Source of the DNA: Nemertoderma westbladi | Lineage: Eukaryota; Animalia; Xenacoelomorpha | Direction of reading: 5' to 3' | NCBI GenBank assembly: GCA_032718475.1 | Contig: JAUCBJ010001005.1 | Location: forward strand, 10,751 to 74,750 | Length of the DNA stretch: 64,000 bases | Shown here: one piece after another, positions 1 to 64,000 of the stretch | Layout of the letters: the number at the start of each line of letters is the position of its first letter | Numbering within the stretch: position 1 is the first letter of the stretch | The notes under the pieces: model-generated | Databases searched by the model: none | Seen by the model: the letters and a program-made list of their open reading frames with translations, nothing else | Told to the model about the DNA's origin: nothing | Translations under genes and position numbers: made by a program

Positions 1-600
1 ATTACGCCCCTTAGTGTTTATTTTGGTATAGAGCTATAGTGACGAAATCACCAGCCATTGGCCAGTATTTTTCTTTGTCCCGTAGCCTCTATGTTATTTT
101 CCCGGCCAATCAGCACAATTTTCACTTTACGGTTTCTTGAGGCCTTGTTTACATATGAATATTGAATATGCCGCAATGCGAAAAAATCATTCATTCTGAC
201 TTCTGCCCGAATACCATCAGCATCGGCAAATCGGCAAATTTAGCGTATTTCAGTACTATTGTCAGTTGCGTGAGTGTGAGCGAATAATTATACATTCCTA
301 AAGAATGTAAACACTGTGCAGTCTCATGACCATCCGTTGTAATTAGTATAAGTCATAACTCTGTGGGGTATTTAAAGCGAAGCATCTAAAGGAACTGTTG
401 TTATTGCCCTGAAAGTAAAGCATAGTTTTGTAGATTAGTAGAAATCATTCGAATAATACAGAGTAACCTACCCCATTCTCTGCTATAGAATTCAGTCTCC
501 CATACACAGTGGGTCATACGCCGTGCTAGGCTGGCTTCTACTGTACTGTGGTCATATTTTGTGGGGGCTGTCAGACATCATAGGACACATAAATTAACAG
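1..600 (+). mobile_element. Diverged LTR of the same BEL family as E1/E2; runs off the window start and continues at 6784-6815 after the Troyka insertion
   Basis: Shares blocks with the E1/E2 LTRs (cagccattgg, gccaatcag, ttagtataagtcataactctgt, ctaaaggaactgtt, ctaggctggcttct). Joined to 6784-6815 it ends ...gttaaactgttaaaggtctaaaagcgcgaaCA, matching the E1 LTR terminus. Confidence 0.75.
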
Positions 601-939
601 CGCCAGAGGGTAAAAAGAACAAGTGTCGCGGACACGTAGGTAACTGGTGTATTAACGTATAACTGATACCGGGTAATAATGTTACATATAACATAGGTAA
701 ATGGCTACAGTAGCAATACGGTCATACACATAAGCAGTATCACGGTAAAGGAGCAGGTCTGCTATCCAGCAGTCAGGGTAAAGGTGATACAGCTCCGCAA
801 GTGTGCGGAGTCAGGTAATCAGATAGTCTGACCCTGCTCACCGGGGGACCGGTCTTACACATAGCAGTATGACGTCACCCGGTGTGTTCTAACTAGTCAC
901 CACACAAGGTCTGTCAACCGGCTTGACGGTTGGCTGGCG
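601..939 (-). repeat. 3' LTR of the Troyka element
   Basis: Direct repeat of 6442-6780; preceded on the minus strand by the purine tract AAAGAAAGAAAAAAAAGGG (944-962). Confidence 0.95.
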
Positions 940-1639
940 TGATCCCTTTTTTTCTTTCTTTCTACTTATACCTTTCAATAGTTAGTTCTGCCCTTTTCGG
1001 AATTGAAAATACAAAGAGGGTGCCGGCATTGACTAATGATAAGGCTTACCTAAATTACTTTCAGTTTCTCGCGAATAGGTACGGTACGTGTTATACTACA
1101 ACTGTATGCACAATTAAATAAGGACATTTAACCAATGATCGGCTTTCCTACTAATAATACTACATATAGAATGAACAACGCATGAAGACGCCTAACTAAA
1201 TTACTTTCAGTTTCGTACGGACAAGGTCAGTCAGTTTATAGCGGATTGTAACAGATTGGCAAAAAAACAGAACTATACTAAAGGGATACAAAGTTAAGCA
1301 AACAAACTATGAGCCAATAGTAATGGCCGCTGTAATGCACGGGATACCATAAACACGTAGGAAAACTTGAGTATTGTAGTGTAATCATGGTGGAGGAAAC
1401 CCATAGTAGTCTGGTGGGTGCGTATGATGCTGAGGACGCCGGGTGTGTGGAGGCACGTTGTCCACATCGTCGAACCCGAGGAACACCTCGTCTAGGGACG
1501 AAGAGGGTAATGGGGGGCGCGCTGGTGCCGGAGGGGGTGTAGTTGGACGCACAGAAGGTACCGGAGGAGAGACCTGGTAATTTCGCTCACCCGGCGGTTC
1601 GGTGTCGGCTGGTTGTGGGGAAGGTAGACCCGCTGACCC

Positions 1640-3076
1640 CTAGTCATCGTCGTTGGACGAGGGTTCGTCGACCGCAGGTACCGAGGTATCGCGGTAGGGT
1701 AGCGATAACATTCGGGCCTGCGAACGCAGTTGGCGACCGACGAACTTCTGGACACTTACCCAGGATTGGTCCGTTGTCGCTACAATGTACCGGGGTCGGC
1801 CCTGTAGTTGCGGCGAATCGACGTGGAGGTAGACAATATCACCTACTTCTAACGGAGTATCTCTAGCGGAGCTACTGGGATGCGGATTTTTGGACTGTGC
1901 ACTATGGGGATGATTGGCCAAACGACGGCGATGTTGCTGTTCGATAAGCTCAGAATCCATGAGGGGGAGTTGAGCGCCAGTAAACTGATCGCGTTGGAGC
2001 AGAATTTCTCGGGTGGATACGCCGCTCGACCAGATACGCGCATTTAACCGGGCGACGGCGAGGGCGATGGACACAACGGAGTAGGGTCCCCCTGAGGGAT
2101 GGAGTTTAAGGAGCTCATCTTCTAATTCGCGAATGGCGTGTTCCGCGACCACCGGATTTTTGTCTTTATTTTTGGTGCGACCCAACTCAATACGGATATG
2201 GTGGGCAGATAAAACCTTGTCGCCGACTAACGCACGGAATCCGGGTGCGGGATCGGTACAGATGACTGCGTGGGGGCCGCTAAGGGGGCACACACCGATG
2301 CACAACGTGAGGAGGCTATCCCGCAACGTTGTGTGTTGTTCATCTGAGAGGAACATGGCAGCGGAGTACGACGCGGCGGTTTCGCGGAGGATGAGGATGA
2401 ACTGCCGATGGCAACGGATGACATCGGCAGCGAATGCGATTCCGATGGCGGCCGGAGGGTCACCGGATGATTGCTCGATGGATCGCCCTGGGGCGGAACG
2501 CAGCGCGGCGCATTGGGCACACTGCGAGTGGATGGATGTGATGGCTTCTTCCATGTCGAGGGCGTAGAAGTACCGCAGAAACGTAACGCGCAGCTGGGTA
2601 CGCGACGGGTGTTGCAACTCGAGGTGCAGTGATGTAAGAAGACCAGAGAGCGCATGGCGAGAGACAATGATCATTTCCCGCGGAGCCGAGAATGCGGTGT
2701 GTCGAGGAACAATGAGGAGTCCGTCCATGGCGGCGGATGCGCAGCCGATGTACCGCTTAACGTCGCGGATGGTCGTCTCCTTCTTGGAGGGATGCGTGCC
2801 CTGTGCGAGGTGCGCCTTGGCTCGACGGATAGATGCGCATTCCTGCTGGGTGACGAGCCAGGTACTACGGGTGGCGTACAAGGGACGCGCTGGAGGGGGG
2901 GGGGGGTCTTCGGTGAGAACCTCCGCACGGATGATGGGTTCGTCGGCAAGCTGATTAACGAAGTCATAGACCTGGCACTGTGGATTAACACACTCGGGAA
3001 TACTGCGACTTTGGAAGTCGGCTGGTAGGTTGCGCGAACCCTGGATATGGACCACGAGGAGTGAGAACTGGCTCAC
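1640..3076 (-). pseudogene. Troyka pol, 3' part: end of RNase H plus integrase
   Basis: HIQGSRNLPADFQSR (RNase H end); LHLELQHP..CAQC; DDE core AFAADVI / ICTDPAPGF / AEHAIRELE; GPY/F-like LEVGDIVYL..RPRYIV. Confidence 0.85.
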
Positions 3077-3099
3077 CGTGGCAAGGAAGGTTGTGAGTC

Positions 3100-4647
3100 T
3101 CAGGCTGTTGGAGTAAGCCCCATGGGTAAGTTTAGCGAACGCCTGGACGCAGGGTTTACTATCGGTGACAACAGATGTGCGGGTAGTAGCGTGAGTGATA
3201 TAGGGGGCGAAGTGATGAACAGCTGCCGCGATGCGAGTGCTTCCAATTCACAAGGAAGCCATGTACGTTGATGGGTTTGCAACTTCGTGGAGTAGAACCC
3301 GGCGACGAGGAGTTTCGACTCGCGGCGGACATATAAGACAGCGCCGAGTCCATCGATGCTGGAGGCGGCGTCGGTGACGATGAACAGCTCGTCGGAGGGC
3401 CATGGAAGAACCACAGTATGGCATGTTTTCAGGGCGGCCTGAGCGCGCCGGAACGCACAAGTCGAAGACTCCGTCCACTGAATGATATTGGTGGAAGCGC
3501 CGAGTGCGAGTTCGTCGAGGTCAGAGAGAAGTGCTGCGCAATGGGGGAGAACGCGCACGAGGACTTTATACGATCCCAGGAAGGAACGGAGGGACCGGAG
3601 AGTGTCAGGTTTATCGCAGGTTGCGTGGGCTGAAACGACATGAGACGACGCGGTCAGGGAGCCAGCAGTCCATTGCGAGCTAAGAATGGTAGTGGAAAGC
3701 GGGCAAATGACGGTCTTCTTGGGGGATAAACGTAAAGAAGAGCGTGCGAGGTCTGTGAGTAGCGCGTTAAAATTTGCGGCTAATTCGTCTATCGTGTTGC
3801 CACCACAATACAAATCGTCTGCGAGTTTACTGACGGCGCCATGCTTGATAAGTTCCCCGAGGACACGACAGATCAGTTCTTCCAAGGCGGTCTCGGATCC
3901 AGGCATACCCATGGTGCAGCGGGTATAGACTCGCACGCCGCGGAATGGTGTAACAACACCGCAGAACTTCATGGAGTTGCGACTAATGGGGATCTGGTAG
4001 AACGCACTCGCTAAATCGGTTTTAATGAGGAACTTATAGGAGCCGATTTCGCGCAGGGTAGACTCGACACTAGGGAGGAGTGATGGCTGGGGTTTAGCAT
4101 ACCGGGCGATCTCGTTAAAGGCTGTAACGAGACGAGTTCCTCCGTTGGGTTTGGCGACGAGGAAGGAGGGACTGAGATACTCCACATGTACCCCTGTGTG
4201 TTCGGGTGTAGCGAAGACACCGCGTTGTTCAAGTTCATCGAACCGGTCCTGCAACTCGACGAGGCGGTTGCGGCCGTATTGGGGTACGCGTCCTTTCTGT
4301 TGAGGGGGTAGAGTTGGTCCCATTTTGACAACGGCTTCGTAAGGGCCCGCGGCGCCGTTATATCCGGGGTACTCGGCTTCGAATACCGTGGAGTGCGCGG
4401 CGAGGACGTCGGAAAACTGGCAGCGTTCAGCGCTGGTGAGGATGTTGTCGGGGTCTAAGCGTACGCCGTCGACGGAACGGGGGTTGGGGCGATGGGTAGA
4501 GCGCGATGCAGGCGGTGGGACTGTATCAACGGCAGCGGTCGGTATTGCCGCCGGTTGGATGGGTGTTGCCAAGCAAACGTGAGAGTTCCGTTTGATCCTG
4601 ACGGGGATCTGGGTGACGTTGCGGATGGCGATGGAACCGTCGCACAC
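3100..4647 (-). pseudogene. Troyka pol: reverse transcriptase and start of RNase H
   Basis: SPSFLVAKPNGGTRLV, KTDLASAFYQIPI, MGMPGSE, catalytic LADDL, VTDAAS, WLPCELEAL; frameshifted at both ends. Confidence 0.9.
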
Positions 4648-5143
4648 TTCGGCAAGGAACGGTTGGAACCAGTGGATGGTGGTGGGATGGATGGGGTGCC
4701 AGTAAGAGGGGCATGGTACTCGCTACCGGTAGAGTGAGATCCGCATCTGGCCAGACTACGATGGACTGGGTAGATGCACATACCAGTGTGGACTCGGGTC
4801 TTTGCGGGCGCGTGGAGGTTGAGTGCTGGACTCCGAAGGGTATTGTGGTGCCGTCCGGTAGGGTAATCGTCATATGGGCGGGACGTAGCGTTATATCATT
4901 GCGGTATAGGAACGGCATTCCACAAATGATGGGACATCCGAGCTCCGGGACGACGAGACCGTTAAACTCGAAGGGAATCGAGCCACGGTGGACGACGAAA
5001 CGCGTTTCGCCGGTAACCTTCATCTTAGACTGTCCATCGGCCTGTTCGGGAACCTGGCAACTACTCGGGGAGATATGGACGCCCAGCTGGCGGGCGAACG
5101 CCTCCCAGATGAGATTGGATTCTGCGCCACTGTCGAGTAGCAA
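4526..5143 (-). pseudogene. Troyka aspartic protease
   Basis: LLDSGAESN active-site motif and IICGMPFL. Confidence 0.85.
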
Positions 5144-5159
5144 TCAAAGTGGACGGGAC

Positions 5160-6200
5160 TGATAATCGGCTTCCAAGACGGGGGAACGCATCACAGCAAC
5201 TCGGTGGGCCGCTGGTGGTTGGTTGTTACTCATTGGGGAATCATCGGGGGGCTCGAACTCGTCATTGGAACTAGCGGAATCGGCGATATTGATGGCGCGA
5301 GTCCGGATGAGGAACTGTTTATCCTGATCGGGGAGGAATGGGCAGGTACTGAGGAAGTGGTCGAAGTCCTTGCGTTGCGCCTGCTTGCACAGGGGGCAAA
5401 CCCGGGCAGGTTGTGTGCGGTTCTGTAAACTGGCGCGGGTGGCGCGGGGCGACCTCCGTCATCTGGGAGCAGAACGTGCGCACGTCGGCTGACACGCGGA
5501 GCTCCTCCAAGAGGGACAGCATCGCCTAGCTGATCTCGGCCTTGACGGAAGCCAAGGTGCGGGAACGAAGTTCGCAGCCATATCGTTGCTTAACCAACGC
5601 CGGTAATTCCTTGTGGATGAGACATAACCAAGTCAACACAAGGAAGTTCTCCACTGTGGGGGAGATCTCCTCGGCGGCGGCGGGGAGCTCGCCATCATGG
5701 GTAATGCCCCCGAGGGGTGAGAGGAGGTTGTCATCAAAAAATGCTGTGAGATGTTGGAAAAGGTCTTCATGGCGTTCCTCGTGTTCGAGGTGGATGGTGG
5801 AGAGATCTAGGAAGTGGGAGCCTGTCCATTGAAAACCGTAATGTAATCGGAGGGCCTGCCAGACGTATGAGAGAGATGTTGATTTTAGTACGATGGTGTT
5901 ACGCGCGATAACCTGCGCGTAGTTGGCGATTTGGCCCAGCATGAACTCGAGGGAGATGAGTTGTTGCTGCGCGGTACGTCGTTGGGCGTCCGGAACACCG
6001 GCGGCGTCGTCGACGAGACCCCGGGTCGGACTCGCAGGAGAAGCCTTCTCCCATACTGCGCCAGCGGCAGTAAACCGCGCAAACTCTGGGTCGAGAGACA
6101 GACTATAAATCAATGTCTGGCGCCAGGACTCGAATGACGTGATGGATTCCTGAGTAGTGAGTTTAACTAAACGTGGAGCCTTTAGGTGTTGATTCGCCAT
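5160..6200 (-). pseudogene. Troyka gag, interrupted by a stop and frameshifts
   Basis: ORF 5526-6200 ([19 protein letters not shown]..) lies just downstream of the PBS and upstream of the protease; continuation fragment 5319-5522. Confidence 0.75.
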
Positions 6201-6424
6201 GGTGAATGGTAGATCGGGTTGGGTACTGCGTGAGTCCGCAGTACCGGTTAGGTAGGTAGTAGCCTAACTGGTGGGTAGATCGCCAGTAGGTACCGGTAAC
6301 GGCTGACTGGATAGCAGGAAGACGACAGAGGGAGCTCCAACCCCGGGTCGCCTGGTGAAGAGAACGTGTAGCGACTCTGACTTGCTGCTGACAGGCTGAC
6401 TGGCTGAGGAGTGAGAATCGAACT

Positions 6425-6441
6425 CCGAAACGTTGCCACCA
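6425..6441 (-). promoter_or_regulatory. tRNA primer-binding site of the Troyka element (possibly tRNA-Leu)
   Basis: TGGTGGCAACG.. immediately after the 5' LTR, complementary to a tRNA 3' end ..TGCCACCA; tRNA identity is tentative. Confidence 0.7.
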
Positions 6442-6780
6442 CGCCAGAGGGTAAAAAGAACCAATGTCGCGGACACGTAGGTAACTGGTGTATTAACGTA
6501 TAACTGATACCGGGTAATAATGTTACATATAACATAGGTAAATGGCTACAGTAGCAATATGGTCATACACATAAGCAGTATCACGGTAAAGGAGCAGGTC
6601 TGCTATCCAGCAGTCAGGGTAAAGGTGATACAGCTCCGCAAGTGTGCGGAGCCAGGTAATCAGATAGTCGGACCCTGCTCACCGGGGGACCGGTCTTACA
6701 CGTAGCAGTATGACGTCACCCGGTGTGTTCTAACTAGTCACCACTCAAGGTCTGTCAACCGGCTTGACGGTTGGCTGGCG
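6442..6780 (-). repeat. 5' LTR of the Troyka element
   Basis: Direct repeat of 601-939, followed on the minus strand by the PBS. Confidence 0.95.
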
Positions 6781-6829
6781 CAGGTTAAACTGTTAAAGGT
6801 CTAAAAGCGCGAACAAAATGTTTGAAAGA

Positions 6830-7510
6830 TTATGTCTGAAGTTTGGTCAAAAATCAGACAGTCTGTCTGACGGTACCTTGTAGTTTCAGTTTGAATAAAA
6901 ACCGTAATAAATCGGCTAATCATTCCTGAAATTAAACCAAACTTGGTATGGTTGGTAAGTTATGTATGTAGTCCGTCGAAAGTTTACAAAGAATCTGAAG
7001 TTTGGTCAAAAATCAGACTGTCTGTCAGTCCGTATCGTTAGTTTCAGACTTTTGATAAACCCAAATAAGTTGGCCAATCTTTGATGAAATTAAACCAAAC
7101 TTGGTACTATATGCAGTCTCGTGTTGCTCGAAGACAACACGGACGTGTATTGACTGTCAGCTGGAATTATATCAAGGGACCTTGAATTATTCTCAGGTAA
7201 TATTTGTTGGGCGAGCCACGAAGTTGACAGAGTCTTATCGAACTGATTATGTTAGGGGGGGTAAGGACAAATAGTTGTTGTCGTTGTCATGCTAACAAGA
7301 CTTTTGAAGACCATCAGATAAACAGTCTTTCGCTAAAGGACTACAAACCTAAATATTAAGTGTCCTCCTATTTCTTTGCTTTTAATCCGTTCTAGCTGAA
7401 ACTTGGAATTTGTACAAAACCACTAGCTGTGTCATTTGAAGGTGGCTAATCCGGCTGCAGTTCTCTGGTCAGCTGCTGGAGGGCGAAATGTCTCAAAGTG
7501 AAATCCTTGA
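6830..7510. repeat. Interspersed repeat family B (possibly Helentron/DINE-like non-autonomous); related pieces at ~9963-10320 and ~21682-21870
   Basis: Recurring gggcgagccacg start, gtctgtctg tracts and gaaattaaaccaaacttggta motif; two ~165-bp tandem units at 6830-7110. Confidence 0.45.
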
Positions 7511-7796
7511 CCCATCTCGTTATTTATGATCCGTTCAAGCTGAAACTTGTTACATACTGTGTGTGCTAGAAGAGAACATATGTCTTTGTGGGGTCGGTAT
7601 GAAAGTGAACCTTCTTCCATTTCCTTGATCCTAATTGACTTCTCCAATCATCCCGAATAATAATCGGTACACAAACTGGTGACACTTTAAGGCGCACGGT
7701 ACGGTAGGCCCTACTGTGCCACACTACTGTAGCTCCTAGGCCTACACTACTATCAATTATTATTTTCTCTTTGTTAACAATTATATTACTTTTTAG

Positions 7797-7934
7797 ATGA
7801 TGTGGGAGAATACCAGAAAGGTGGGGTGCGCTATTAAAACATGTGGGGAGTACAAACGATACGCGTTCGCAGCGTGCGATTATTACCCAGCAGGGAACGT
7901 GATTGGAGAATTTCCGTACCGAACCAAATCATAA
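7797..7934 (+). CDS. Terminal exon of a paralogous CAP/SCP gene (upstream exons not identified in the window)
   Basis: Near-identical to 14480-14614, including the ttttag acceptor and the downstream UTR; encodes MMWENTRKVGCAIKTCGEYKRYAFAACDYYPAGNVIGEFPYRTKS*. Confidence 0.7.
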   Translation: MMWENTRKVGCAIKTCGEYKRYAFAACDYYPAGNVIGEFPYRTKS

Positions 7935-9103
7935 ACATTTTTGGAATTTACAGTATATGTTTAGAACTACTGTAGATTAAAAGGAGTAACTTTATCTTGG
8001 TGGTGGATAGCAGTGTAGCATAGGGAAATAATCAATTACTGCACATTAAATTAGGGAGGTGAAAGGTTCGTCATTTTGGGTCATGGGTAAAATGGTCACT
8101 GTGTAGTAAATAGACAATAACTTTTGATATGTTAATTGCATCTACTAAATAGCCCCACTAGTGTAGGTATACTTCAAATGATTCGCTGTAGGCAGGGTTC
8201 TAAATGTTTTTTATGTCAATCATGTTATGTTCTCTGGTAGTTTACTAAGTAATAAACTACACTTCTCCATAAAACATTTATAATAGAAATGTCCAGTGCA
8301 GTGCAGTGCAGTGTAGTGCAGTGCAGTCAAGTGTTGTATAGATAGATAGACCTAATTATCATTTATTGAGTCGTAATCAAATATGTAATTATTAATTTCA
8401 TTCAGACATATACAGTGCCTTAATGAAATTCTCAACTAGTAATGAAATAATAATGATTGCATCTAGTTTGTAATAAAGAATCCTGTGATTGCATGGAAAT
8501 TATAATTATGTATTTTTAACGACCCTAAATAATTTTTGTGAATACTGTAAATGTCTTTCCAAATTCCACAATTCAATTTTCGCTCATTATTCGCCAGAAT
8601 AATTTTCACAATACATTTTAAAGGTTGAATAAAATTTATATTTTTAGAGAATAACAAATATTTTAATTGGGTGCAACTTGTGGCTCATTCAATGTATTTT
8701 ATCGATTGCCACCCGGTATGAATTTAGCATATAAAGCCATTTTCAAAAGTAAAGTCTAATAAAAAATCTAATTTCCGTATCTACTGCTTCTAAAATAGTA
8801 ACATTCATTCAGGTACGTGCAGCAAAAACAAGCAGCATTAGTTAGTGGCGTGAATGAACGTTTAGCACTGCAACTTTTACAGGGGCGGGGAACTTATTTT
8901 GTCTATTATTTTGGATTGGGACTGTAGCTGTGATTACGGGCCAGTTAGTCCCAACAACCCCAGTGGTGCCAGCTCTTATGCCATGCGTTGGTTAGTTCGA
9001 TAGACTGACGGCGACAGCCTGGCTGGTGAAGCCTTTGAAGATGTGCAAGAAGATTACCTATTTATAAACGGAATTTTGCAATAGCAGCTGCATTAAGAAC
9101 TTC

Positions 9104-9325
9104 TTAACGAGTAATCAACAAAATTGCACCTCCACAACTCCCTATCCCCTTGGCTTTCGCGAGATTATCCGCATCTTCAAGGCCAGTGTCCTTTAAGATG
9201 CGTTTCAAGAAAGTCAGGGGCTGTCCACCATGCTTATTTTCTCCATGGGGCTGAATAAGCACAAGATTGTGCACTGGCTGGTCCTCACGGCGAAAGCAAT
9301 GTCCTGCAAAGCGAAGACGGCAGTA
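9104..9325 (-). mobile_element. 3' fragment of an RTE-like non-LTR retrotransposon
   Basis: LRFAGHCFRREDQPVHNLVL..LTFLKRILKDTGL, typical of a post-RT C-terminus; related to 13600-13990. Confidence 0.6.
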
Positions 9326-10751
9326 TCCTCCAAAGCGAACATGTAAGTCGACCTTGGCGTAGTAGTCGCCCAAGCCGCCTTGGTATAGTGGCTATCCCTA
9401 ACCTGGCTTGCCTGGCACTTATTTGTTTACAAGTTTAGGGTGGTTGGTTTGATTAGAACCAAAAAAATAACGGAAGTGTTAACTGAAACGTAATGTGTTT
9501 CAATATTTTAGTAGGTTAAACTAAGTTACTCGCTGGTATCCGCCATGTTTAGCGAATATTTTGGGTGATGAATGACATTTCTGGCCTCATTTTTACAGGA
9601 TATTTTTTGGTATAGTTTTGTTACGAAAATGAAACGACTTAAAAAGGTTGTACGTTATTATTCAATGGATCACAGTACAACACATTCTGCTGTGTACCGC
9701 AGGGACAGTGCTACACCGTTGAGTGTGAATGACCCAGCGGTATTCGAGCGGTGTCTGAGAGGTAAATAAAAAATAATCTTGATTATTCTGACTGTGAACG
9801 AACCAATATGTAGTTGTGCGGTACACCGCATGGCTTACCGCTGCCTTTCGAAATAATGATAACAAAACAACTGTCTAGACAGTTCAATTATATGTGAACA
9901 TGAAGGCGACCGGATTCCGGACCAGATTCCGGTACCGTTGAGTGTGAACGGGCTCTAGGTTGTGTGGGGCGAACCACGCAAGTCCAGGTGAGCCTTAGCG
10001 TAGTCGTCGTCTGTCGTCGTAAATGTTTGAACGCCAATAAGTCGGTCAATCATTGATGAAATGGAACCAAACTTGGAAACACATGTTGTCTATCAAAAGT
10101 TTAGCAATCTTACATAGGGAGACTTCTGTAGTTCATCTGTCTGCAGCTAGTGGGCGAATTGACAGAAACGTTAAAGTAGCTGTAATTATAGAACCATCCA
10201 TAAGATTTATATGAAATTTGGTAGGAGTGACCTACGGTCATTGCTGAAATTCTGCTCACAGACAGACTTTGACAGTTCCTCTGTCTGCCGCTAGGGGGCG
10301 AATGACTAGGTCCACTAATTGTACTTCAACGCAGAGGCTCATCTGGACTTACGTGCTGCACGAAGACCCCACGTACCCACGTACGTGTAATGCTGGCTTA
10401 CCGCTTCAGTACGCAGTGCTAACTAGTTGAAAGTTCAACTACATTGTTAAATTGTCATTTGATGTTACTGCATTTTTAGTAAAGTGGTTTTATTTAACTT
10501 GTCCCTGCGATTTTAGTTAGTTAACGGTTTTTTTTAGTTGACTTTCAACTAAAATCTAACTAAATTCCGAAAGCTGAAAGCTTTCGGGTTTATAGAGTTT
10601 CTATGTCCAAAATTGTCCTTTGACTGTTCTGAACCATCTCATCGAGAGTCTCGTCTGAATGTTCTGAACAAAATGTACTGAAAAACAAACAAACTGAATG
10701 TTCTGAATGTTCTGAACAATAACAGTAATAAATACCTATTGTTAAGTTAAC

Positions 10752-10987
10752 GGGGTAGCTCAGTTGGTTGAGCGCCGGGCCTGCAATCTTTGGTTGTAGG
10801 TTCAGTCCCGCCAGGGTCCACTCAGCCTTTCATCCACTGGGGTCGATAAAATGAGTACCAGTTAAGTAACTGGGAGCAAATCTTGGGATAGGAGTAGCGC
10901 CCACCCCTACCCTCGGGTAGCAGCTATCGAAAGAGGAGCCTTCGGGTTGCCTCCGGCTTCGGCCGACTGTTTGCTTGCTTGCTTGCT
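10752..10987 (+). mobile_element. tRNA-derived SINE (family 1) with Nin/Deu-like core and (GCTT)n tail
   Basis: A box TAGCTCAGTTGG, B-box-like GGTTCAGTCCC, core CACTCAGCCTTTCATCC..GGTCGATAAAATGAGTACCAG, 13-bp TSD TTGTTAAGTTAAC. Confidence 0.85.
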
Positions 10988-11450
10988 TTGTTAAGTTAAC
11001 ATAGTGTTAATCATATGAAAAGTCAAAGTCATACTCAATATACAGTAGTTTGTGAGGTGTTGCGAAACGGCAATAACAACCGTTGCTATGGTTACCTGAA
11101 ATATTCACTACTTGGTATTTAGTTAAGTTTTAGTTGAATTTTCAACTAGTTAACTTGTCATTTATATTAATTTTTTTATTTGGGTTTATTTAATTTGTCA
11201 TTACAAAATTAGTTGAAAAGCGCTGTCAGTACCGCTAGATCAACCATTGGTACCAAACTACCTGTCAACAGATACGTAGTTTACCGCTCACCCACCTGTG
11301 AGTGTGAACGAGCTTTAATTTAGTTAATGTGGAAACATTAGCAAAAGGTACCAGTATATTATTTAGTTTAAGTTAACTTTGTTCCAAATATAAACTACAT
11401 GTATGTTTGTTTACCTTCCAGAACAGGAGACGTATTGAGAAAAACTGACG

Positions 11451-14400
11451 ATGCAGCGATTTGCTTGGTTAGTGGCCATATCTGTGGTAGTTTTATTCAG
11501 CTACATACTTGATGCAGCAGTAATCAAAGATGAACTCAGAGAGAGTGAAAAGGAACTCATTGTGGAAGCACATAACGAGATAAGGGCCGACTTCGACACA
11601 AAATTTGCCAACGGGGAGACACCTCCCGCCCCAAAACGGAAGCTTAGAAATCTGGTTAGTTAAAAAAAGAATCTTAGTATATGTGTAAAATAATCGTTTT
11701 TATATAGAGTTTTTAATTTCTTTACCTTTAATAAATTGAATATTGTTTGTTTCAGAAATGGGATAATCGTCTTGCTAAAGAAGCCCAGAAGTTGGTTGAT
11801 ACTTGTGAGTTTAAACACCAGGAACATACCTTCAGAGGGGAAGCAGTTGGACAAAACTTATACATGTGTAGTAAGTATGTAGGCCTACAGTAGGCCGGCC
11901 TACTGTCTCTTCTAGCACTCATTCTACTACAACCGTACATACAGTACAGTAGAAATAGAAAGAACGTAGCTGGTTGCTGTGGCGCACAACCAACATAATT
12001 TTCTGTCAGGTGACACTAGTGTAAGTAAACAAGTAAACAAAAGCAAACAGTCGGTTTCGGCCGAAGCCGGAGGCGACCCGAAGGCTCCTCTTTCGATAGC
12101 TGCTACCCGAATGTAGCGGGGGGCGCTACTACTATAACATTTATCTATCATATCAGCATTATTATCGCTACTATCACAAGTAATTCAACTAACTGGTCCT
12201 CATTTTATTGACACAGGACCTTGGCGGGGCTCGAACCAACAACCAATAGATTTTAGCCCGGCGCTTAACCAACTGAGCCACCCCTCTTGTACATAACCAC
12301 ACTACTGTAGTGTTATATAATTAACTATTTAGTTAAAACAAACAATGGCATTTAAAGAAATCACAATCGTTGAAATTTTCCTCATCTCGATTTGTTTCCC
12401 CACCCCCGTACTGATTATTTAATTTATTTATATACAGTACGTACTGTAGGTAGAGACCTACAGTATACATATGATTAAGGCTCTTTTCATACAATTTTCA
12501 TAAGGCCGCTCGTTTGGGCCGCAGTGATCCCACCATATGCTATAGAAATTACTGCAAAGTAAATAGTTGCTCTGAGTTGCTGTACGAGCACATGTTAGTC
12601 TCAAGAGGCCAGCGTGTAGGCCTAAGGGACACTTCTTATGCAACATATTGGTGGATCAAGTTGGATAGTAGTTTACTACACGAATCTGAACAGAACTGAA
12701 CCGAACTGCATCGAAAGCGTGGTGTGTAGAGGACGCCAAATGAAAGATAATTTAAAAACAACCATCCATGCAGACAGGTGAAAATTAAATTTTGATTTGA
12801 ATTTCATTTGGTCTTTTCATAGATTGTAAATTTAGTTGCGTATAAGTTGTCGCCAAATTAAGATTACTTTCTTCACATAAAACACGGGTGTACTGCTTTT
12901 ACCAGTATGCCTACCGGTGGCAAATTGCCAATTGGTGTCGCTTTAGCCTCTCATAGGGTTAATGTTAAATTAATGCCTAGAAGTAAAAATTTTACTGTAT
13001 ACTGTGTACTGTATTCTGTACTGTACTGTACTGTATTCTTAAATTTGGTTTATTGTTTTGGTTAGAAATGCCTACCATTATATCCTACTACTTTTCTTTA
13101 AAATGTACCTTAAGTGGTGAATATCGAAATTAAATATTCGCGAAATTAAGTTAATATGTTAAAATAGGCTAAATCAACACCCCAATTGGTAATATGCTAT
13201 GTCAGTACTATCCGAACCTGTTGTTTAAAATCACCCAAGATTAATAATCAAGTTTATTTCCTTTGTATTAATTAGCACTAGTATAATCGCATTGGATAAA
13301 TTGAATTTATAACTTGTTAACTAAGTGTGTACCGGTATGTAAACTGTGAAACTTTTGAGGTAAATTTAATTTAATAAAATTTGTGTTGCAGGAACTAGTT
13401 GTCCCTTCAGACATTGTCTTGGCGAAAATGCAGTTAAAATAGTTTCCGAGTGGTTTAGAGAAATTCGCGCCCATCCTCAGTGGCAAGAGATAAACGAAAA
13501 TGATTTGGCGATCAGCGGGAACTATACTCAGGTAATGATTCACTAGACATGGCACCCCCTCCCACTGGTGCCTAACAAAATATAAACGTATCTTCATTCT
13601 TCATCCTTTAAGATGCGTTTCAAGAAAGTCATGGGCTTAGCCACCATGCTTATTCACAAAGCACAAGATTGTGCACAGGATGGTCATCACGGCGAAAGCA
13701 ATGTCCTGCAAAGCGGAGACGGCTTTGTTCTAGTGTCAAGCTTGGGGGAACCAATGAGACACCTCCAATGTTATAGTGTCTGGTTGGAGATGTGTGCATT
13801 GTACTTAACACAGTGAACCCGGCGTAGAATTCTTTTGAATGTACCATCCAGAGATTTTGTGTCTTCGGCAGTTAGAGTCCAGCATGGACTCCCATATAGG
13901 AGTACTGTACTGGAACTACTGCTGCTCTAAATAATCGGACCTTAAGTTTCTGATGAATTCTGTGTGACTTCCAAATCCTGGAAAGCCCAAATCCCGAATG
14001 GATGACGTGAGACTGGCCCTTGGCATGCCGTACTGTATGGCCTGCCAACCTGAATAAACCCGTCGGAATAGACGTTCGCAGTCAATGTAGCTGCAACTTC
14101 AGCCAAACACTGTGTAGTGGGTGAAGCGGGAATACTATTGTACCATTATGCCCATTAATTTTAGGCTGGTCATCATGTGGGCATGAAGGCCGCCTGATGG
14201 TTTAATAAAGCCAATACAACTCTGCTTCAGCCACGTTCTTCGCTTCATGAAGATACAGTATAGCTGTCGCTTAACGTACAGTAGGCCGCGCTTTATGGTT
14301 TCCTGTAGATAAATAATTCTACAGTATGTAGGTAAATAATTCTACAGTATGTAGGTCTACTGTCTCATTAAAATATCGTAAAACTATGTCCTACTGTACC

Positions 14401-14614
14401 GTTGGTACAGTAGGTATGTAGCATACCTGATTTCTCTGTGTTATGATAACATAATGATAACAATTATATTACTTTTTAGATGATGTGGGAGAATACCAGA
14501 AAGGTGGGGTGCGCTATTAAAACATGTGGGGAGTACAAACGATACGCGTTCGCAGCGTGCGATTATTACCCAGCAGGGAACGTGATTGGAGAATTTCCGT
14601 ACCGAACCAAATGA
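11451..14614 (+). CDS. Secreted CAP/SCP (PR-1/antigen 5/CRISP-like) protein, ~197 aa; exons 11451-11654, 11756-11870, 13392-13531, 14480-14614
   Basis: Signal peptide; motifs AHNEIR, KWDNRLAKEAQ, CEFKH, GQNLY, EWFRE, GNYTQMMW, VGCA, CDYYPAGN; all three introns GT-AG with consistent phases (0,1,0). Confidence 0.9.
12025..12284 (-). mobile_element. Second copy of SINE family 1, in CAP intron 2
   Basis: Reverse complement matches the head (ggggtggctcagttggttaagcgccggg..ggttcgagcccc) and tail of 10752-10987; internal deletion. Confidence 0.8.
13600..13990 (-). mobile_element. RTE-like LINE fragment in CAP intron 3
   Basis: IWKSHRIHQKLKVRLFRAA..LLYGS..WTLT and RLRFAGHCFRRDDHPVHNLVL. Confidence 0.65.
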
Positions 14615-15169
14615 TAAACTTTTATGGAACCTATATGTTTAGAACTACTGTAGATTAAAAGGACTAACTTTATCTTGGTGGTGGATAGCAGTGTGGACAT
14701 TAAATTAGGGAGGTGAGAGGTTCGTCATTTTGAGTCATGGGTAAAATGGTCCCTTAGAAAATTGTCAAAACTACAGTAGCATACACAGTTGTTGAATTTC
14801 TAATGATCGTATTTTTCACAACCATGGAATTAAATCGGAAAGAGAAAATCGCAATCGAATTAGGTGACCATTATACAGTAGATTAGGGTGGCCTAAAATC
14901 ATTAAGAAATTCTTCGGAAATATCGAAATTCCTATGTCAACTGGTTTCAGAGATATCAATAATTCCAGAATTCAGAAGAAACCCCGAGAAATTATACAGG
15001 ATAACGAATATAAAAAGTGACACAAAATGCCCCCCCCCCCCCCCCCCCCCCTCCCCCTACTCTAACAGTCAATATTGTATGGTGTGGGCTGCAGATGGTC
15101 TGATAGTGCAGTAGTGGGTTAGGCCTACCACTCGACCTACACTGTACTGTCAGACTGTACGACGTGTAC

Positions 15170-15325
15170 TCGTTGTTGCTCATTGTTGCTGGTTGTTTAC
15201 TTTATCATTGCTCGTTGTTGCCATGGTTGCTCATTGCTGCTCTTTGTTGCTCATTGTTGCTCATTGTTGCTGGTTGTTTACTTTATCATTGCTCGTTGTT
15301 GCCATGGTTGCTCATTGTTGCTCGT
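15170..15325. repeat. Low-complexity tandem repeat (~78-bp unit x2 built on gttgctc)
   Basis: ctcattgttgctggttgtttactttatcattgctcgttgttgccatggttg occurs twice. Confidence 0.8.
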
Positions 15326-15615
15326 TGTACATTTTAGCACCTATACAGTAACTTCACACTTATGACTAGCACTACCTGACTACTGCACTAGCATCTACAG
15401 ATCTAACTGGCGAATCTGACATTGTAACTGGGAGAGTGGTAACTGCCAGACAACTCACCTGCCAGCATGCAGGTGCAGCTGTTGTATCCTACAACTGCTT
15501 ACATCAGTACCGGTACATGGGTAGGTCAGTACATCCAACATCAGTAGGTCAGTCAGTCAGTAGGTACCGGTACCGCTACTGCACTGGTAAGCCGGCAGCC
15601 CGTCAGATAGAAATA

Positions 15616-16113
15616 ATGAACAATGGAAAACGTTTATTAGTGACAGTTGGCACGACTAAGTTCGCCGATTTGATAACAACTATCTGTTCGCCGCGTGTTT
15701 GTAAAGAACTTGAGATCCTGAAATTTACCAGAGTAGTTTTACAATATGGAAATGGCCCGAAACCGCTCCTTCCTGAAACCTCTAGACTAGATATAAGATG
15801 TTATAACTTTAAACCGTCACTTAGGGAAGATATGCAGAATGCAGATCTGATAATCAGTCATGCTGGAGCTGGGAGTTGTTTAGAGTCGCTTTCACTTGGC
15901 AAGCAACTTATTGTAGTTGTAAATGATAAACTTATGGATAACCACCAGCTGGAACTTGCTAAACAATTTGCTTCGGAGGGATATCTAACATATTGTAATT
16001 GTGATAACCTTGGCGATACTCTAAAGCAATTTAACATTTCCAAATTAACTCCTTTCGTTTCTGGTGACACAAGTCTATTTTCTAAGCATATGGATTCAGT
16101 TATTGGGTTTTAA
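15616..16113 (+). CDS. ALG13: UDP-N-acetylglucosamine transferase catalytic subunit (GT28 C-terminal), 165 aa, single coding exon
   Basis: LVTVGTTKF, LQYGNG, FKPSLREDMQNADLIISHAGAGSCLE, VVVNDKLMDNHQLELA; start taken as the ATG at 15616. Confidence 0.95.
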   Translation: MNNGKRLLVTVGTTKFADLITTICSPRVCKELEILKFTRVVLQYGNGPKPLLPETSRLDIRCYNFKPSLREDMQNADLIISHAGAGSCLESLSLGKQLIVVVNDKLMDNHQLELAKQFASEGYLTYCNCDNLGDTLKQFNISKLTPFVSGDTSLFSKHMDSVIGF

Positions 16114-16206
16114 TTTAGGCCTACTGCTGACTTTGAACCGATTTCAGGATTTAACGTTAACGTTATACCTACCGGTACTGCCTACGGTCTTCGGACGGAG
16201 TACATA

Positions 16207-17457
16207 GGGTAAACTGGGGTGAAGTGAGCTACTTTTGTAGTTTTTCGTGTTTTAAAAATAGTTACTTTCTCATTGCAGCATTGAGGAAATACCAATGTAT
16301 TCCGTTGTGCACTACATTATTGCTCTAAACAATCTCACAAAAATTATAACATAATTTGCCTATTAAATAGTCAAATTATACCTTTTGTTTAGAGCACACA
16401 AGTCTGCAAGTAGCTCAATTTACCCCACTCATGGGGCAAAGTGAGCTAGCTCTAAAATCATTTGAAAAACCATTTAACCCCAATCAGTGATTGCCTTATG
16501 AAAAAATCAAGAGATAATTTGCCTATTAAATAGGCAGATTATTTATTTTTTTTGATATTTCGAATAGCTCACTTTACCCCACTCAGAGGCAAAGTGAGCT
16601 TCCCTCAAAAATGAGGTCTAAAACCATTTTCATTGTACCCCATTTAGTAATTTTCTGGGGGTAAAGTGAACCATTTTTCATGTTTTTAAAAAATAGATAA
16701 ACATACAGTAGGCTATACAGCTATAGGCCAACGAATTATGAATTATAGAACATTACAAAATTATTAGGCCCTATTATAAATCTAAATAACCAACAAACAA
16801 ACAATAAACCTGAATACAGTAGACCTAGTAGTGGAAATTGTAGTACTACTGGTACTAATCTGCAGGCCTAAGACGTTTATTTATTAGACCGACCTCGGGC
16901 CTGACCTGACTGCTAAAACCTAGAGTTAGGGCCTACCCGACATCCAAACAACATTCTGTTACAAATTAAGAGATAATAATAAAATATAAAATTTTCTAAA
17001 ACATAAACAGCACCAAAATTTCAATAGCTCACTTTACCCCATTGCCAATATATTTAAGGGGTAAAGTGAACCAAATTAATTAATTAATTAAGTAAATAAT
17101 TAGTTGTCGAATGACAAAAATTGCACGGGATATCTCAAGTATCACGTATTTGCCATTATTTGCGGTAATGACAACACTCTACCTTAAATCGTTGTTTATT
17201 ATTTTGTATTTTAAAATCAATAACCAAAAAGTTTGTATGCATGAATTTTCAACTTTTTTTTTCATATTTTGTAAAAAATTTAATTGCTTCGAAATTTCAA
17301 ACTGTCGTAAGTTATTTTGTACATTAGATCAAAGCTAGGATATTTGTAGACATTATAATGATTTTAGAGAATGGCAATAATAAAAATTTCTATATTTAAA
17401 AAAATAAATTAAAAAATAGCTCACTTTACCCCTAGCTCACTTCACCCCACTTTACCC
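16207..17457. mobile_element. Non-autonomous Tc1/mariner (pogo-like) DNA transposon
   Basis: 25-bp TIR GGGTAAACTGGGGTGAAGTGAGCTA / TAGCTCACTTCACCCCACTTTACCC, TA on both flanks, many internal GGGGTAAAGTGA(G/A)C motifs. Confidence 0.85.
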
Positions 17458-17679
17458 TACCTATTGTCAGATTGTCCTATTACAGTATTACTCTGTTACA
17501 CGTTACAGTATTATTCTCGCTGTACCGGTACTTTACCATAACTGCATAACCTGAAGTCGTGCGAGCTGCAAGAGCCAACTTTTTACAATTACGCTGTTGG
17601 GTTAGTGGATGGCTTATTACAGAAGGCTATTCAGGTATTATATACATGTACAATATAATATAATATAATATAAATATGG

Positions 17680-18307
17680 CGGTCAGCCTAAACACCCAAC
17701 TACACCCAACTTTCACCCAACTACACCCAACTACACCCAAAACTACACCCACACAGTTCCACCCCACTACACCCAATTTCCACTGCACTTCCACTTCCAC
17801 TCTGCATCCAACTTACACCAAACTATACCTACTGTATGGCACCAAATATTTAACAAATTATTATTAAATCAACATCCCAAAATTACAGCATCCATAATGA
17901 AACCCCACATCGCCAAGTGATCCACATTAAAGCCCGATGGGAAACCCCACTTGGGATCCGACTATGTAGCAACACACCTAAAGGGTGTGACATATTCCCA
18001 TTTATTTTCATAATTGCAGGGCAGTGATGGCAAAATACAGTACGAGTACATGCAACTGTTAAAAGTTCATATATCAGCAATTCCTCAAAGAAGTTCAGAG
18101 TTTGTTACTTTAGGCTACATATTGTAATTTGTGGAATTTTGGTGCCATACAGTATAGTTTGGTGTAAGTTGGATGCTGTTGGGTTGAAGTTGGGTGTAGT
18201 TGCAGAGTTGGGTGGAAGTTTGGTGTAGTTGGGTGGTATAGTTGGGTGTACAGTAGTTGGTGAAAGTTGGGTGTAGTTGGATGAAAGTTGGGTGTTTAGG
18301 CTGACCC
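17680..18307. mobile_element. Mutator (MULE)-like MITE
   Basis: Long imperfect TIRs starting GGTCAGCCTAAACACCCAACT with internal acacccaact repeats; 9-bp TSD TAAATATGG. Confidence 0.85.
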
Positions 18308-19729
18308 TAAATATGGGGGTTAGGGCCTATTACAGTATTATAGTACAGGAGTCATGTCATGCTGTAATCTTTGTCCAATTTTGATTGTATTTGTTATTAC
18401 TTTAGCTCTAGACTAACTAGCGCTAGCATCGGGGGCACTGACATTTTAAGCTACTAAGTGAGCTTGAGCTCAGGGCTACTAACTAAGGACAGTCTCTTGG
18501 CTTGACACGCTTGTAGTTATAAGAGGCAATAAGCCTATATTCTCCGAATATGGAATACCGGTAGGCCTACTGTAATCAGCTGTCTTTTTTTCTGTGAAAG
18601 AATCTTTGTGGCTCAGTGGCTGGCTTCTGGCTACTCGATAGTTAACAATATCATATTTATCCCAAAAACACTAAATATGAAGTCATCAGTCACTCGGATG
18701 TTTTATCTGTTTATCGCGGTGAAATTTGTATCCCGTTATCATTTAGCCTACCGGGACCTCTTTTTCCTTTGCTACATTAAATGACACAAGCACACAATCA
18801 GATATTGTTAACGTCCCTACATTGAAACAATTTAAGACTTATCTGTTATACGTTGATTTTAGTTCATATATTAAATTTAACCGACTAACCGTATGTAACT
18901 GTGATTAGACCTATGTCAGTATTTACATTCATTTTATATTTTTAAACTTTTTACTGAACTACTTAAACGGTCATGTGTAAACCAACTAGTCAATTTGTAT
19001 CGTGTATATTTTTAAACAGATGTGTTACATTATTGTTTATTTACATTGTGCTCGAGATGTCTCCTTACATCTAAATAATATAATAATGTGTAATATAAAT
19101 AATAATAAATCATTCTCATTCATATGGGACTGTAATTAATTGTAATAAGCTATGCGCAATTGATTAGGCTGAATATAAGTTTTGAACTGAAAACTAATGT
19201 GTTTCGTTTATTATTTTTTAAATAAAATTAGGCAATAAAAGTCAAAATCCAAAATTTATATGAAATAAGTTAAAGAAAGGATAGTCCCTGAGTCAATGTC
19301 GAAGTTACAAACATTAAACCACGAAACCGGAATCCATTAGCTAAATCAATATGATTTATGATATTCTGGTATATATTTTAATAATGTAATTGCCGTAATT
19401 GCAGTATATCGATCGTCTCCCTTTTTTAAGGCATTAATAAACACAGTGATGTTTGTTAAATATTGTACTAGTACCTCCATCACAACTGATAAATTGATGA
19501 AAAAATATCGCAATGTCTGTTAACTTTCTATCTTAACAGGAACCATCTGTAAAGTGATTGCCTACCCCTACATTACAAGCAAGTTTAAGTAAATATATAT
19601 CTAAATATTTATTAGGCCTACTCTTTTAAATGTAGCATTATCTAACCAGTTAGTTAAATTTATATATAAATATACAATTGATTAGCTTTGGGCTGCTGAT
19701 ACCTACTTTTGTAATTTATATTAATAATA

Positions 19730-20047
19730 ATGGGGGATAGCGGTGGAGACAATATTTCCGGGTCCCCAGAGACCGTGGCGGGAAACCAAACTGACATGGA
19801 CTACCAGACTCAACTGAAGGAGACCGCCAGGGTCTGGCTGAGATACGTAATAGAGTGGGCTGCGACCGACCCCTACGGGTTCGTGTGTAGCATTCTCATA
19901 TGTTTTGCCCCGTTGATGTTAATTTCGGCTTTATTGTCGTGGAAGATGTTGAAATCCTTAGAAAATAACGATAAAAAAGGGAAGCGGAAGGCGAAAAAGG
20001 ACAGTAATATTGCCAGATCGCGTGGGCGTACGAAAAAAACTGACTAG
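19730..20047 (+). CDS. SMIM15: Small integral membrane protein 15 homolog
   Basis: WLRYVIEWAATDPYGF..LISALLSWK followed by a basic tail ending KKTD, matching the family signature; the start codon could be a downstream Met. Confidence 0.9.
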   Translation: MGDSGGDNISGSPETVAGNQTDMDYQTQLKETARVWLRYVIEWAATDPYGFVCSILICFAPLMLISALLSWKMLKSLENNDKKGKRKAKKDSNIARSRGRTKKTD

Positions 20048-21279
20048 AGACAAATTCGAACAGCGCCGTTCGATTGGTTAGGGGCCCTCCGGTAGAATCA
20101 GTTATTTATTTATTAAATCTAGGCCTTTAATATAATTCCATTCGCTACCGAAACGATCGTTCTTGGTATATTTTTTGTATTTTCGTTTGTTGTTTAATTA
20201 ATCCGAAATCGATGAGCCTTATATTGAATGGATTATTGACTATTTATTATAGTATATTTTACGACGATGTGTTATGTATTCACACATAGACCAGGAATTG
20301 GCTGCAACATCGTTATTGTTACTGGTATAACGTTTACGTTATATGTTGTTATATACGTTATATAGTGTAAAGTAATTAGTAATTACCGCCTTCGCCAGTG
20401 TTTATAATTTGTTATACAGACATAATATTATCTTGTTATTGAATACAAACGATAAGAATGGTACCGGACCGGTATACATTGTCGTTTTTAACACTTAAAC
20501 CGGAAGATTTTACGTTATTTCATTAAGTGTTTTATAGCGTTTATTTCTGTCTTATAAACCTGTATAAATACTTATTCGTTTATTGTTTTGGTTAGATTCA
20601 GCCCTTCTGTAAACTGTGGTTTTGGTGAAAAACCTGGTATTCTTCACATGGGGGTAACTGCAAAGTGAAATATAACGGCAGAAAGTCTGGTATTCTTCAA
20701 TGGGACTAATGAATCGCTTAGAAACAATCGACTTATAACATGTCTAAATAGTATTCACCATTACTCTAACGTGGATAGCCACTGTAAGATTGTTTACCGT
20801 ACAGTTGTTATAGTAACAGCAGCAATTTAGTTGCATAATTTATGTGAATCCATCTCTATAACTAAAGATTACCATAATTGGGTGATTAATTAATTATTAA
20901 GCATTTGGAAACAAGATAAATTGGCATAATGTAACAAAATTACGTACTCGTACATCATTGCATGAAAATGGGAAGATGTTCAGTCTCATATAGACGCTTG
21001 CTTATTTATTGTTTATTAAACATCTCTCATTGCGCTCGTTCGTTAACGAATTACACTGGGTCATAACGCTGAAAAAGTGTTACTTTTACAAAATGACGTA
21101 AGTAGGTTACGCCAATGCTACTATTTATTATATTTCGAGACTGTATCCTATGGAGTTTCGTTTATTGTTTTGGTTAGAATAACATTTCATTCTATTTAAT
21201 AAATACACCATATTCTCGAACATTTTTTTTTATCTCATAAGTAGCAGAAGCTGGGCAAATATGCAAACACCACGGCATG

Positions 21280-21682
21280 GTAAGGAATATAGTGTCGTTA
21301 TTCAGGTACCAGCACCCCCCCCCCCCCCCCCTCCAATAAATCTTAATGAGATTACATGAAATTTTAAATAGAGATAGTTCCACCACCCTCCTCCTCCGTG
21401 GGTGAGCCAGAATTGTTATTTTTGCTTTCATTCTTTAGCTACAAGCGTTTAAAAAGATGTCTCCAGCGATATCACACCAGTTACACCGCAGTTATTCTTC
21501 AACCTTATAGTGATTTATTGGTACTGATGGAAAGCTGGCGATGTAAGGATTCCAAATATGTAACATAATCTGAATTTCGTTTAAAAATAGCTGAGATATG
21601 GGCGTTCAAAAGTTGTTTGGTTTTGTATCTGCGCGAGGCTATTTTATTCTATTAATTAAAAATACCATATTCTAGAACATTT
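21280..21682 (-). repeat. Interspersed repeat family A, copy 1 (other copies at 60576-61002 and 61830-62236)
   Basis: Shared aaaatgttctagaatatggtattt..atctcagctattt..ggaatcctt..tagctaaagaatgaaagcaaaaataa..acgacactatattcc. Confidence 0.75.
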
Positions 21683-22144
21683 TGGGGCGAGCCACGAAAG
21701 TTAGCGAGCTTAGCATCGGGTAGTAACACTAACTCAATCGGTGTGTCTGTTGATCTGTTATTCCTTTATGTCAAATTTTAAACGTCAATAACTCGGCCAA
21801 TCGTCGATGATGAAATCTAACAAAACTTGGTACACAGTTTTTTGGCAAAAGTTTAGAAATTTTCCAAGTTGAATTTGCGTGTGGCCTTCGAGAAGCTAAG
21901 AAAATAGCAGTTAATTAAGTTGATTTAGGGTAAAAACAGCATTTTCAACATGACTTTTAATGTAAATTAATTATTTTATAGTTAGAGATATAAATAATTA
22001 TACTTAAAAATTATACAGCTGTAAACCCCATATCCCATTCCATTATAGTTTTTAATTAGTTCAAGTAATTTGCTTTAAGAAATGTGTTTTTAATTGATCA
22101 AACGTAATTAAATTTTCAAAATGCTCACTCTATACTTCCACCTC

Positions 22145-23266
22145 TGTTCGCGCTTTTAGACCTTTAGCAGTTTAACCTGCCAATTTTAGTTGTCCTCTTG
22201 TTTATAAATCGACTTTAGCCTTTTACCAATTACCTAGAATCCAGCCGAAGCCAGTCCGTGCGCGGCGTATGACCCACGGTGTGGGAGACTGGATTCGGAT
22301 TCCTTGGGAGTTATTGCAGTGTAGACCTACTGTATTATTCGATTGATCGCTACTATATAATCTCTGACAACTATATTCACTTTCGGGGAAATATTAACAG
22401 TTCCTTTAGGACGTGGCGCTTTAAGTATAAAAACAGAGTTATGACTTATACTAATCACAACTAGATGGCCACAGAGTTTCGTAAATAGCGCATTCTTTAG
22501 GAGATGCTTTATTAACCTTCACACTACTTCACACGACTTCACACTACTTCACACTACTTTACACTAGTTCGCACTAATCTGCCGACCGTCACTGAATTTG
22601 ATCATATATAAGGAGGATCTCAACTGACACACGTAGGGATTATGAAATAGCATTTAATTCACACAAAACCACTATAATTTAAGTCGCAGTTGCTACCGGT
22701 TAACTCTATTCCTCTTACCTCAGTAATCAATAAGATTGATGGGTTTATGATTATTTATCTGTATTCTCCAAATATAACATCAATATCCATTAATATAACA
22801 ATTAATACTATAAACAGAAGTAAATAATGCGGTGAACAGTCAGTATGTGTTACTTATGCAGTTATGAAATGTTCAGTGGTGCGTCAAATAAGTTGAAATG
22901 TGATCAAATGTTAATAGATTTACGTTCTTATAACCAAGGCCATCTGATGTTCCTAGGCCAAAGTCTGAAACTTCCGCACAGAAGCACAGAAAATTCGGAG
23001 TTGGTTCTGATGCTCAGAAAATAGTAAACAAAGACCGTAATGCATTGCGTGAGTTTCCATAGGTTTCTGTTAGCTGTAAAGTGAAAATTGCTCTGATTGG
23101 CTGAATAAGACAACAAAGAACTTCCACGTCCACAAAGAATCAGCTGACAGATTTCGTCATCTTGGTTCTAATTCCTTCCCGTCGCCGTTGGATAAATTTA
23201 GGGCTATTTTAGAGTACTCGGCGCATTGCGTAAAAATGACTTGTTATGTCCGCAAAAGCTTTTACA
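22145..23266 (-). repeat. 3' LTR of E1 (1122 bp)
   Basis: Matches 37464-38420 plus 58663-58833; PPT-like TGGGAGCGG abuts its 5' TG on the minus strand. Confidence 0.95.
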
Positions 23267-23344
23267 CCGCTCCCAGAAAATGGGATTTAAGTCTATAAAA
23301 TATAAAAAATCACAGTTTCTAAAATACAAAAATACTCTAAACTA

Positions 23345-26300
23345 TTAGTCTTTCTTTCGTGAATGGCGTTTACGAAGTTTTTTGAGGCTAGTAAGAGTCC
23401 TTTTCTCTTTGGGGCGAACCACTTTACTAGGAGGGCTATAACTCCTGGGTGAGGGGTGCAATACAATTGCATCGGAAGGTTTCGGATTACGGTCGGTGTA
23501 TCCGCCGGTCGAGGTACCCGGTTGATTGATATCAACCTCAGTGGAACGAGGTCAAACAACCTTTAGAGCGCGTTTCAGGACAGCAGCTCTTACTGGTCCC
23601 TGACGGGTCGTTTGCACGAGAGCGGTAGGTTGACCGTGAGTAGTGAGAAATTTCCTCGGTTTGATGGTTCTTTCCAACTCGCGTTCTCGGGCTCTATATT
23701 CATATGGTCGTCTATGAACTTCTTGTAGCTCTGGATGCGAGTTTATAAACAAGTCACCATATTCCGGATCTTGGCGGATGAAGTTGATCAAGTTATGGGA
23801 ATTAAGGTTGTTAGGATTAATATTCCTAAGGTACTTGCGAACAAATTTAGTCAAAATATTCTCGCCAACACGCTTCATTAGCTCGTAGCTAGGGGTGCGA
23901 GATTTTTGCTCAACGGAAGCAAAGAGATATGGGTGAAACGCGTAGACTCCTTCATAGGCACGTCCAGGATAGTATCGATGACGTGATTCACAATGGAGAT
24001 CTGCGTTAGCTTCCCAGGCTCTGATAAAACGCAGGGCAACCATTTCGTCTACGCTTTCTAGATCTCGGTTGAAAGGGCAATTGAAACTTGCGTGTCCCTT
24101 AAACTGGCAATGATGACATTGAGTCATAAATTGAGGACTGACTGCGAAGATGTGTAGATTATTGAGTCTACAATACGCACAATAAATCTCCATAGAAGGT
24201 TGATCCTTAAAGTAGGAGCAGGGTACCCTGGAGTCCACCGGGGTAAAGTGATCTCGTGATGCGCATAATCGGCAACGTTTCCTAGAAACATAATTGGCAT
24301 GCCAATAGTCGTATGCGGTGAGACATTGTGGACCTTGATACCATTCCAGAACATAATCATTGTCACTGCTCCTGGGCGCTGTGGGTTGAATCTCCTCGGA
24401 CTCCAAGCAAAATGGTTTGTCTTCCAATTGCATAGCTGAGGTAGGTGTAGCTGTCTCCTCAAGCGAACCCACTGTTTGAACTTCCACGATAGAATAACCT
24501 GTGGGGATTCGGGGTCTTTGTATGACAGATGAATGTAAGTTCTGTATACAAACGTTCTTAAAAATGGCGAATCCAGCGCTGTCCAACTTCTCAGCAGCTG
24601 AGTCTCTTAAGCTGCGCTTGGTCAGAGCGCGGTCCTTGAACTGACTATCAACGTTACGGAACGGAGTCAGAAAGCGCCTAAAGCGTTCGAATCGGATGAA
24701 TTTATTGTGTTCATCTAGCTTGGCGAGTTTGGTTCCAAGTAACAAGGGGTGGGCACATATAGTGCGACTGCACACATCGGCTAGCCAACCGGCAAGTGCA
24801 GCATTCTCGAAGATAGTGTATATAGCTAATGAGGGACGGAGTGGAACACTCATAAAGCTATAAACGACGCCAGGTGCGGTTAATGGTCTGTCGAAGTATA
24901 ATCGAGAATAATGATCTCCATATACTTGTTGGTAGCTGACAGGGTTTCCGACTTTGAAATTCCATCCGTATTCATGGAAGGCAAGATGTCCAATAGAGGT
25001 TTGTTGTACTTTATTGATTCCGCTGGATGTATTAGCATACATAGTTCGGAAGAAACCTCGCCCTTCTGCCCAGGGAGCAATCAGCTGGGTGTCTACGAAA
25101 GGATATGGGATATTCTCCATGTTTCTGAAGTCATTTTGGAGATCTCCATAAACAGCTGAGCCGATTTTAAGGATTCTCTCGTCAAACAGCATCTCGAGCA
25201 CTGGCTGGGGTAGCATCGATCCATCTATACCCATGGCCGGTTTGCGCTCGGTATCGGTAACATAACGCTGCGCGAGTTCGAATTGTCCATGTCGGAGTTT
25301 CTTTTGTATCTCAGTGAGAGTCTCAAAAGAATAATCGATCACGTCGGAACACGCTCGAGTAAACACATGGGTAGAACCAGCTAGTCCACGTATGTGTATC
25401 ATTCGCGTAGTTCCCAGTTCTCCAACCGGAACGCTACCTTTGTTATCGTAAGTGACAACTCCATACATTTCGATAACGTTAAGAGTTTTTGTTCCACTCT
25501 TTGGTGGCATTTTCTATGGTCATACCCACCGGATGCCATAAGGTGGCGCGTTTGCTTGCATTAGGTAGATCGCTATACTTCAGATAATGTGTAGTATAAG
25601 TCTCTGCATCTCCATATCGCTGTATTCTCTCTTCCTCGAATAATACGTCGAGATTCCAATGGACTAATCGAGTTTTAATAAATCCATCAAGATTATACGG
25701 AGGCATTATTACGGAAGCTGCTTCTTCTCTCTCGTCCATTTCAATGTGCTTCTCCTCGAGCTGATTTTCCTCCGCTTGTCATTGGAAGTGTTCATCCAAA
25801 AACTCTTGTAGAGAGTAGGTTCGTCCAAGTTCGATATCTTCTTCGAGATTCTGGATTTCTCGATCGAACTGGGGTAAAGCTAATTCTTTTACCGCTTGGA
25901 CTTGTTGTTGCAATTTACGTTTGTCTAAACAATCGTAGGTTCCTTTTCTGATCTTTTGCCGAATAGCGTCTAACGCGTTTCGTACAACGCTCTCCTCCAC
26001 TTCGGTGACAGGTTGTATCGGGGTTAAACCGGGACGATTATACGGTTTAAACGGCGATATTAGATGTCCACGTCCCAATCCGGCTAGGTAGGATGGGCGA
26101 ATATCTAGAGAGCCCACAACCGGAGTGCCACCGACTAATTGTTCGGGTAACACTAGATCTTTGAACAATGAGTACAGTTCAGGAGGATCTGTCATACTAT
26201 TAGGATCAAGAGTCTGAGGTCTCACCAGGGAATAAGGAGGTCTGACCGAGTATTCCGGAACTCTGATCATAGGCTTGTTTAAGGATCGTTTGAGTCGAGC

Positions 26301-27101
26301 GAGCGTGGGTGATACGTCGAACAAGTTTCCATCGAAACTCCCGTAAGTATAGCGAGTAAAACTGTGCTTAGCGCAATGTCTCCGTGGATGTTTATGTCTT
26401 TCCGTTTGTTGGTTGGGTCTAGGGCATTCATCGCAATAATACCAAAGACGCACATCTTGTAGGGGAAACACAGGTGATCTTTCTCCAGTTTTACAATATT
26501 CCTCCATCTGTTCGAAGCTATCCGGTACAACAGGTAGTGGTCGATCGGCGGTAAGATACATCATAGTGAAATAGAGTCGTTTGAGTTCTATCATAGGGTT
26601 ATGATGTATACCTTGAGGATATCGAGTTTCTAGATTTTGTTGACTGGCTACATTGAGATATGTTTTTCTCAGGAATTCCAAATATTTGTTGAAGTCACTG
26701 CGTTTATCCGACTCTTCAACATCTTCTCTTTCGAGTCGATTTCGAATAGAATTTTCATGTTCGATTCTCAGTTTATCATTCCGACTCCGCTGGGTATGAT
26801 ATTTAAATAGAATCATTTCCCTTTCGGTGTCTACATTGTCCGTATCGTGTAAATCGATAGGATGACCAGTAGTTAAGAAGTCCATATACGTACCATTACG
26901 ATGCGTATAGTGAGCGGTGAATTTTCTATAGTCCAATTCATGCGTGAGCTGCTCCTTTGACATTGGCAGTTCGATATAGCGGCCATCGTCCTCCGTAGTA
27001 TGTTGACTAGCGTCGCTGCATATTAAACTATCAACAAACACTTGCAATGGTAGGGTATATCGCTCCCTGATACCAAGATCATCTTCTATCAACTCAGTCA
27101 T
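23345..27101 (-). pseudogene. E1 accessory ORF3: unknown N-terminal region, DEDDy exonuclease-like domain, CCHC knuckles
   Basis: ORF pieces 25779-27101, 25479-25739 and 23552-25510 are colinear with E2 53132-57385; ~0.5-kb deletion near 25710, a frameshift and stops. Confidence 0.85.
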
Positions 27102-28865
27102 GGCTGCTATATGAGTTTATAGATATTATAATTAATAATAATTAGGCTAGCGGTTGTCGCTGCCTCCCCCTCAGTGCCCCCGGACAGCGCAAGATCCTCA
27201 GCGCTATGTACTGTCGTCGCTGTGCCTCTCGCCAATGTAGTAGCTACACAACGACAACAATAACCAGCGCGAGTCACTCCACTGTCCATCCCAAGGGCTT
27301 AGATTTACTGGAGGTTCTTGCTACAGACAACTGCGACTCGCTACTGTAAACACACTTTAGTAGTAACATTCACCTATAAATACACAAATTCCACACTCCT
27401 GTCACAATTTGTACAAATTCGGGCCATTTGTCCGTTAGTCAAATGCCTTCCAGAATGCCACGTTATTATTATGTATCCCTGGATACTAGCAAGGTGCTAT
27501 TTATTCCGCATGCTATTCAATGGGGCAAGCTTTCTATTGTTCTTTTAACTCGCTTCTAATTCTAGCGTGGTTGTTGCTATGGTGACATTATGGAAAGCTA
27601 GCGGTAGAATTAGGGTAATTCTCATGCATACAGATCTGGGATGCTATTTAATAGTGATTCTTTAATTGTCAATATTCCCCTTATACATGATTTTATGAAT
27701 TTTATCGGCTATTGTCTGTACACTGGAGATTCTCGCACACTAATATACTTAATAGGGTGAATCTCCGCTCCCATGATCTATTAATTAATGGAATTTTGGG
27801 AATGTTATAAATTGTATAAAATGACAATTTATCAAATTCATGAGAGGATATGAATTTAAAATTTATTCCCGTGAATTTTATTATTTGATATTAAATAGAC
27901 ACAATTTTATTCCAGAACATGTCTGGGAACTAGGATCCTTAATTCTAGAAATTTTGTCTTTTAAGAGTATCGGTAAGTGCTACGATATCCTAATCGACTA
28001 GAATTTTAGAGGATCTAAATTTTAACAGATTTTGATTTATAGATTTTCTAGAGTCAATTTGTTAGTATTTACTCTATTGTAACATTTGTTTTAACAGATT
28101 TTATAAATATTTATTAAATATTTAATATTTAAGATGGGCACCGATTTCTTCCAGAACATGTCTGGGGACGTTAACCACTGATTCTAGAATTTTGTCTTTC
28201 AAGTATATCGGTGGGTGCCGCGATATCTTAATCGACTAGAATTTCAGATGGTCAAAGGGTTTAACAGATTTATTTGAAGATTCATTAACAGATTTGTTTG
28301 ATAACATTATTAATATTAATAATGTTTGTTAATATTTTTGAACTTCAATGCTACTGTTAAATGGACATCATTCTACTATATGTATTATTTAATATACGGT
28401 ATGAGAGCAATATTGCAAGAAGCAATGTCAGTGAGAAGAGGCAAGTCGTTTCCAAGGTCTACCCAGAGCTTGGTTTAGCCGAGACACAAGGATCCGAACT
28501 TTGCATTCCTAATACTCTACATACCAATAATACTTGAGTATAGTAGGGGCGGTATTGTACTTTTAATATGTACGGACATTTCATCTTACTGTAGTCACAT
28601 ATTTATAGTATGATACGGACAGTAAGGAAAGAGAAAATGAATTATTTCTCGCCGTTAAACGAAATATATTATGCTAAGTAATTAAGTAATAAGACACTGA
28701 TATATTGCACTAATCTACTGAATAATTGTTAAAATATTATTCTACAAAATAAAATTAAAGAAAACGATTTTAATAATAAAATTACATATATAATAATGCA
28801 TACATAAATATAAAATAATAAAAAAAATATAAAATAATGAAGTCACACACCCACTCCAAACGCTA

Positions 28866-31800
28866 TTACGTTGGGGAGTCCCTAGATGTTTGTTGGATTA
28901 GGGAGGTGGTCGTGGGAAGAGTCTCTTGCCTTCCACAGTTCCCGGACAACTCTCGGTCTCTTTCCAGTAAACATAAACGACCAACTGGGCGATTAAGTTG
29001 TTGTGTTTCGAATACAATTCCAGGTTTCTTAACGTTACGTCGCATGACGATGAGTTCCACCGATCGCACTAAACCATCATCGGATATATGAGTCTCGATG
29101 ATACGGCCTGTCTGCCACCTCTTACGTGGAAGATCTGATTCCACGATAAGGACCATGTCTCCGGCGCTGACGTTTTCTTGTGCGCAAACCACTTTGTTTG
29201 AAGTTGTAGCGTAGGAAGATAATGTTTTTCGAAATGGTCAGCGAAACGACGGGATAATAACTGCATAAGTTGCCAAGTTTGTCGGCAGTATTAGTCTCCG
29301 TCTGTGAATTCCTATTGCGGGAGCATGGCTACAGGTTTCTTTAGTAGGAAATGCGCGGGTGTTAGCTCTTCTAGGCAGTCGGGACTCGATGAGACTGGCA
29401 TAAGCGGTCTCTCATTAAGATAGGCGGCGATTTCTTCCATTAACGTCCGCAAAAGTTCGTCGGTGATATAAAGTGAAATGCGGTCTTCACGCTCTGTATT
29501 AGTCTCTCCCAACTTCCTCCCCACCAAGGGGCGTCGGCGGCGTTGAAGGTCCAGCTAGATGCTGTTACCCTTAGCTGATCGTCCACCTGTCTTTGGTTCC
29601 AATCTTTCACGTAAGCTGTGATCTCATCATTGGCGCCAATGAAGTTCGTTCCTTTGTCGGATCTCATAGTGTTGCTAGTCCCAAAACGAGCGATCTGTCG
29701 GCGTAAACTCAGTATGAAGCTGTTGGTAGATAGATCGTTCACCATATCTAGATGGATCGCTCTACAAGTCATACAGATAAAGATGACACACCATCGCTTG
29801 ACTATAGTCCTAGCACGATATACTTCAATAGGGCCAAATAAATCCACACCAGTATTAGTAAATGGTGGTTCATAGAAGCTTACTCGTTCCCTAGGTAATT
29901 CTGCCTCTCGCTGTGTTAAAGGCCTACTAAATGCTTTCCTACAGGGTATACAGTTCCTAAGAACTTGGTTAAGAGCTCTATGGGGCTTATGGAAATAATA
30001 GCGAGTTCGAATTTCGCTAAGAACTCATTCTCTACCATCATGGTAAAGTCTACTGTGAACATCTACAATCATCTTGATTTGTATTTCAAGATTTCTAATG
30101 AGTATGGGAAACTTAGTGTCAAAGGACAATGGAGCATTAGTTAATCTCCCTCCGACACGTATTAACCCATCTATCATTGTGCTAGAGAAACGATCCCTTA
30201 AGCGCATCTGTGGATTTCTCAACAACAGGAAATACTTATCGGAATCTTCGTAGCACTGCAGGAGTCTCAGTATCTGCTTATTGGTATCCTCATGTTCTTG
30301 GTAACTGATCTTCTCAGTCAGACACCTATCAGACACTTTATAAGTGGGAAGGTCTTTAATAATATGGACTTTTTCGGATATTATTGGAGCGGTATCACTA
30401 GCGATCTTCATCCTGGAATAGTGATGATGTAAACATCTTTTCAGATACACAATGGCCTTGCTAAGCCGATTCCAGGAGCTATAATGATCTATTGCTCTCT
30501 GTAGGAGAGGGGAGAGTCCTTGCGAGACATCTGGTGTTCCAGATTTCCAGTCTCTTTCCCTGATTTCTATAACGGATCTAGTCGTAATGGGTGAGTTTAG
30601 ATCCACAGCGTCGTCCCCGGAGGTGTGTAGTACAGACAGATCTATCACGGGTTTAAATAACTTTGATTTACTCGTCTGGGTTTTAGGTTTGACTTTCTCC
30701 GCTCCCTTGTCTTGTCTAATCTCCGCTGTGGTGAGATGAGGGGGCCATTCCAACGCTTCTTTACTCAGGAAGTCGGGTCCATCTAACCAGTCTGGAGTAT
30801 CTATCAGTTCTTGAGGAGTTGCTCCTCTAGAGGCGATGTCAGCTGGATTAATCGTCCCAGGGCAATGTCTCCATTGATCTACATTAGAGCGACTGAGTAT
30901 AATGGCTACTCTGTTGGAAACGAAGACGCTGAACTGACAGACTTCATTTGTTATATACTCCAGAACGAGTAAAGCATCAGTCCAATAGACAGTTCTCTCT
31001 AGTGGATAGTCGATCTGTTCTGTTACATTCCAGCCGATGGCTGTAGCGTATAGAACCGCCTTTAACTCCGCTCTAGGAACTCGTAGTTTGTTGTTTATTA
31101 GGGCCTTAGAGGCGACCAAGGCAACTTTAATTCCATCCGGAGTTTCAATCCTCAGGTAGGCTACTATACCTATTCCCCTATCGCTGGCGTCTCCAAACAC
31201 ATGGAGTTGATAGGAATACGTGGGGAGAACGTGACCAAAATATGAACGGGAAATCTTAAAGTTTTCGATGGATGGTAGAGAATCTTCCCATTTCATCCAC
31301 TTCTTTAGCAGTTCTCCCGTAAGTGGATCATCCCACGAGTGGTTTTCGAGCCACATTTATTGCACTAAGCTCCAAGCAACTAATATAACTGGGCTAATAA
31401 ACCCCAATGGATCGAAGTAAGTGTTCAGGATACTTAGACAAATCCGTTTAGTTCTAACTGGATTATCTCGTTTTAACTGAAAGAATAGGATATCTCTCTC
31501 TGTGTCCCATTTTAATCCAAGCGTCTTGGTTTCCGGAAGATTGTCCTTAATGAGGTCCAGATCTTTAACACCTCGGTCTTCTACCGGAATCGATTCCAGA
31601 AACTCACGGGAGTTACTAGGGAATTTGGTTAGCCGAAATCCACCGCATTGCAAGCACTCTACCGTTCCCTTGGCAACATCAATGGCTTCTTCCACCAATG
31701 GGAGGGACTTTAAATTGTCGTCCATGTATATATCCCGTTTGATGTTGTCGATAACCGCTTTAGAGAAGGCGTCTCGGTTGTCATCAGCAGTGGTACGCAC

Positions 31801-34800
31801 TACCAAACAATGAGGGGCTCGAGATGATCCCGAAAGCCTGGATGGTCATCCAGTACTCCACCGGTTTTTGGTTGAGGTCTCCTTCAGGCCACCACAGAAA
31901 TCGTAGGCTGTCTCGATCCCTATCCAGCGCCTTGACTTGTAAGAACATGCCTTCTATGTCCGAAGCGAATGCGATAGAATATTGCCGCAGTCTTAGTAAT
32001 ATTCCCAACAAAGATTGGAGTAAGTTGGGTCCCGGCAACAGTTCTGAATTTAGGGATTGACCCATGTAAAGGGCGGAGCCGTCAAACACTACCCGGACTT
32101 TGTTGGGTTTACCGGGCTTGGGAACGTAATGATGTGTTAGATAATACGTTCTCTCCATTATGGGTGTTTCTTCTGGAACTCGCTCCACGTATCCCTTATC
32201 AATAAATTTCTTCAGTTGGGTTTTATACATTTCCCTGGCTTGAACGTTAGCCGTCAGGCGCCGATGTAGTTGTGTGATTCTCTTTTCCGCTAAAGGTCTG
32301 TTATTTACGAAGCTGTGTTCTCGCCGTCGAAACGGAAGACCAATCTCATAGCGACCTTCATCCTTCAGATAACGTGTAGTCATTTCCTGAATCTACTTGG
32401 CTCTCTCTTCCTCGACAGACAAGGCTTTGTCGTAGGAATTAGGCTCTACAGCTTCTTGAGTAAGGAATCGTACAGCGTGTTCATCGCGGATTTTGTTATT
32501 GTATCGATCTATCACTTCGTTTAATTCATCGTTATAGGTATATTGTCCGCCAGGTTGATTGACAAGATGGCATAGGTTGACTTGGTTTAACCAAGTTTGG
32601 TTCTCAGTGAGGAGATCGATGGTATTTTCCTCATCATACAAGTGGTTGATGTCGTCGTTGTCTGAGGAGTATGGAGTTTCCTCAGTTGGGGTTTCTTCCT
32701 CACTGATTTCTTCTTCCCATTCACTCACCTGGTGTATTCTTTCATGAGGGAGTCTTTCCATTAAGGTCCTATGGGAAGGTCCAGTGAAGTACCAACCTAC
32801 TCTCGTTCTTCCCGCATACATCTGTCCCAGCGAGTTGTTTGTCCCAGCGAGTACCTACTCCACCCTTTGGCAAAGTAGATGCTACGGCTCCAACAACCAT
32901 ATAACTCTGGTATTCTTGAGACTTACCTAACCAATCTAACTGTCTACAGATCTCCTGAATCTCATCAGAAAATTCTATAATCGCGCTGCTAAGAAACGTT
33001 CGGGGCGCTACTAATTTCGCATACAGATACCTAGCTATGTTAGTCCTATTATCATACCTCATGTTTAGTGTATCCCAAACTTGTCTTAATCCGTCTGGAT
33101 GTCCAATAAACTTTAACGCCATTAACTTGGGAGGTCCTTCCAAGCACTCGATGAGGAATCGAAGTTTCTCTCCATTGGATAGTACAGAGTTCTGTATGTT
33201 ATCTTTATAATATTCATCCGGTTCGATTCATCGGTTCTAGCCATTTGACGCATAAAACTTTCTTGGGCCATCATATTATTTAATATCGAGTTATCGGTAT
33301 ATAAATTTCTCGGATTAGGATCAGGTCTATATGGAATATTGTTATCAACAGGTTTATAATTACCCTTAATAGGGTTCACTATAGGAGTTTCTACTTCACT
33401 AGCAGTATAGATGCGTGTAGGCTCCACACCTTGCGCATGAAATACTTCAGACCTAACTGGCTGACACATTGTTACAGGGGGTTACCATATTTGTTACCAT
33501 TTTGTTACCATATTTGTTAACATTTTATTTCATACCCATTTGTATATTTACTAATTTATCGCGCTCTAAAGCCATACTTTGTTGTACTTCTTGCAACTCT
33601 AACCTACTCTCTCTTACTGTTCCCTTTAACAGCTGAACAGTCCCTTCCAATTCACGGACCTGCTGGGAAGACTGATTCTTGTGGGCTTCCAGCTGTCCGA
33701 GCAGCTGATTCATCCCCTGTCGTCCCTCGTCCACCCACTCAACCGCAGAGGCGGGAGCCGCCAACATGGTAGCTGGGTGGCATATAGGGACGACGGGAGA
33801 CAGTTTATTTATAATGTCTTGCTCGGCGTCCAGGACTGTGTTGGATTCCGGGGGTTGTCTACTGGGCACAGGTAGTTTAGTACTGTGCAAAGGGAATTTG
33901 GAGTTAGGTTCTGGAAGTACAGGGGTCTCTATCAAGGGAGTGGCTTCAATAACAGGCCTAATTATTTCGGGCTCGTCTACTATAGTAGGGAGTCTTTCTA
34001 CTCTAATAATTTGGTCTGTAGGCTCTTGATTACTTAAATCTACATTAGCTAGTTGCCTTCTCACCGCAGGAGGCAAATTAGGTAACTTCTGCCAGTGTGG
34101 CGTTCCTCTACGTCCGCTTGAACGAGATTGATTACCTTTACCCTCGGGATCCATTGTATCACCGTCATCAGAGGAGGTAAATCCCTGTCTTCTGGGAGTA
34201 GATCGACTCAGTAGTTGAATCTGAGTAGCTGCCCTTTGTTTATTTAAGTAATCTTGTTTCGCCTGAAGATTTTCCAACTCTAGTTGGGTTGTCGCTTCAG
34301 ATACCTTCCGTTCTGCTTCTGCCACTGCCGCTTTTCTTTCAGCCTCTGCTGCTGCCGCCACCACTGCCGCTTTTCTTTCAGATTCTGCCGCTGCTGCTGC
34401 CACTTTTCTTTCAGATTCTGCCGCTGCCGCTGACCTTCGGTCTTCTATTTGCCTTTTCTTAATTTGCTCTTCTTGGTCCATAGCGATGAGGATGCTTTCA
34501 TCAAATTTAGCCTGTTCTGCAGCTAATATTTCCGCATCTAAAGAATCTAACACGAATTTGCCTCCCTCTCTATTGGGATGAAGTCCAGCTAGCTGTCTTC
34601 TGAGCTCTTTGTCTCCTATAAATCGTTGATAATCCGATAAATAGATGTCAATCGTATCCTTCTTCTGAGGTTTTTCGGATATCGCTTCGCCTTCCACATG
34701 AGAAAAGGTGGCGTCTGTTGATTCTCCGTGGGTCATGCGCTCAGTTAGCTGAACTTTCCATTGTGTCGTTCCCTGGACCTTAACACTCACTCGTTGGAAC

Positions 34801-35611
34801 CAAGTCTTTACAGCCACTTGCAACGACGTGTCTTGGCTTCTCTTCGAGGCCTCCTCAAAGGCTGAAAGGATTAATCTGATCCGTAAGATACGTTCTCGCA
34901 CTTGATAAAGCAGCTCTCCCTGCTCTTGAGGTCCTTGACGTTGTTGAAATAAATGTTCTTCTAATCGCTCCAAGGAGCTGAAGAATCCCTGGACATATCC
35001 TGCTGCTGACCTCTTCCATATAGCTGGATCTCGAGTGTCCCTTACTATCCCCATTCGGTATATGTCCTCCCAGGCAGCTTCCGATAAATTAAACGGGAGT
35101 CCGGGTCCGGGGAAGTTCTATTGTGTCTCTACAATATACCTTAGTTCCTCCATCGTATGTCCCGCTTAACTGTCCCTGGTCGATCTCTTATTTCTCATCC
35201 AATCAGCTTGATGTTCCTCCACAACGATCAATACTCTAGTGAGTACGGCCCCAGGAAGAATTAGAAGTGGATCTGGATAAACTGCTTCTGCCATCCTTGC
35301 TCCGATCTCGGGCGTTAACTCTTCAGTGTCGGAACTACTAGAGTTATTCTGCCATTGAGAAATAAGTTCCTGGCTCGGGTGCTGCTGCTGCTAACAGCCG
35401 TCTCTTGGTCTCGCTTAACTTGAGCCCTAGTGCCTATAATAGACCTATGATGCTTTACTAGCCTAGAGTCTGATACCACTACTGTAGGGATGACCTTTCT
35501 TACAGTAGGAGGGGACTTGGACTTTGGTCTGAGATGTTCAATACTTTGATCTGGGTCACAGATCGTTCTTTCTAGGAGACTATCTGACAGTGTTTGCTTT
35601 GTGTCAGACAT
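28866..35611 (-). pseudogene. E1 gag-pol, fragmented; zinc knuckles and protease deleted at ~32825
   Basis: RVVFDGS, SDIEGMFLQV, YMDD, LHVFGDAS, VYWTDA, NPADIASRG, DLFGP, SDKGTNF, GGSWERLI; colinear with E2. Confidence 0.95.
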
Positions 35612-37239
35612 GATTTATTTTACAGTTGAATGCCTACTACTATAATGACAGTTAAAGCAAGTCTAGGAATCAGTATCAACTGTCAGCCTAGTAGTTATTT
35701 ACTGATACCGTTACTCAGTGTAACGTGATATATATTTAATATTAAACTACCGGTATACACTTATAGTATATATATAAGTATTATTTACAGACTAGGATCA
35801 GTCACAGAATACCGGCATATACTTTCAGCCTAAATTTATATAAATATAATAAGCTTACCGTAAATACCGGTAATGTCAATTATTTAATAATAACTGAATT
35901 TCTGAAATTTAGGGTTACTTCCCTTTACTTTATTACTGATATTAAGCAGTAGTTCAACTGATATTAAGACCTATTTGATGTATGACAGGCCTACTATTTT
36001 ATAAATCTGATTGAGTTGATTTATAATTATAAATATATACCCGTACAATGGGTTTTGATTATATTTGAAATAAATGTTATTATTTCTGGATAAGAAGTCA
36101 CTACACAGAAGCTAAACGCTCTCAGTGGAGTGCTACTTGTTAGACACTAATACTGATAATTCTAATTTACTAAGTTACTTATCACTACAAATTACTTACA
36201 ATCAGGTTGAGATTACAATCTCTAAATAAACAGTAAACAAGTTACACGTACAATTTTTTAGGGTAATTTTACAAGAAATCTACAAACCAGTCTAACAAGG
36301 AGTTAGAATTTCTGGTTCTTACAAACTGACAGGAAACTACGGTAGTTGAAACCAATAAAGTAGTAGTAAGTAAGTTGCGTTTTCCAGATAAGGAAATGCC
36401 ACCGTCTGACGACTTATAGTTTTAAACTATAAGTTATGTACCTGGAGTGTCCTTACCTAGAGGTTAATTATCGAAGCCAACCAGAGCTAACGTACCTATT
36501 AACCACGTTACAACACAAATATACTGCCTACACACTAAATTACTTTTGGAAAGCACTGTACGCTAAACCCTAAATTAGGTACAAGTACTTATACAACAAA
36601 TAACCAGCAGTTAAATATACGTGAATAGCCAAAAGAACCACGGTATCTGCTGGAGTGACCGGAGCACAAAGTCACCAGTCTTTACCTATGCCAAGCAGCC
36701 CTGATGTAGTACCGGGGTTAATTTAACTATAACAGTATGTATAACAAGCACAATTACTGTAGGAATAAACTTGGGGAATTGGAGGTTGCGAATACTCGCA
36801 TAAACTCTGAATAATAAATATTACGCTACCCGTGCAGACTATTCAAACAAAACACAGACCAAATGCTGGCAGACTACTGTCAAGCCTAAATAAATAGTAT
36901 ATGCAGACTCTGAAATGGTTAGTTAGTAGGCGTTCTAACCAAGTAGTACGACTTATTCTTTCGGGGGGGATTTACCTTACAGCACTGGATGCCCCCACCT
37001 TCCTAACTAGCACTTTATCGGACAGACACTCTTCACACACCGCAATCGCCTCAGACCTAACAACAGTTAGACAACAATCCGGCCTACAAATTATTTATAC
37101 AATCTGAGCAGGCTTACGTGCCTTCTGCTCAATATTACACTTACAGATAAATAAAACTGACAGAAATATATATGCTCTAAAAGAAATAAGGGGTGTACAG
37201 TCCCTACTCTCTTAAACAGCCTACTAATATACAATATTG

Positions 37240-37333
37240 AGAGTAGCGCCCACCCCTACCCTCGGGTAGCAGCTATCGAAAGAGGAGCCTTCGGGTCGCC
37301 TCCGGCTTCGGCCGACTGTTTGCTTGCTTGCTT
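37240..37333 (+). mobile_element. 5'-truncated SINE family 1 tail inserted in the E1 leader
   Basis: Near-identical to 10892-10985; absent from the homologous E2 leader (~39840). Confidence 0.85.
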
Positions 37334-37451
37334 ATCACAATCGAAATAATACTGCTGTACCTGTAAGTACTGGTTTGGGTGATTAGGCCTACAGTTTTAC
37401 TGTCTGACTGGTACATTCGACTTTATTGTCTACGGCACAATAAAGAAACCC

Positions 37452-37463
37452 TAAATCTATTAA
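37452..37463 (-). promoter_or_regulatory. E1 non-tRNA primer-binding site candidate TTAATAGATTTA
   Basis: First 12 nt after the 5' LTR CA; exact complement of its own LTR sequence at 38232-38243 (and 22911-22922). Confidence 0.7.
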
Positions 37464-38420
37464 TGTTCGCGCTTTTAGACCTTTAGCAGTTTAACCTGCC
37501 AATTTTAGTTGTCCCCTTGTTTATAAATCGACTTTAGCCTTTTACCAATTACCTAGTGTACTGAAGTTACATCAGCCAAAGCCAGTCCGTGCGCGGCGTA
37601 TGACCCACGGTGTGGGAGACTGGATTCGGATTCCTTGGGAGTTATTGCAGTGTAGACCTACTGTATTATTCGATTGATCGCTACTATATAATCTCTGACA
37701 ACTATATTCACTTTCGGGGAAATATTAACAGTTCCTTTAGGATGTGGCGCTTTAAGTATAAAAACAGAGTTATGACTTATACTAATCACAACTAGATGGC
37801 CACAGAGTTTCGTAAATAGCGCATTCTTTAGGAGATGCTTTATTAACCTTCACACTACTTCACACGACTTCACACTACTTTACACTAGTTCGCACTAATC
37901 TGCCGACCGTCACTGAATTTGATCATATATAAGGAGGATCTCAACTGACACACGTAGGGATTATGAAATAGCATTTAATTCACACAAAACCACTATAATT
38001 TAAGTCGCAGTTGCTACCAGTAAACTCTATTCCTCTTACCTCAGTAATCAATAAGATTGAGGGGTTTATGATTATTTATTGGTATTCTCCAAATATAACA
38101 TCAATATCCATTAATATAACAATTAATACTATAAACAGAAGTAAATAATGCGGTGAACAGTCAGTATGTGTTACTTATGCAGTTATGAAATGTTCAGTGG
38201 TGCGTCAAATAAGTTGAAATGTGATCAAATGTTAATAGATTTACGTTCTTATAACCAAGGCCATCTGATGTTCCTAGGCCAAAGTCTGAAACTTCCGCAC
38301 AGAAGCACAGAAAATTCTGAGTTGGTTCTGATGCTCAGAAAATAGTAAACAAAGACCGTAATGCATTGCGTGAGTTTCCATAGGTTTCTGTTAGCTGTAA
38401 AGTGAAAATTGCTCTGATTG
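37464..38420 (-). repeat. 5' LTR of E1, downstream part (remainder at 58663-58833)
   Basis: Near-identical to 22145-23099 and interrupted by E2 at GATTG. Confidence 0.95.
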
Positions 38421-39614
38421 TGTAAAAGCTTTTGCGGATATACTCAGTCCCCCTCGACCGCAAGGTACCGTTATAGGTGTTTTAACGGACATAAAAGTCA
38501 TTCTTCTATATGTGTGCTTTGGTGGACATGGTAAGGCAAAAAACCCGCAATGCGTCAAATACCCTGGCACAGCTTAGCCTTGATGATTCAGATTACGACA
38601 TCTAACAGCTGGTTGCTGACATGGAAACAGCCATTGGACACATGGTTCTTTGTTTAGCTTAACAGCCAATCAGAGCGATTTTTTCTGTCGATGTGGAGAT
38701 TTTTGGCAGATCATGCTAGGAGTGTTCAGTCTTACTGTTTTTCTTGATACTGTTGTGTTGTTTCTATCTAGGCCAGGAACACCGGCTCTAGAGTCAATTC
38801 GTTTCAGACTTTAGAAGAAACATTAGTAGGCTTAAGATTATAGAGCGTATAACTGTTATCTTAACATATCATATCACATACCATAACAATCACTTGTCAT
38901 ATCATATCTTAACCTACCGTCTTAATGCTTTTACTGTTGTCATATTTTGTATCAGTTAGTTGAATATTATTTGGAGAACATTTATAAAGAACCCAAATTT
39001 CCCAATTTTCTTGATACACTACAGGTTAGAGAGACAGGTTACATATAGCGATTGCGACTTACATTATTGTGGTTTGTAGTGAATTTAATGCTATTTGATA
39101 AGCCCTACATGAGTCAGTTGCTGTTCTCTTTATATATGATAAAATTCATTGACGGTCGGCAAATTAGTGAGCAGTATTGTGTGTTACTGGTAGTGCGCAT
39201 GATTGTGACTGATAACTAAGCATTTCCTAAAGAATGCGCCTCATACGTGAATCATAAGACTTACCGACTTACCGTTGTGATTAGTATAAGTCATATCTCT
39301 GTTTACCTAGATAGAGCGCCACGTCCTAAAGGAACTGTTAATATTTCCCGAAAGTGAATAATATTAGTCAGAAATTATTTATTAACGATCAATCGAATAA
39401 TACAGTAAGCTTACACTGCAATAATAATCTAAGCCCTCAGAATCCAGTCTCCCAGGTATATCCAGCGGGTGAATGGACACGCACTAGGCTGGCTTCTGCT
39501 AATGTTGTGTTTATTGGTATTAAATATTTGTCAATTTCTAAAGTCTATTTATAAACTAAAAGACATATAAATTTTGGCAGGTTAAACTGCTAAAGGTCTT
39601 CAAAAGCGCGTACA
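38421..39614 (+). repeat. 5' LTR of E2
   Basis: TGTAAAAGCTTTTGCGG...AAAAGCGCGTACA; direct repeat of 57464-58657. Confidence 0.97.
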
Positions 39615-39625
39615 ATAACAGTTAT
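39615..39625 (+). promoter_or_regulatory. E2 non-tRNA primer-binding site candidate ATAACAGTTAT
   Basis: First 11 nt after the 5' LTR CA; exact complement of ATAACTGTTAT at 38849-38859 (and 57892-57902). Confidence 0.7.
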
Positions 39626-41849
39626 TGACTTTATTGCAGTAAGCAATAAAGTTGAAAGTACCGGTCGACCGGTAAACCTGAACCGGTACTTCTGTAGGTC
39701 AGTAGGCCCAACTGCCAGAACCGGTACTGCTGTAGTTCCGTAGGTCCAACTGCCAGAACCGGTACTTCTGTAGGTCCATAGGCCCAACTGTCCTAACCGG
39801 TACTTCCAGTATAAGTACATTAGTATTATTCGATTTTGATTATTGTATACCGGTAGGTCTCGATATTAAATCGGGGACGCCTGGTTTTTATTGGGATTTT
39901 ACTTAGGTCTATTTCTGTCAGTTTTATTTCCTAGTAAGTTAATATTGAGCTGAAGACGTGTAAGTCTGCTCAGATTGTTCAGATAACTGTAGGCCGGACT
40001 GTTGTCGGATTGTTGTTGGGTTTGGAGAGATTACGGCGTGTGTAGAGTTTGTCTGATAAAGTGCCAGTTAGTAAGTTGGGCCAGCCATAGCTGTAAGGTC
40101 AATCCCCTCTTAAAGAATAAGTTGTACTACCGTGTTAGAACGCATACTAACTAACCATTTTGGAATCTGCACATACTGTAGTTTATTTAGGCTTGACAGT
40201 ATTCTGCCAGCGTTTTGGCCTGTGTTTGTTTGTGTGGTCTGTTCAGGTACCGTAATAGTTATTACTCAGATATTTTGTAGGCTGGATTGTTGTCTAGCTA
40301 TTATTAGGTCTGAAGAGATTGCTGCGTGTATAGAGTTTGTCTGATAAAGTGCCAGTTAGTAAGTTGGGGCAGCCATAGCTGTAAGGTCAATCCCCTCTTA
40401 AAGAATAAGTCGTACTACCGTGTTAGAACGCATACTAACTAACCATTTCGGAATCTGCACATACGGTAGTTTATTTAGGCTTGGTGGTAGTCTGCCAGCA
40501 TTTGGTTTGTATTTTGTTTGAGTAATCTGTACGGGTAGCGTAATATTTATTATTCAGAGTTTATGCGATTATTCGCAACATTCATGTCCCCAAGTTTATT
40601 CCTACAGTAATTGTGCTTGTTATACATACCGTTATAGTTAAATTAACCCCGGTACTACACGGACTGCTTGGCGTAGGAAAAGACTGGTGACTTTGTGCTC
40701 TGGTCACTCCAGCAGATGCCGTGGTTCTTTTAACTGTTCAAGTATATTTAACTACTGATTATTTGTTGTACCAGTACTTGTACCTAATTTAGGGTTTAGT
40801 GTACAGTGCTTTCCGAAAGTAATTAGTGTGTAGGCAGTATATTTGTGTTGTAAAGTGGTTAATAGGCACGTTGGATCTGGTAGTCCGCGGTAATTAACTT
40901 CTAGGTAGGAACACTCCGTGATACATATCGTAGTACCTATAGCGATACGGCTATAGGTCGTCAGGCGGTGGAATCTTCCTATCTGGACAGTGCAATATAT
41001 TTACTACTACTTATTATTTTAAAAAACCGTAGTACCCTGTCCGTTGTAATAATCAGAATCCTAACCCTTTATTAGGCTGGTTTGTAGACTTCCTGTGAAA
41101 TTACCCTAAAAATTTCGTACGTAATATTTTGTTGTGTTTAATTAGAGATTTAATCTCACCTTTATCGTAAGTAATTTGCAGTATTAAGTAACTTAGGTAA
41201 ATTAGAATTATCTGTTTTAGTGTCCATTAAATAGCACTTCACTGAGAGCGCACAGCTTCTGTGTAGTGACCCCCCAGAAATAATAACATTTATTTCAAAT
41301 ATTGACAAAACCCCCTTTAAACGGGTATATAAATATTATAAATCAACTCAAACGATTTATAAATAGTAGGCCTGCCATACAATAACTAGGTCTCAATATC
41401 GGTTGGACTACTGCTTAAATAACGGTAATAAAGTAAGTTAAAGTAACCAAGTAACCCCAAAATATTCAGAAATTCAATTATTCTAAAATAATTGACATAC
41501 CGGTATTTACCATAGGCTTATTATATTTATTTCTATAAATTTGAACTAAAATCATACCGGTATTCTGTAATTAATTCTAGTTTATAATTATACTTATATA
41601 TACTATAAGTGTAAGCTGCATACCTGTATTCACGATAGGCCTATTATATATTTATATATATTTGTCCTAAAATTATATACCGGTATTCTGAGACAAACCT
41701 AGTTTACAATACTTATATATATTATAAGTGTATACCGGTATTCTAATATACTGTAATAAATTAACGGTACTAGGCCAACGGTCATACTGAATTACTAGAC
41801 TTGCTTTAACGGTAACTATAGCAGTAGGCATTCAACCGTATAGCTAAAC

Positions 41850-44800
41850 ATGTCTGACACCCAGCAAAACCTGTCAGACAGTCTAATCGATACAACCATC
41901 TGTGACACAGATAGGAGTGTGGAGCGATTAAGAAAGGAGTTCAGCTCACCTCCTACTGAAAGAAAGGTCATCCCTCCAGTAGTAGTATCCGACCCTAAGC
42001 TAATCCAACACCGTAGGTCCATCATCGGCACTCGGGCCCAGGTCAAACGGAACCAGGAAGCAGCTGTCCAACAGCAGCAACATCCTAGTCAAGAAACTTG
42101 TTCCCAGCGATCCGATAGCTCCAGTAGTTCGGATACTGTAGAGCTGACCCCGAACGCGGAGTGCAGATGGCGGCTACAGCCTACTCGGATCCCCTTCTCA
42201 CCCTTCCTGCCGCAGTGCTAACTACTATATTGATTGCGGTGGAGGAACATCAAGCCGATTGGGCGAGAAGTAAGTGAGCGACCCAAGATAATTATGCGGG
42301 ATACGCCAGGGAAGAATTGATGTCTATTGTCGAGTCACAATGGAACTTTCCCGGACCCGGACTTCCATTAGATTTGTCCGAAGCTACTTGGGAAGATATA
42401 CACAGGATGGGAGTGGCTAAAGATACGATGGATCCAGCTGTTTGGAAGAGGTCGGCAGCAGGATATGTGCAGGGATTCTTCAGCTCCTTAGAGCGATTGG
42501 AAGAACAATTGTTTCGACAACCCCAAGGACCTCAAGAGCAGGAAGAGCTGCTTTATCAAGTACGCGAAAGAACCCTACGCATTAGACTAATCCTATCAGC
42601 CTTTGAGGAAACTTCCAAAAGAAGACAGGACACGTTGCTGCAGGTTGCTGTCAAGACTTGGTTCCAGCGGGTAGGTCTCAAAGTTCAAGAAACGGCCCAG
42701 TGGAAATCCCAGCTGACTGAGTGACCAACCTATGAAGAACCAACCGATACTACCCTTTCTCAAATAGAAAGCGAAGAGACACCAGCAGAGCAGCCGCCCT
42801 CGAGAGACGCCATAGACATCTATCTGTCAGACTATCATCGATTCCTAGGAGACAAAGAGTTGAGGAGACGACTGTCTGGACTTCGCCCTAATAGTGAAGG
42901 AACCAAGCTTGTGTTGGACGCAATCGATGCGTAAATGTTAGCTGCAAACCAAGCTAAATTTGATGAAAAACTCCGCCTCGCTAGAGTCCAAGAAGAACAA
43001 GTAAAGAAAAAACGGATAGAGGACCGAAAGGCAGCAGCAGTAACGGCGGCAGAAGCAGAAGCAGCAAAGGCAGCGGCAGCGACAGAAGCAGAAGCAGCAA
43101 AGGCAGCGGCAGCGGCAGAAGCAGAAGCAACAAAGGCAGCGGCAGCAGCAGAAGCAGAAAGAAAGGCAGCGGTGGCAAAAGCAGAACTGAGAGCGTCTGA
43201 GGAGACTACCCAACTAGAGTTGGAAAATCTGCAAGAGACGCAAGACAACATAAATAAACAGTTAACTGCTAGTCACATGCAGATGATGCGAAGATCTACT
43301 CCCAAACGCCAGGGATATACATCATCGGAGGAAAGCGAAACCACCGATCCTGAAGGCGGAGGAAATAGATCTCGTCTAAGCAGGCGTAGAAAAACATCTT
43401 ACCGTCACAAATTGCCTGATTTGCCCCCAGCTGTTAGAAGGCAACTAGCTAGCACAGACTTAAGTAGTATAGAACCTACAGACCAAATTATTAAGGTCAA
43501 AAAACTCCCTACTATAGTTGATGAGCCTGAAATAATTAGGCCTGTCGTTCCCAAAGTCACTCCTGTGCTAGAGACCCCTGTACTTCCAGAGCTTAACTCT
43601 AAATTCCCTTTACACAGTACTACACTGCCTGTACCCGGTAGAACAGTCCATGAGAATATCCCTGTCCTGGAAGCTGAGAGAGAAATCAAAGATTTGTCTC
43701 CTGTCGTCCCGCGTCAGCCCACTACAATGTTGGCGACTCCCGCTTCGGCGGTCGAGTGGGTAGAGGAGGGACGGCGGGGGATGAATCTCCTGCTCGGACA
43801 GATGCAGGAGACTGTCCACCAACTTAAGGGAACCGTAAGGGAAGGTAGGGCAGAATTGCAAGAAGTGCAGCTAAGTATCGCGCTAGAACGCGACAAATTA
43901 GTCAATATACAAAATGGTATACCAATACCCCCTGTAAAATTGTGTCAACCTGTTAGGTCTGAAGTATTACATGCGCAAGGTGTTGAGCCTACACGCATCT
44001 ATACTGCTAGTGAAGTAGAAACTCCTGTAGCAAACCCTATTAAGGTTGATTATAGACCTGTTGTTAATGATATTCCCTATAGACCTGATAATGATCCGAG
44101 AAATTTATACACCGATAATTCGATATTAAATAACACGATGGCCAAGAAAGCTTTACGCGTCAGATGGCTAGAACAGAAGCCCGCCAAGCGGTCAAAGTGG
44201 GAGAGATCGTCAAATTCAATGGAGATGAGATGAAATGGTTACCTTTCAACGAATATTACAAAGACAGCATACAGAACTCTGTGCTATCTAACGGAGAGAA
44301 ACTTAGGTTCCTCATCAAGTGCTTGGAAGGACCTCCCAAGTTAATGGCGTTAAAGTTTATTGGACATCCAGAAGGATTAAGACAAGTTTGGGATACATTA
44401 AACATCAGGTATGGTAACAAGGATAACATAGCTAAGTATTTGTATGCAAAATTAGTAGCCCCCCGAAACTTCCTTAGTAGCGGGATTATAGAGTTTTCCG
44501 ATGAGATTCAGGAGATCTGTAGACAATTGGACTGGTTAGGTAAGTCTCATGAATATCAGAGTTCCATGGTTATTGGAGCCGTAGTCTCTACTTGACCAAA
44601 GGGTGGAGTATGTACCCGTTGGGACAAGAAAGTGTTGTACATGAATGAACAGCAACGACGAAGCCCTACCATGACTGATCTCATGTCCTTCTTAGATGGT
44701 GAAGTGAAACTACAACTCATCAAGCAGTCCAGAGAAAAAACATCGGAAAATAAGGTAAGTGAGAAACCCGTTTCTAGGAGAAGAGTCACACCAGTGTGTT

Positions 44801-47800
44801 ACACTGACGACGGCGAAACCCAAGCTTCTCAAGAAGAGGACAGCGGGAAAGACACTGACAAATTTTACTACGTTAACAAAACCCCAAAAGACGTAAGTAA
44901 ATATAAGGCTCGAACCAACGATAGGAGAGAACAGGTTGCCAAGACCCCTCCTCAGTCTCCTAACAGAATGCACGGAAGAAAGCCCGAAGAAAGAACGAGA
45001 GTGCATCAGGTTACCCAAGGTAAAGTGAGTAACATAAAACCTAACTGTGCTCTGTGCGACGGGACCCACCGTTTGAGTGCGTGTGCTGAATTTCTAAAGA
45101 AATCTCTTGTAGACAGACGTGCAGTCGTGTGGGATAAGCGGTTATGCTATAATTGCCTCAGACCAGGACACCAACGGCGAACCTGTTACTCCGACGTAAA
45201 GTGTGCAAAGTGTAGCGCGAAACATCACATCTTGTTACACAGTGAGTTCGAACGAGACAACCCGAGTCAGGTAAGTGAGCCCGAACTACATGTCCAATTC
45301 AGTGATGTAAATGACACTGATCAAGAATCTGAGATGGAAGGATTCTATACTGACGAATTCTCCGACGCCAACGAATCCTGTTATCTAATCAATACCGCGG
45401 TGTATCGAGCACTTACTTATGAAAAGGACACCAACAATGAGTTTCCCCCAACTACTTTTGCCAGACAACCATCGTGGAAAGCTCCAACTTCCAACGTAGG
45501 AATCAGAGAATTTCCTGTAGTGCAGGTAAGAGTTCATGGTCCTAACAAAAGTTACATAGTGAACGCACTCCTTGACTCCGGCAGCACAGGAACATTCATC
45601 GATCAAGAACTAGCCGAAGATATCTTTGCTGGACAACCCAAATTCCGGACTAAATTGAATATGTCAGGAATTATGCAGGTTTGGAAATCTACCCTAACGG
45701 CAGATTACTATGTAGGTGTGTTGTCCACCCCCCAGGATAAATTAGGAGCACAAGGGATAAGGTCGGTAAAAATGGTGGCTATAAAGAACTTCGCTAATAC
45801 CCAAGCAGACCTTTATAATTGGGACGAGGATGAGAGCATCCAACATCTTAAGATACCTCGATTCCAGACAGATTATCCTGGAGTGCAAATACTCATCGGC
45901 CAAAACGCGCATGAGGCGCTCGAGACATTGGAGAAACGGCCTGCTCAACCGCAGCCACTGCAAACCTATGCGGTAAGAACTAGAGTAGGTTGGTACTTTA
46001 CTGGCCCTTCCCGCAGGACTCTCGAAGAGAGAATGCCACAAGAACGAATATACCAAGTAAACGATTGGGAAGTGGAGAGCAGTGAGGTGGACGAACTAAC
46101 TGAGGGAACACCATACTCCTCAGATAATGACGACATCTACCAGCTCTTCGATGAAGAGAACACAATCGACCTACTTACAGAAAACCAAACTTGGAAAAAT
46201 CAGGTGAACCTATGTCAACTGATTCGCCCATCGGAACCCATTGCTTACAATGACGAACTAAACGATGAGATAGAGCGCTACAACGCTAGAACTCGGGACG
46301 AACTAGCCGTACGATTCTTTACTCAAGAACTGGTAGAGCCCAATTCATACGATAAGGCTCTATCGATAGAAGAAGAAAGAGCCAAGCAAATCCAGGAAAC
46401 AACTACACGTTTTTTAAAGGACCAAGGTAGATATGAAATCGGCCTACCATTTCGAAAACGAGAACCTAGATTTATAAATAACAGACCCTTGGCAGAGAAA
46501 AGAATCGCTCAATTGCATCAACGCCTTACGGCTAATGCTTCAGCCAAAGAAATGTACCAAACTCAGCTGAAGAAATTTATAACAAAGGGATACGCGGAGT
46601 GAGTACCGGAAGGAACACCAGTGACTGAGAGAACGTATTACTTAACACATCATTACGTTCCCAAACCCGGTAAACCCCATGAAGTACGAGTCGTATTCGA
46701 TGGCTCCGCGCTATATATGGGCCAATCCCTCAATTCCGACTTGTTACCAGGACCCAACTTACTCCAATCTTTGTTGGGAATACTTTTAAGATTAAGACAA
46801 TATTCCATCGCGTTCGCCTCCGATATAGAAGGAATGTTCTTACAAGTCAAGGCGCTGGATAGAGATAGAGACAGCCTGAGATTTCTGTGGTGGCCTGAAG
46901 GAGACCTCAATCAGAAACCTGTAGAGTACTGGATGACCATCCAGGCTTTTGGGATCATATCTAGTCCTTCCAACGCCTGCTCCGTGGTGCGAACCACTGC
47001 GAATGACAACCGAGACTCCTTCTCAAAAGAGGTGATAGACAACATCAAGTGTAATATATACATGGACGATAATTTAAGGTCCCTTCCATCAGTAGAAGAA
47101 GCCATTGATGTCGCGAAAGGAACAGTAGAGTGTTTGAAAAGAGGTGGATTTCGACTGACGAAATTCACCAGCAACTCCCGTGAGTTTCTGGAAGCGATAC
47201 CAGTAGAAGACTGAGGAACGAAAGACCTAGACTTAATAAAGGACGATCTTCCTGAAACCAAGACGCTTGGCTTGAAGTGGGACACTGAAAGAGACATCCT
47301 GTTTTTTCAGTTAAAACAGCGAGATAATCCAGTTCGGACCAAACGGATTTGTTTAAGTATCCTGAGCACTTATTTCGACCCATTGGGATTTATTAGCCCA
47401 GTTATATTGATTGCTCGGAGTTTAGTACAACAAATGTGGCTTGAAAACCACTCATGGGACGATCCGCTCAAGGGAGAACTGTTAAAGAAATGGATGAAAT
47501 GGGAGGACTCTCTACCTGCCATCGAGAACTTTATAATTTCCCGTGCATATTTTGGTCATGTTCTTCCTACTTATTCCTATCAACTCCATGTGTTTGAAGA
47601 CGCCAGCGACATGGGAATAGGTATAGTGGCATATCTGCGAGTCGAAACTCCGGATGGAATCAAAGTCGCCTTGGTTACCTCTAAGGCATTGATCAACAAC
47701 AAGTTAAAGGTTCCTCGAGCGGAGTTAAAGGCGGCTTTATACGCTACAGCCATCGGCCGGAACGTAACAGAACAAATCGACTATCCACTGGAGAAAACGG

Positions 47801-49959
47801 TTTATAACGGTTATTTAAAACGGACCGACGCTTTACTCGTGTTGGAGTATCAAACCAATGAAGTCTGTCAGTTCAGCGTTTTTGTTACTAACAGGGTAGC
47901 TATTATTCTTAGTCGCACAAAGATAGATCAATGGAGACATTGCCCTGGTACGATTAACCCAGCCGATATCGCCTCCCGGGGAGCAACTCCACAGGAACTG
48001 ATAGATACTCCAGATTGGTTGGGTGGACCCGACTTCCTGAGCAAGGAAGAGGATAAATGGCCTCCTCACCTTACTACGGCGGAGATTAGACAAGCCAAGG
48101 GAGCGGAGACAGTCAAACCTAAAACCCGGGCGAGTAAATTGAAGTTATTTAAACCGACTATCGATCTATCTGTATTACATACTTCCGGGAATGATGCTTC
48201 GGATCCACAATCCCTCAACACAAATAAGGCTGTTGTGGAAATTAGAGGTAGAGACTGGAAATCTGGAATACCTGACATCTCGCACGGAATCTCACCCCTG
48301 CTGCAGCGAGCAATGCATCACTACAGTTCCTGGAATCGGCTCTGTAAAGCCGTTACGTATTTAAGGAGATGTTTTCATCATCACTACTCCAGGACAAAGA
48401 CCATTAGTGATATCGCTCCATTGACATCTGCACAAGTTCATGTTATTAAAAATTTACCCAAATATAAGACATCTGACCGTTTTCTAAAGGAGAAAATTAG
48501 TCACCAGGAGCATGAAGAAACCAATAAGCAGATACTGAGACTCCTGCAATGCTATGAGGATTCCGAAAAGTATTTCCTGTTGTTGAGAAATCCGCAGATG
48601 CGCTTAAGGGATCGATTCTCTAGCACAATGATAGATGGGTTAATACGTGTTGGAGGAAGGCTCACCAATGCGCCCTTATCCTTTGACACTAAATTCCCCA
48701 TACTTATTAGAAATCTTGAAGTACAAATCAAGATGATTGTAGATGTTCACAGTAAACTTTATCATGCTGGTAGAGAACGAGTTCTTAGCGAAATTCGAAC
48801 TCGCTATTATTTTGATAAACCCCGTAGAGCTCTGAACCAAGTTCTTAGGGACCGCATACCCTGTAGGAAAGCATTCAGTAGGCCTTTAACACAGCGAGAG
48901 GCAGAATTACCTAGGGAACGAGTAAGCTTCTATGAACCACCTTTTACTAATACTGGTGTAGATTTATTTGGCCCTATTGAAGTATATCGTGCTAGGACTA
49001 TAGTCAAGAGATGGTGTGTCATCTTTGTGTGCATGACTTGTAGAGCCATCCATCTCGATATGGTGAACGATCTATCTACCAACAGCTTCGTATTAAGTTT
49101 ACGCCGACAGATCGCTCGCTTCGGGACGAGTAATACCATGAGATCGGATAAGGGAACGAACTTCATTGGTGCCAACAACGAAATACAGGCTTACGTGAAG
49201 GATTGGAACCAAAGACAGGTGGACGATCAGCTAAGGATAACAGCATCTAGCTGGACCTTTGACGCCGCCGACGCCCCTTGGTGGGGAGGAAGTTGGGAGA
49301 GATTAATTAGAAGTGTCAAGACCGCATTTCACTTTATAGTGCCATGCCGTGCGTATCTCACTGACGAACTTTTGCGGACGTTAATGGAGGAAATAGCTGC
49401 CTATCTCAACGAGAGACCGCTTATGCCAGTCTCATCGAGTCCCGATTCCCTGGAAGCGCTAACACCCACGCACTTCCTACTGAAGAAACCTGTAGCCATG
49501 CTCCCACGATCGGAGATTGCCGACGGAGACGAATACTGCCGTCGAACTTGGCAACTTATGCAGTTGCTATCTCGTCGTTTTGCTGACCATTTCGAGAAAC
49601 ATTATCTGCCCACGCTACAACTTCGAACTAAGTGGTTTGCGCAGCAAGAAAACGTCAGCGCCGGAGATATGGTGCTTATTGTAGATCCAGACCTACCACG
49701 TAAACGGTGGCAGACAGGTCGTATCATCGAGACTCACATCTCGGATGATGGTTTAGTACGCTCGGTAGAACTCATTGTCATGCGGCGTAACTTCAAGAAG
49801 CCAGGCATAATCTTTGAGACGCAACAACTCAATTGCCCAGTTGGTCGTTTATGTTTACTGGAAAGAGACAGAGAACTCTCCGGAAACTATGGAAGGCAAG
49901 ACACTCTTCCCACGACCACCTCCCTAATTCCTCAAACATCTAGGGACTCCCCAACGTGA
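41850..49959 (+). pseudogene. E2 gag-pol polyprotein (~2700 codons, several stops and frameshifts)
   Basis: DUF1759-like FNGDEMKWLPF..EKLRFLIKCLEG; BEL knuckles CALCDGTHRLSAC / CYNCLRPGHQRRTC / CAKCSAKHHILLH; PR ALLDSGS; RT YMDD; RH LHVFEDAS; IN GVDLFGP / SDKGTNF / WERLIRSVK. Confidence 0.97.
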
Positions 49960-50418
49960 TACGTCTGGAGTGGGTGTATGACTATATCATTTTATCTATT
50001 TTATTATATTTTATACGTGAACATTATTATGTACTTTATTATAATCGTTTTTATTCAATTTTATTTAGTAGAACGTTATTTTAGATTATTTAGTAGGTTA
50101 GTGCAATATATTATTGTTTATTACGTAATTACATATATAATATATATTTAGTGTGACGGCGAGAAATAATTTTTCTCTTTCCTTACTGTCCGTATCATAT
50201 TATAAATACGTGACTACAGTAAGATGAAATGTCCGTACTTATTAAAGTACAATAAAGCCACTACTATATTTAAGTATTATTGGTAGGCAGAGTATTAGGA
50301 ATGCAAAGTTCAGATCCTCGTGTCTCGGCTAAACCAAGCTCTGGGTAGACCTTGGAAACGACTTGCCTCTTCACACTGACATTGCTTCGTGCGATATTGC
50401 TCTTCTACCTTATATTAA

Positions 50419-51969
50419 CCCTATTAGTACCGGGCTATAAAATGCTGTACAAATACCGGGGGGGGGTCATATTGACCCCTCCCTCTAAAATCTACAAATA
50501 TTAACGAAAACGTCTGATTTTTTGTTTGTACGTAGGTATCACTAGTCTGGATCCGACCGAAAAAAAAAATTTTCAAAAAAATGGACTGGAGTGGTAATAT
50601 TGCAGCACCAAAATTACAAGTAGTGCACAATTTTCACAAAATTTGAAAGTTACATTTTTCGGCTAATTGTTTTTTAATACAGGTTTTCTGGGGCGCAAAA
50701 TACATTGGAAAATATTTAAAAATGATATGATTACCATAAATGGCTGTTTAGTCCTCTATGCGTAGGAAAAAAATGAAAAAAACAAGTAACCAGCACTTTT
50801 CAGTTAGAACACAAAATTTTTAATTCACTTATACGATGCTATAAATTCACATTTTTAGGTTTTCTAGGGCGCTGATTCTAATGGAATACATTTCAAATAT
50901 GCCAGATCATTGCTACTTGTATTTTTCGGCGTAATTTGGCAAATTTTGGTGCTAGCACCAAATTTCGTACCCATCACCAAAAAGTACAAGTTTGCGATGT
51001 CCAGTGCTGTTTTTATTGTTTCCATCGGATTCAGGACCCTCATAAACCCGTATAACGCAAGAAACAAGATGATACTATCTACTGATCAATTTACTCATTT
51101 TCCAAAATTTGGTGCAAAACAACAATTTTCACCCACCGGCGAAAAATACAAGTTTGAAAACTCTTATGAAATTTTTACTGATTCCATTGAATTCAGAACC
51201 CTAACAAACCCGTATAACGCAAGAAACAAGATGACACAATCAATTGATATATTTGATGGTTTTCAAAATTTGGTGCTAGCACCACATTTTGCACCCACTT
51301 CCGAAAAATACAAGTTTGAGATGTCTAGTTCGATAATTATATATTCCATTGAATTCAGAACAGCCATAAACCTCTAAAATGTAAGAAATAAATTGTCACA
51401 AGCAATTTTATCTATTGAATGGATTTTCAAAATTTCGTGCTAGCACCAAAATTTGCACACAGCACCGAAAAATACAAGTTTGATACGCTTGGTGCAACTC
51501 GTATACATTTCATCGAAACCAGAACCCCAAAAAACCCAAATTGCGTAAAAAACAAGTTTCAAACAATCAATTTACAAAATTGACATATTTCAAAATTTGG
51601 TGCTGGCACCAAAATTTGGCACTCGCCGAAAAAAAAAGTTTGAAATTTCTAAATCAATTTATATGAATTCCATCCAATTGCTAACACCAAAAAACCGGTG
51701 TAAATAAAAAATAGAGATGTTACAATTAATATTTAATGAAATGTAATTTTCAAAAAACGTCTCAAAAAAAGTGCCAAAAGTAGGGTTAAAAAATGGTGCT
51801 ATAACTCGAAAACTACCCAATATTTTTGAAAACGGTTTTCACTACTAGGAAGACAATAGATTTTTAGGAAAAGTCATAAAATTTCAGAATTCCAACTGCG
51901 TTTGTTTCAGAATTATAATAAAAAAACCACGGGAGGGGTCATATTGACCCCCCCCCGGGTTTAATAGGG
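50419..51969. mobile_element. piggyBac-type non-autonomous element inserted in E2
   Basis: TTAA TSD; termini CCCTATTA..TAATAGGG; subterminal GGGGTCATATTGACCCC at both ends; absent at the homologous E1 site (~28390); ~163-bp internal tandem units. Confidence 0.9.
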
Positions 51970-53131
51970 TTAAATAATACATATAGTAGCGTGATGTCCT
52001 CTAACAGTAGCGTAAAACGCAAATAAATCTGTTAAACCTTTTGACCATCTGTAATTCTAGTCGATTAAGATATCGCGGCACCCACCGATATACTTGAAAG
52101 ACAAACTTTGGAATCAGTGGTTAACGTCCCCAGACAAGTTCTGGAATTAATCGGTGCCCATCTTAAATATTAATTTAATATTTATTAAAATCTGTAAAAT
52201 TCAGATCCTTTAAAATTTCTAGTCAATTAAGATATCGCAGCACTTACCGATACTCTTAAAGGACAATTTTATAGAATTAAGGATCCTCAGTCCCCAGACA
52301 TGTTCTGGAACAAAAATTGTGTCAATTTTAACATCAAATAATAAAATTCACCAGAATAAATTTAAATTCATATTTTAAATGAATTTCATAAATTGTCATT
52401 TTGCGCAATTTATAACATTCCCAAAATTCCATTAATTAATAGATCATGGGAGCGGAGATTCATCCTATTGAGTGTATTAGAGTGCGAGAATCTCCAACAT
52501 ATAGTCAATAGCTGATAAAATTAATAAAATCATACATAAAGAGGATATTGACAATTAAAGAATTACTATTAAATAGCATCCCAGATCTGTATGCATGAGA
52601 ATTACCCTAATTCTACCGCTAGCATTCCACAATGTCACCATAGCAACACCCACGCTAGAATTAGAAGCAAGTTAAGAGAACAATAGAAAGCTTGTCCCAT
52701 TGCATAGTATAGAGAATACATAGCACACTGTTAGTATCCAAGGATACACAGTAACAACGTGACATTCTGGAAGGCACTGACTAACGGACAAATGGCCTGC
52801 ATGTGTACAATTTGTGACAGTTGTGTGGAATTTGTGCGTTTATAGGTGAATGTTACTGCTAAAGTATGTTTACAGTAGCTAGTCGCAATTGTAAAAGTAG
52901 CCCAACTCTCCTATAGAAAGAACCTAAGTGGATCCAAGCCTTTGGGACGGACAGTGGAGTGACTTGTGCCGGTTATCGTTGTCGTGCTGTTGCTACATGT
53001 TGGCGTAAACACCGCGACGACGGTACATCGGCGCTGAGAATCCCACTGTCCGGGGGCAAAGAGAAGTAGGCAGCGACGCCCGCTCGCCTAAATATAAACT
53101 CATTTGATATTAATAAACTCAGATAGCAGAT

Positions 53132-56100
53132 ATGACGGAGTTGATAGAAGATGATCTTGGTATTAGGGAGCGATATACTCTACCTTTGCAAGCATTTGTG
53201 GATAGCTTAATACGCGGTGAAGCCGATCCAACCATTACTGAGGACGATGGTCGTTATATCGAACCGCCAATGTCCCAAGAGCAACTTGCGCGTGAATTGG
53301 ACTATCGAAAATTCACCGCTCGCTATACGAATCGTAATGGTACGTATATGGACTTCTTAACTACCAGCCATCCTATCGATTTACATGATACGGACGATGT
53401 AGATACAGAGAGGGAAATGGTTCTATTTAAATATCATACCCAGCGGAGTCGTAACGATAAACCGAGAATAGATCACGAAAATTCTATTCGTAATAGGCAG
53501 GAAAGAGAAAACGTTGAAGAACCGGATAAACGCATCGACTTCAACGAATACCTAGAATTTTTGAGAGAAACCTATCTCAACATCGCCAGTCAGCAGAACC
53601 TAGAGACTCGATATCCTCAAGGTATACATCATGACCCTGTGGTAGAACTCAAACGGCTCTATTTCATGATGATGTAGCTTACCGCCGATCGTCCACTACC
53701 TGTTATCCCGGATAGTTTTGAACAAATGGAGGAATATTGCAAAACTGGAGAATGATCACCCGCGTTTCCTCTACAGGACGTACGTCTTTGGTATTATTGT
53801 GACGAATGCCCTAGACCCAACCAACAAACTGAAAGACATAAACATCCGCGGAGACGTTGCGCTAAACACAGCTTTACGCGTTACACTTACGGGAGTTTCG
53901 AGCGAAACCTGTACGACGTACCACCTACGATCGCTCGTCTTAAACGATCACTGAATAAACCCATGATCAGAGTTCCGGAATACTCGGTCAGGCCTCCTCA
54001 TTCCCTAGTGAGACCTCAAACTCTTGATCCTAACAGTATCACTGATCCTCCCAAACTATATTCCCTGTTCAAAGACTTAGTGTTACCCGAACAATTAATC
54101 GGTGGTGCTCCGGTAGTGGGTTCGTTAGACATTCGCCCATCCTACTTAGCCGGATTGGGACGTGGGCAGCTAATATTGCCCTTTGATCCTTACAATCGTC
54201 CAGGATTAAACCCGATGCAACCCGCCACGGAAGTCGAGGAGAGCGTTATAAGAAACGCTTTAGACGCTATTCGACAGAAGATCGGAAAGGGAACACAAGA
54301 TTGTTTAGAGAAACGTAAATTACAACAACAAGTCCAATCGGTGAAGGAGTTAGCCTTGCCACAGTTCGATAGAGAAATCCAAAACCTCGAGGAAGACATC
54401 GAGCTTGGACGCACGTATTCTCTACAATAATTTTTAGATGAACGCTTACAGAGACAAGCGGAAGAAAATCTACTCGAGGAGAAACACACGAAACTGGAAG
54501 AGAGAGAAGAAGCCGCTTTAGCCCAACCTGAAGCTCAAATCCTTATGACGGACCTCTACTCTCAAACCATTCGTCATCCCTCGATGATTCCACATTTCGG
54601 AGACAAACTCTTCGCGACGATACAACCTCAACCGGTTGATATCAGTACAGGATCGCAAAATCTTATCGCTGACGCCCCTATGTTACAGCGTCCGCCGATA
54701 GAGGCCGCTCGTGTTGACGGTATACTCGTTGAACCTCCGGACAATCGAGCGGATCTTGTCCGTCGTATGGTACACGATGTCAATATACGCGCTAGACCTT
54801 TACAGAACTCGTTTTATGGGATTAAAGACCACCCTTATTACGTTAATCTGACTCAATATTATATGGTAAAACCAGAGGACCCGACGCATAATTTAAAGTT
54901 TCTACCACTAATAAATCCTCTAGACATTGTCGAACTCGAACAATTGCAGAAACATCTGGATCAGTTAGTAAAAGTAAACTCATTTAGAAAACCATATAAC
55001 ATTTCTAGAATCGAGAAAGATATAGAACCCCCTTATAATCTCGATGGATTTATTAAAACTCGATTAGTCCATTGGAATCTAGATGTATTATTTGAAGAAG
55101 AGAAAATACAAAGATATGGAAATGTGGAGACGTATACCACTCGGCACATGAAGTATAGTGATCTCCCTGGCGCTAACCAATGCGCCACCTTGTGGCATCC
55201 AGTAGGGATGACCCTAGAGAACGCCACCAAGGAGTGGAATGAAACTCTTAATGTTATTGAGATGTATGGAGTTGTCACCTACGATAATGAAGGTAGCATT
55301 CCTGTCGGAGAACTAGGAACTACGCGCATGATCCACATACGCAGATTAGCTGGTTCTACCCATGTGTTTACTCGAGCGTGTTCCGACGTGATTGATTATT
55401 CCTTTGAAACTCTCACCGAAACACAAAAGTATCTCCGACATGGACAATTCGAACTCGCGCAGCGTTACGTCATTGACACCGAACGCAAACCGGCCATGGG
55501 TATCGATGGATCGATGCTACCCCAGCCAGTACTCGAGATGTTGTTCAACGAAAGAATCCTTAAAATCGGCTCAGCTGTTTATGGAGATCTCCAAAACGAC
55601 TTTCGGAATATGGAGAACATTCCATACCCTTTCGTTGATACTCAGCTGATTGCTCCCTGGGCAGAAGTTCGAGGTTTCTTCCGCACCATGTATGCTAATA
55701 CGTCTAGCAACATTACAAAGGTGCAACAAACTTCCATCGGACATCTTGCCTTTCAGGAATACGGATGGAATTTCAAAGTCGGAAATCCCATTAACTATCA
55801 ACAAGTATACGGAGACCATTATTCTCGATTATACTTTGATGGACCATTGACCGCACCTGGCGCCGTGTATAGCTTCATGAGTGTTCCACTCCGTCCCTCC
55901 TTAGCTATATACACGATCTTTGAAAACACCGCACTTGCCGGTTGGCTAGCCGATGTGTGCAGTCGTACTATACGCGCCCATCCATTAATACTTGGGACCA
56001 AACTCGCTAAGCTAGATGAACATAATAAATTCATCCGCTTCGAATGTTTCCGGCGATTTTTAACCCCGTTCCGCAACGTGGATAGCCAATTTAAAGACCG

Positions 56101-57385
56101 CGCTTTGACCAAGCTCAGCCTAAGAAACTCAGCTGCAGAGAAGTTGGATAGCGCTGGATTCGCCATTTTCCAAGAGATTTGTATTTCGAACTTGCACTCC
56201 TCTGTTATACAAAGACCTCGAATCCCCACAGGTTATTCTGTCGTGGAAAATCAGACAATAGGTCCACCTGAAGAGACAGACACGCCCACCTCAGCTATGC
56301 ACTTGGAAGACGAACCAATATGTCTAGAATCTGAGGAGATTCAGCCTATCGCGCCCCGGAACAGCGACAACGATTACATCATAGAATGGTATCAAGGTCC
56401 ACAGTGTCTCACTGCGTACGATTATCGACATGCCAACTATGTTTCTAGGCAACGTTGTCGGTTATGCGCATCGAGAGACCATGATACGCCCATGGACACA
56501 AACGTCCGCTGTTCCTATTTCCAAGAGCAACCGACTATGGAAATTTATTGCGCATATTGCAGACTCAATAACTTGCACATTTTTGCGGTTTGCCCTCAAT
56601 TTATGACTCAATGTCACCATTGTCAACTAAAGGGACACGCCAGTTTCGATTGCCCTTTTAATCACGATTTGGAAAGCGTAGATGAAATGATCACACTACG
56701 TTACATCAGAGCTTGGGAAGCGAACGCTGATCTACATTGTGATTCGCGCCATCGCTATTATCCTGGACGCGCTTACGAAGGAGTTTATGCGTTCCATCCT
56801 TATCTATTCGCTTCTGTCGAACAGAAATCACGCATATCGAGTTACGAACTACTGAAGCGCGTCGGAGAATGTATTTCAACCAAGTTTGTACGCAAATTTC
56901 TTAGGAGTGTTAATCCTAGCGACCTTCATTCCTATAACTTAATCAATTATATCCGTCAGGATCCAGACTATGGAGACTTATTTGTTAACTCACACCCCGA
57001 GTTACAAGAAGTATATCGACGGCCTTACGAATACCGAGCCCGCGAACGCGAGTTGGAAAGAACCATTAAACCCAGGAGGTTTCTGACTGCCTATGGTCCA
57101 CCCACGGCTCTCGTTCAGACCACTCGTAAAGGACCCGTAAGAGCGGCTGTCTTAAAACGAGCTCTCAAAGCCGTTAGACCCCTCTCCCCCGACGTTGATG
57201 TCAATCAACCCGGTACTTCGACTGGCGGATACACCGACCATAATCCTACACCCTCTGATGCAATCATATTGCACCCTTCACCCAGGAGTTATAGCCCTCC
57301 TTGTAAAGTGGCTCGCCCCAAAGAGAAAAAGACTCTGGCTAGCTTTAAAAAACTGCGTAAACGCCGTCCGCGCAAGAAAGACTAA
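53132..57385 (+). pseudogene. E2 accessory ORF3 (~1417 codons, three in-frame stops): DEDDy 3'-5' exonuclease-like domain plus three CCHC knuckles
   Basis: ORF pieces 53132-53677, 53963-54430 and 54545-57385 are in one frame; exonuclease-like motifs at ~55250-55960; knuckles at ~56455-56655; basic C-terminus KKLRKRRPRKKD. Confidence 0.85.
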
Positions 57386-57454
57386 CTGTTTAGAGTATTT
57401 ACATATATTAGAAACTGTGATTTTTGTATATTTATAAACTTGAATCCCATTTTC

Positions 57455-57463
57455 TGGGAGCGG
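57455..57463 (+). promoter_or_regulatory. Short PPT-like tract TGGGAGCGG abutting the E2 3' LTR
   Basis: Same sequence and position in E1 (23267-23275, minus strand). Confidence 0.7.
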
Positions 57464-58657
57464 TGTAAAAGCTTTTGCGGATATACTCAGGCCCCCTCGA
57501 CCGCAAGGTACCGTTATAGGTGTTTTAACGGACATAAAAGTCATTCTTCTATATGTGTGCTTTGGTGGACATGGTAAGGCAAAAAACCCGCAATGCGTCA
57601 AATACCCTGGCACAGCTTAGCCTTGATGATTCAGATTACGACATCTAACAGCTGGTTGCTGACATGGAAACAGCCATTGGACACATGGTTCTTTGTTTAG
57701 CTTAACAGCCAATCAGAGCGATTTTTTCTGTCGATGTGGAGATATTTGGCAGATCATGCTAGGAGTGTTCAGTCTTACTGTTTTTCTTGATACTGTTGTG
57801 TTGTTTCTATCTAGGCCAGGAACACCGGCTCTAGAGTCAATTCGTTTCAGACTTTAGAAGAAACATTAGTAGGCTTAAGATTATAGAGCGTATAACTGTT
57901 ATCTTAACATATCATATCACATACCATAACAATCACTTGTCATATCATATCTTAACCTACCGTCTTAATGCTTTTACTGTTGTCATATTTTGTATCAGTT
58001 GGTTGAATATTATTTGGAGAACATTTATAAAGAACCCAAATTTCCCAATTTTCTTGATACACTACAGGTTAGAGAGACAGGTTACATATAGCGATTGCGA
58101 CTTACATTATTGTGGTTTGTAGTGAATTTAATGCTATTTGATAAGCCCTACATGAGTCAGTTGCTGTTCTCTTTATATATGATAAAATTCATTGACGGTC
58201 GGCAAATTAGTGAGCAGTATTGTGTGTTACTGGTAGTGCGCATGATTGTGACTGATAACTAAGCATTTCCTAAAGAATGCGCCTCATACGTGATTCATAA
58301 GCCTTACCGACTTACCGTTGTGATTAGTATAAGTCATATCTCTGTTTACCTAGATAGAGCGCCACGTCCTAAAGGAACTGTTAATATTTCCCGAAAGTGA
58401 ATAATATTAGTCAGAAATTATTTATTAACGATCAATCGAATAATACAGTAAGCTTACACTGCAATAATAATCTAAGCCCTCAGAATCCAGTCTCCCGGGT
58501 ATATCCAGCGGGTGAATGGACGCGCACTAGGCTGGCTTCTGCTAATGTTGTGTTTATTGGTATTAAATATTTGTCAATTTCTAAAGTCTATTTATAAACC
58601 AAAAGACATATAAATTTTGGCAGGTTAAACTGCTAAAGGTCTTCAAAAGCGCGTACA
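57464..58657 (+). repeat. 3' LTR of E2
   Basis: Direct repeat of 38421-39614, followed by TSD GATTG. Confidence 0.97.
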
Positions 58658-58662
58658 GATTG

Positions 58663-58833
58663 GCTGAATAAGACAAAACAAAGAACTTCCACGTCCACAA
58701 AGAATCAGCTGACAGATTTCGTCATCTTGGTTCTAATTCCTTCCCGTCGCGTAGTTGGATAAATTTAGGGCTATTTTAGAGTATTCTGCGCATTGCGTAA
58801 AAATGACTTGTTATGTCCGCAAAAGCTTTTACA
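58663..58833 (-). repeat. Displaced 5'-most part of the E1 5' LTR
   Basis: Matches 23100-23266 and is followed by TSD ACCTC. Confidence 0.95.
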
Positions 58834-59295
58834 ACCTCCCCCATTCCTTGACATGCTTTCTATTGCCTAGCCTTGCTGCTAGTGTCACCACTAGTGTAAA
58901 GTACCAGACTAATAAGCCAGCTTGCTTTATCTCGCAAAATGATTGACTGAGTATTTAATCGTGATTCTTTGGAATAATTAGCTAAATAATTTCGCGGAGG
59001 TGTTAGACATGACAAATTAATATTTCAGTATCAATACTATCGGCATAAGGTAAGTTTTAGTAATTTTTACTAATTGGGTTGCCTCCACATCTAAAAATAT
59101 ATTACTTTTAAAACACAAATTTCCTGTTAATACCTCTGCCTTTCATTAATCCTCTGTGACCCTTTGGGTTGGGGGGGGGGGGGGGGGGGGGGGTGTGTGT
59201 GGGCAGAAAGAGGGCGGTTGAAGCAAAGGGGGAGTTACTCACTTCTTTGATTTATACTTATTGAATGGGAGAATCTTTTAGGCTCGTTAAGGCAA

Positions 59296-59710
59296 GGAAT
59301 GCCTGTTCACCACCATGGGTGATCTTCCACAGTAAACCCTTTCACTCTGTTTCCTAAAGGAATTCCTGTTCACCACCATGGTGATCTTCCACAGTAAACC
59401 CTTCCACTCTGTTTCCTAAAGGATTGCCTGTTCATCACCACGGGTGATCTTCCACAGTAAACCCTTCCACTCTGTTTCCTAAAGGAATGCCTGTTCACCA
59501 CCATGGGTGATCTTCCACAGTAAAGCCTTCCACTCTGTTTCCCAAGTTGCCTTGGTTCCCATGTATCGACCACTGAAGGATGAAAGCCGGGGTTGGGCTA
59601 GGCTGCAGCATTTAAAGCACTGTGCCCAAACAGTGCTGCCCCATCTAGGGATCGAACCAGGGCTCCCTAATCGGAAGCACAGTAATGTCACCACTAGACC
59701 AAGCTGTTGC
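59296..59710 (-). mobile_element. tRNA-derived SINE (family 2) with ~60-bp tandemly repeated 3' region (x4, 59296-59541)
   Basis: Minus strand: A box TGGTCTAGTGG, B box GGTTCGATCCC, core GGCTTTCATCCTTCAGTGGTCGATA; unit gcctgttcaccaccatgggtgatcttccacagtaaacccttccactctgtttcc repeated four times. Confidence 0.7.
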
Positions 59711-59758
59711 TTTGATTTATTCCTATTGACGGGTTGGTTAAATACAGTAAATACAGTA

Positions 59759-60381
59759 CAGGCCACCAGAAAAAGCAGATTTCATCAAATGTGATCACAT
59801 GTGAACACATTTGTTCAAGTCATCTAATTGGCAGGTCACTACATTATTTCAATAGCGAGTTATCTTCTAGATCACACAGCAGGAGGCTGACTTGCTGGGA
59901 CCGACAAAAGCTTTGTGTGTGGTGCGCCTGTATGTCTGATATCAGGTAGATGAGAGAGCCCCCAGGGCGTAACATTGCGGTCATGGCTGGACTGTATTGG
60001 TAGAGAGAGAACTACATACAAGACCACATGGAGATTCAGAGTGGATGGGTATATGGATGGAGGAGCCTAGACCATTGAATAATTAATTTAGTGCAGGGAG
60101 ATGTCGCGCCATTAGTCTGACACCGAGAGGGCACAGAGAAAGACCAGAAGATGCCTTAACATCACTAACCATAGGCCTACTAGGTCTACAGGCGTTTCAA
60201 AAGTATTCAAATGTATCCTTTGGCGAAAAAATTTTGGTTCTTGCCAATTCAAATATGTTCAATTATGTTCAATTGTCCCGTTCAACAACATTACATTACA
60301 CTGGTACACATTTGATCAAATCTGTTCACATTTGATCAAATGTGTTCACATTTGAACAAATCTGCGTTATCTGGTGGCCTG
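59759..60381. mobile_element. Tc1/mariner-like MITE
   Basis: TIR CAGGCCACCAGA..GCAGATTT / AAATCTGC..TCTGGTGGCCTG, TA flanks, subterminal cacatttgatcaaat repeats. Confidence 0.8.
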
Positions 60382-60575
60382 TACTGTATCTTATTTATTT
60401 ATTTAAATTTCTTAAATACTGATTTTGGGATATAATTACTCAATTTTAATCTGTATCTGATAAGTGAGTTCTCGTGCTGCGCGAAAGCCCCACTTACGTG
60501 TGTTTATGTATGAATAGCTACGTAATAGTATAATTTAAAGAAGTGTTGCATTGTTGCCCGGCTACATGGGATAAA

Positions 60576-61002
60576 CAAAATGTTCCAGAATATGGTATTT
60601 TTATTTAATAGAATAAATGGCCTGCAGCGGCAGCAAATACATGCAACTTTCGAACGCCAATATCTCAGCTATTTCCCAAGCAAATTAAAATGTTTTTACT
60701 TATTTGGAATCCTTGCATGGTCAGCTTTCTATCAGTACCAAGTATCAAAATAAGGTTGAAGAATGATTGCACTGTGACCTGTGAAATATCGCCGGAGACA
60801 CCTTTTTCAAACACTTGTAGCTAAAGATTGAAAGCAAAAATAAAAATTCTGGCTCACCCAGCAAGGAGGAGGAAGGAGGGAGGTGAAACTATCTATGTTT
60901 TAAATTTCATGCAATCTCATTAAGATTTGTAGAAAAAATTGGGGTGGGGGGGGGGGGGGGGGCAGGTACCTGAATAACGACACTATATTCCAGGACATGG
61001 TG
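60576..61002 (+). repeat. Interspersed repeat family A, copy 2
   Basis: Colinear with 61830-62236 and with the reverse complement of 21280-21682. Confidence 0.75.
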
Positions 61003-61020
61003 TATATAATGAGACTATTA

Positions 61021-61813
61021 GGCCCGATGCACACATGAGCTTTCATTACCCATCTTTCATCCCAACTTTAATCTTTCAAAAGGTGTCAATTCACACATGA
61101 GCTTTTTTCATCTTTTATCATTCAAGTAAATATATTGCCAAGCAACTTAAAATGTTACTGTATCATTGTAAACTTTATATATTTGCAATTATATTGAAAT
61201 TTATTTTAATGATATTGTATAGTGTATATTGTATATTGTATGTTTATTTTCTTATAACTTTTTTGAAAATAGATGAATATATCGCTGCTGAGTTGTTTCC
61301 CTACAATGTATAATGGATGAGAAAGAAAAGGTCAGATTTTGGATTCATCCAAATAATCTGAAAAGAGGAATCCATTGAGTTATAGGTAAACTATACTATG
61401 AGTTAAGATAAGATGATAATAAGTTCTTCAATTATATTCGTATAAATGAAGACCATGTTTGAAAATGTTCAATATTAAAAAATAGTTTTGAAATTGGCAT
61501 AATTTATCAGAATAGCTACTTCGGTTTTGCAATATAATATAAGCTATACTACTACAAACTTTATATAACCATATATATGGAAATCCATCACATCTTTCAA
61601 ACAAATAGAACATATTCTGTATTGTATTTATCACACTGCAATTTGAAAGATGAAAGTCGATAGATGAAAGACGAAAGACCTTGTGTGAATGCCTCCATAG
61701 ACTGCAGTGATTTCTAAAAAAAAATATAAATTAAAAAAAAAGTAAAAAAAAATATAATAAAAAAAATGATAAGATGGGTGATGAATGATGAAAGCTCATG
61801 TGTGCATCGGGCC
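61021..61813 (+). mobile_element. PIF/Harbinger deletion derivative with a transposase remnant
   Basis: 26-bp TIR GGCCCGATGCACACATGAGCTTTCAT; flanks TTA/TAA; 61330-61450 reads RFWIHPNNLKRG..KLYYELR*DDNKFFNYIRI, resembling a Harbinger transposase N-terminus. Confidence 0.8.
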
Positions 61814-61829
61814 TAACGTAGCTATACAT

Positions 61830-62236
61830 AACAAAATGTTCTAGAATATGAGGTATTTATTTAATAGAATAAAATAGCCTCGTGCAGATGCAAAACATGC
61901 GTCTTTTGAACTCACGTTTTTTTAACGAACATTTTTCAACCAAATTCAGATTCTGTTACATATCTGGAATCCTTGCATGGCCAACTTTCTAACAGTACCA
62001 ACAGATATTGTAACTATAAGGTTGAAGAATAACTGCGGTGTAACTGGTGCAATATCGACGGAGACACTTTTTTTTTAAAAGCTTGTAGCTAAAGAATGAA
62101 AGCAAAAATAAAAATTATGGCTCACCCAGCAGGAGGAGGAGGGGGGAGGTGAAACTATGTTTCAAATTAAAAATTTGAAAACAGATAAAATTTGAGGGGT
62201 CCAAGTCACTGAATTACACTATATTCCGAGACATGG
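61830..62236 (+). repeat. Interspersed repeat family A, copy 3
   Basis: Colinear with 60576-61002. Confidence 0.75.
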
Positions 62237-63089
62237 ACGACACTACGTATAGGCGGCTATAAGTGAGCCTGGTGTGGTATAACAACCATAATACATGGCT
62301 CGCCCCATAAATATGGGACGAGAATTGTACTGTACCGAAGCGGATACAAGGCAGCAAGGTCTTTTAACAATTATTATGAGTAAAAAATTACTTTCAATTC
62401 AACTACTTCCCAAAATGTGCTGTTCCGGCCAGGGATCGAATCTGGGTCCTCACATCGATAGAGAGGTAATGTATTCTAGGCCTAACACTGGACAAAGCAG
62501 TTGATTGCACAAACACTATTAAAGTCGATGTTTATTAAATCCAACATAATCATCATTGCTGATCGATCATATACTGTACTATCAAAATAATCTGTTATCA
62601 GCATTAATCTGTTATTAGTGTTATTAAAGGGTGGGGTTGGGGTGGCCTACTGGGCAAGTTTAATCCGAGACATTGTCTGTGGCTTACTTTAATACCTGAA
62701 CGATTTACTTTGAGTAGCTACAGTACTATACAAGGTATAACAATAGGTGGGCTGATTATAATCTATAACTTAACTCTATTATGGCCATTTGTATGTTAAC
62801 AATAAGCACCCCTATATAACCTCATTTCATAAGGTTCCCTTTAAATAGTCGAGCCCAGGCGTTAATTATTATTCGCGATTTAGAATAATTTAACATGTAT
62901 ACCCAGTGAACTGAAGGTGCAACATCTGTTGTCCTATAAAATGGAATATATTTACCTATTCTTCGTGTTACAGTGAAACACCATGACTTTTTAATCGACA
63001 ATTCTTTAATTTATAGTGTTTTAATTAGTTGGCCTAGTTGATTACATTACATTATTGTGGTTCTAACTCAGTAAATCTACACAAATACA

Positions 63090-64000
63090 ATGGTTTACCT
63101 TGGGGTTCCCCGATTATTGTGTTATACTAGCCACTATGATTATTCCTGTCAGTGTTTTACTTTATCTTAATGGCTTCTATGAGTCTTCCACCAACAGATA
63201 TTATAAAGCCGCACAAAGTATGACTTTATTTCCCGTCAGCGCGTCGTTGGCAATGACGTTTTATGCTGACGTCATGATCCTCCTACAGACTACACTACTT
63301 ACAGAGGTGTATAGTCATGGGACCCTCTTCATTGTCGTCATAGTTACTAAGTTTATTTCATCTCCAGTTCAATCTTTTGTATTGTTTCCCGTATTTTATA
63401 ATGTTTCACAGGTAAGTTATTTTGTTTTAAGAAACCGCTTTTTTCCTCTCACTAATATTTTTAAAAATAAGTGAATTAATCTACAATTTTTACACTAATA
63501 TTCCAGAAAATTTATTAAAAATAGCTGGTGATAGATATTTTTCTAATAAAACGATTTATTCGCGAAATTCAGATATTCTGCACTATGTATTGAGTTTGCC
63601 ATTTGTTGGGGCATCGTGTAATATCGCTCTGATATAATAGTTGAATTTCGCTAAACTGAAAATTAATTGAAAAAAGCGGCGCTTTCAACGTAGGTCTACT
63701 ATTTTATCGTTTAATGTGCCTTTAATTAAATCATTATTCAAAAAATGTTGCTGCGAAATTATTTAAATATTAAGCGTGAATATTAACGGTTGTTTTGTTT
63801 TATATTTTTAGATTTGCAATTTGACGAGCATCTTCGAATATTTAGAACTGAGATTTAATGCAACCATTCGATTGCTATACAGTTTTATTTACATTGTGAC
63901 CTATCTGATCGCCCTTGGTATAATACTCTACACATCGGCTGTTCTCTTTGATTCAGTGTCCACTATTCCGTTTTACATTGTTTTATGTCTACTTGGACTT
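63090..64000 (+). CDS. Divergent SLC5 sodium:solute symporter (SMVT/SMCT-like), 5' part; exons ~63090-63411 and 63812->64000
   Basis: PDYCVI..SMTLFPVSASL..EVYSHGT..FPVFY, GT-AG phase-0 intron, then LTSIFEYLELRFNATIR..LGIILY; the ATG at 63090 is one base out of frame. Confidence 0.8.

What the first reader, a model, noticed from the sequence alone, without database searches (positions are those of the whole stretch)
37452..39625. BEL/Pao elements lack a tRNA PBS and carry a covarying self-complementary primer site (candidate self-priming)
Seen: neither element has TGG within ~60 nt after its 5' LTR. In E2 the first 11 nt after the terminal CA (ATAACAGTTAT, 39615-39625) are the exact complement of LTR 38849-38859. 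In E1 the first 12 nt (TTAATAGATTTA, minus strand, 37463-37452) are the exact complement of LTR 38243-38232. The two LTR sites are homologous: both follow gtttcagacttt..ttata(a)ga..cg and lie ~760 nt from the LTR end. The sequences differ between elements, yet each pairs with its own partner, and pairing stops exactly at the LTR boundary where a primer 3' end must sit. Known: this geometry is that of S. pombe Tf1 self-priming (Gypsy Tf1/sushi group), where the first 11 nt of the RNA pair with the PBS and are released by RNase H. I know of no such report for BEL/Pao. Inference: tRNA-independent priming arose independently in this lineage. If the TSS lies further downstream, the partner would be in U3 at the RNA 3' end, implying a different mechanism. 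Caveat: both motifs are AT-rich and the E2 one is nearly palindromic.
Basis: partly seen in the sequence, partly recalled or inferred. Interest (0 to 1): 0.92.

Follow-up and report, generated by a model that had tools for sequence, protein, structure and literature searches.

The report
Self-priming BEL/Pao retrotransposon pair
Two related jumping genes of the BEL/Pao kind, one nested inside the other, lack the usual tRNA landing site and instead carry 11 letters that pair exactly with a spot in their own terminal repeat, with four matched changes between them, so they likely start copying themselves with a piece of their own RNA, a trick described in other retrotransposon groups but not found in print for this one.

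Summary
Observation confirmed. E2 (38421-58657, +) is inserted in the 5' LTR of its sister E1 (22145-58833, -); both are BEL/Pao by Pfam. Neither has TGG within 200 nt of the 5' LTR. In each, the first 11 nt after the terminal CA are the exact complement of a homologous LTR site about 770 nt upstream. The elements differ at 4 of 11 positions and all 4 changes are matched. Shuffles give such a match 37 and 29 times in 20,000. A scan for LTR-leader helices kept in both elements finds only this one and a second, covarying 6-bp U5-leader helix. Best reading: Tf1-like self-priming (about 0.7). Not shown: the transcription start. A weak TATA/initiator pair would put it about 10 nt past the partner, free folding does not form the duplex, and the evidence rests on two sister elements. 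ICTV describes Belpaoviridae as tRNA-primed, and my searches found no paper on BEL/Pao self-priming. This scan has already noted the same idea in at least three other genomes. Side lead: both elements carry an extra 3' ORF with an RNase D-like segment.

The parts
38421..58657 (+). E2, BEL/Pao LTR retrotransposon, 20.2 kb, TG...CA, 5-bp target duplication GATTG, inserted into E1's 5' LTR; coding region broken by stops and frameshifts
38421..39614 (+). E2 5' LTR (1194 nt; 8 differences from the 3' LTR, none in the partner site)
57464..58657 (+). E2 3' LTR; carries the partner site at 57892-57902
38849..38859 (+). E2 partner site (candidate self-primer), after CGT
39615..39625 (+). E2 post-LTR site (candidate PBS), exact complement of 38849-38859
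22145..58833 (-). E1, sister BEL/Pao element (about 16.4 kb without E2), target duplication GAGGT; 3' LTR 22145-23266; 5' LTR split by E2 into 58658-58833 and 37464-38420
38232..38243 (-). E1 partner site (12 nt; the 11 nt 38242-38232 are homologous to the E2 site)
37452..37463 (-). E1 post-LTR site (candidate PBS), exact complement of 38243-38232
39409..39414 (+). E2 U5 arm of a second LTR-leader helix (pairs with 39639-39644); E1 counterpart 37657-37652 with 37433-37428; 6 bp, 2 two-sided changes
39574..39593 (+). U5 hairpin about 20 nt upstream of the PBS; same in E1 (37502-37483); kept in the third LTR with one two-sided and one one-sided change
   Evidence: z -3.8 and -2.8
39625..39655 (+). 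Leader hairpin directly after the PBS (E1: 37445-37421); its loop region holds the leader arm of the U5-leader helix
   Evidence: z -4.7 in E2, -1.6 in E1
38801..38812 (+). 12-nt block identical in both LTRs (E1 38292-38281), about 45 nt upstream of the partner; holds an initiator-like match, one candidate transcription start
41850..49959 (+). E2 gag-pol in pieces: DUF1759, CCHC knuckles, protease motif, RT (YMDD), Peptidase_A17/RNase H region, integrase motifs, DUF5641
53117..57385 (+). E2 extra 3' ORF in pieces (E1: 23552-27116, -); no hydrophobic segment found; RNase D-like segment and C/H-rich knuckle-like motifs (lead only)

Best explanation
The 11 nt after the 5' LTR pair exactly with an 11-nt site in the same LTR, and this pairing likely serves as Tf1-like self-priming: the genomic RNA would begin at or shortly before the partner site and fold back onto the post-LTR site, and a cut after the 11th paired base, predicted to be made by the element's RNase H, would free the 3'-OH from which minus-strand DNA starts at the LTR's terminal CA. 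Shown: sequence, geometry, covariation and absence of a TGG site. Inferred: that the partner is in R, that the duplex forms in the particle (likely with nucleocapsid help, as free folding does not give it), that the U5 hairpin and U5-leader helix play the part of Tf1's flanking helices, and the cleaving enzyme. Copying of the primer during plus-strand synthesis could also keep the two sites matched (inference).
For: The partner's 3' end pairs with the first base after CA, the only register in which a primer copies the LTR end, and pairing ends there in both elements. 4 of 4 differences are two-sided; a rough figure for that under independent drift is 4-9 in a million. First TGG at +268 and +212, whereas the neighbouring Gypsy element starts its PBS with TGG and has only a 5-nt match to its own LTR. 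Only 2 Watson-Crick LTR-leader helices of 6 bp or more are kept in both elements, against 0 in a complemented control. Tf1 needs a central primer:PBS duplex plus flanking duplexes (bioRxiv 10.1101/2022.12.06.519325, passages). RT and RNase H-type acidic motifs are present in both elements. Forcing the duplex costs only 1.7 (E2) and 5.4 (E1) kcal/mol.
Against: No transcription start was observed. In E1 a TATA-like octamer (1 mismatch) at 38253 with an initiator-like match 31 nt on would start the RNA about 10 nt past the partner. E2 has the initiator-like match at the same spacing but a poor TATA (3 mismatches), and each LTR has 18 initiator-like matches, so this is weak. Partition-function folding of the roughly 1,070-nt predicted 5' RNA gives probability 0.0 for all 11 pairs in both elements. 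The duplex is weak (-10.1 and -7.9 kcal/mol) and R+U5 would be about 770 nt. The covarying U5-leader helix starts 13 nt (E2) and about 18 nt (E1) beyond the PBS, so a full Tf1 'pretzel' is not shown. Only two sister elements were compared; internal tRNA fragments could not be tested.
Confidence: 0.7

Rival explanations
1. The partner lies in U3, so it is transcribed only near the RNA 3' end. The pairing circularises the genome (5'-3' helix) or masks the site, and the primer is something else.
For: TATA-like plus initiator-like spacing in E1, weaker in E2. Long-range LTR-leader helices exist here. 5'-3' pairing near the PBS of Ty1 is recalled, not checked.
Against: It does not explain why pairing starts at the first base after CA in both elements, and it leaves the element with no primer site (no TGG in 200 nt).
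Confidence: 0.11
2. Self-priming, but from a 3' end. An RNA that ends in or past the partner (the U3 copy, a second genome copy, or a short transcript) anneals and is cut or trimmed back to the duplex, possibly by the RNase D-like segment of the extra ORF.
For: Same geometry and covariation. Both elements keep an extra ORF (91% identical over the aligned segment) with weak RNase D matches (E 0.004 and 0.029, far below curated cut-offs; Atlas 0.88 and 0.85, lead only).
Against: No AATAAA or ATTAAA lies near either partner, so it is not a poly(A) site. Cutting at the U3 copy in cis would remove the R needed for strand transfer (inference). The exonuclease is unproven: Pfam gave none and the model had pLDDT 30.
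Confidence: 0.13
3. A host small RNA or internal tRNA fragment primes, as with half-tRNA copia elements, and the LTR match is secondary.
For: Half-tRNA priming without TGG is described for some Ty1/copia lineages (PMC6317226, passages). Host tRNAs were not available to test.
Against: It needs two different host RNAs for two sister elements, and does not explain four matched changes in the LTR. Rfam finds no tRNA or snRNA likeness in 36800-40600 (1 weak 6S match at E 0.12).
Confidence: 0.04
4. Chance match of AT-rich, near-palindromic words.
For: AT-rich words; 13-nt LTR-leader matches that are not homologous between the elements also occur.
Against: Shuffle counts, the shared offset 0, homologous partner positions and 4 two-sided changes.
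Confidence: 0.02

Closest known systems
Tf1/Tf2 (S. pombe), Tj1, Tosmo and the Tf1/sushi group of chromoviruses (Metaviridae)
   Same: PBS directly after the LTR's CA is complementary to a segment of the element's own LTR; no tRNA site; flanking U5 and leader helices (PMC4600332, PMC5341516, 10.1101/2022.12.06.519325; passages).
   Different: This is a BEL/Pao element. The partner is about 770 nt from the LTR end, its place at the RNA 5' end is untested, and the flanking helix is not directly adjacent to the PBS.
Predicted self-priming plant lineages Tcn1 (Gypsy) and TAR (Copia)
   Same: Self-priming inferred from sequence alone; TAR shows the trait in a second superfamily (PMC6317226, passages).
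   Different: Plant hosts and other superfamilies; BEL/Pao would be a third.
Belpaoviridae (BEL/Pao, Semotivirus) as described by ICTV
   Same: LTRs, Gag-PR-RT-RH-IN order and family-specific Pfam domains.
   Different: ICTV gives an 18-nt tRNA-Arg/Gly PBS and 4.2-10 kb genomes (PMC8742986, whole text); Achilles has a tRNA-Tyr PBS (PMC4580426, passages). These elements are about 16 and 20 kb, lack such a PBS and carry an extra 3' ORF that does not look like env. Closest proteins are at most 34% identical over the near-full query, and the branch is long.
Fungal GalEa Copia elements (Conserved Hairpin Site in place of a PBS)
   Same: No tRNA PBS; a hairpin just after the 5' LTR (PMC5445492, passages).
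   Different: The authors report no complementary U5 sequence there; here an exact LTR partner exists.

Membership tests
BEL/Pao lineage (Belpaoviridae) | Two LTRs with TG...CA ends and a short target-site duplication | tested here: met
   both elements, 5-bp duplications
BEL/Pao lineage (Belpaoviridae) | BEL/Pao-type polyprotein (DUF1759, Peptidase_A17, DUF5641); all close hits of that type | tested here: met
   E 2.5e-13, 6.5e-34, 1.2e-19; 110 of 112 hits carry PF05380
BEL/Pao lineage (Belpaoviridae) | Domain order Gag(CCHC)-PR-RT-RH-IN | tested here: met
   (motif patterns recalled); read in E2, partly in E1
BEL/Pao lineage (Belpaoviridae) | Described trait: 18-nt PBS for a tRNA 3' end; tRNA-primed replication (ICTV profile) | tested here: not met
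   first TGG at +268 and +212; filed under the lineage by its proteins only, as a variant for this trait
BEL/Pao lineage (Belpaoviridae) | Described trait: genome 4.2-10 kb | tested here: not met
   20.2 kb and about 16.4 kb
BEL/Pao lineage (Belpaoviridae) | Placement in a named clade (Pao, BEL, Tas, Suzu, Sinbad, Dan, Flow) | tested here: inconclusive
   quick tree of E2 and 35 of the 112 hits: long branch, weak support, no named reference elements
Tf1/sushi group | Ty3/gypsy chromovirus polyprotein | tested here: not met
   BEL/Pao domains, no chromodomain hit; not a member
Tf1/sushi-type self-priming (works like) | PBS next to the LTR is the exact complement of an LTR segment, 3' end at the LTR boundary | tested here: met
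Tf1/sushi-type self-priming (works like) | The segment lies at the 5' end of the RNA | not testable with these tools
   only contigs were available, which show no RNA start; motif evidence is mixed
Tf1/sushi-type self-priming (works like) | Flanking duplexes on both sides of the PBS ('pretzel') | tested here: inconclusive
   one covarying U5-leader helix and a conserved U5 hairpin; short 4-6-bp pairings of the U5 end appear only in constrained folds and differ between elements
Tf1/sushi-type self-priming (works like) | RNase H cleaves the duplex to free the primer | not testable with these tools
   acidic motifs present; activity needs an assay

The most novel reading that the evidence does not exclude
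A deep BEL/Pao lineage has replaced tRNA priming with self-priming over a roughly 770-nt R-U5 loop. It chooses between a primer-bearing genomic start and a TATA-directed start just past the primer, and uses its own RNase D-like 3' ORF product to trim the primer back to the LTR boundary, which would be a primer-making route unlike Tf1's.
Probability: 0.08. Interest if true: 0.85.

Novelty: new variant of a known kind. Interest (0 to 1): 0.6.

Why it matters
The ICTV profile describes Belpaoviridae as primed by host tRNA. Self-priming is shown for Tf1 and predicted for its Gypsy relatives and one plant Copia lineage. A BEL/Pao case would add a third superfamily and sharpen the open question whether self-priming is ancestral (raised in PMC3601003, passage) or arose repeatedly. 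It would also mean that PBS finders which require a tRNA match miss such elements. The family has very high contig depth in its host's runs, so RNA start and primer should be easy to measure.

Tried and rejected
No host genome was held, so other full-length copies and host tRNAs could not be read. Relatives with DNA: metagenome contigs gave none by protein (0 of 17 candidates) or by a conserved LTR motif (0). Viral contigs gave 1 of 52 candidates, a locus with no repeat pair and no upstream DNA, then 0 of 11. Prokaryote genome contigs were not scanned. Sequencing runs: 7 listed, no RNA holder on record, all contigs. Four of them laid on 37200-39900 show a deep, diverse family; none of the 40 substitution rows shown (521 hidden) falls in the four sites, which is not evidence either way. 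A joint 37460/39629 in 3 of 4 runs hints at further junction types whose letters were not shown. Variants at the PBS junction in other copies therefore remain unread, and covariation rests on two elements. A third LTR (1-600 plus 6781-6815) has no leader after it, and its homology at the partner site is ambiguous, so the prediction noted stays untested. A splice-built primer (earlier notes) is not needed, since the partner is contiguous. A poly(A)-site primer is unsupported, with no signal near the partner. The extra ORF as envelope: no hydrophobic segment, no homologue, 1 weak one. Its model (pLDDT 30) was too poor for a fold search; PDB sequence searches gave nothing for the exonuclease-like part. 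Host group: the ALG13 segment is about 50% identical to birds, fish and molluscs alike, so uninformative. One search was an irrelevant scan.

Full report
Anatomy. Self-comparison of the window shows two large LTR elements head to head. E2 runs 38421-58657 on the plus strand, with 1194-nt LTRs that differ at 8 positions and a 5-bp target duplication (GATTG). It has landed inside the 5' LTR of E1 (22145-58833, minus strand; duplication GAGGT; 3' LTR 22145-23266). The two are sister subfamilies: about 83-85% identical over the long internal matches (73% in the gag region) and 68% over 1046 aligned LTR positions. Pfam finds DUF1759, Peptidase_A17 and DUF5641 in E2 and Peptidase_A17 in E1, and motif patterns (recalled) give the order CCHC, protease, RT, RNase H, integrase. 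They are BEL/Pao elements whose reading frames are broken by stops and frameshifts. The closest proteins are at most 34% identical over the near-full query. In a quick, unfinished tree of E2 with 35 of the 112 hits, E2 is a long, weakly placed branch, so I cannot name its clade.

The observation. It is exact. The first 11 nt after E2's terminal CA complement 38849-38859, and the first 12 nt after E1's complement 38243-38232. The sites are homologous (E2 LTR 429-439 maps to E1 LTR 346-356) and present in both LTRs of each element. The shared duplex is 11 bp. It differs at 4 positions between the elements and each difference is matched on the other strand (in that scan I fixed the first 11 leader columns on the LTR end, a register that the independent alignment also gives). 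The first TGG, which a tRNA 3' end requires, is at +268 and +212. As an in-window control, the Gypsy element at 601-6780 starts its PBS with TGG and has only a 5-nt match to its own LTR.

Chance. The complement appears in 37, 29 and 5 of 20,000 dinucleotide-shuffled LTRs (E2 11-mer, E1 11-mer, E1 12-mer). Of all internal 11-mers, 8 of 17,839 in E2 and 19 of 14,187 in E1 have a complement in their own LTR, and only offset 0 is shared. Scanning the whole LTR against the first 106 nt of leader for Watson-Crick helices of 6 bp or more kept in both elements returns two: this one (11 bp, 4 two-sided changes) and a U5-leader helix (39409-39414 with 39639-39644; 6 bp, 2 two-sided changes). A complemented control returns none. 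A U5 hairpin about 20 nt before the PBS (z -3.8 and -2.8) is kept in a third, more distant LTR with one two-sided change (sequence). Each partner pairs far better with its own site than with the other element's.

How it most likely works. The partner's 3' end pairs with the first base after the LTR, which is the register of a minus-strand primer, and pairing ends there. This is the arrangement described for Tf1, Tf2, Tj1 and Tosmo, where a self-primer from R pairs with the PBS, is cut free by the RT's RNase H and sits among flanking helices (passages of PMC5341516, PMC4600332 and bioRxiv 10.1101/2022.12.06.519325; the RNase H step is from the title of a reference listed). I put this at 0.7. 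Shown are the sequence relations; inferred are the RNA start, duplex formation and the cut.

Against it. No RNA start could be read. Three candidate starts exist: an initiator-like match in the 12-nt block conserved about 45 nt upstream, the A after CGT at the partner itself, and an initiator-like match about 10 nt past the partner, 31 nt from a TATA-like octamer in E1. The last would place the partner in U3. It is weak, since E2's octamer has three mismatches and each LTR has 18 initiator-like matches (consensus motifs recalled). Free folding of the predicted 5' RNA does not form the duplex (probability 0.0 in both), though forcing it costs only 1.7 and 5.4 kcal/mol in shorter fragments. R plus U5 would be about 770 nt. 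The covarying U5-leader helix is not directly adjacent to the PBS, so a full pretzel is not shown. There is no poly(A) signal near the partner. No third element with both sites was found, so covariation rests on one pair, and host tRNA fragments were not testable.

Extra ORF. Both elements carry a long 3' ORF with no hydrophobic segment. A 320-residue segment is 91% identical between them and weakly matches RNase D (E 0.004, far below the curated cut-off). The Atlas gives 3'-5' exonuclease clusters at 0.88 and 0.85, and one distant protein has a similar segment plus a zinc knuckle. Pfam gave no match for it in E2 and the model was unusable. It is a lead, and a link to priming is speculation.

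What is in print. The ICTV profile (PMC8742986, whole text) gives an 18-nt tRNA PBS and tRNA-primed replication for Belpaoviridae; Achilles has a tRNA-Tyr PBS (PMC4580426, passages). Self-priming is predicted for plant Tcn1 and TAR lineages (PMC6317226, passages). Searches that paired self-priming terms with BEL/Pao terms listed 0, 1, 5, 21 and 1 papers. In four of them I read the self-priming passages, and they concern Tf1, chromoviruses or Copia. The Tcn1 paper PMC2864245 and most's list I saw as listings only. Word searches in PMC554778, PMC3118150 and PMC2774666 found no mention of priming. A search for an exonuclease in BEL elements found 0 papers. Subscription papers, Repbase and GyDB entries, and all supplements were not seen and may bear on novelty. 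This scan's earlier notes report candidate BEL/Pao self-priming in at least three other genomes, with 5'-end, splice-built and poly(A)-site versions. They are unchecked leads and not counted as support; none matches this DNA.

Verdict. A real, covarying self-complementary primer site in a BEL/Pao lineage. It most likely works like Tf1 self-priming, and the element is not a member of the Tf1/sushi group. New variant of a known kind; interest 0.6.

Noticed in passing
window 53117-57385 (+) and 23552-27116 (-): Extra 3' ORF in both elements, not envelope-like; an RNase D/DEDD-like segment with weak matches, followed by C/H-rich knuckle-like motifs. By eye, one of the expected acidic residues seems replaced, so it may be inactive.
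   Followed up: partly
window 1-600 and 6781-6815: A third, more distant LTR of the same family, about 400 nt shorter in its middle, split by a Gypsy insertion and not followed by a leader.
   Followed up: partly
window 601-6780 (-): Gypsy-type element with 339-nt LTRs ending in CG...CG rather than TG...CA, an apparent 3-bp duplication (CAG) and an ordinary TGG-starting PBS from 6441 downward.
   Followed up: partly
window 57444-57463 and 23286-23267: The 20 nt before the 3' LTR are identical in E1 and E2; the purine run is short and is preceded by a possible small hairpin.
   Followed up: no
window 37241-37333, 10892-10984, about 12013-12135: A short self-complementary repeat inserted in E1's leader, with further copies in the window and high depth in the runs; possibly a MITE.
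   Followed up: no
window 39392-39403 with 39823-39834: A 12-13-bp U5-leader helix in E2; E1 has a similar leader sequence near 37350 with one extra base, by eye.
   Followed up: partly
window 50936-51755 and 59294-59569: Tandem arrays of about 162 nt (inside E2, between pol and the extra ORF) and about 63 nt (outside the elements).
   Followed up: no
window 15370-16113 (+): ALG13-like host coding segment covering most of the glycosyltransferase 28 C-terminal domain in one frame.
   Followed up: partly
window 7772-8122 and 14455-14772: A further pair of direct repeats 6.7 kb apart, possibly the LTRs of another decayed element.
   Followed up: no

Follow-up and report, generated by a model that had tools for sequence, protein, structure and literature searches.

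A predicted DEDDy-like exonuclease with zinc knuckles and a self-priming signature in two nested BEL/Pao-type retrotransposons of Nemertoderma westbladi

Captured exonucleases and routes of priming

DEDDy accessory open reading frames (ORFs) occur in some nematode retroelements, although we found no published report of this. Among the closest described systems is that of the bdelloid rotifer LTR retrotransposons Juno and Vesta, in which ORF3 encodes an RNase D-like DEDDy protein (PMC5408684), and the rotifer precedent invoked in the original prediction for our locus is confirmed there. For these captured exonucleases, the accessible sections of that description show neither activity nor selection and mention neither a PBS nor a tRNA. 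DEDDy exonucleases are also encoded by Dada DNA transposons (PMC3706591), where the domain lies inside the transposase, and by the accessory ORFs of Terminons (PMC6431247), which are carried on Penelope-like elements; the accessible sections of these two papers report no knuckle array together with the nuclease. Among cellular enzymes, the mitochondrial RND of Trypanosoma brucei (PDB 7C42/7C45; PMC7797062), a protein of ~350 aa, joins a DEDD exonuclease through a 28-residue linker to four canonical CCHC knuckles in tandem, which bind the RNA on the upstream side of the 3' end being trimmed.

According to the ICTV, BEL/Pao elements are 4.2-10 kb long, are primed by a tRNA at an 18-nt site and have an env-like third gene (PMC8742986, PMC3118150). 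Self-priming, with no tRNA site and an 11-base LTR complement, is described for Tf1/Sushi and Tcn1 (Gypsy) and for TAR/Houba/Osr-1 (Copia) (PMC7175516, PMC6317226, PMC4600332), and the 11-base primer of Tf1 is produced by RNase H alone (PMC7175516). The literature searched yielded no report of self-priming in BEL/Pao. What is new at the locus described here is a self-priming signature where a tRNA-type primer site would adjoin the LTR, in elements whose ORF3 is under selection as strong as that on pol.

Two nested elements and their third ORF

The window, a stretch of 64,000 nucleotides from N. westbladi (assembly GCA_032718475.1, contig JAUCBJ010001005.1, positions 10,751 to 74,750), holds two related LTR retrotransposons. 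E2 (38421..58657, plus strand, 20,237 bp) sits within the 5' LTR of E1 in the opposite orientation and is flanked by the 5-bp target duplication GATTG (38416-38420 and 58658-58662). Its 1194-bp 5' LTR with TG...CA ends (38421..39614) shows 8 mismatches to the 3' LTR (57464..58657), which is adjoined by a short purine-rich tract (57456..57463), a candidate PPT of identical sequence in E1. The stop-interrupted gag-pol of E2 (42935..49959, plus strand) has the order Gag, protease, RT, RNase H, integrase, with the true gag start upstream of 42935, and Pfam matches were obtained to Peptidase_A17 (E 6.5e-34), DUF1759 and DUF5641. E1 (22145..58833, minus strand, ~16.4 kb without E2) is delimited by its LTRs and by the target duplication ACCTC on both sides; its 3' LTR lies at 22145-23266 and its 5' LTR, split by the E2 insertion, at 58663-58833 and 37464-38420. 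The TG...CA LTRs, the target duplication, the PR-RT-RH-IN order and the BEL/Pao-type domains are all present, and Gag and Pol domains, their order and an LTR of up to 1.2 kb are shared with the Belpaoviridae (PMC8742986, PMC3118150). Unlike described BEL/Pao elements, E1 and E2 reach 16-20 kb (~16.4 and 20.2 kb, outside the 4.2-10 kb of the ICTV), have no tRNA-type site at the LTR and carry a third gene that is not env. We use the label 'BEL/Pao-type' because no tRNA-type primer site was found at the LTR.

The claim that both elements carry a large ORF in the env position was borne out. In E2 the frame is open from 54431 to 57385, between the end of pol (49959) and the start of the 3' LTR (57464), with a 946-aa part that begins at a Met codon (54545..57385, plus strand); the homolog in E1 lies on the minus strand (23345..27101). 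The protein of ~1400 aa that had been proposed is open in neither copy: the 1417-codon frame of E2 (53132..57385, plus strand) contains in-frame stops at 53675, 53753 and 54428, and in E1 the ORF3 frame is interrupted by two stops (25781 and 23554), has lost ~498 nt in a deletion near 25700-25714 and is shifted near 25491. Of the two copies, E2 retains the nuclease and knuckle part intact. Over the whole E2 frame the highest 19-residue hydropathy is 1.2, which agrees with the predicted lack of a TM segment and rules out an env gene, there being no membrane anchor. ORF3 resembles its counterpart in Juno and Vesta (PMC5408684) in being an RNase D-like DEDDy ORF in the env position with no membrane segments, a variant acidic set and predicted activity, and differs from it in its BEL/Pao-type host, its ~1400 codons, its C-terminal knuckle array and the purifying selection shown here.

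The comparison of E1 with E2 ORF3, proposed as a check at the outset, gave a dN/dS of 0.088 over 1244 codons, far below 1, and of 0.066 over the 237 codons of the nuclease region (95% bootstrap 0.03-0.12); pol gave 0.107 and two shifted ORF3 frames 2.6 and 3.8. Purifying selection has acted on ORF3 as strongly as on pol. Its divergence between the elements is also similar (dS 0.77 vs 0.59-1.05 for pol), and a nested or passively carried host gene is rejected on the match to pol in place, orientation and divergence in both elements.

The exonuclease-like domain and the knuckles

The motifs quoted in the original prediction were all found in E2 ORF3 in the order given, and its reading of a DEDDy-like exonuclease followed by Cys/His knuckles gained support from profiles and from a remote homolog, P0001, while falling short of the Pfam cut-off. 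The domain lies at 55196..55990 (plus strand). ESM Atlas feature scores reached 0.93 to PF01612 clusters, with 10 of the 10 best named matches in one family or clan. Against a bait profile of 77 bacterial WRN-like exonucleases, E2, E1 and P0001 scored 12.9, 10.9 and 8.9 bits (maximum of 200 shuffles 0.0) in HMM alignments that span the ExoII region only, and HHalign against DEDDy exonucleases gave 93.4% for E2 and 96.0% for E2 together with P0001 (maximum of 40 shuffles 19.9%). The NCBIfam RNase D model matched at E 0.0027, far below its cut-off; Pfam PF01612 had no match in E2 or E1 and gave 11.9 bits in P0001 against a cut-off of 23.6. Because the curated Pfam score was not reached, the domain is filed as DEDDy-like and not as a member of PF01612; the concordant profiles make it very probable that it has the DnaQ fold.

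P0001 (E 3e-6, 29% identity), which comes from a 9.4-kb contig and is the only homolog found, has a canonical ExoI, a Tyr-x3-Glu, three knuckles and the complete motif order, and the exonuclease-plus-three-knuckle layout is common to it and E2 ORF3; similarity beyond the knuckles (p=0.88) and in the linker (p=0.64) does not rise above chance. A word-index protein search with P0001 over limited length ranges returned only P0001 itself. With the nuclease domain, neither the PDB sequence search nor word-index protein searches over limited length ranges gave a match, and no relative was found in DNA scans of metagenome, viral and prokaryote contigs or by phage tblastn. The sequences of the Juno, Vesta and Athena DEDDy ORFs were not among the matches of any search.

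The proposed acidic residues are placed with differing firmness. The ExoII assignment (Asp codon at 55586) is well supported by sequence comparison: the Asp stands in its helix-strand-helix context, with Lys, Gly and Asp invariant alongside 42-69 of the 77 bacterial rows. For ExoI, Asp at 55283 and Glu at 55289 give the probable register, in which an ungapped 21-column match exceeds 30 of 30 shuffles, and both low-confidence AlphaFold runs place helix-strand-strand-strand there and a helix at the main alternative. Other registers are possible: automatic alignments move ExoI with the choice of rows and offer two of them, one without the catalytic Asp. The ExoI fragment test has low power, as the canonical ExoI segment of P0001 is itself not above shuffles (10/30). 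The putative ExoIII (Tyr codon at 55910, Glu at 55922) is supported through one homolog. Its Tyr-x3-Glu, in which Glu replaces Asp as originally noticed, recurs in E2, E1 and P0001, the canonical Tyr-x3-Asp being absent from all three; the Glu is retained across a synonymous difference between E1 and E2, and the region matches P0001 (p=0.017), while against the bacterial profile the ExoIII fragment is equalled by 7 of 30 shuffles. We regard the Glu as a conservative variant, which counts against family membership and not against a similar mode of action. The resulting set is D-E-D-E, compared with the DEED given for Juno and Vesta (PMC5408684).

In comparison with the WRN exonuclease, EXD2 and Mut-7 (the PF01612 branch), ExoII aligns clearly and the Pro-Leu...Tyr context of ExoIII matches WRN and Mut-7; ORF3 differs in its score below the Pfam cut-off, the Glu at the last acidic position and two insertions, one of ~29 residues following the third strand and one of ~30 ahead of ExoIII. 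The single-sequence and alignment-based AlphaFold models did not assemble (pLDDT 33.7 and 52.1, pTM 0.36); the second alignment, chosen after trials, had family rows over the ExoII region only, which left the placement of ExoI and ExoIII to the model. With these unassembled models Foldseek gave no match at E<=0.001 and VIA-align none at Z>=5, and the weak fold rows for EXD2, WRN and an exosome chain (Z 3.1-3.7) are circular with the model's input alignment. The nuclease was probably catalytically active with a D-E-D-E(y) site.

Three Cys/His clusters follow, as predicted, of which only the third is a canonical CCHC knuckle: cluster 1 (56456..56512) is an atypical CX2CX4HX9C, knuckle 2 (56549..56593) a CX2CX5HX4C and knuckle 3 (56612..56653) a CX2CX4HX4C with a Pfam zf-CCHC_3 match at E 0.0096, below the cut-off (all plus strand). 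Two CCHC-type patterns occur in ORF3 vs 0 of 5000 shuffles, and the exonuclease-then-knuckles layout recurs in E2 (one canonical and two variant clusters), E1, where knuckle 2 has lost its last Cys, and P0001. Searches with this region gave Air2 at E 5.4 only in the PDB and, with the C-terminal region included, only leads below 0.9 (zf-CCHC/Air2-like) in the Atlas. The order of a DEDD exonuclease and tandem knuckles is that of trypanosome RND; ORF3 differs from it in that its clusters number three (one canonical), its linker is ~155 residues long and its N-terminal region is extended. RND was not among the sequence matches listed at E<=10; it came up weakly (E 0.069) when bacterial rows made up most of the profile, and this match stems from those rows. 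ORF3 is a conserved accessory gene and likely encodes a metal-dependent 3'-to-5' exonuclease for RNA. Its predicted zinc knuckles would grip single-stranded RNA as a substrate clamp, as in trypanosome RND, and we consider it likely that the protein acts on RNA in this way.

Probable self-priming and the possible substrates

From the first base after the 5' LTR, 11 nt in E2 and 12 nt in E1 are perfectly complementary to homologous sites within the LTR. In E2 (plus strand) the primer-binding site at 39615..39625 adjoins the 5' LTR and pairs with a predicted 11-nt self-primer at 38849..38859 (second copy 57892-57902); in E1 (minus strand) the corresponding pair is 37453..37463 and, at the homologous position, 38232..38242 (second copy 22911-22921). 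The two self-primers differ at 4 of 11 positions, and each difference is compensated in the element's own primer-binding site; cross-pairing between the elements extends to only 6 nt. Matches of this kind arose in 27 of 20,000 shuffles for E2 and 7 of 20,000 for E1. The primer-binding site of each element pairs with its own LTR, and the changes between them are compensatory. In an 806-nt fold begun at the site, the E2 self-primer has pair probabilities of 0.65-0.99, whereas that of E1 has 0.0 in its own fold. In the 200 bases that follow each 5' LTR there is no TGG, although a tRNA site may lie at a distance; at the LTR edge itself tRNA priming is rejected, as TGG is lacking and the bases next to the LTR are complementary to a stretch within it. 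The window also holds a Gypsy element, and this one has a TGG site. Self-priming of the Tf1 type is in all likelihood used by E1 and E2, which differ from the Gypsy and Copia self-primers in their BEL/Pao-type affiliation, the presence of an exonuclease ORF and a gap of ~755 nt between primer and primer-binding site in E2.

Our best guess, a tentative one, is that RNA of the element itself is what the ORF3 exonuclease trims, the self-primer included. Either cleavage downstream of the primer or a short LTR transcript would supply the RNA, and the exonuclease could then chew it back to the 11-base duplex and leave a 3'-OH for extension by RT, the weakest steps of the proposal; the bases lost might be restored at strand transfer from the terminal repeat that lies at the RNA's opposite end. 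The role in RNA or primer processing that was guessed originally gains support from the self-priming signature. The link between exonuclease and primer is based on co-occurrence in one lineage, that of two related elements. Against primer trimming, Tf1 manages with RNase H, whose motifs look retained by eye in E2, conserved TATA-like motifs are located downstream of the primer site, ORF3 lies outside Gag-Pol with an NLS-like tail, and its packaging into particles is conjectural. In its full form, that a giant animal BEL/Pao lineage abandoned tRNA priming and encodes a D-E-D-E(y) knuckle exoribonuclease that matures an exact 11-base self-primer, the reading is unlikely. If it were true, LTR reverse transcription would have a third way of starting, in addition to tRNA priming and self-cleavage by RNase H, and a function could be proposed for the DEDDy ORF3s of other retroelements.

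The main rival, a close one though somewhat unlikely in our view, is counter-defence, the other role guessed originally, in which exonuclease and knuckles would degrade or over-trim host piRNAs, siRNAs or tailed precursors, and the self-primer, an unrelated trait, would be a product of RNase H like that of Tf1. It suits an accessory, separately encoded ORF of 1417 codons with a basic tail (57347..57382, plus strand), NLS-like by composition only, and ~690 N-terminal residues without a known domain. Related folds occur in small-RNA pathways (Mut-7, EXD1 and Maelstrom; PMC5408684), over-expression of trypanosome RND depletes small guide RNAs (PMC7797062), and most BEL/Pao elements replicate without such an ORF (PMC8742986). 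Yet we found no paper on such a factor, and the co-occurring self-primer is left unexplained. The self-primer offers a precise candidate substrate, an RNA duplex of 11 bp that carries a 3' tail, to set against small RNAs, and either outcome would be informative, as a new route of primer formation or as a transposon nuclease directed against small-RNA silencing in an animal.

It is decidedly unlikely that the fold is catalytically weak or dead and, in the manner of EXD1 or Maelstrom, serves together with the knuckles as an RNA-binding adaptor in transport, in packaging or in annealing the primer duplex. The Glu for Asp in ExoIII, the ExoI alignment without Asp, the missing second ExoI acid in E1 and the large insertions would fit such a protein, and DEDD derivatives that are inactive yet still bind RNA are noted in PMC5408684. 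However, with the preferred register E2 has the Tyr and an acid at each of the four positions, as does P0001 (29% identity), and the E1 copy is decayed, with several lesions besides this one. A role on DNA, as an exonuclease for proofreading RT products or for trimming the ends of cDNA ahead of integration, is highly unlikely: among solved proteins the WRN exonuclease stands nearest to the bacterial bait family, Dada DEDDy domains are proposed to process DNA ends (PMC3706591) and proofreading could benefit a 20-kb element, but CCHC arrays typically bind single-stranded RNA, as in trypanosome RND, the RNase D model also scores, and ORF3 is not fused to RT. That the likeness is limited to the ExoII stretch of some other fold, or that ORF3 is a passively carried host gene fragment, as the ExoII-only HMM alignments, the missing Pfam match and the unassembled AlphaFold model might suggest, is scarcely credible given a dN/dS far below 1, divergence like that of pol, the complete canonical motif order of P0001 and the concordance of Atlas and HHalign.

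In both elements the first base of the self-primer site is an A that follows a conserved CGT. The N-terminus of ORF3 is acidic, and a PDB sequence search with the N-terminal segment 53756-54427 gave no match; by its pattern, a CX2CX11HX4C in this part (53798..53860, plus strand), also present in E1, may be a further zinc site.

Two BEL/Pao-type elements and their third reading frame

The plus-strand element E2 (38421-58657), with a 5-bp target duplication and 1194-bp LTRs of the TG...CA type, sits head-to-head in an LTR of a same-family relative (38421-58657 inside 37464-58833), namely the 5' LTR of the minus-strand element E1 (22145-58833), which holds it in opposite orientation and has its own target duplication, both duplications being intact. 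Because the gag-pol of E2 matches DUF1759, protease, RT, Peptidase_A17 (E 6.5e-34), an integrase zinc finger and DUF5641 in Pfam, both elements are, by domain content, BEL/Pao-type, although at 20.2 kb (E2) and about 16.4 kb (E1) they are longer than the 4.2-10 kb of the ICTV BEL/Pao profile (PMC8742986). The range of this family points to an animal host.

Both carry a third frame, ORF3, between pol and the 3' LTR. In E2 the frame begins at 53132, is 1417 codons long and is interrupted three times by stops; a 946-aa part is open from 54545, ending 78 bp ahead of the LTR. In E1 it is broken by two stops, one frameshift and the loss of about 498 nt. The predicted length of about 1400 aa thus holds for the span but not for an unbroken frame. 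With stop and gapped codons omitted, dN/dS between the E1 and E2 copies, the comparison proposed with the original prediction, was 0.088 over 1244 codons, far from 1 (N-terminal part 0.105, nuclease region 0.066, tail 0.24), alongside 0.107 for RNase H-integrase, 0.075 for RT, and 2.6 and 3.8 in shifted-frame controls. Synonymous divergence is about the same in ORF3 and pol, so by these codon comparisons ORF3 was a functional gene while it travelled with the element. As predicted, no membrane segment was found in ORF3, which rules it out as env. Its N-terminal approximately 690 residues (53132-55195) matched no Pfam family; they are kept between E1 and E2 where comparable (dN/dS about 0.10) and include a putative CX2CX11HX4C site.

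At least six stops interrupt the E2 frames (42935-49959 and 53132-57385), although the two LTRs differ at only 8 of 1194 sites, a divergence at which ORF3 should have gained about 14 substitutions; E2 may be a copy made in trans of a parent whose frames were broken before. Its long leader (39680-41732) contains tandem repeats of 38, 288 and 123 bp, the LTR lying about 3 kb from the gag region. An Ala/Glu/Lys-rich tandem repeat occurs in gag (43046-43172), where E1 has a different one, and an AT-rich insert between pol and ORF3, found in E2 only (50418-52184), includes about four copies of a 162-bp unit (50940-51604). The E1 leader holds a 93-bp piece with 99% identity to a stretch outside E1 (10892-10984 and 37241-37333), perhaps a small repeat inserted later.

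Exonuclease domain and knuckles

A DEDDy-type exonuclease domain had been predicted in ORF3, and a DEDDy-like exonuclease is well supported as the domain type at E2 55196-55990. A Pfam search with the domain gave no match. The top ESM Atlas clusters were 3'-5' exonucleases (score 0.93; recognition 2744; 60% and 34% of their members carry PF01612), and NCBIfam RNase D matched the ExoII region of the E2 domain (E 0.0027). A short motif fetched 120 bacterial loci, 78 with a long-enough frame, of which 77 were kept; all four tested passed PF01612, and the nearest solved relatives of one were WRN, Mut-7 and EXD2. The 77-row profile gave 12.9 bits to E2, 10.9 to E1 and 8.9 to the remote homolog P0001, in alignments limited to the ExoII region; none of 200 shuffles scored above 0.0. 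HHalign gave 93.4% with E2 and 96.0% with E2 plus P0001, and none of 40 shuffles went beyond 19.9%.

P0001 (E 3e-6, 29%) was the one protein found by phmmer in a full scan of 1.84 billion representatives. This unannotated singleton is 648 aa long and comes from a 9449-bp ENA contig. Its ExoI is canonical, it shares the ExoII context and ExoIII Tyr-x3-Glu of E2, and it has three Cys/His knuckles similar to retroviral nucleocapsid (E 1e-4) and, to a weak degree, Air2. Compared with shuffles, p is 0.0005 for the match of the 45-residue pre-ExoIII stretch and the knuckles to E2 and 0.017 for that of the ExoIII region, the linker and C-terminus being without match. On these alignments, both ORF3 copies and P0001 form an undescribed subfamily with a Tyr-x3-Glu exonuclease, the pre-ExoIII stretch and three knuckles.

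ExoI is alignable at three places in E2. At the originally predicted register (55283/55289) a helix and strand match over 21 columns without a gap, and a competitor near 55469 matches over 7 columns, each above 30/30 shuffles; MAFFT often favours a middle register in which the Asp is missing. With family rows confined to the ExoII region, MAFFT places ExoI and the next two strands of P0001 on the predicted site, followed by a 29-residue insertion, and two AlphaFold runs, both of low confidence, put a helix and three strands there and a helix across the middle register; we judge the predicted register probable. The second model (pLDDT 52.1, pTM 0.36) left the domain unassembled, and fold searches with it found nothing significant. 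The proposed catalytic residues of E2 are Asp, Glu, Asp, Tyr and Glu, of which the final Glu bears out the predicted replacement of the ExoIII Asp, likewise seen in P0001; its codon shows a synonymous difference between E1 and E2, and E1 lacks the second ExoI acid and one knuckle Cys. Three knuckles had also been predicted, and three clusters are present, one with canonical CX2CX4HX4C spacing and two with CX2CX5HX4C and CX2CX4HX9C; two CCHC-type patterns arose in 0/5000 shuffles.

Self-priming signature

Neither element has a TGG within 200 bases after the 5' LTR; a Gypsy-type control in the window (601-6780, minus strand; 98% identity between its LTRs; protease, RT and RNase H as well as integrase) has an ordinary TGG primer site. 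The first 11 post-LTR bases in E2 and first 12 in E1 are perfectly complementary to sites inside their own LTRs, homologous in position (E2 LTR 429-439, E1 345-356). The 11-mers differ at positions 2, 4, 7 and 11, every difference has its complement in the binding site of the same element, and cross-pairing reaches 6 nt at most. In plus-strand synthesis a primer is copied into its binding site, and complementarity kept despite divergence is therefore what self-priming leaves behind. Shuffled LTRs reached the same complement length in 27/20,000 (E2) and 7/20,000 (E1) cases, as did 4/600 and 3/600 offsets, offset 1 included. In folds begun at the site, the primer pair probability was 0.65-0.99 in E2 and 0.0 in the older E1. 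Self-priming of both elements is, at the sequence level, well supported.

Self-priming is on record for Tf1/Sushi, Tcn1 and TAR/Houba/Osr-1 in the accessible text of PMC6317226, PMC4600332 and PMC6934838, and the Tf1 primer is described as the first 11 RNA bases, cut by RNase H (PMC7175516, in part). Both primer sites start at an A preceded by a conserved CGT; as a candidate transcript start, this A would fit the Tf1 geometry. TATA-like motifs, by contrast, are found further downstream (E2 LTR 563 and 711).

Possible roles and precedents of ORF3

We tentatively favour ORF3 as an exoribonuclease trimming the element's own RNA, self-primer included: the knuckles would hold a single-stranded 3' tail, which the exonuclease would remove up to the 11-bp duplex. 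Like ORF3, trypanosome RND joins an exonuclease to a CCHC array, a pairing called very unusual in the available part of PMC7797062; the RND knuckles bind RNA upstream of the end that is trimmed. Direct homology between ORF3 and RND was undetected. Activity, substrate and the exonuclease-primer link are what we infer, the link from one lineage. Against primer trimming, Tf1 needs no such enzyme, as far as the accessible text of PMC7175516 goes, and the RNase H motifs of E2 look retained. An anti-silencing role, the main rival, is somewhat less likely; no transposon-encoded anti-silencing DEDD enzyme was reported in the literature searched. An inactive RNA-binding adaptor seems improbable. That ORF3 acts as a DNA exonuclease is very doubtful.

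Nematode Cer elements have an exonuclease domain; if this is right, BEL/Pao capture itself already has precedent. A rotifer precedent, also predicted, exists in the DEDDy ORF3 of Juno and Vesta, with motif DEED and activity not demonstrated according to the accessible text of PMC5408684 (also PMC5718144, PMC6338049, PMC6431247), and Dada transposons are likewise mobile elements bearing a DEDDy domain (PMC3706591, in part). DEDDy ORF3s as such are already known, and the self-priming signature adds interest to this one. The literature searched, which took in few subscription papers and neither Repbase nor supplements, held no report of a BEL/Pao exonuclease or BEL/Pao self-priming; words beginning with "exonuclease" or "nuclease" are absent from PMC3118150 and PMC13524379, and "self-prim" from the latter, while PMC3601003 has one "self-priming" passage outside the text covered.

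Elsewhere in the window, a 63-bp unit in four tandem copies lies just outside E1 (59294-59542). An open frame at 15370-16113, apparently intronless over its Glyco_tran_28_C domain (E 3.3e-28), is one we take to be ALG13-like.
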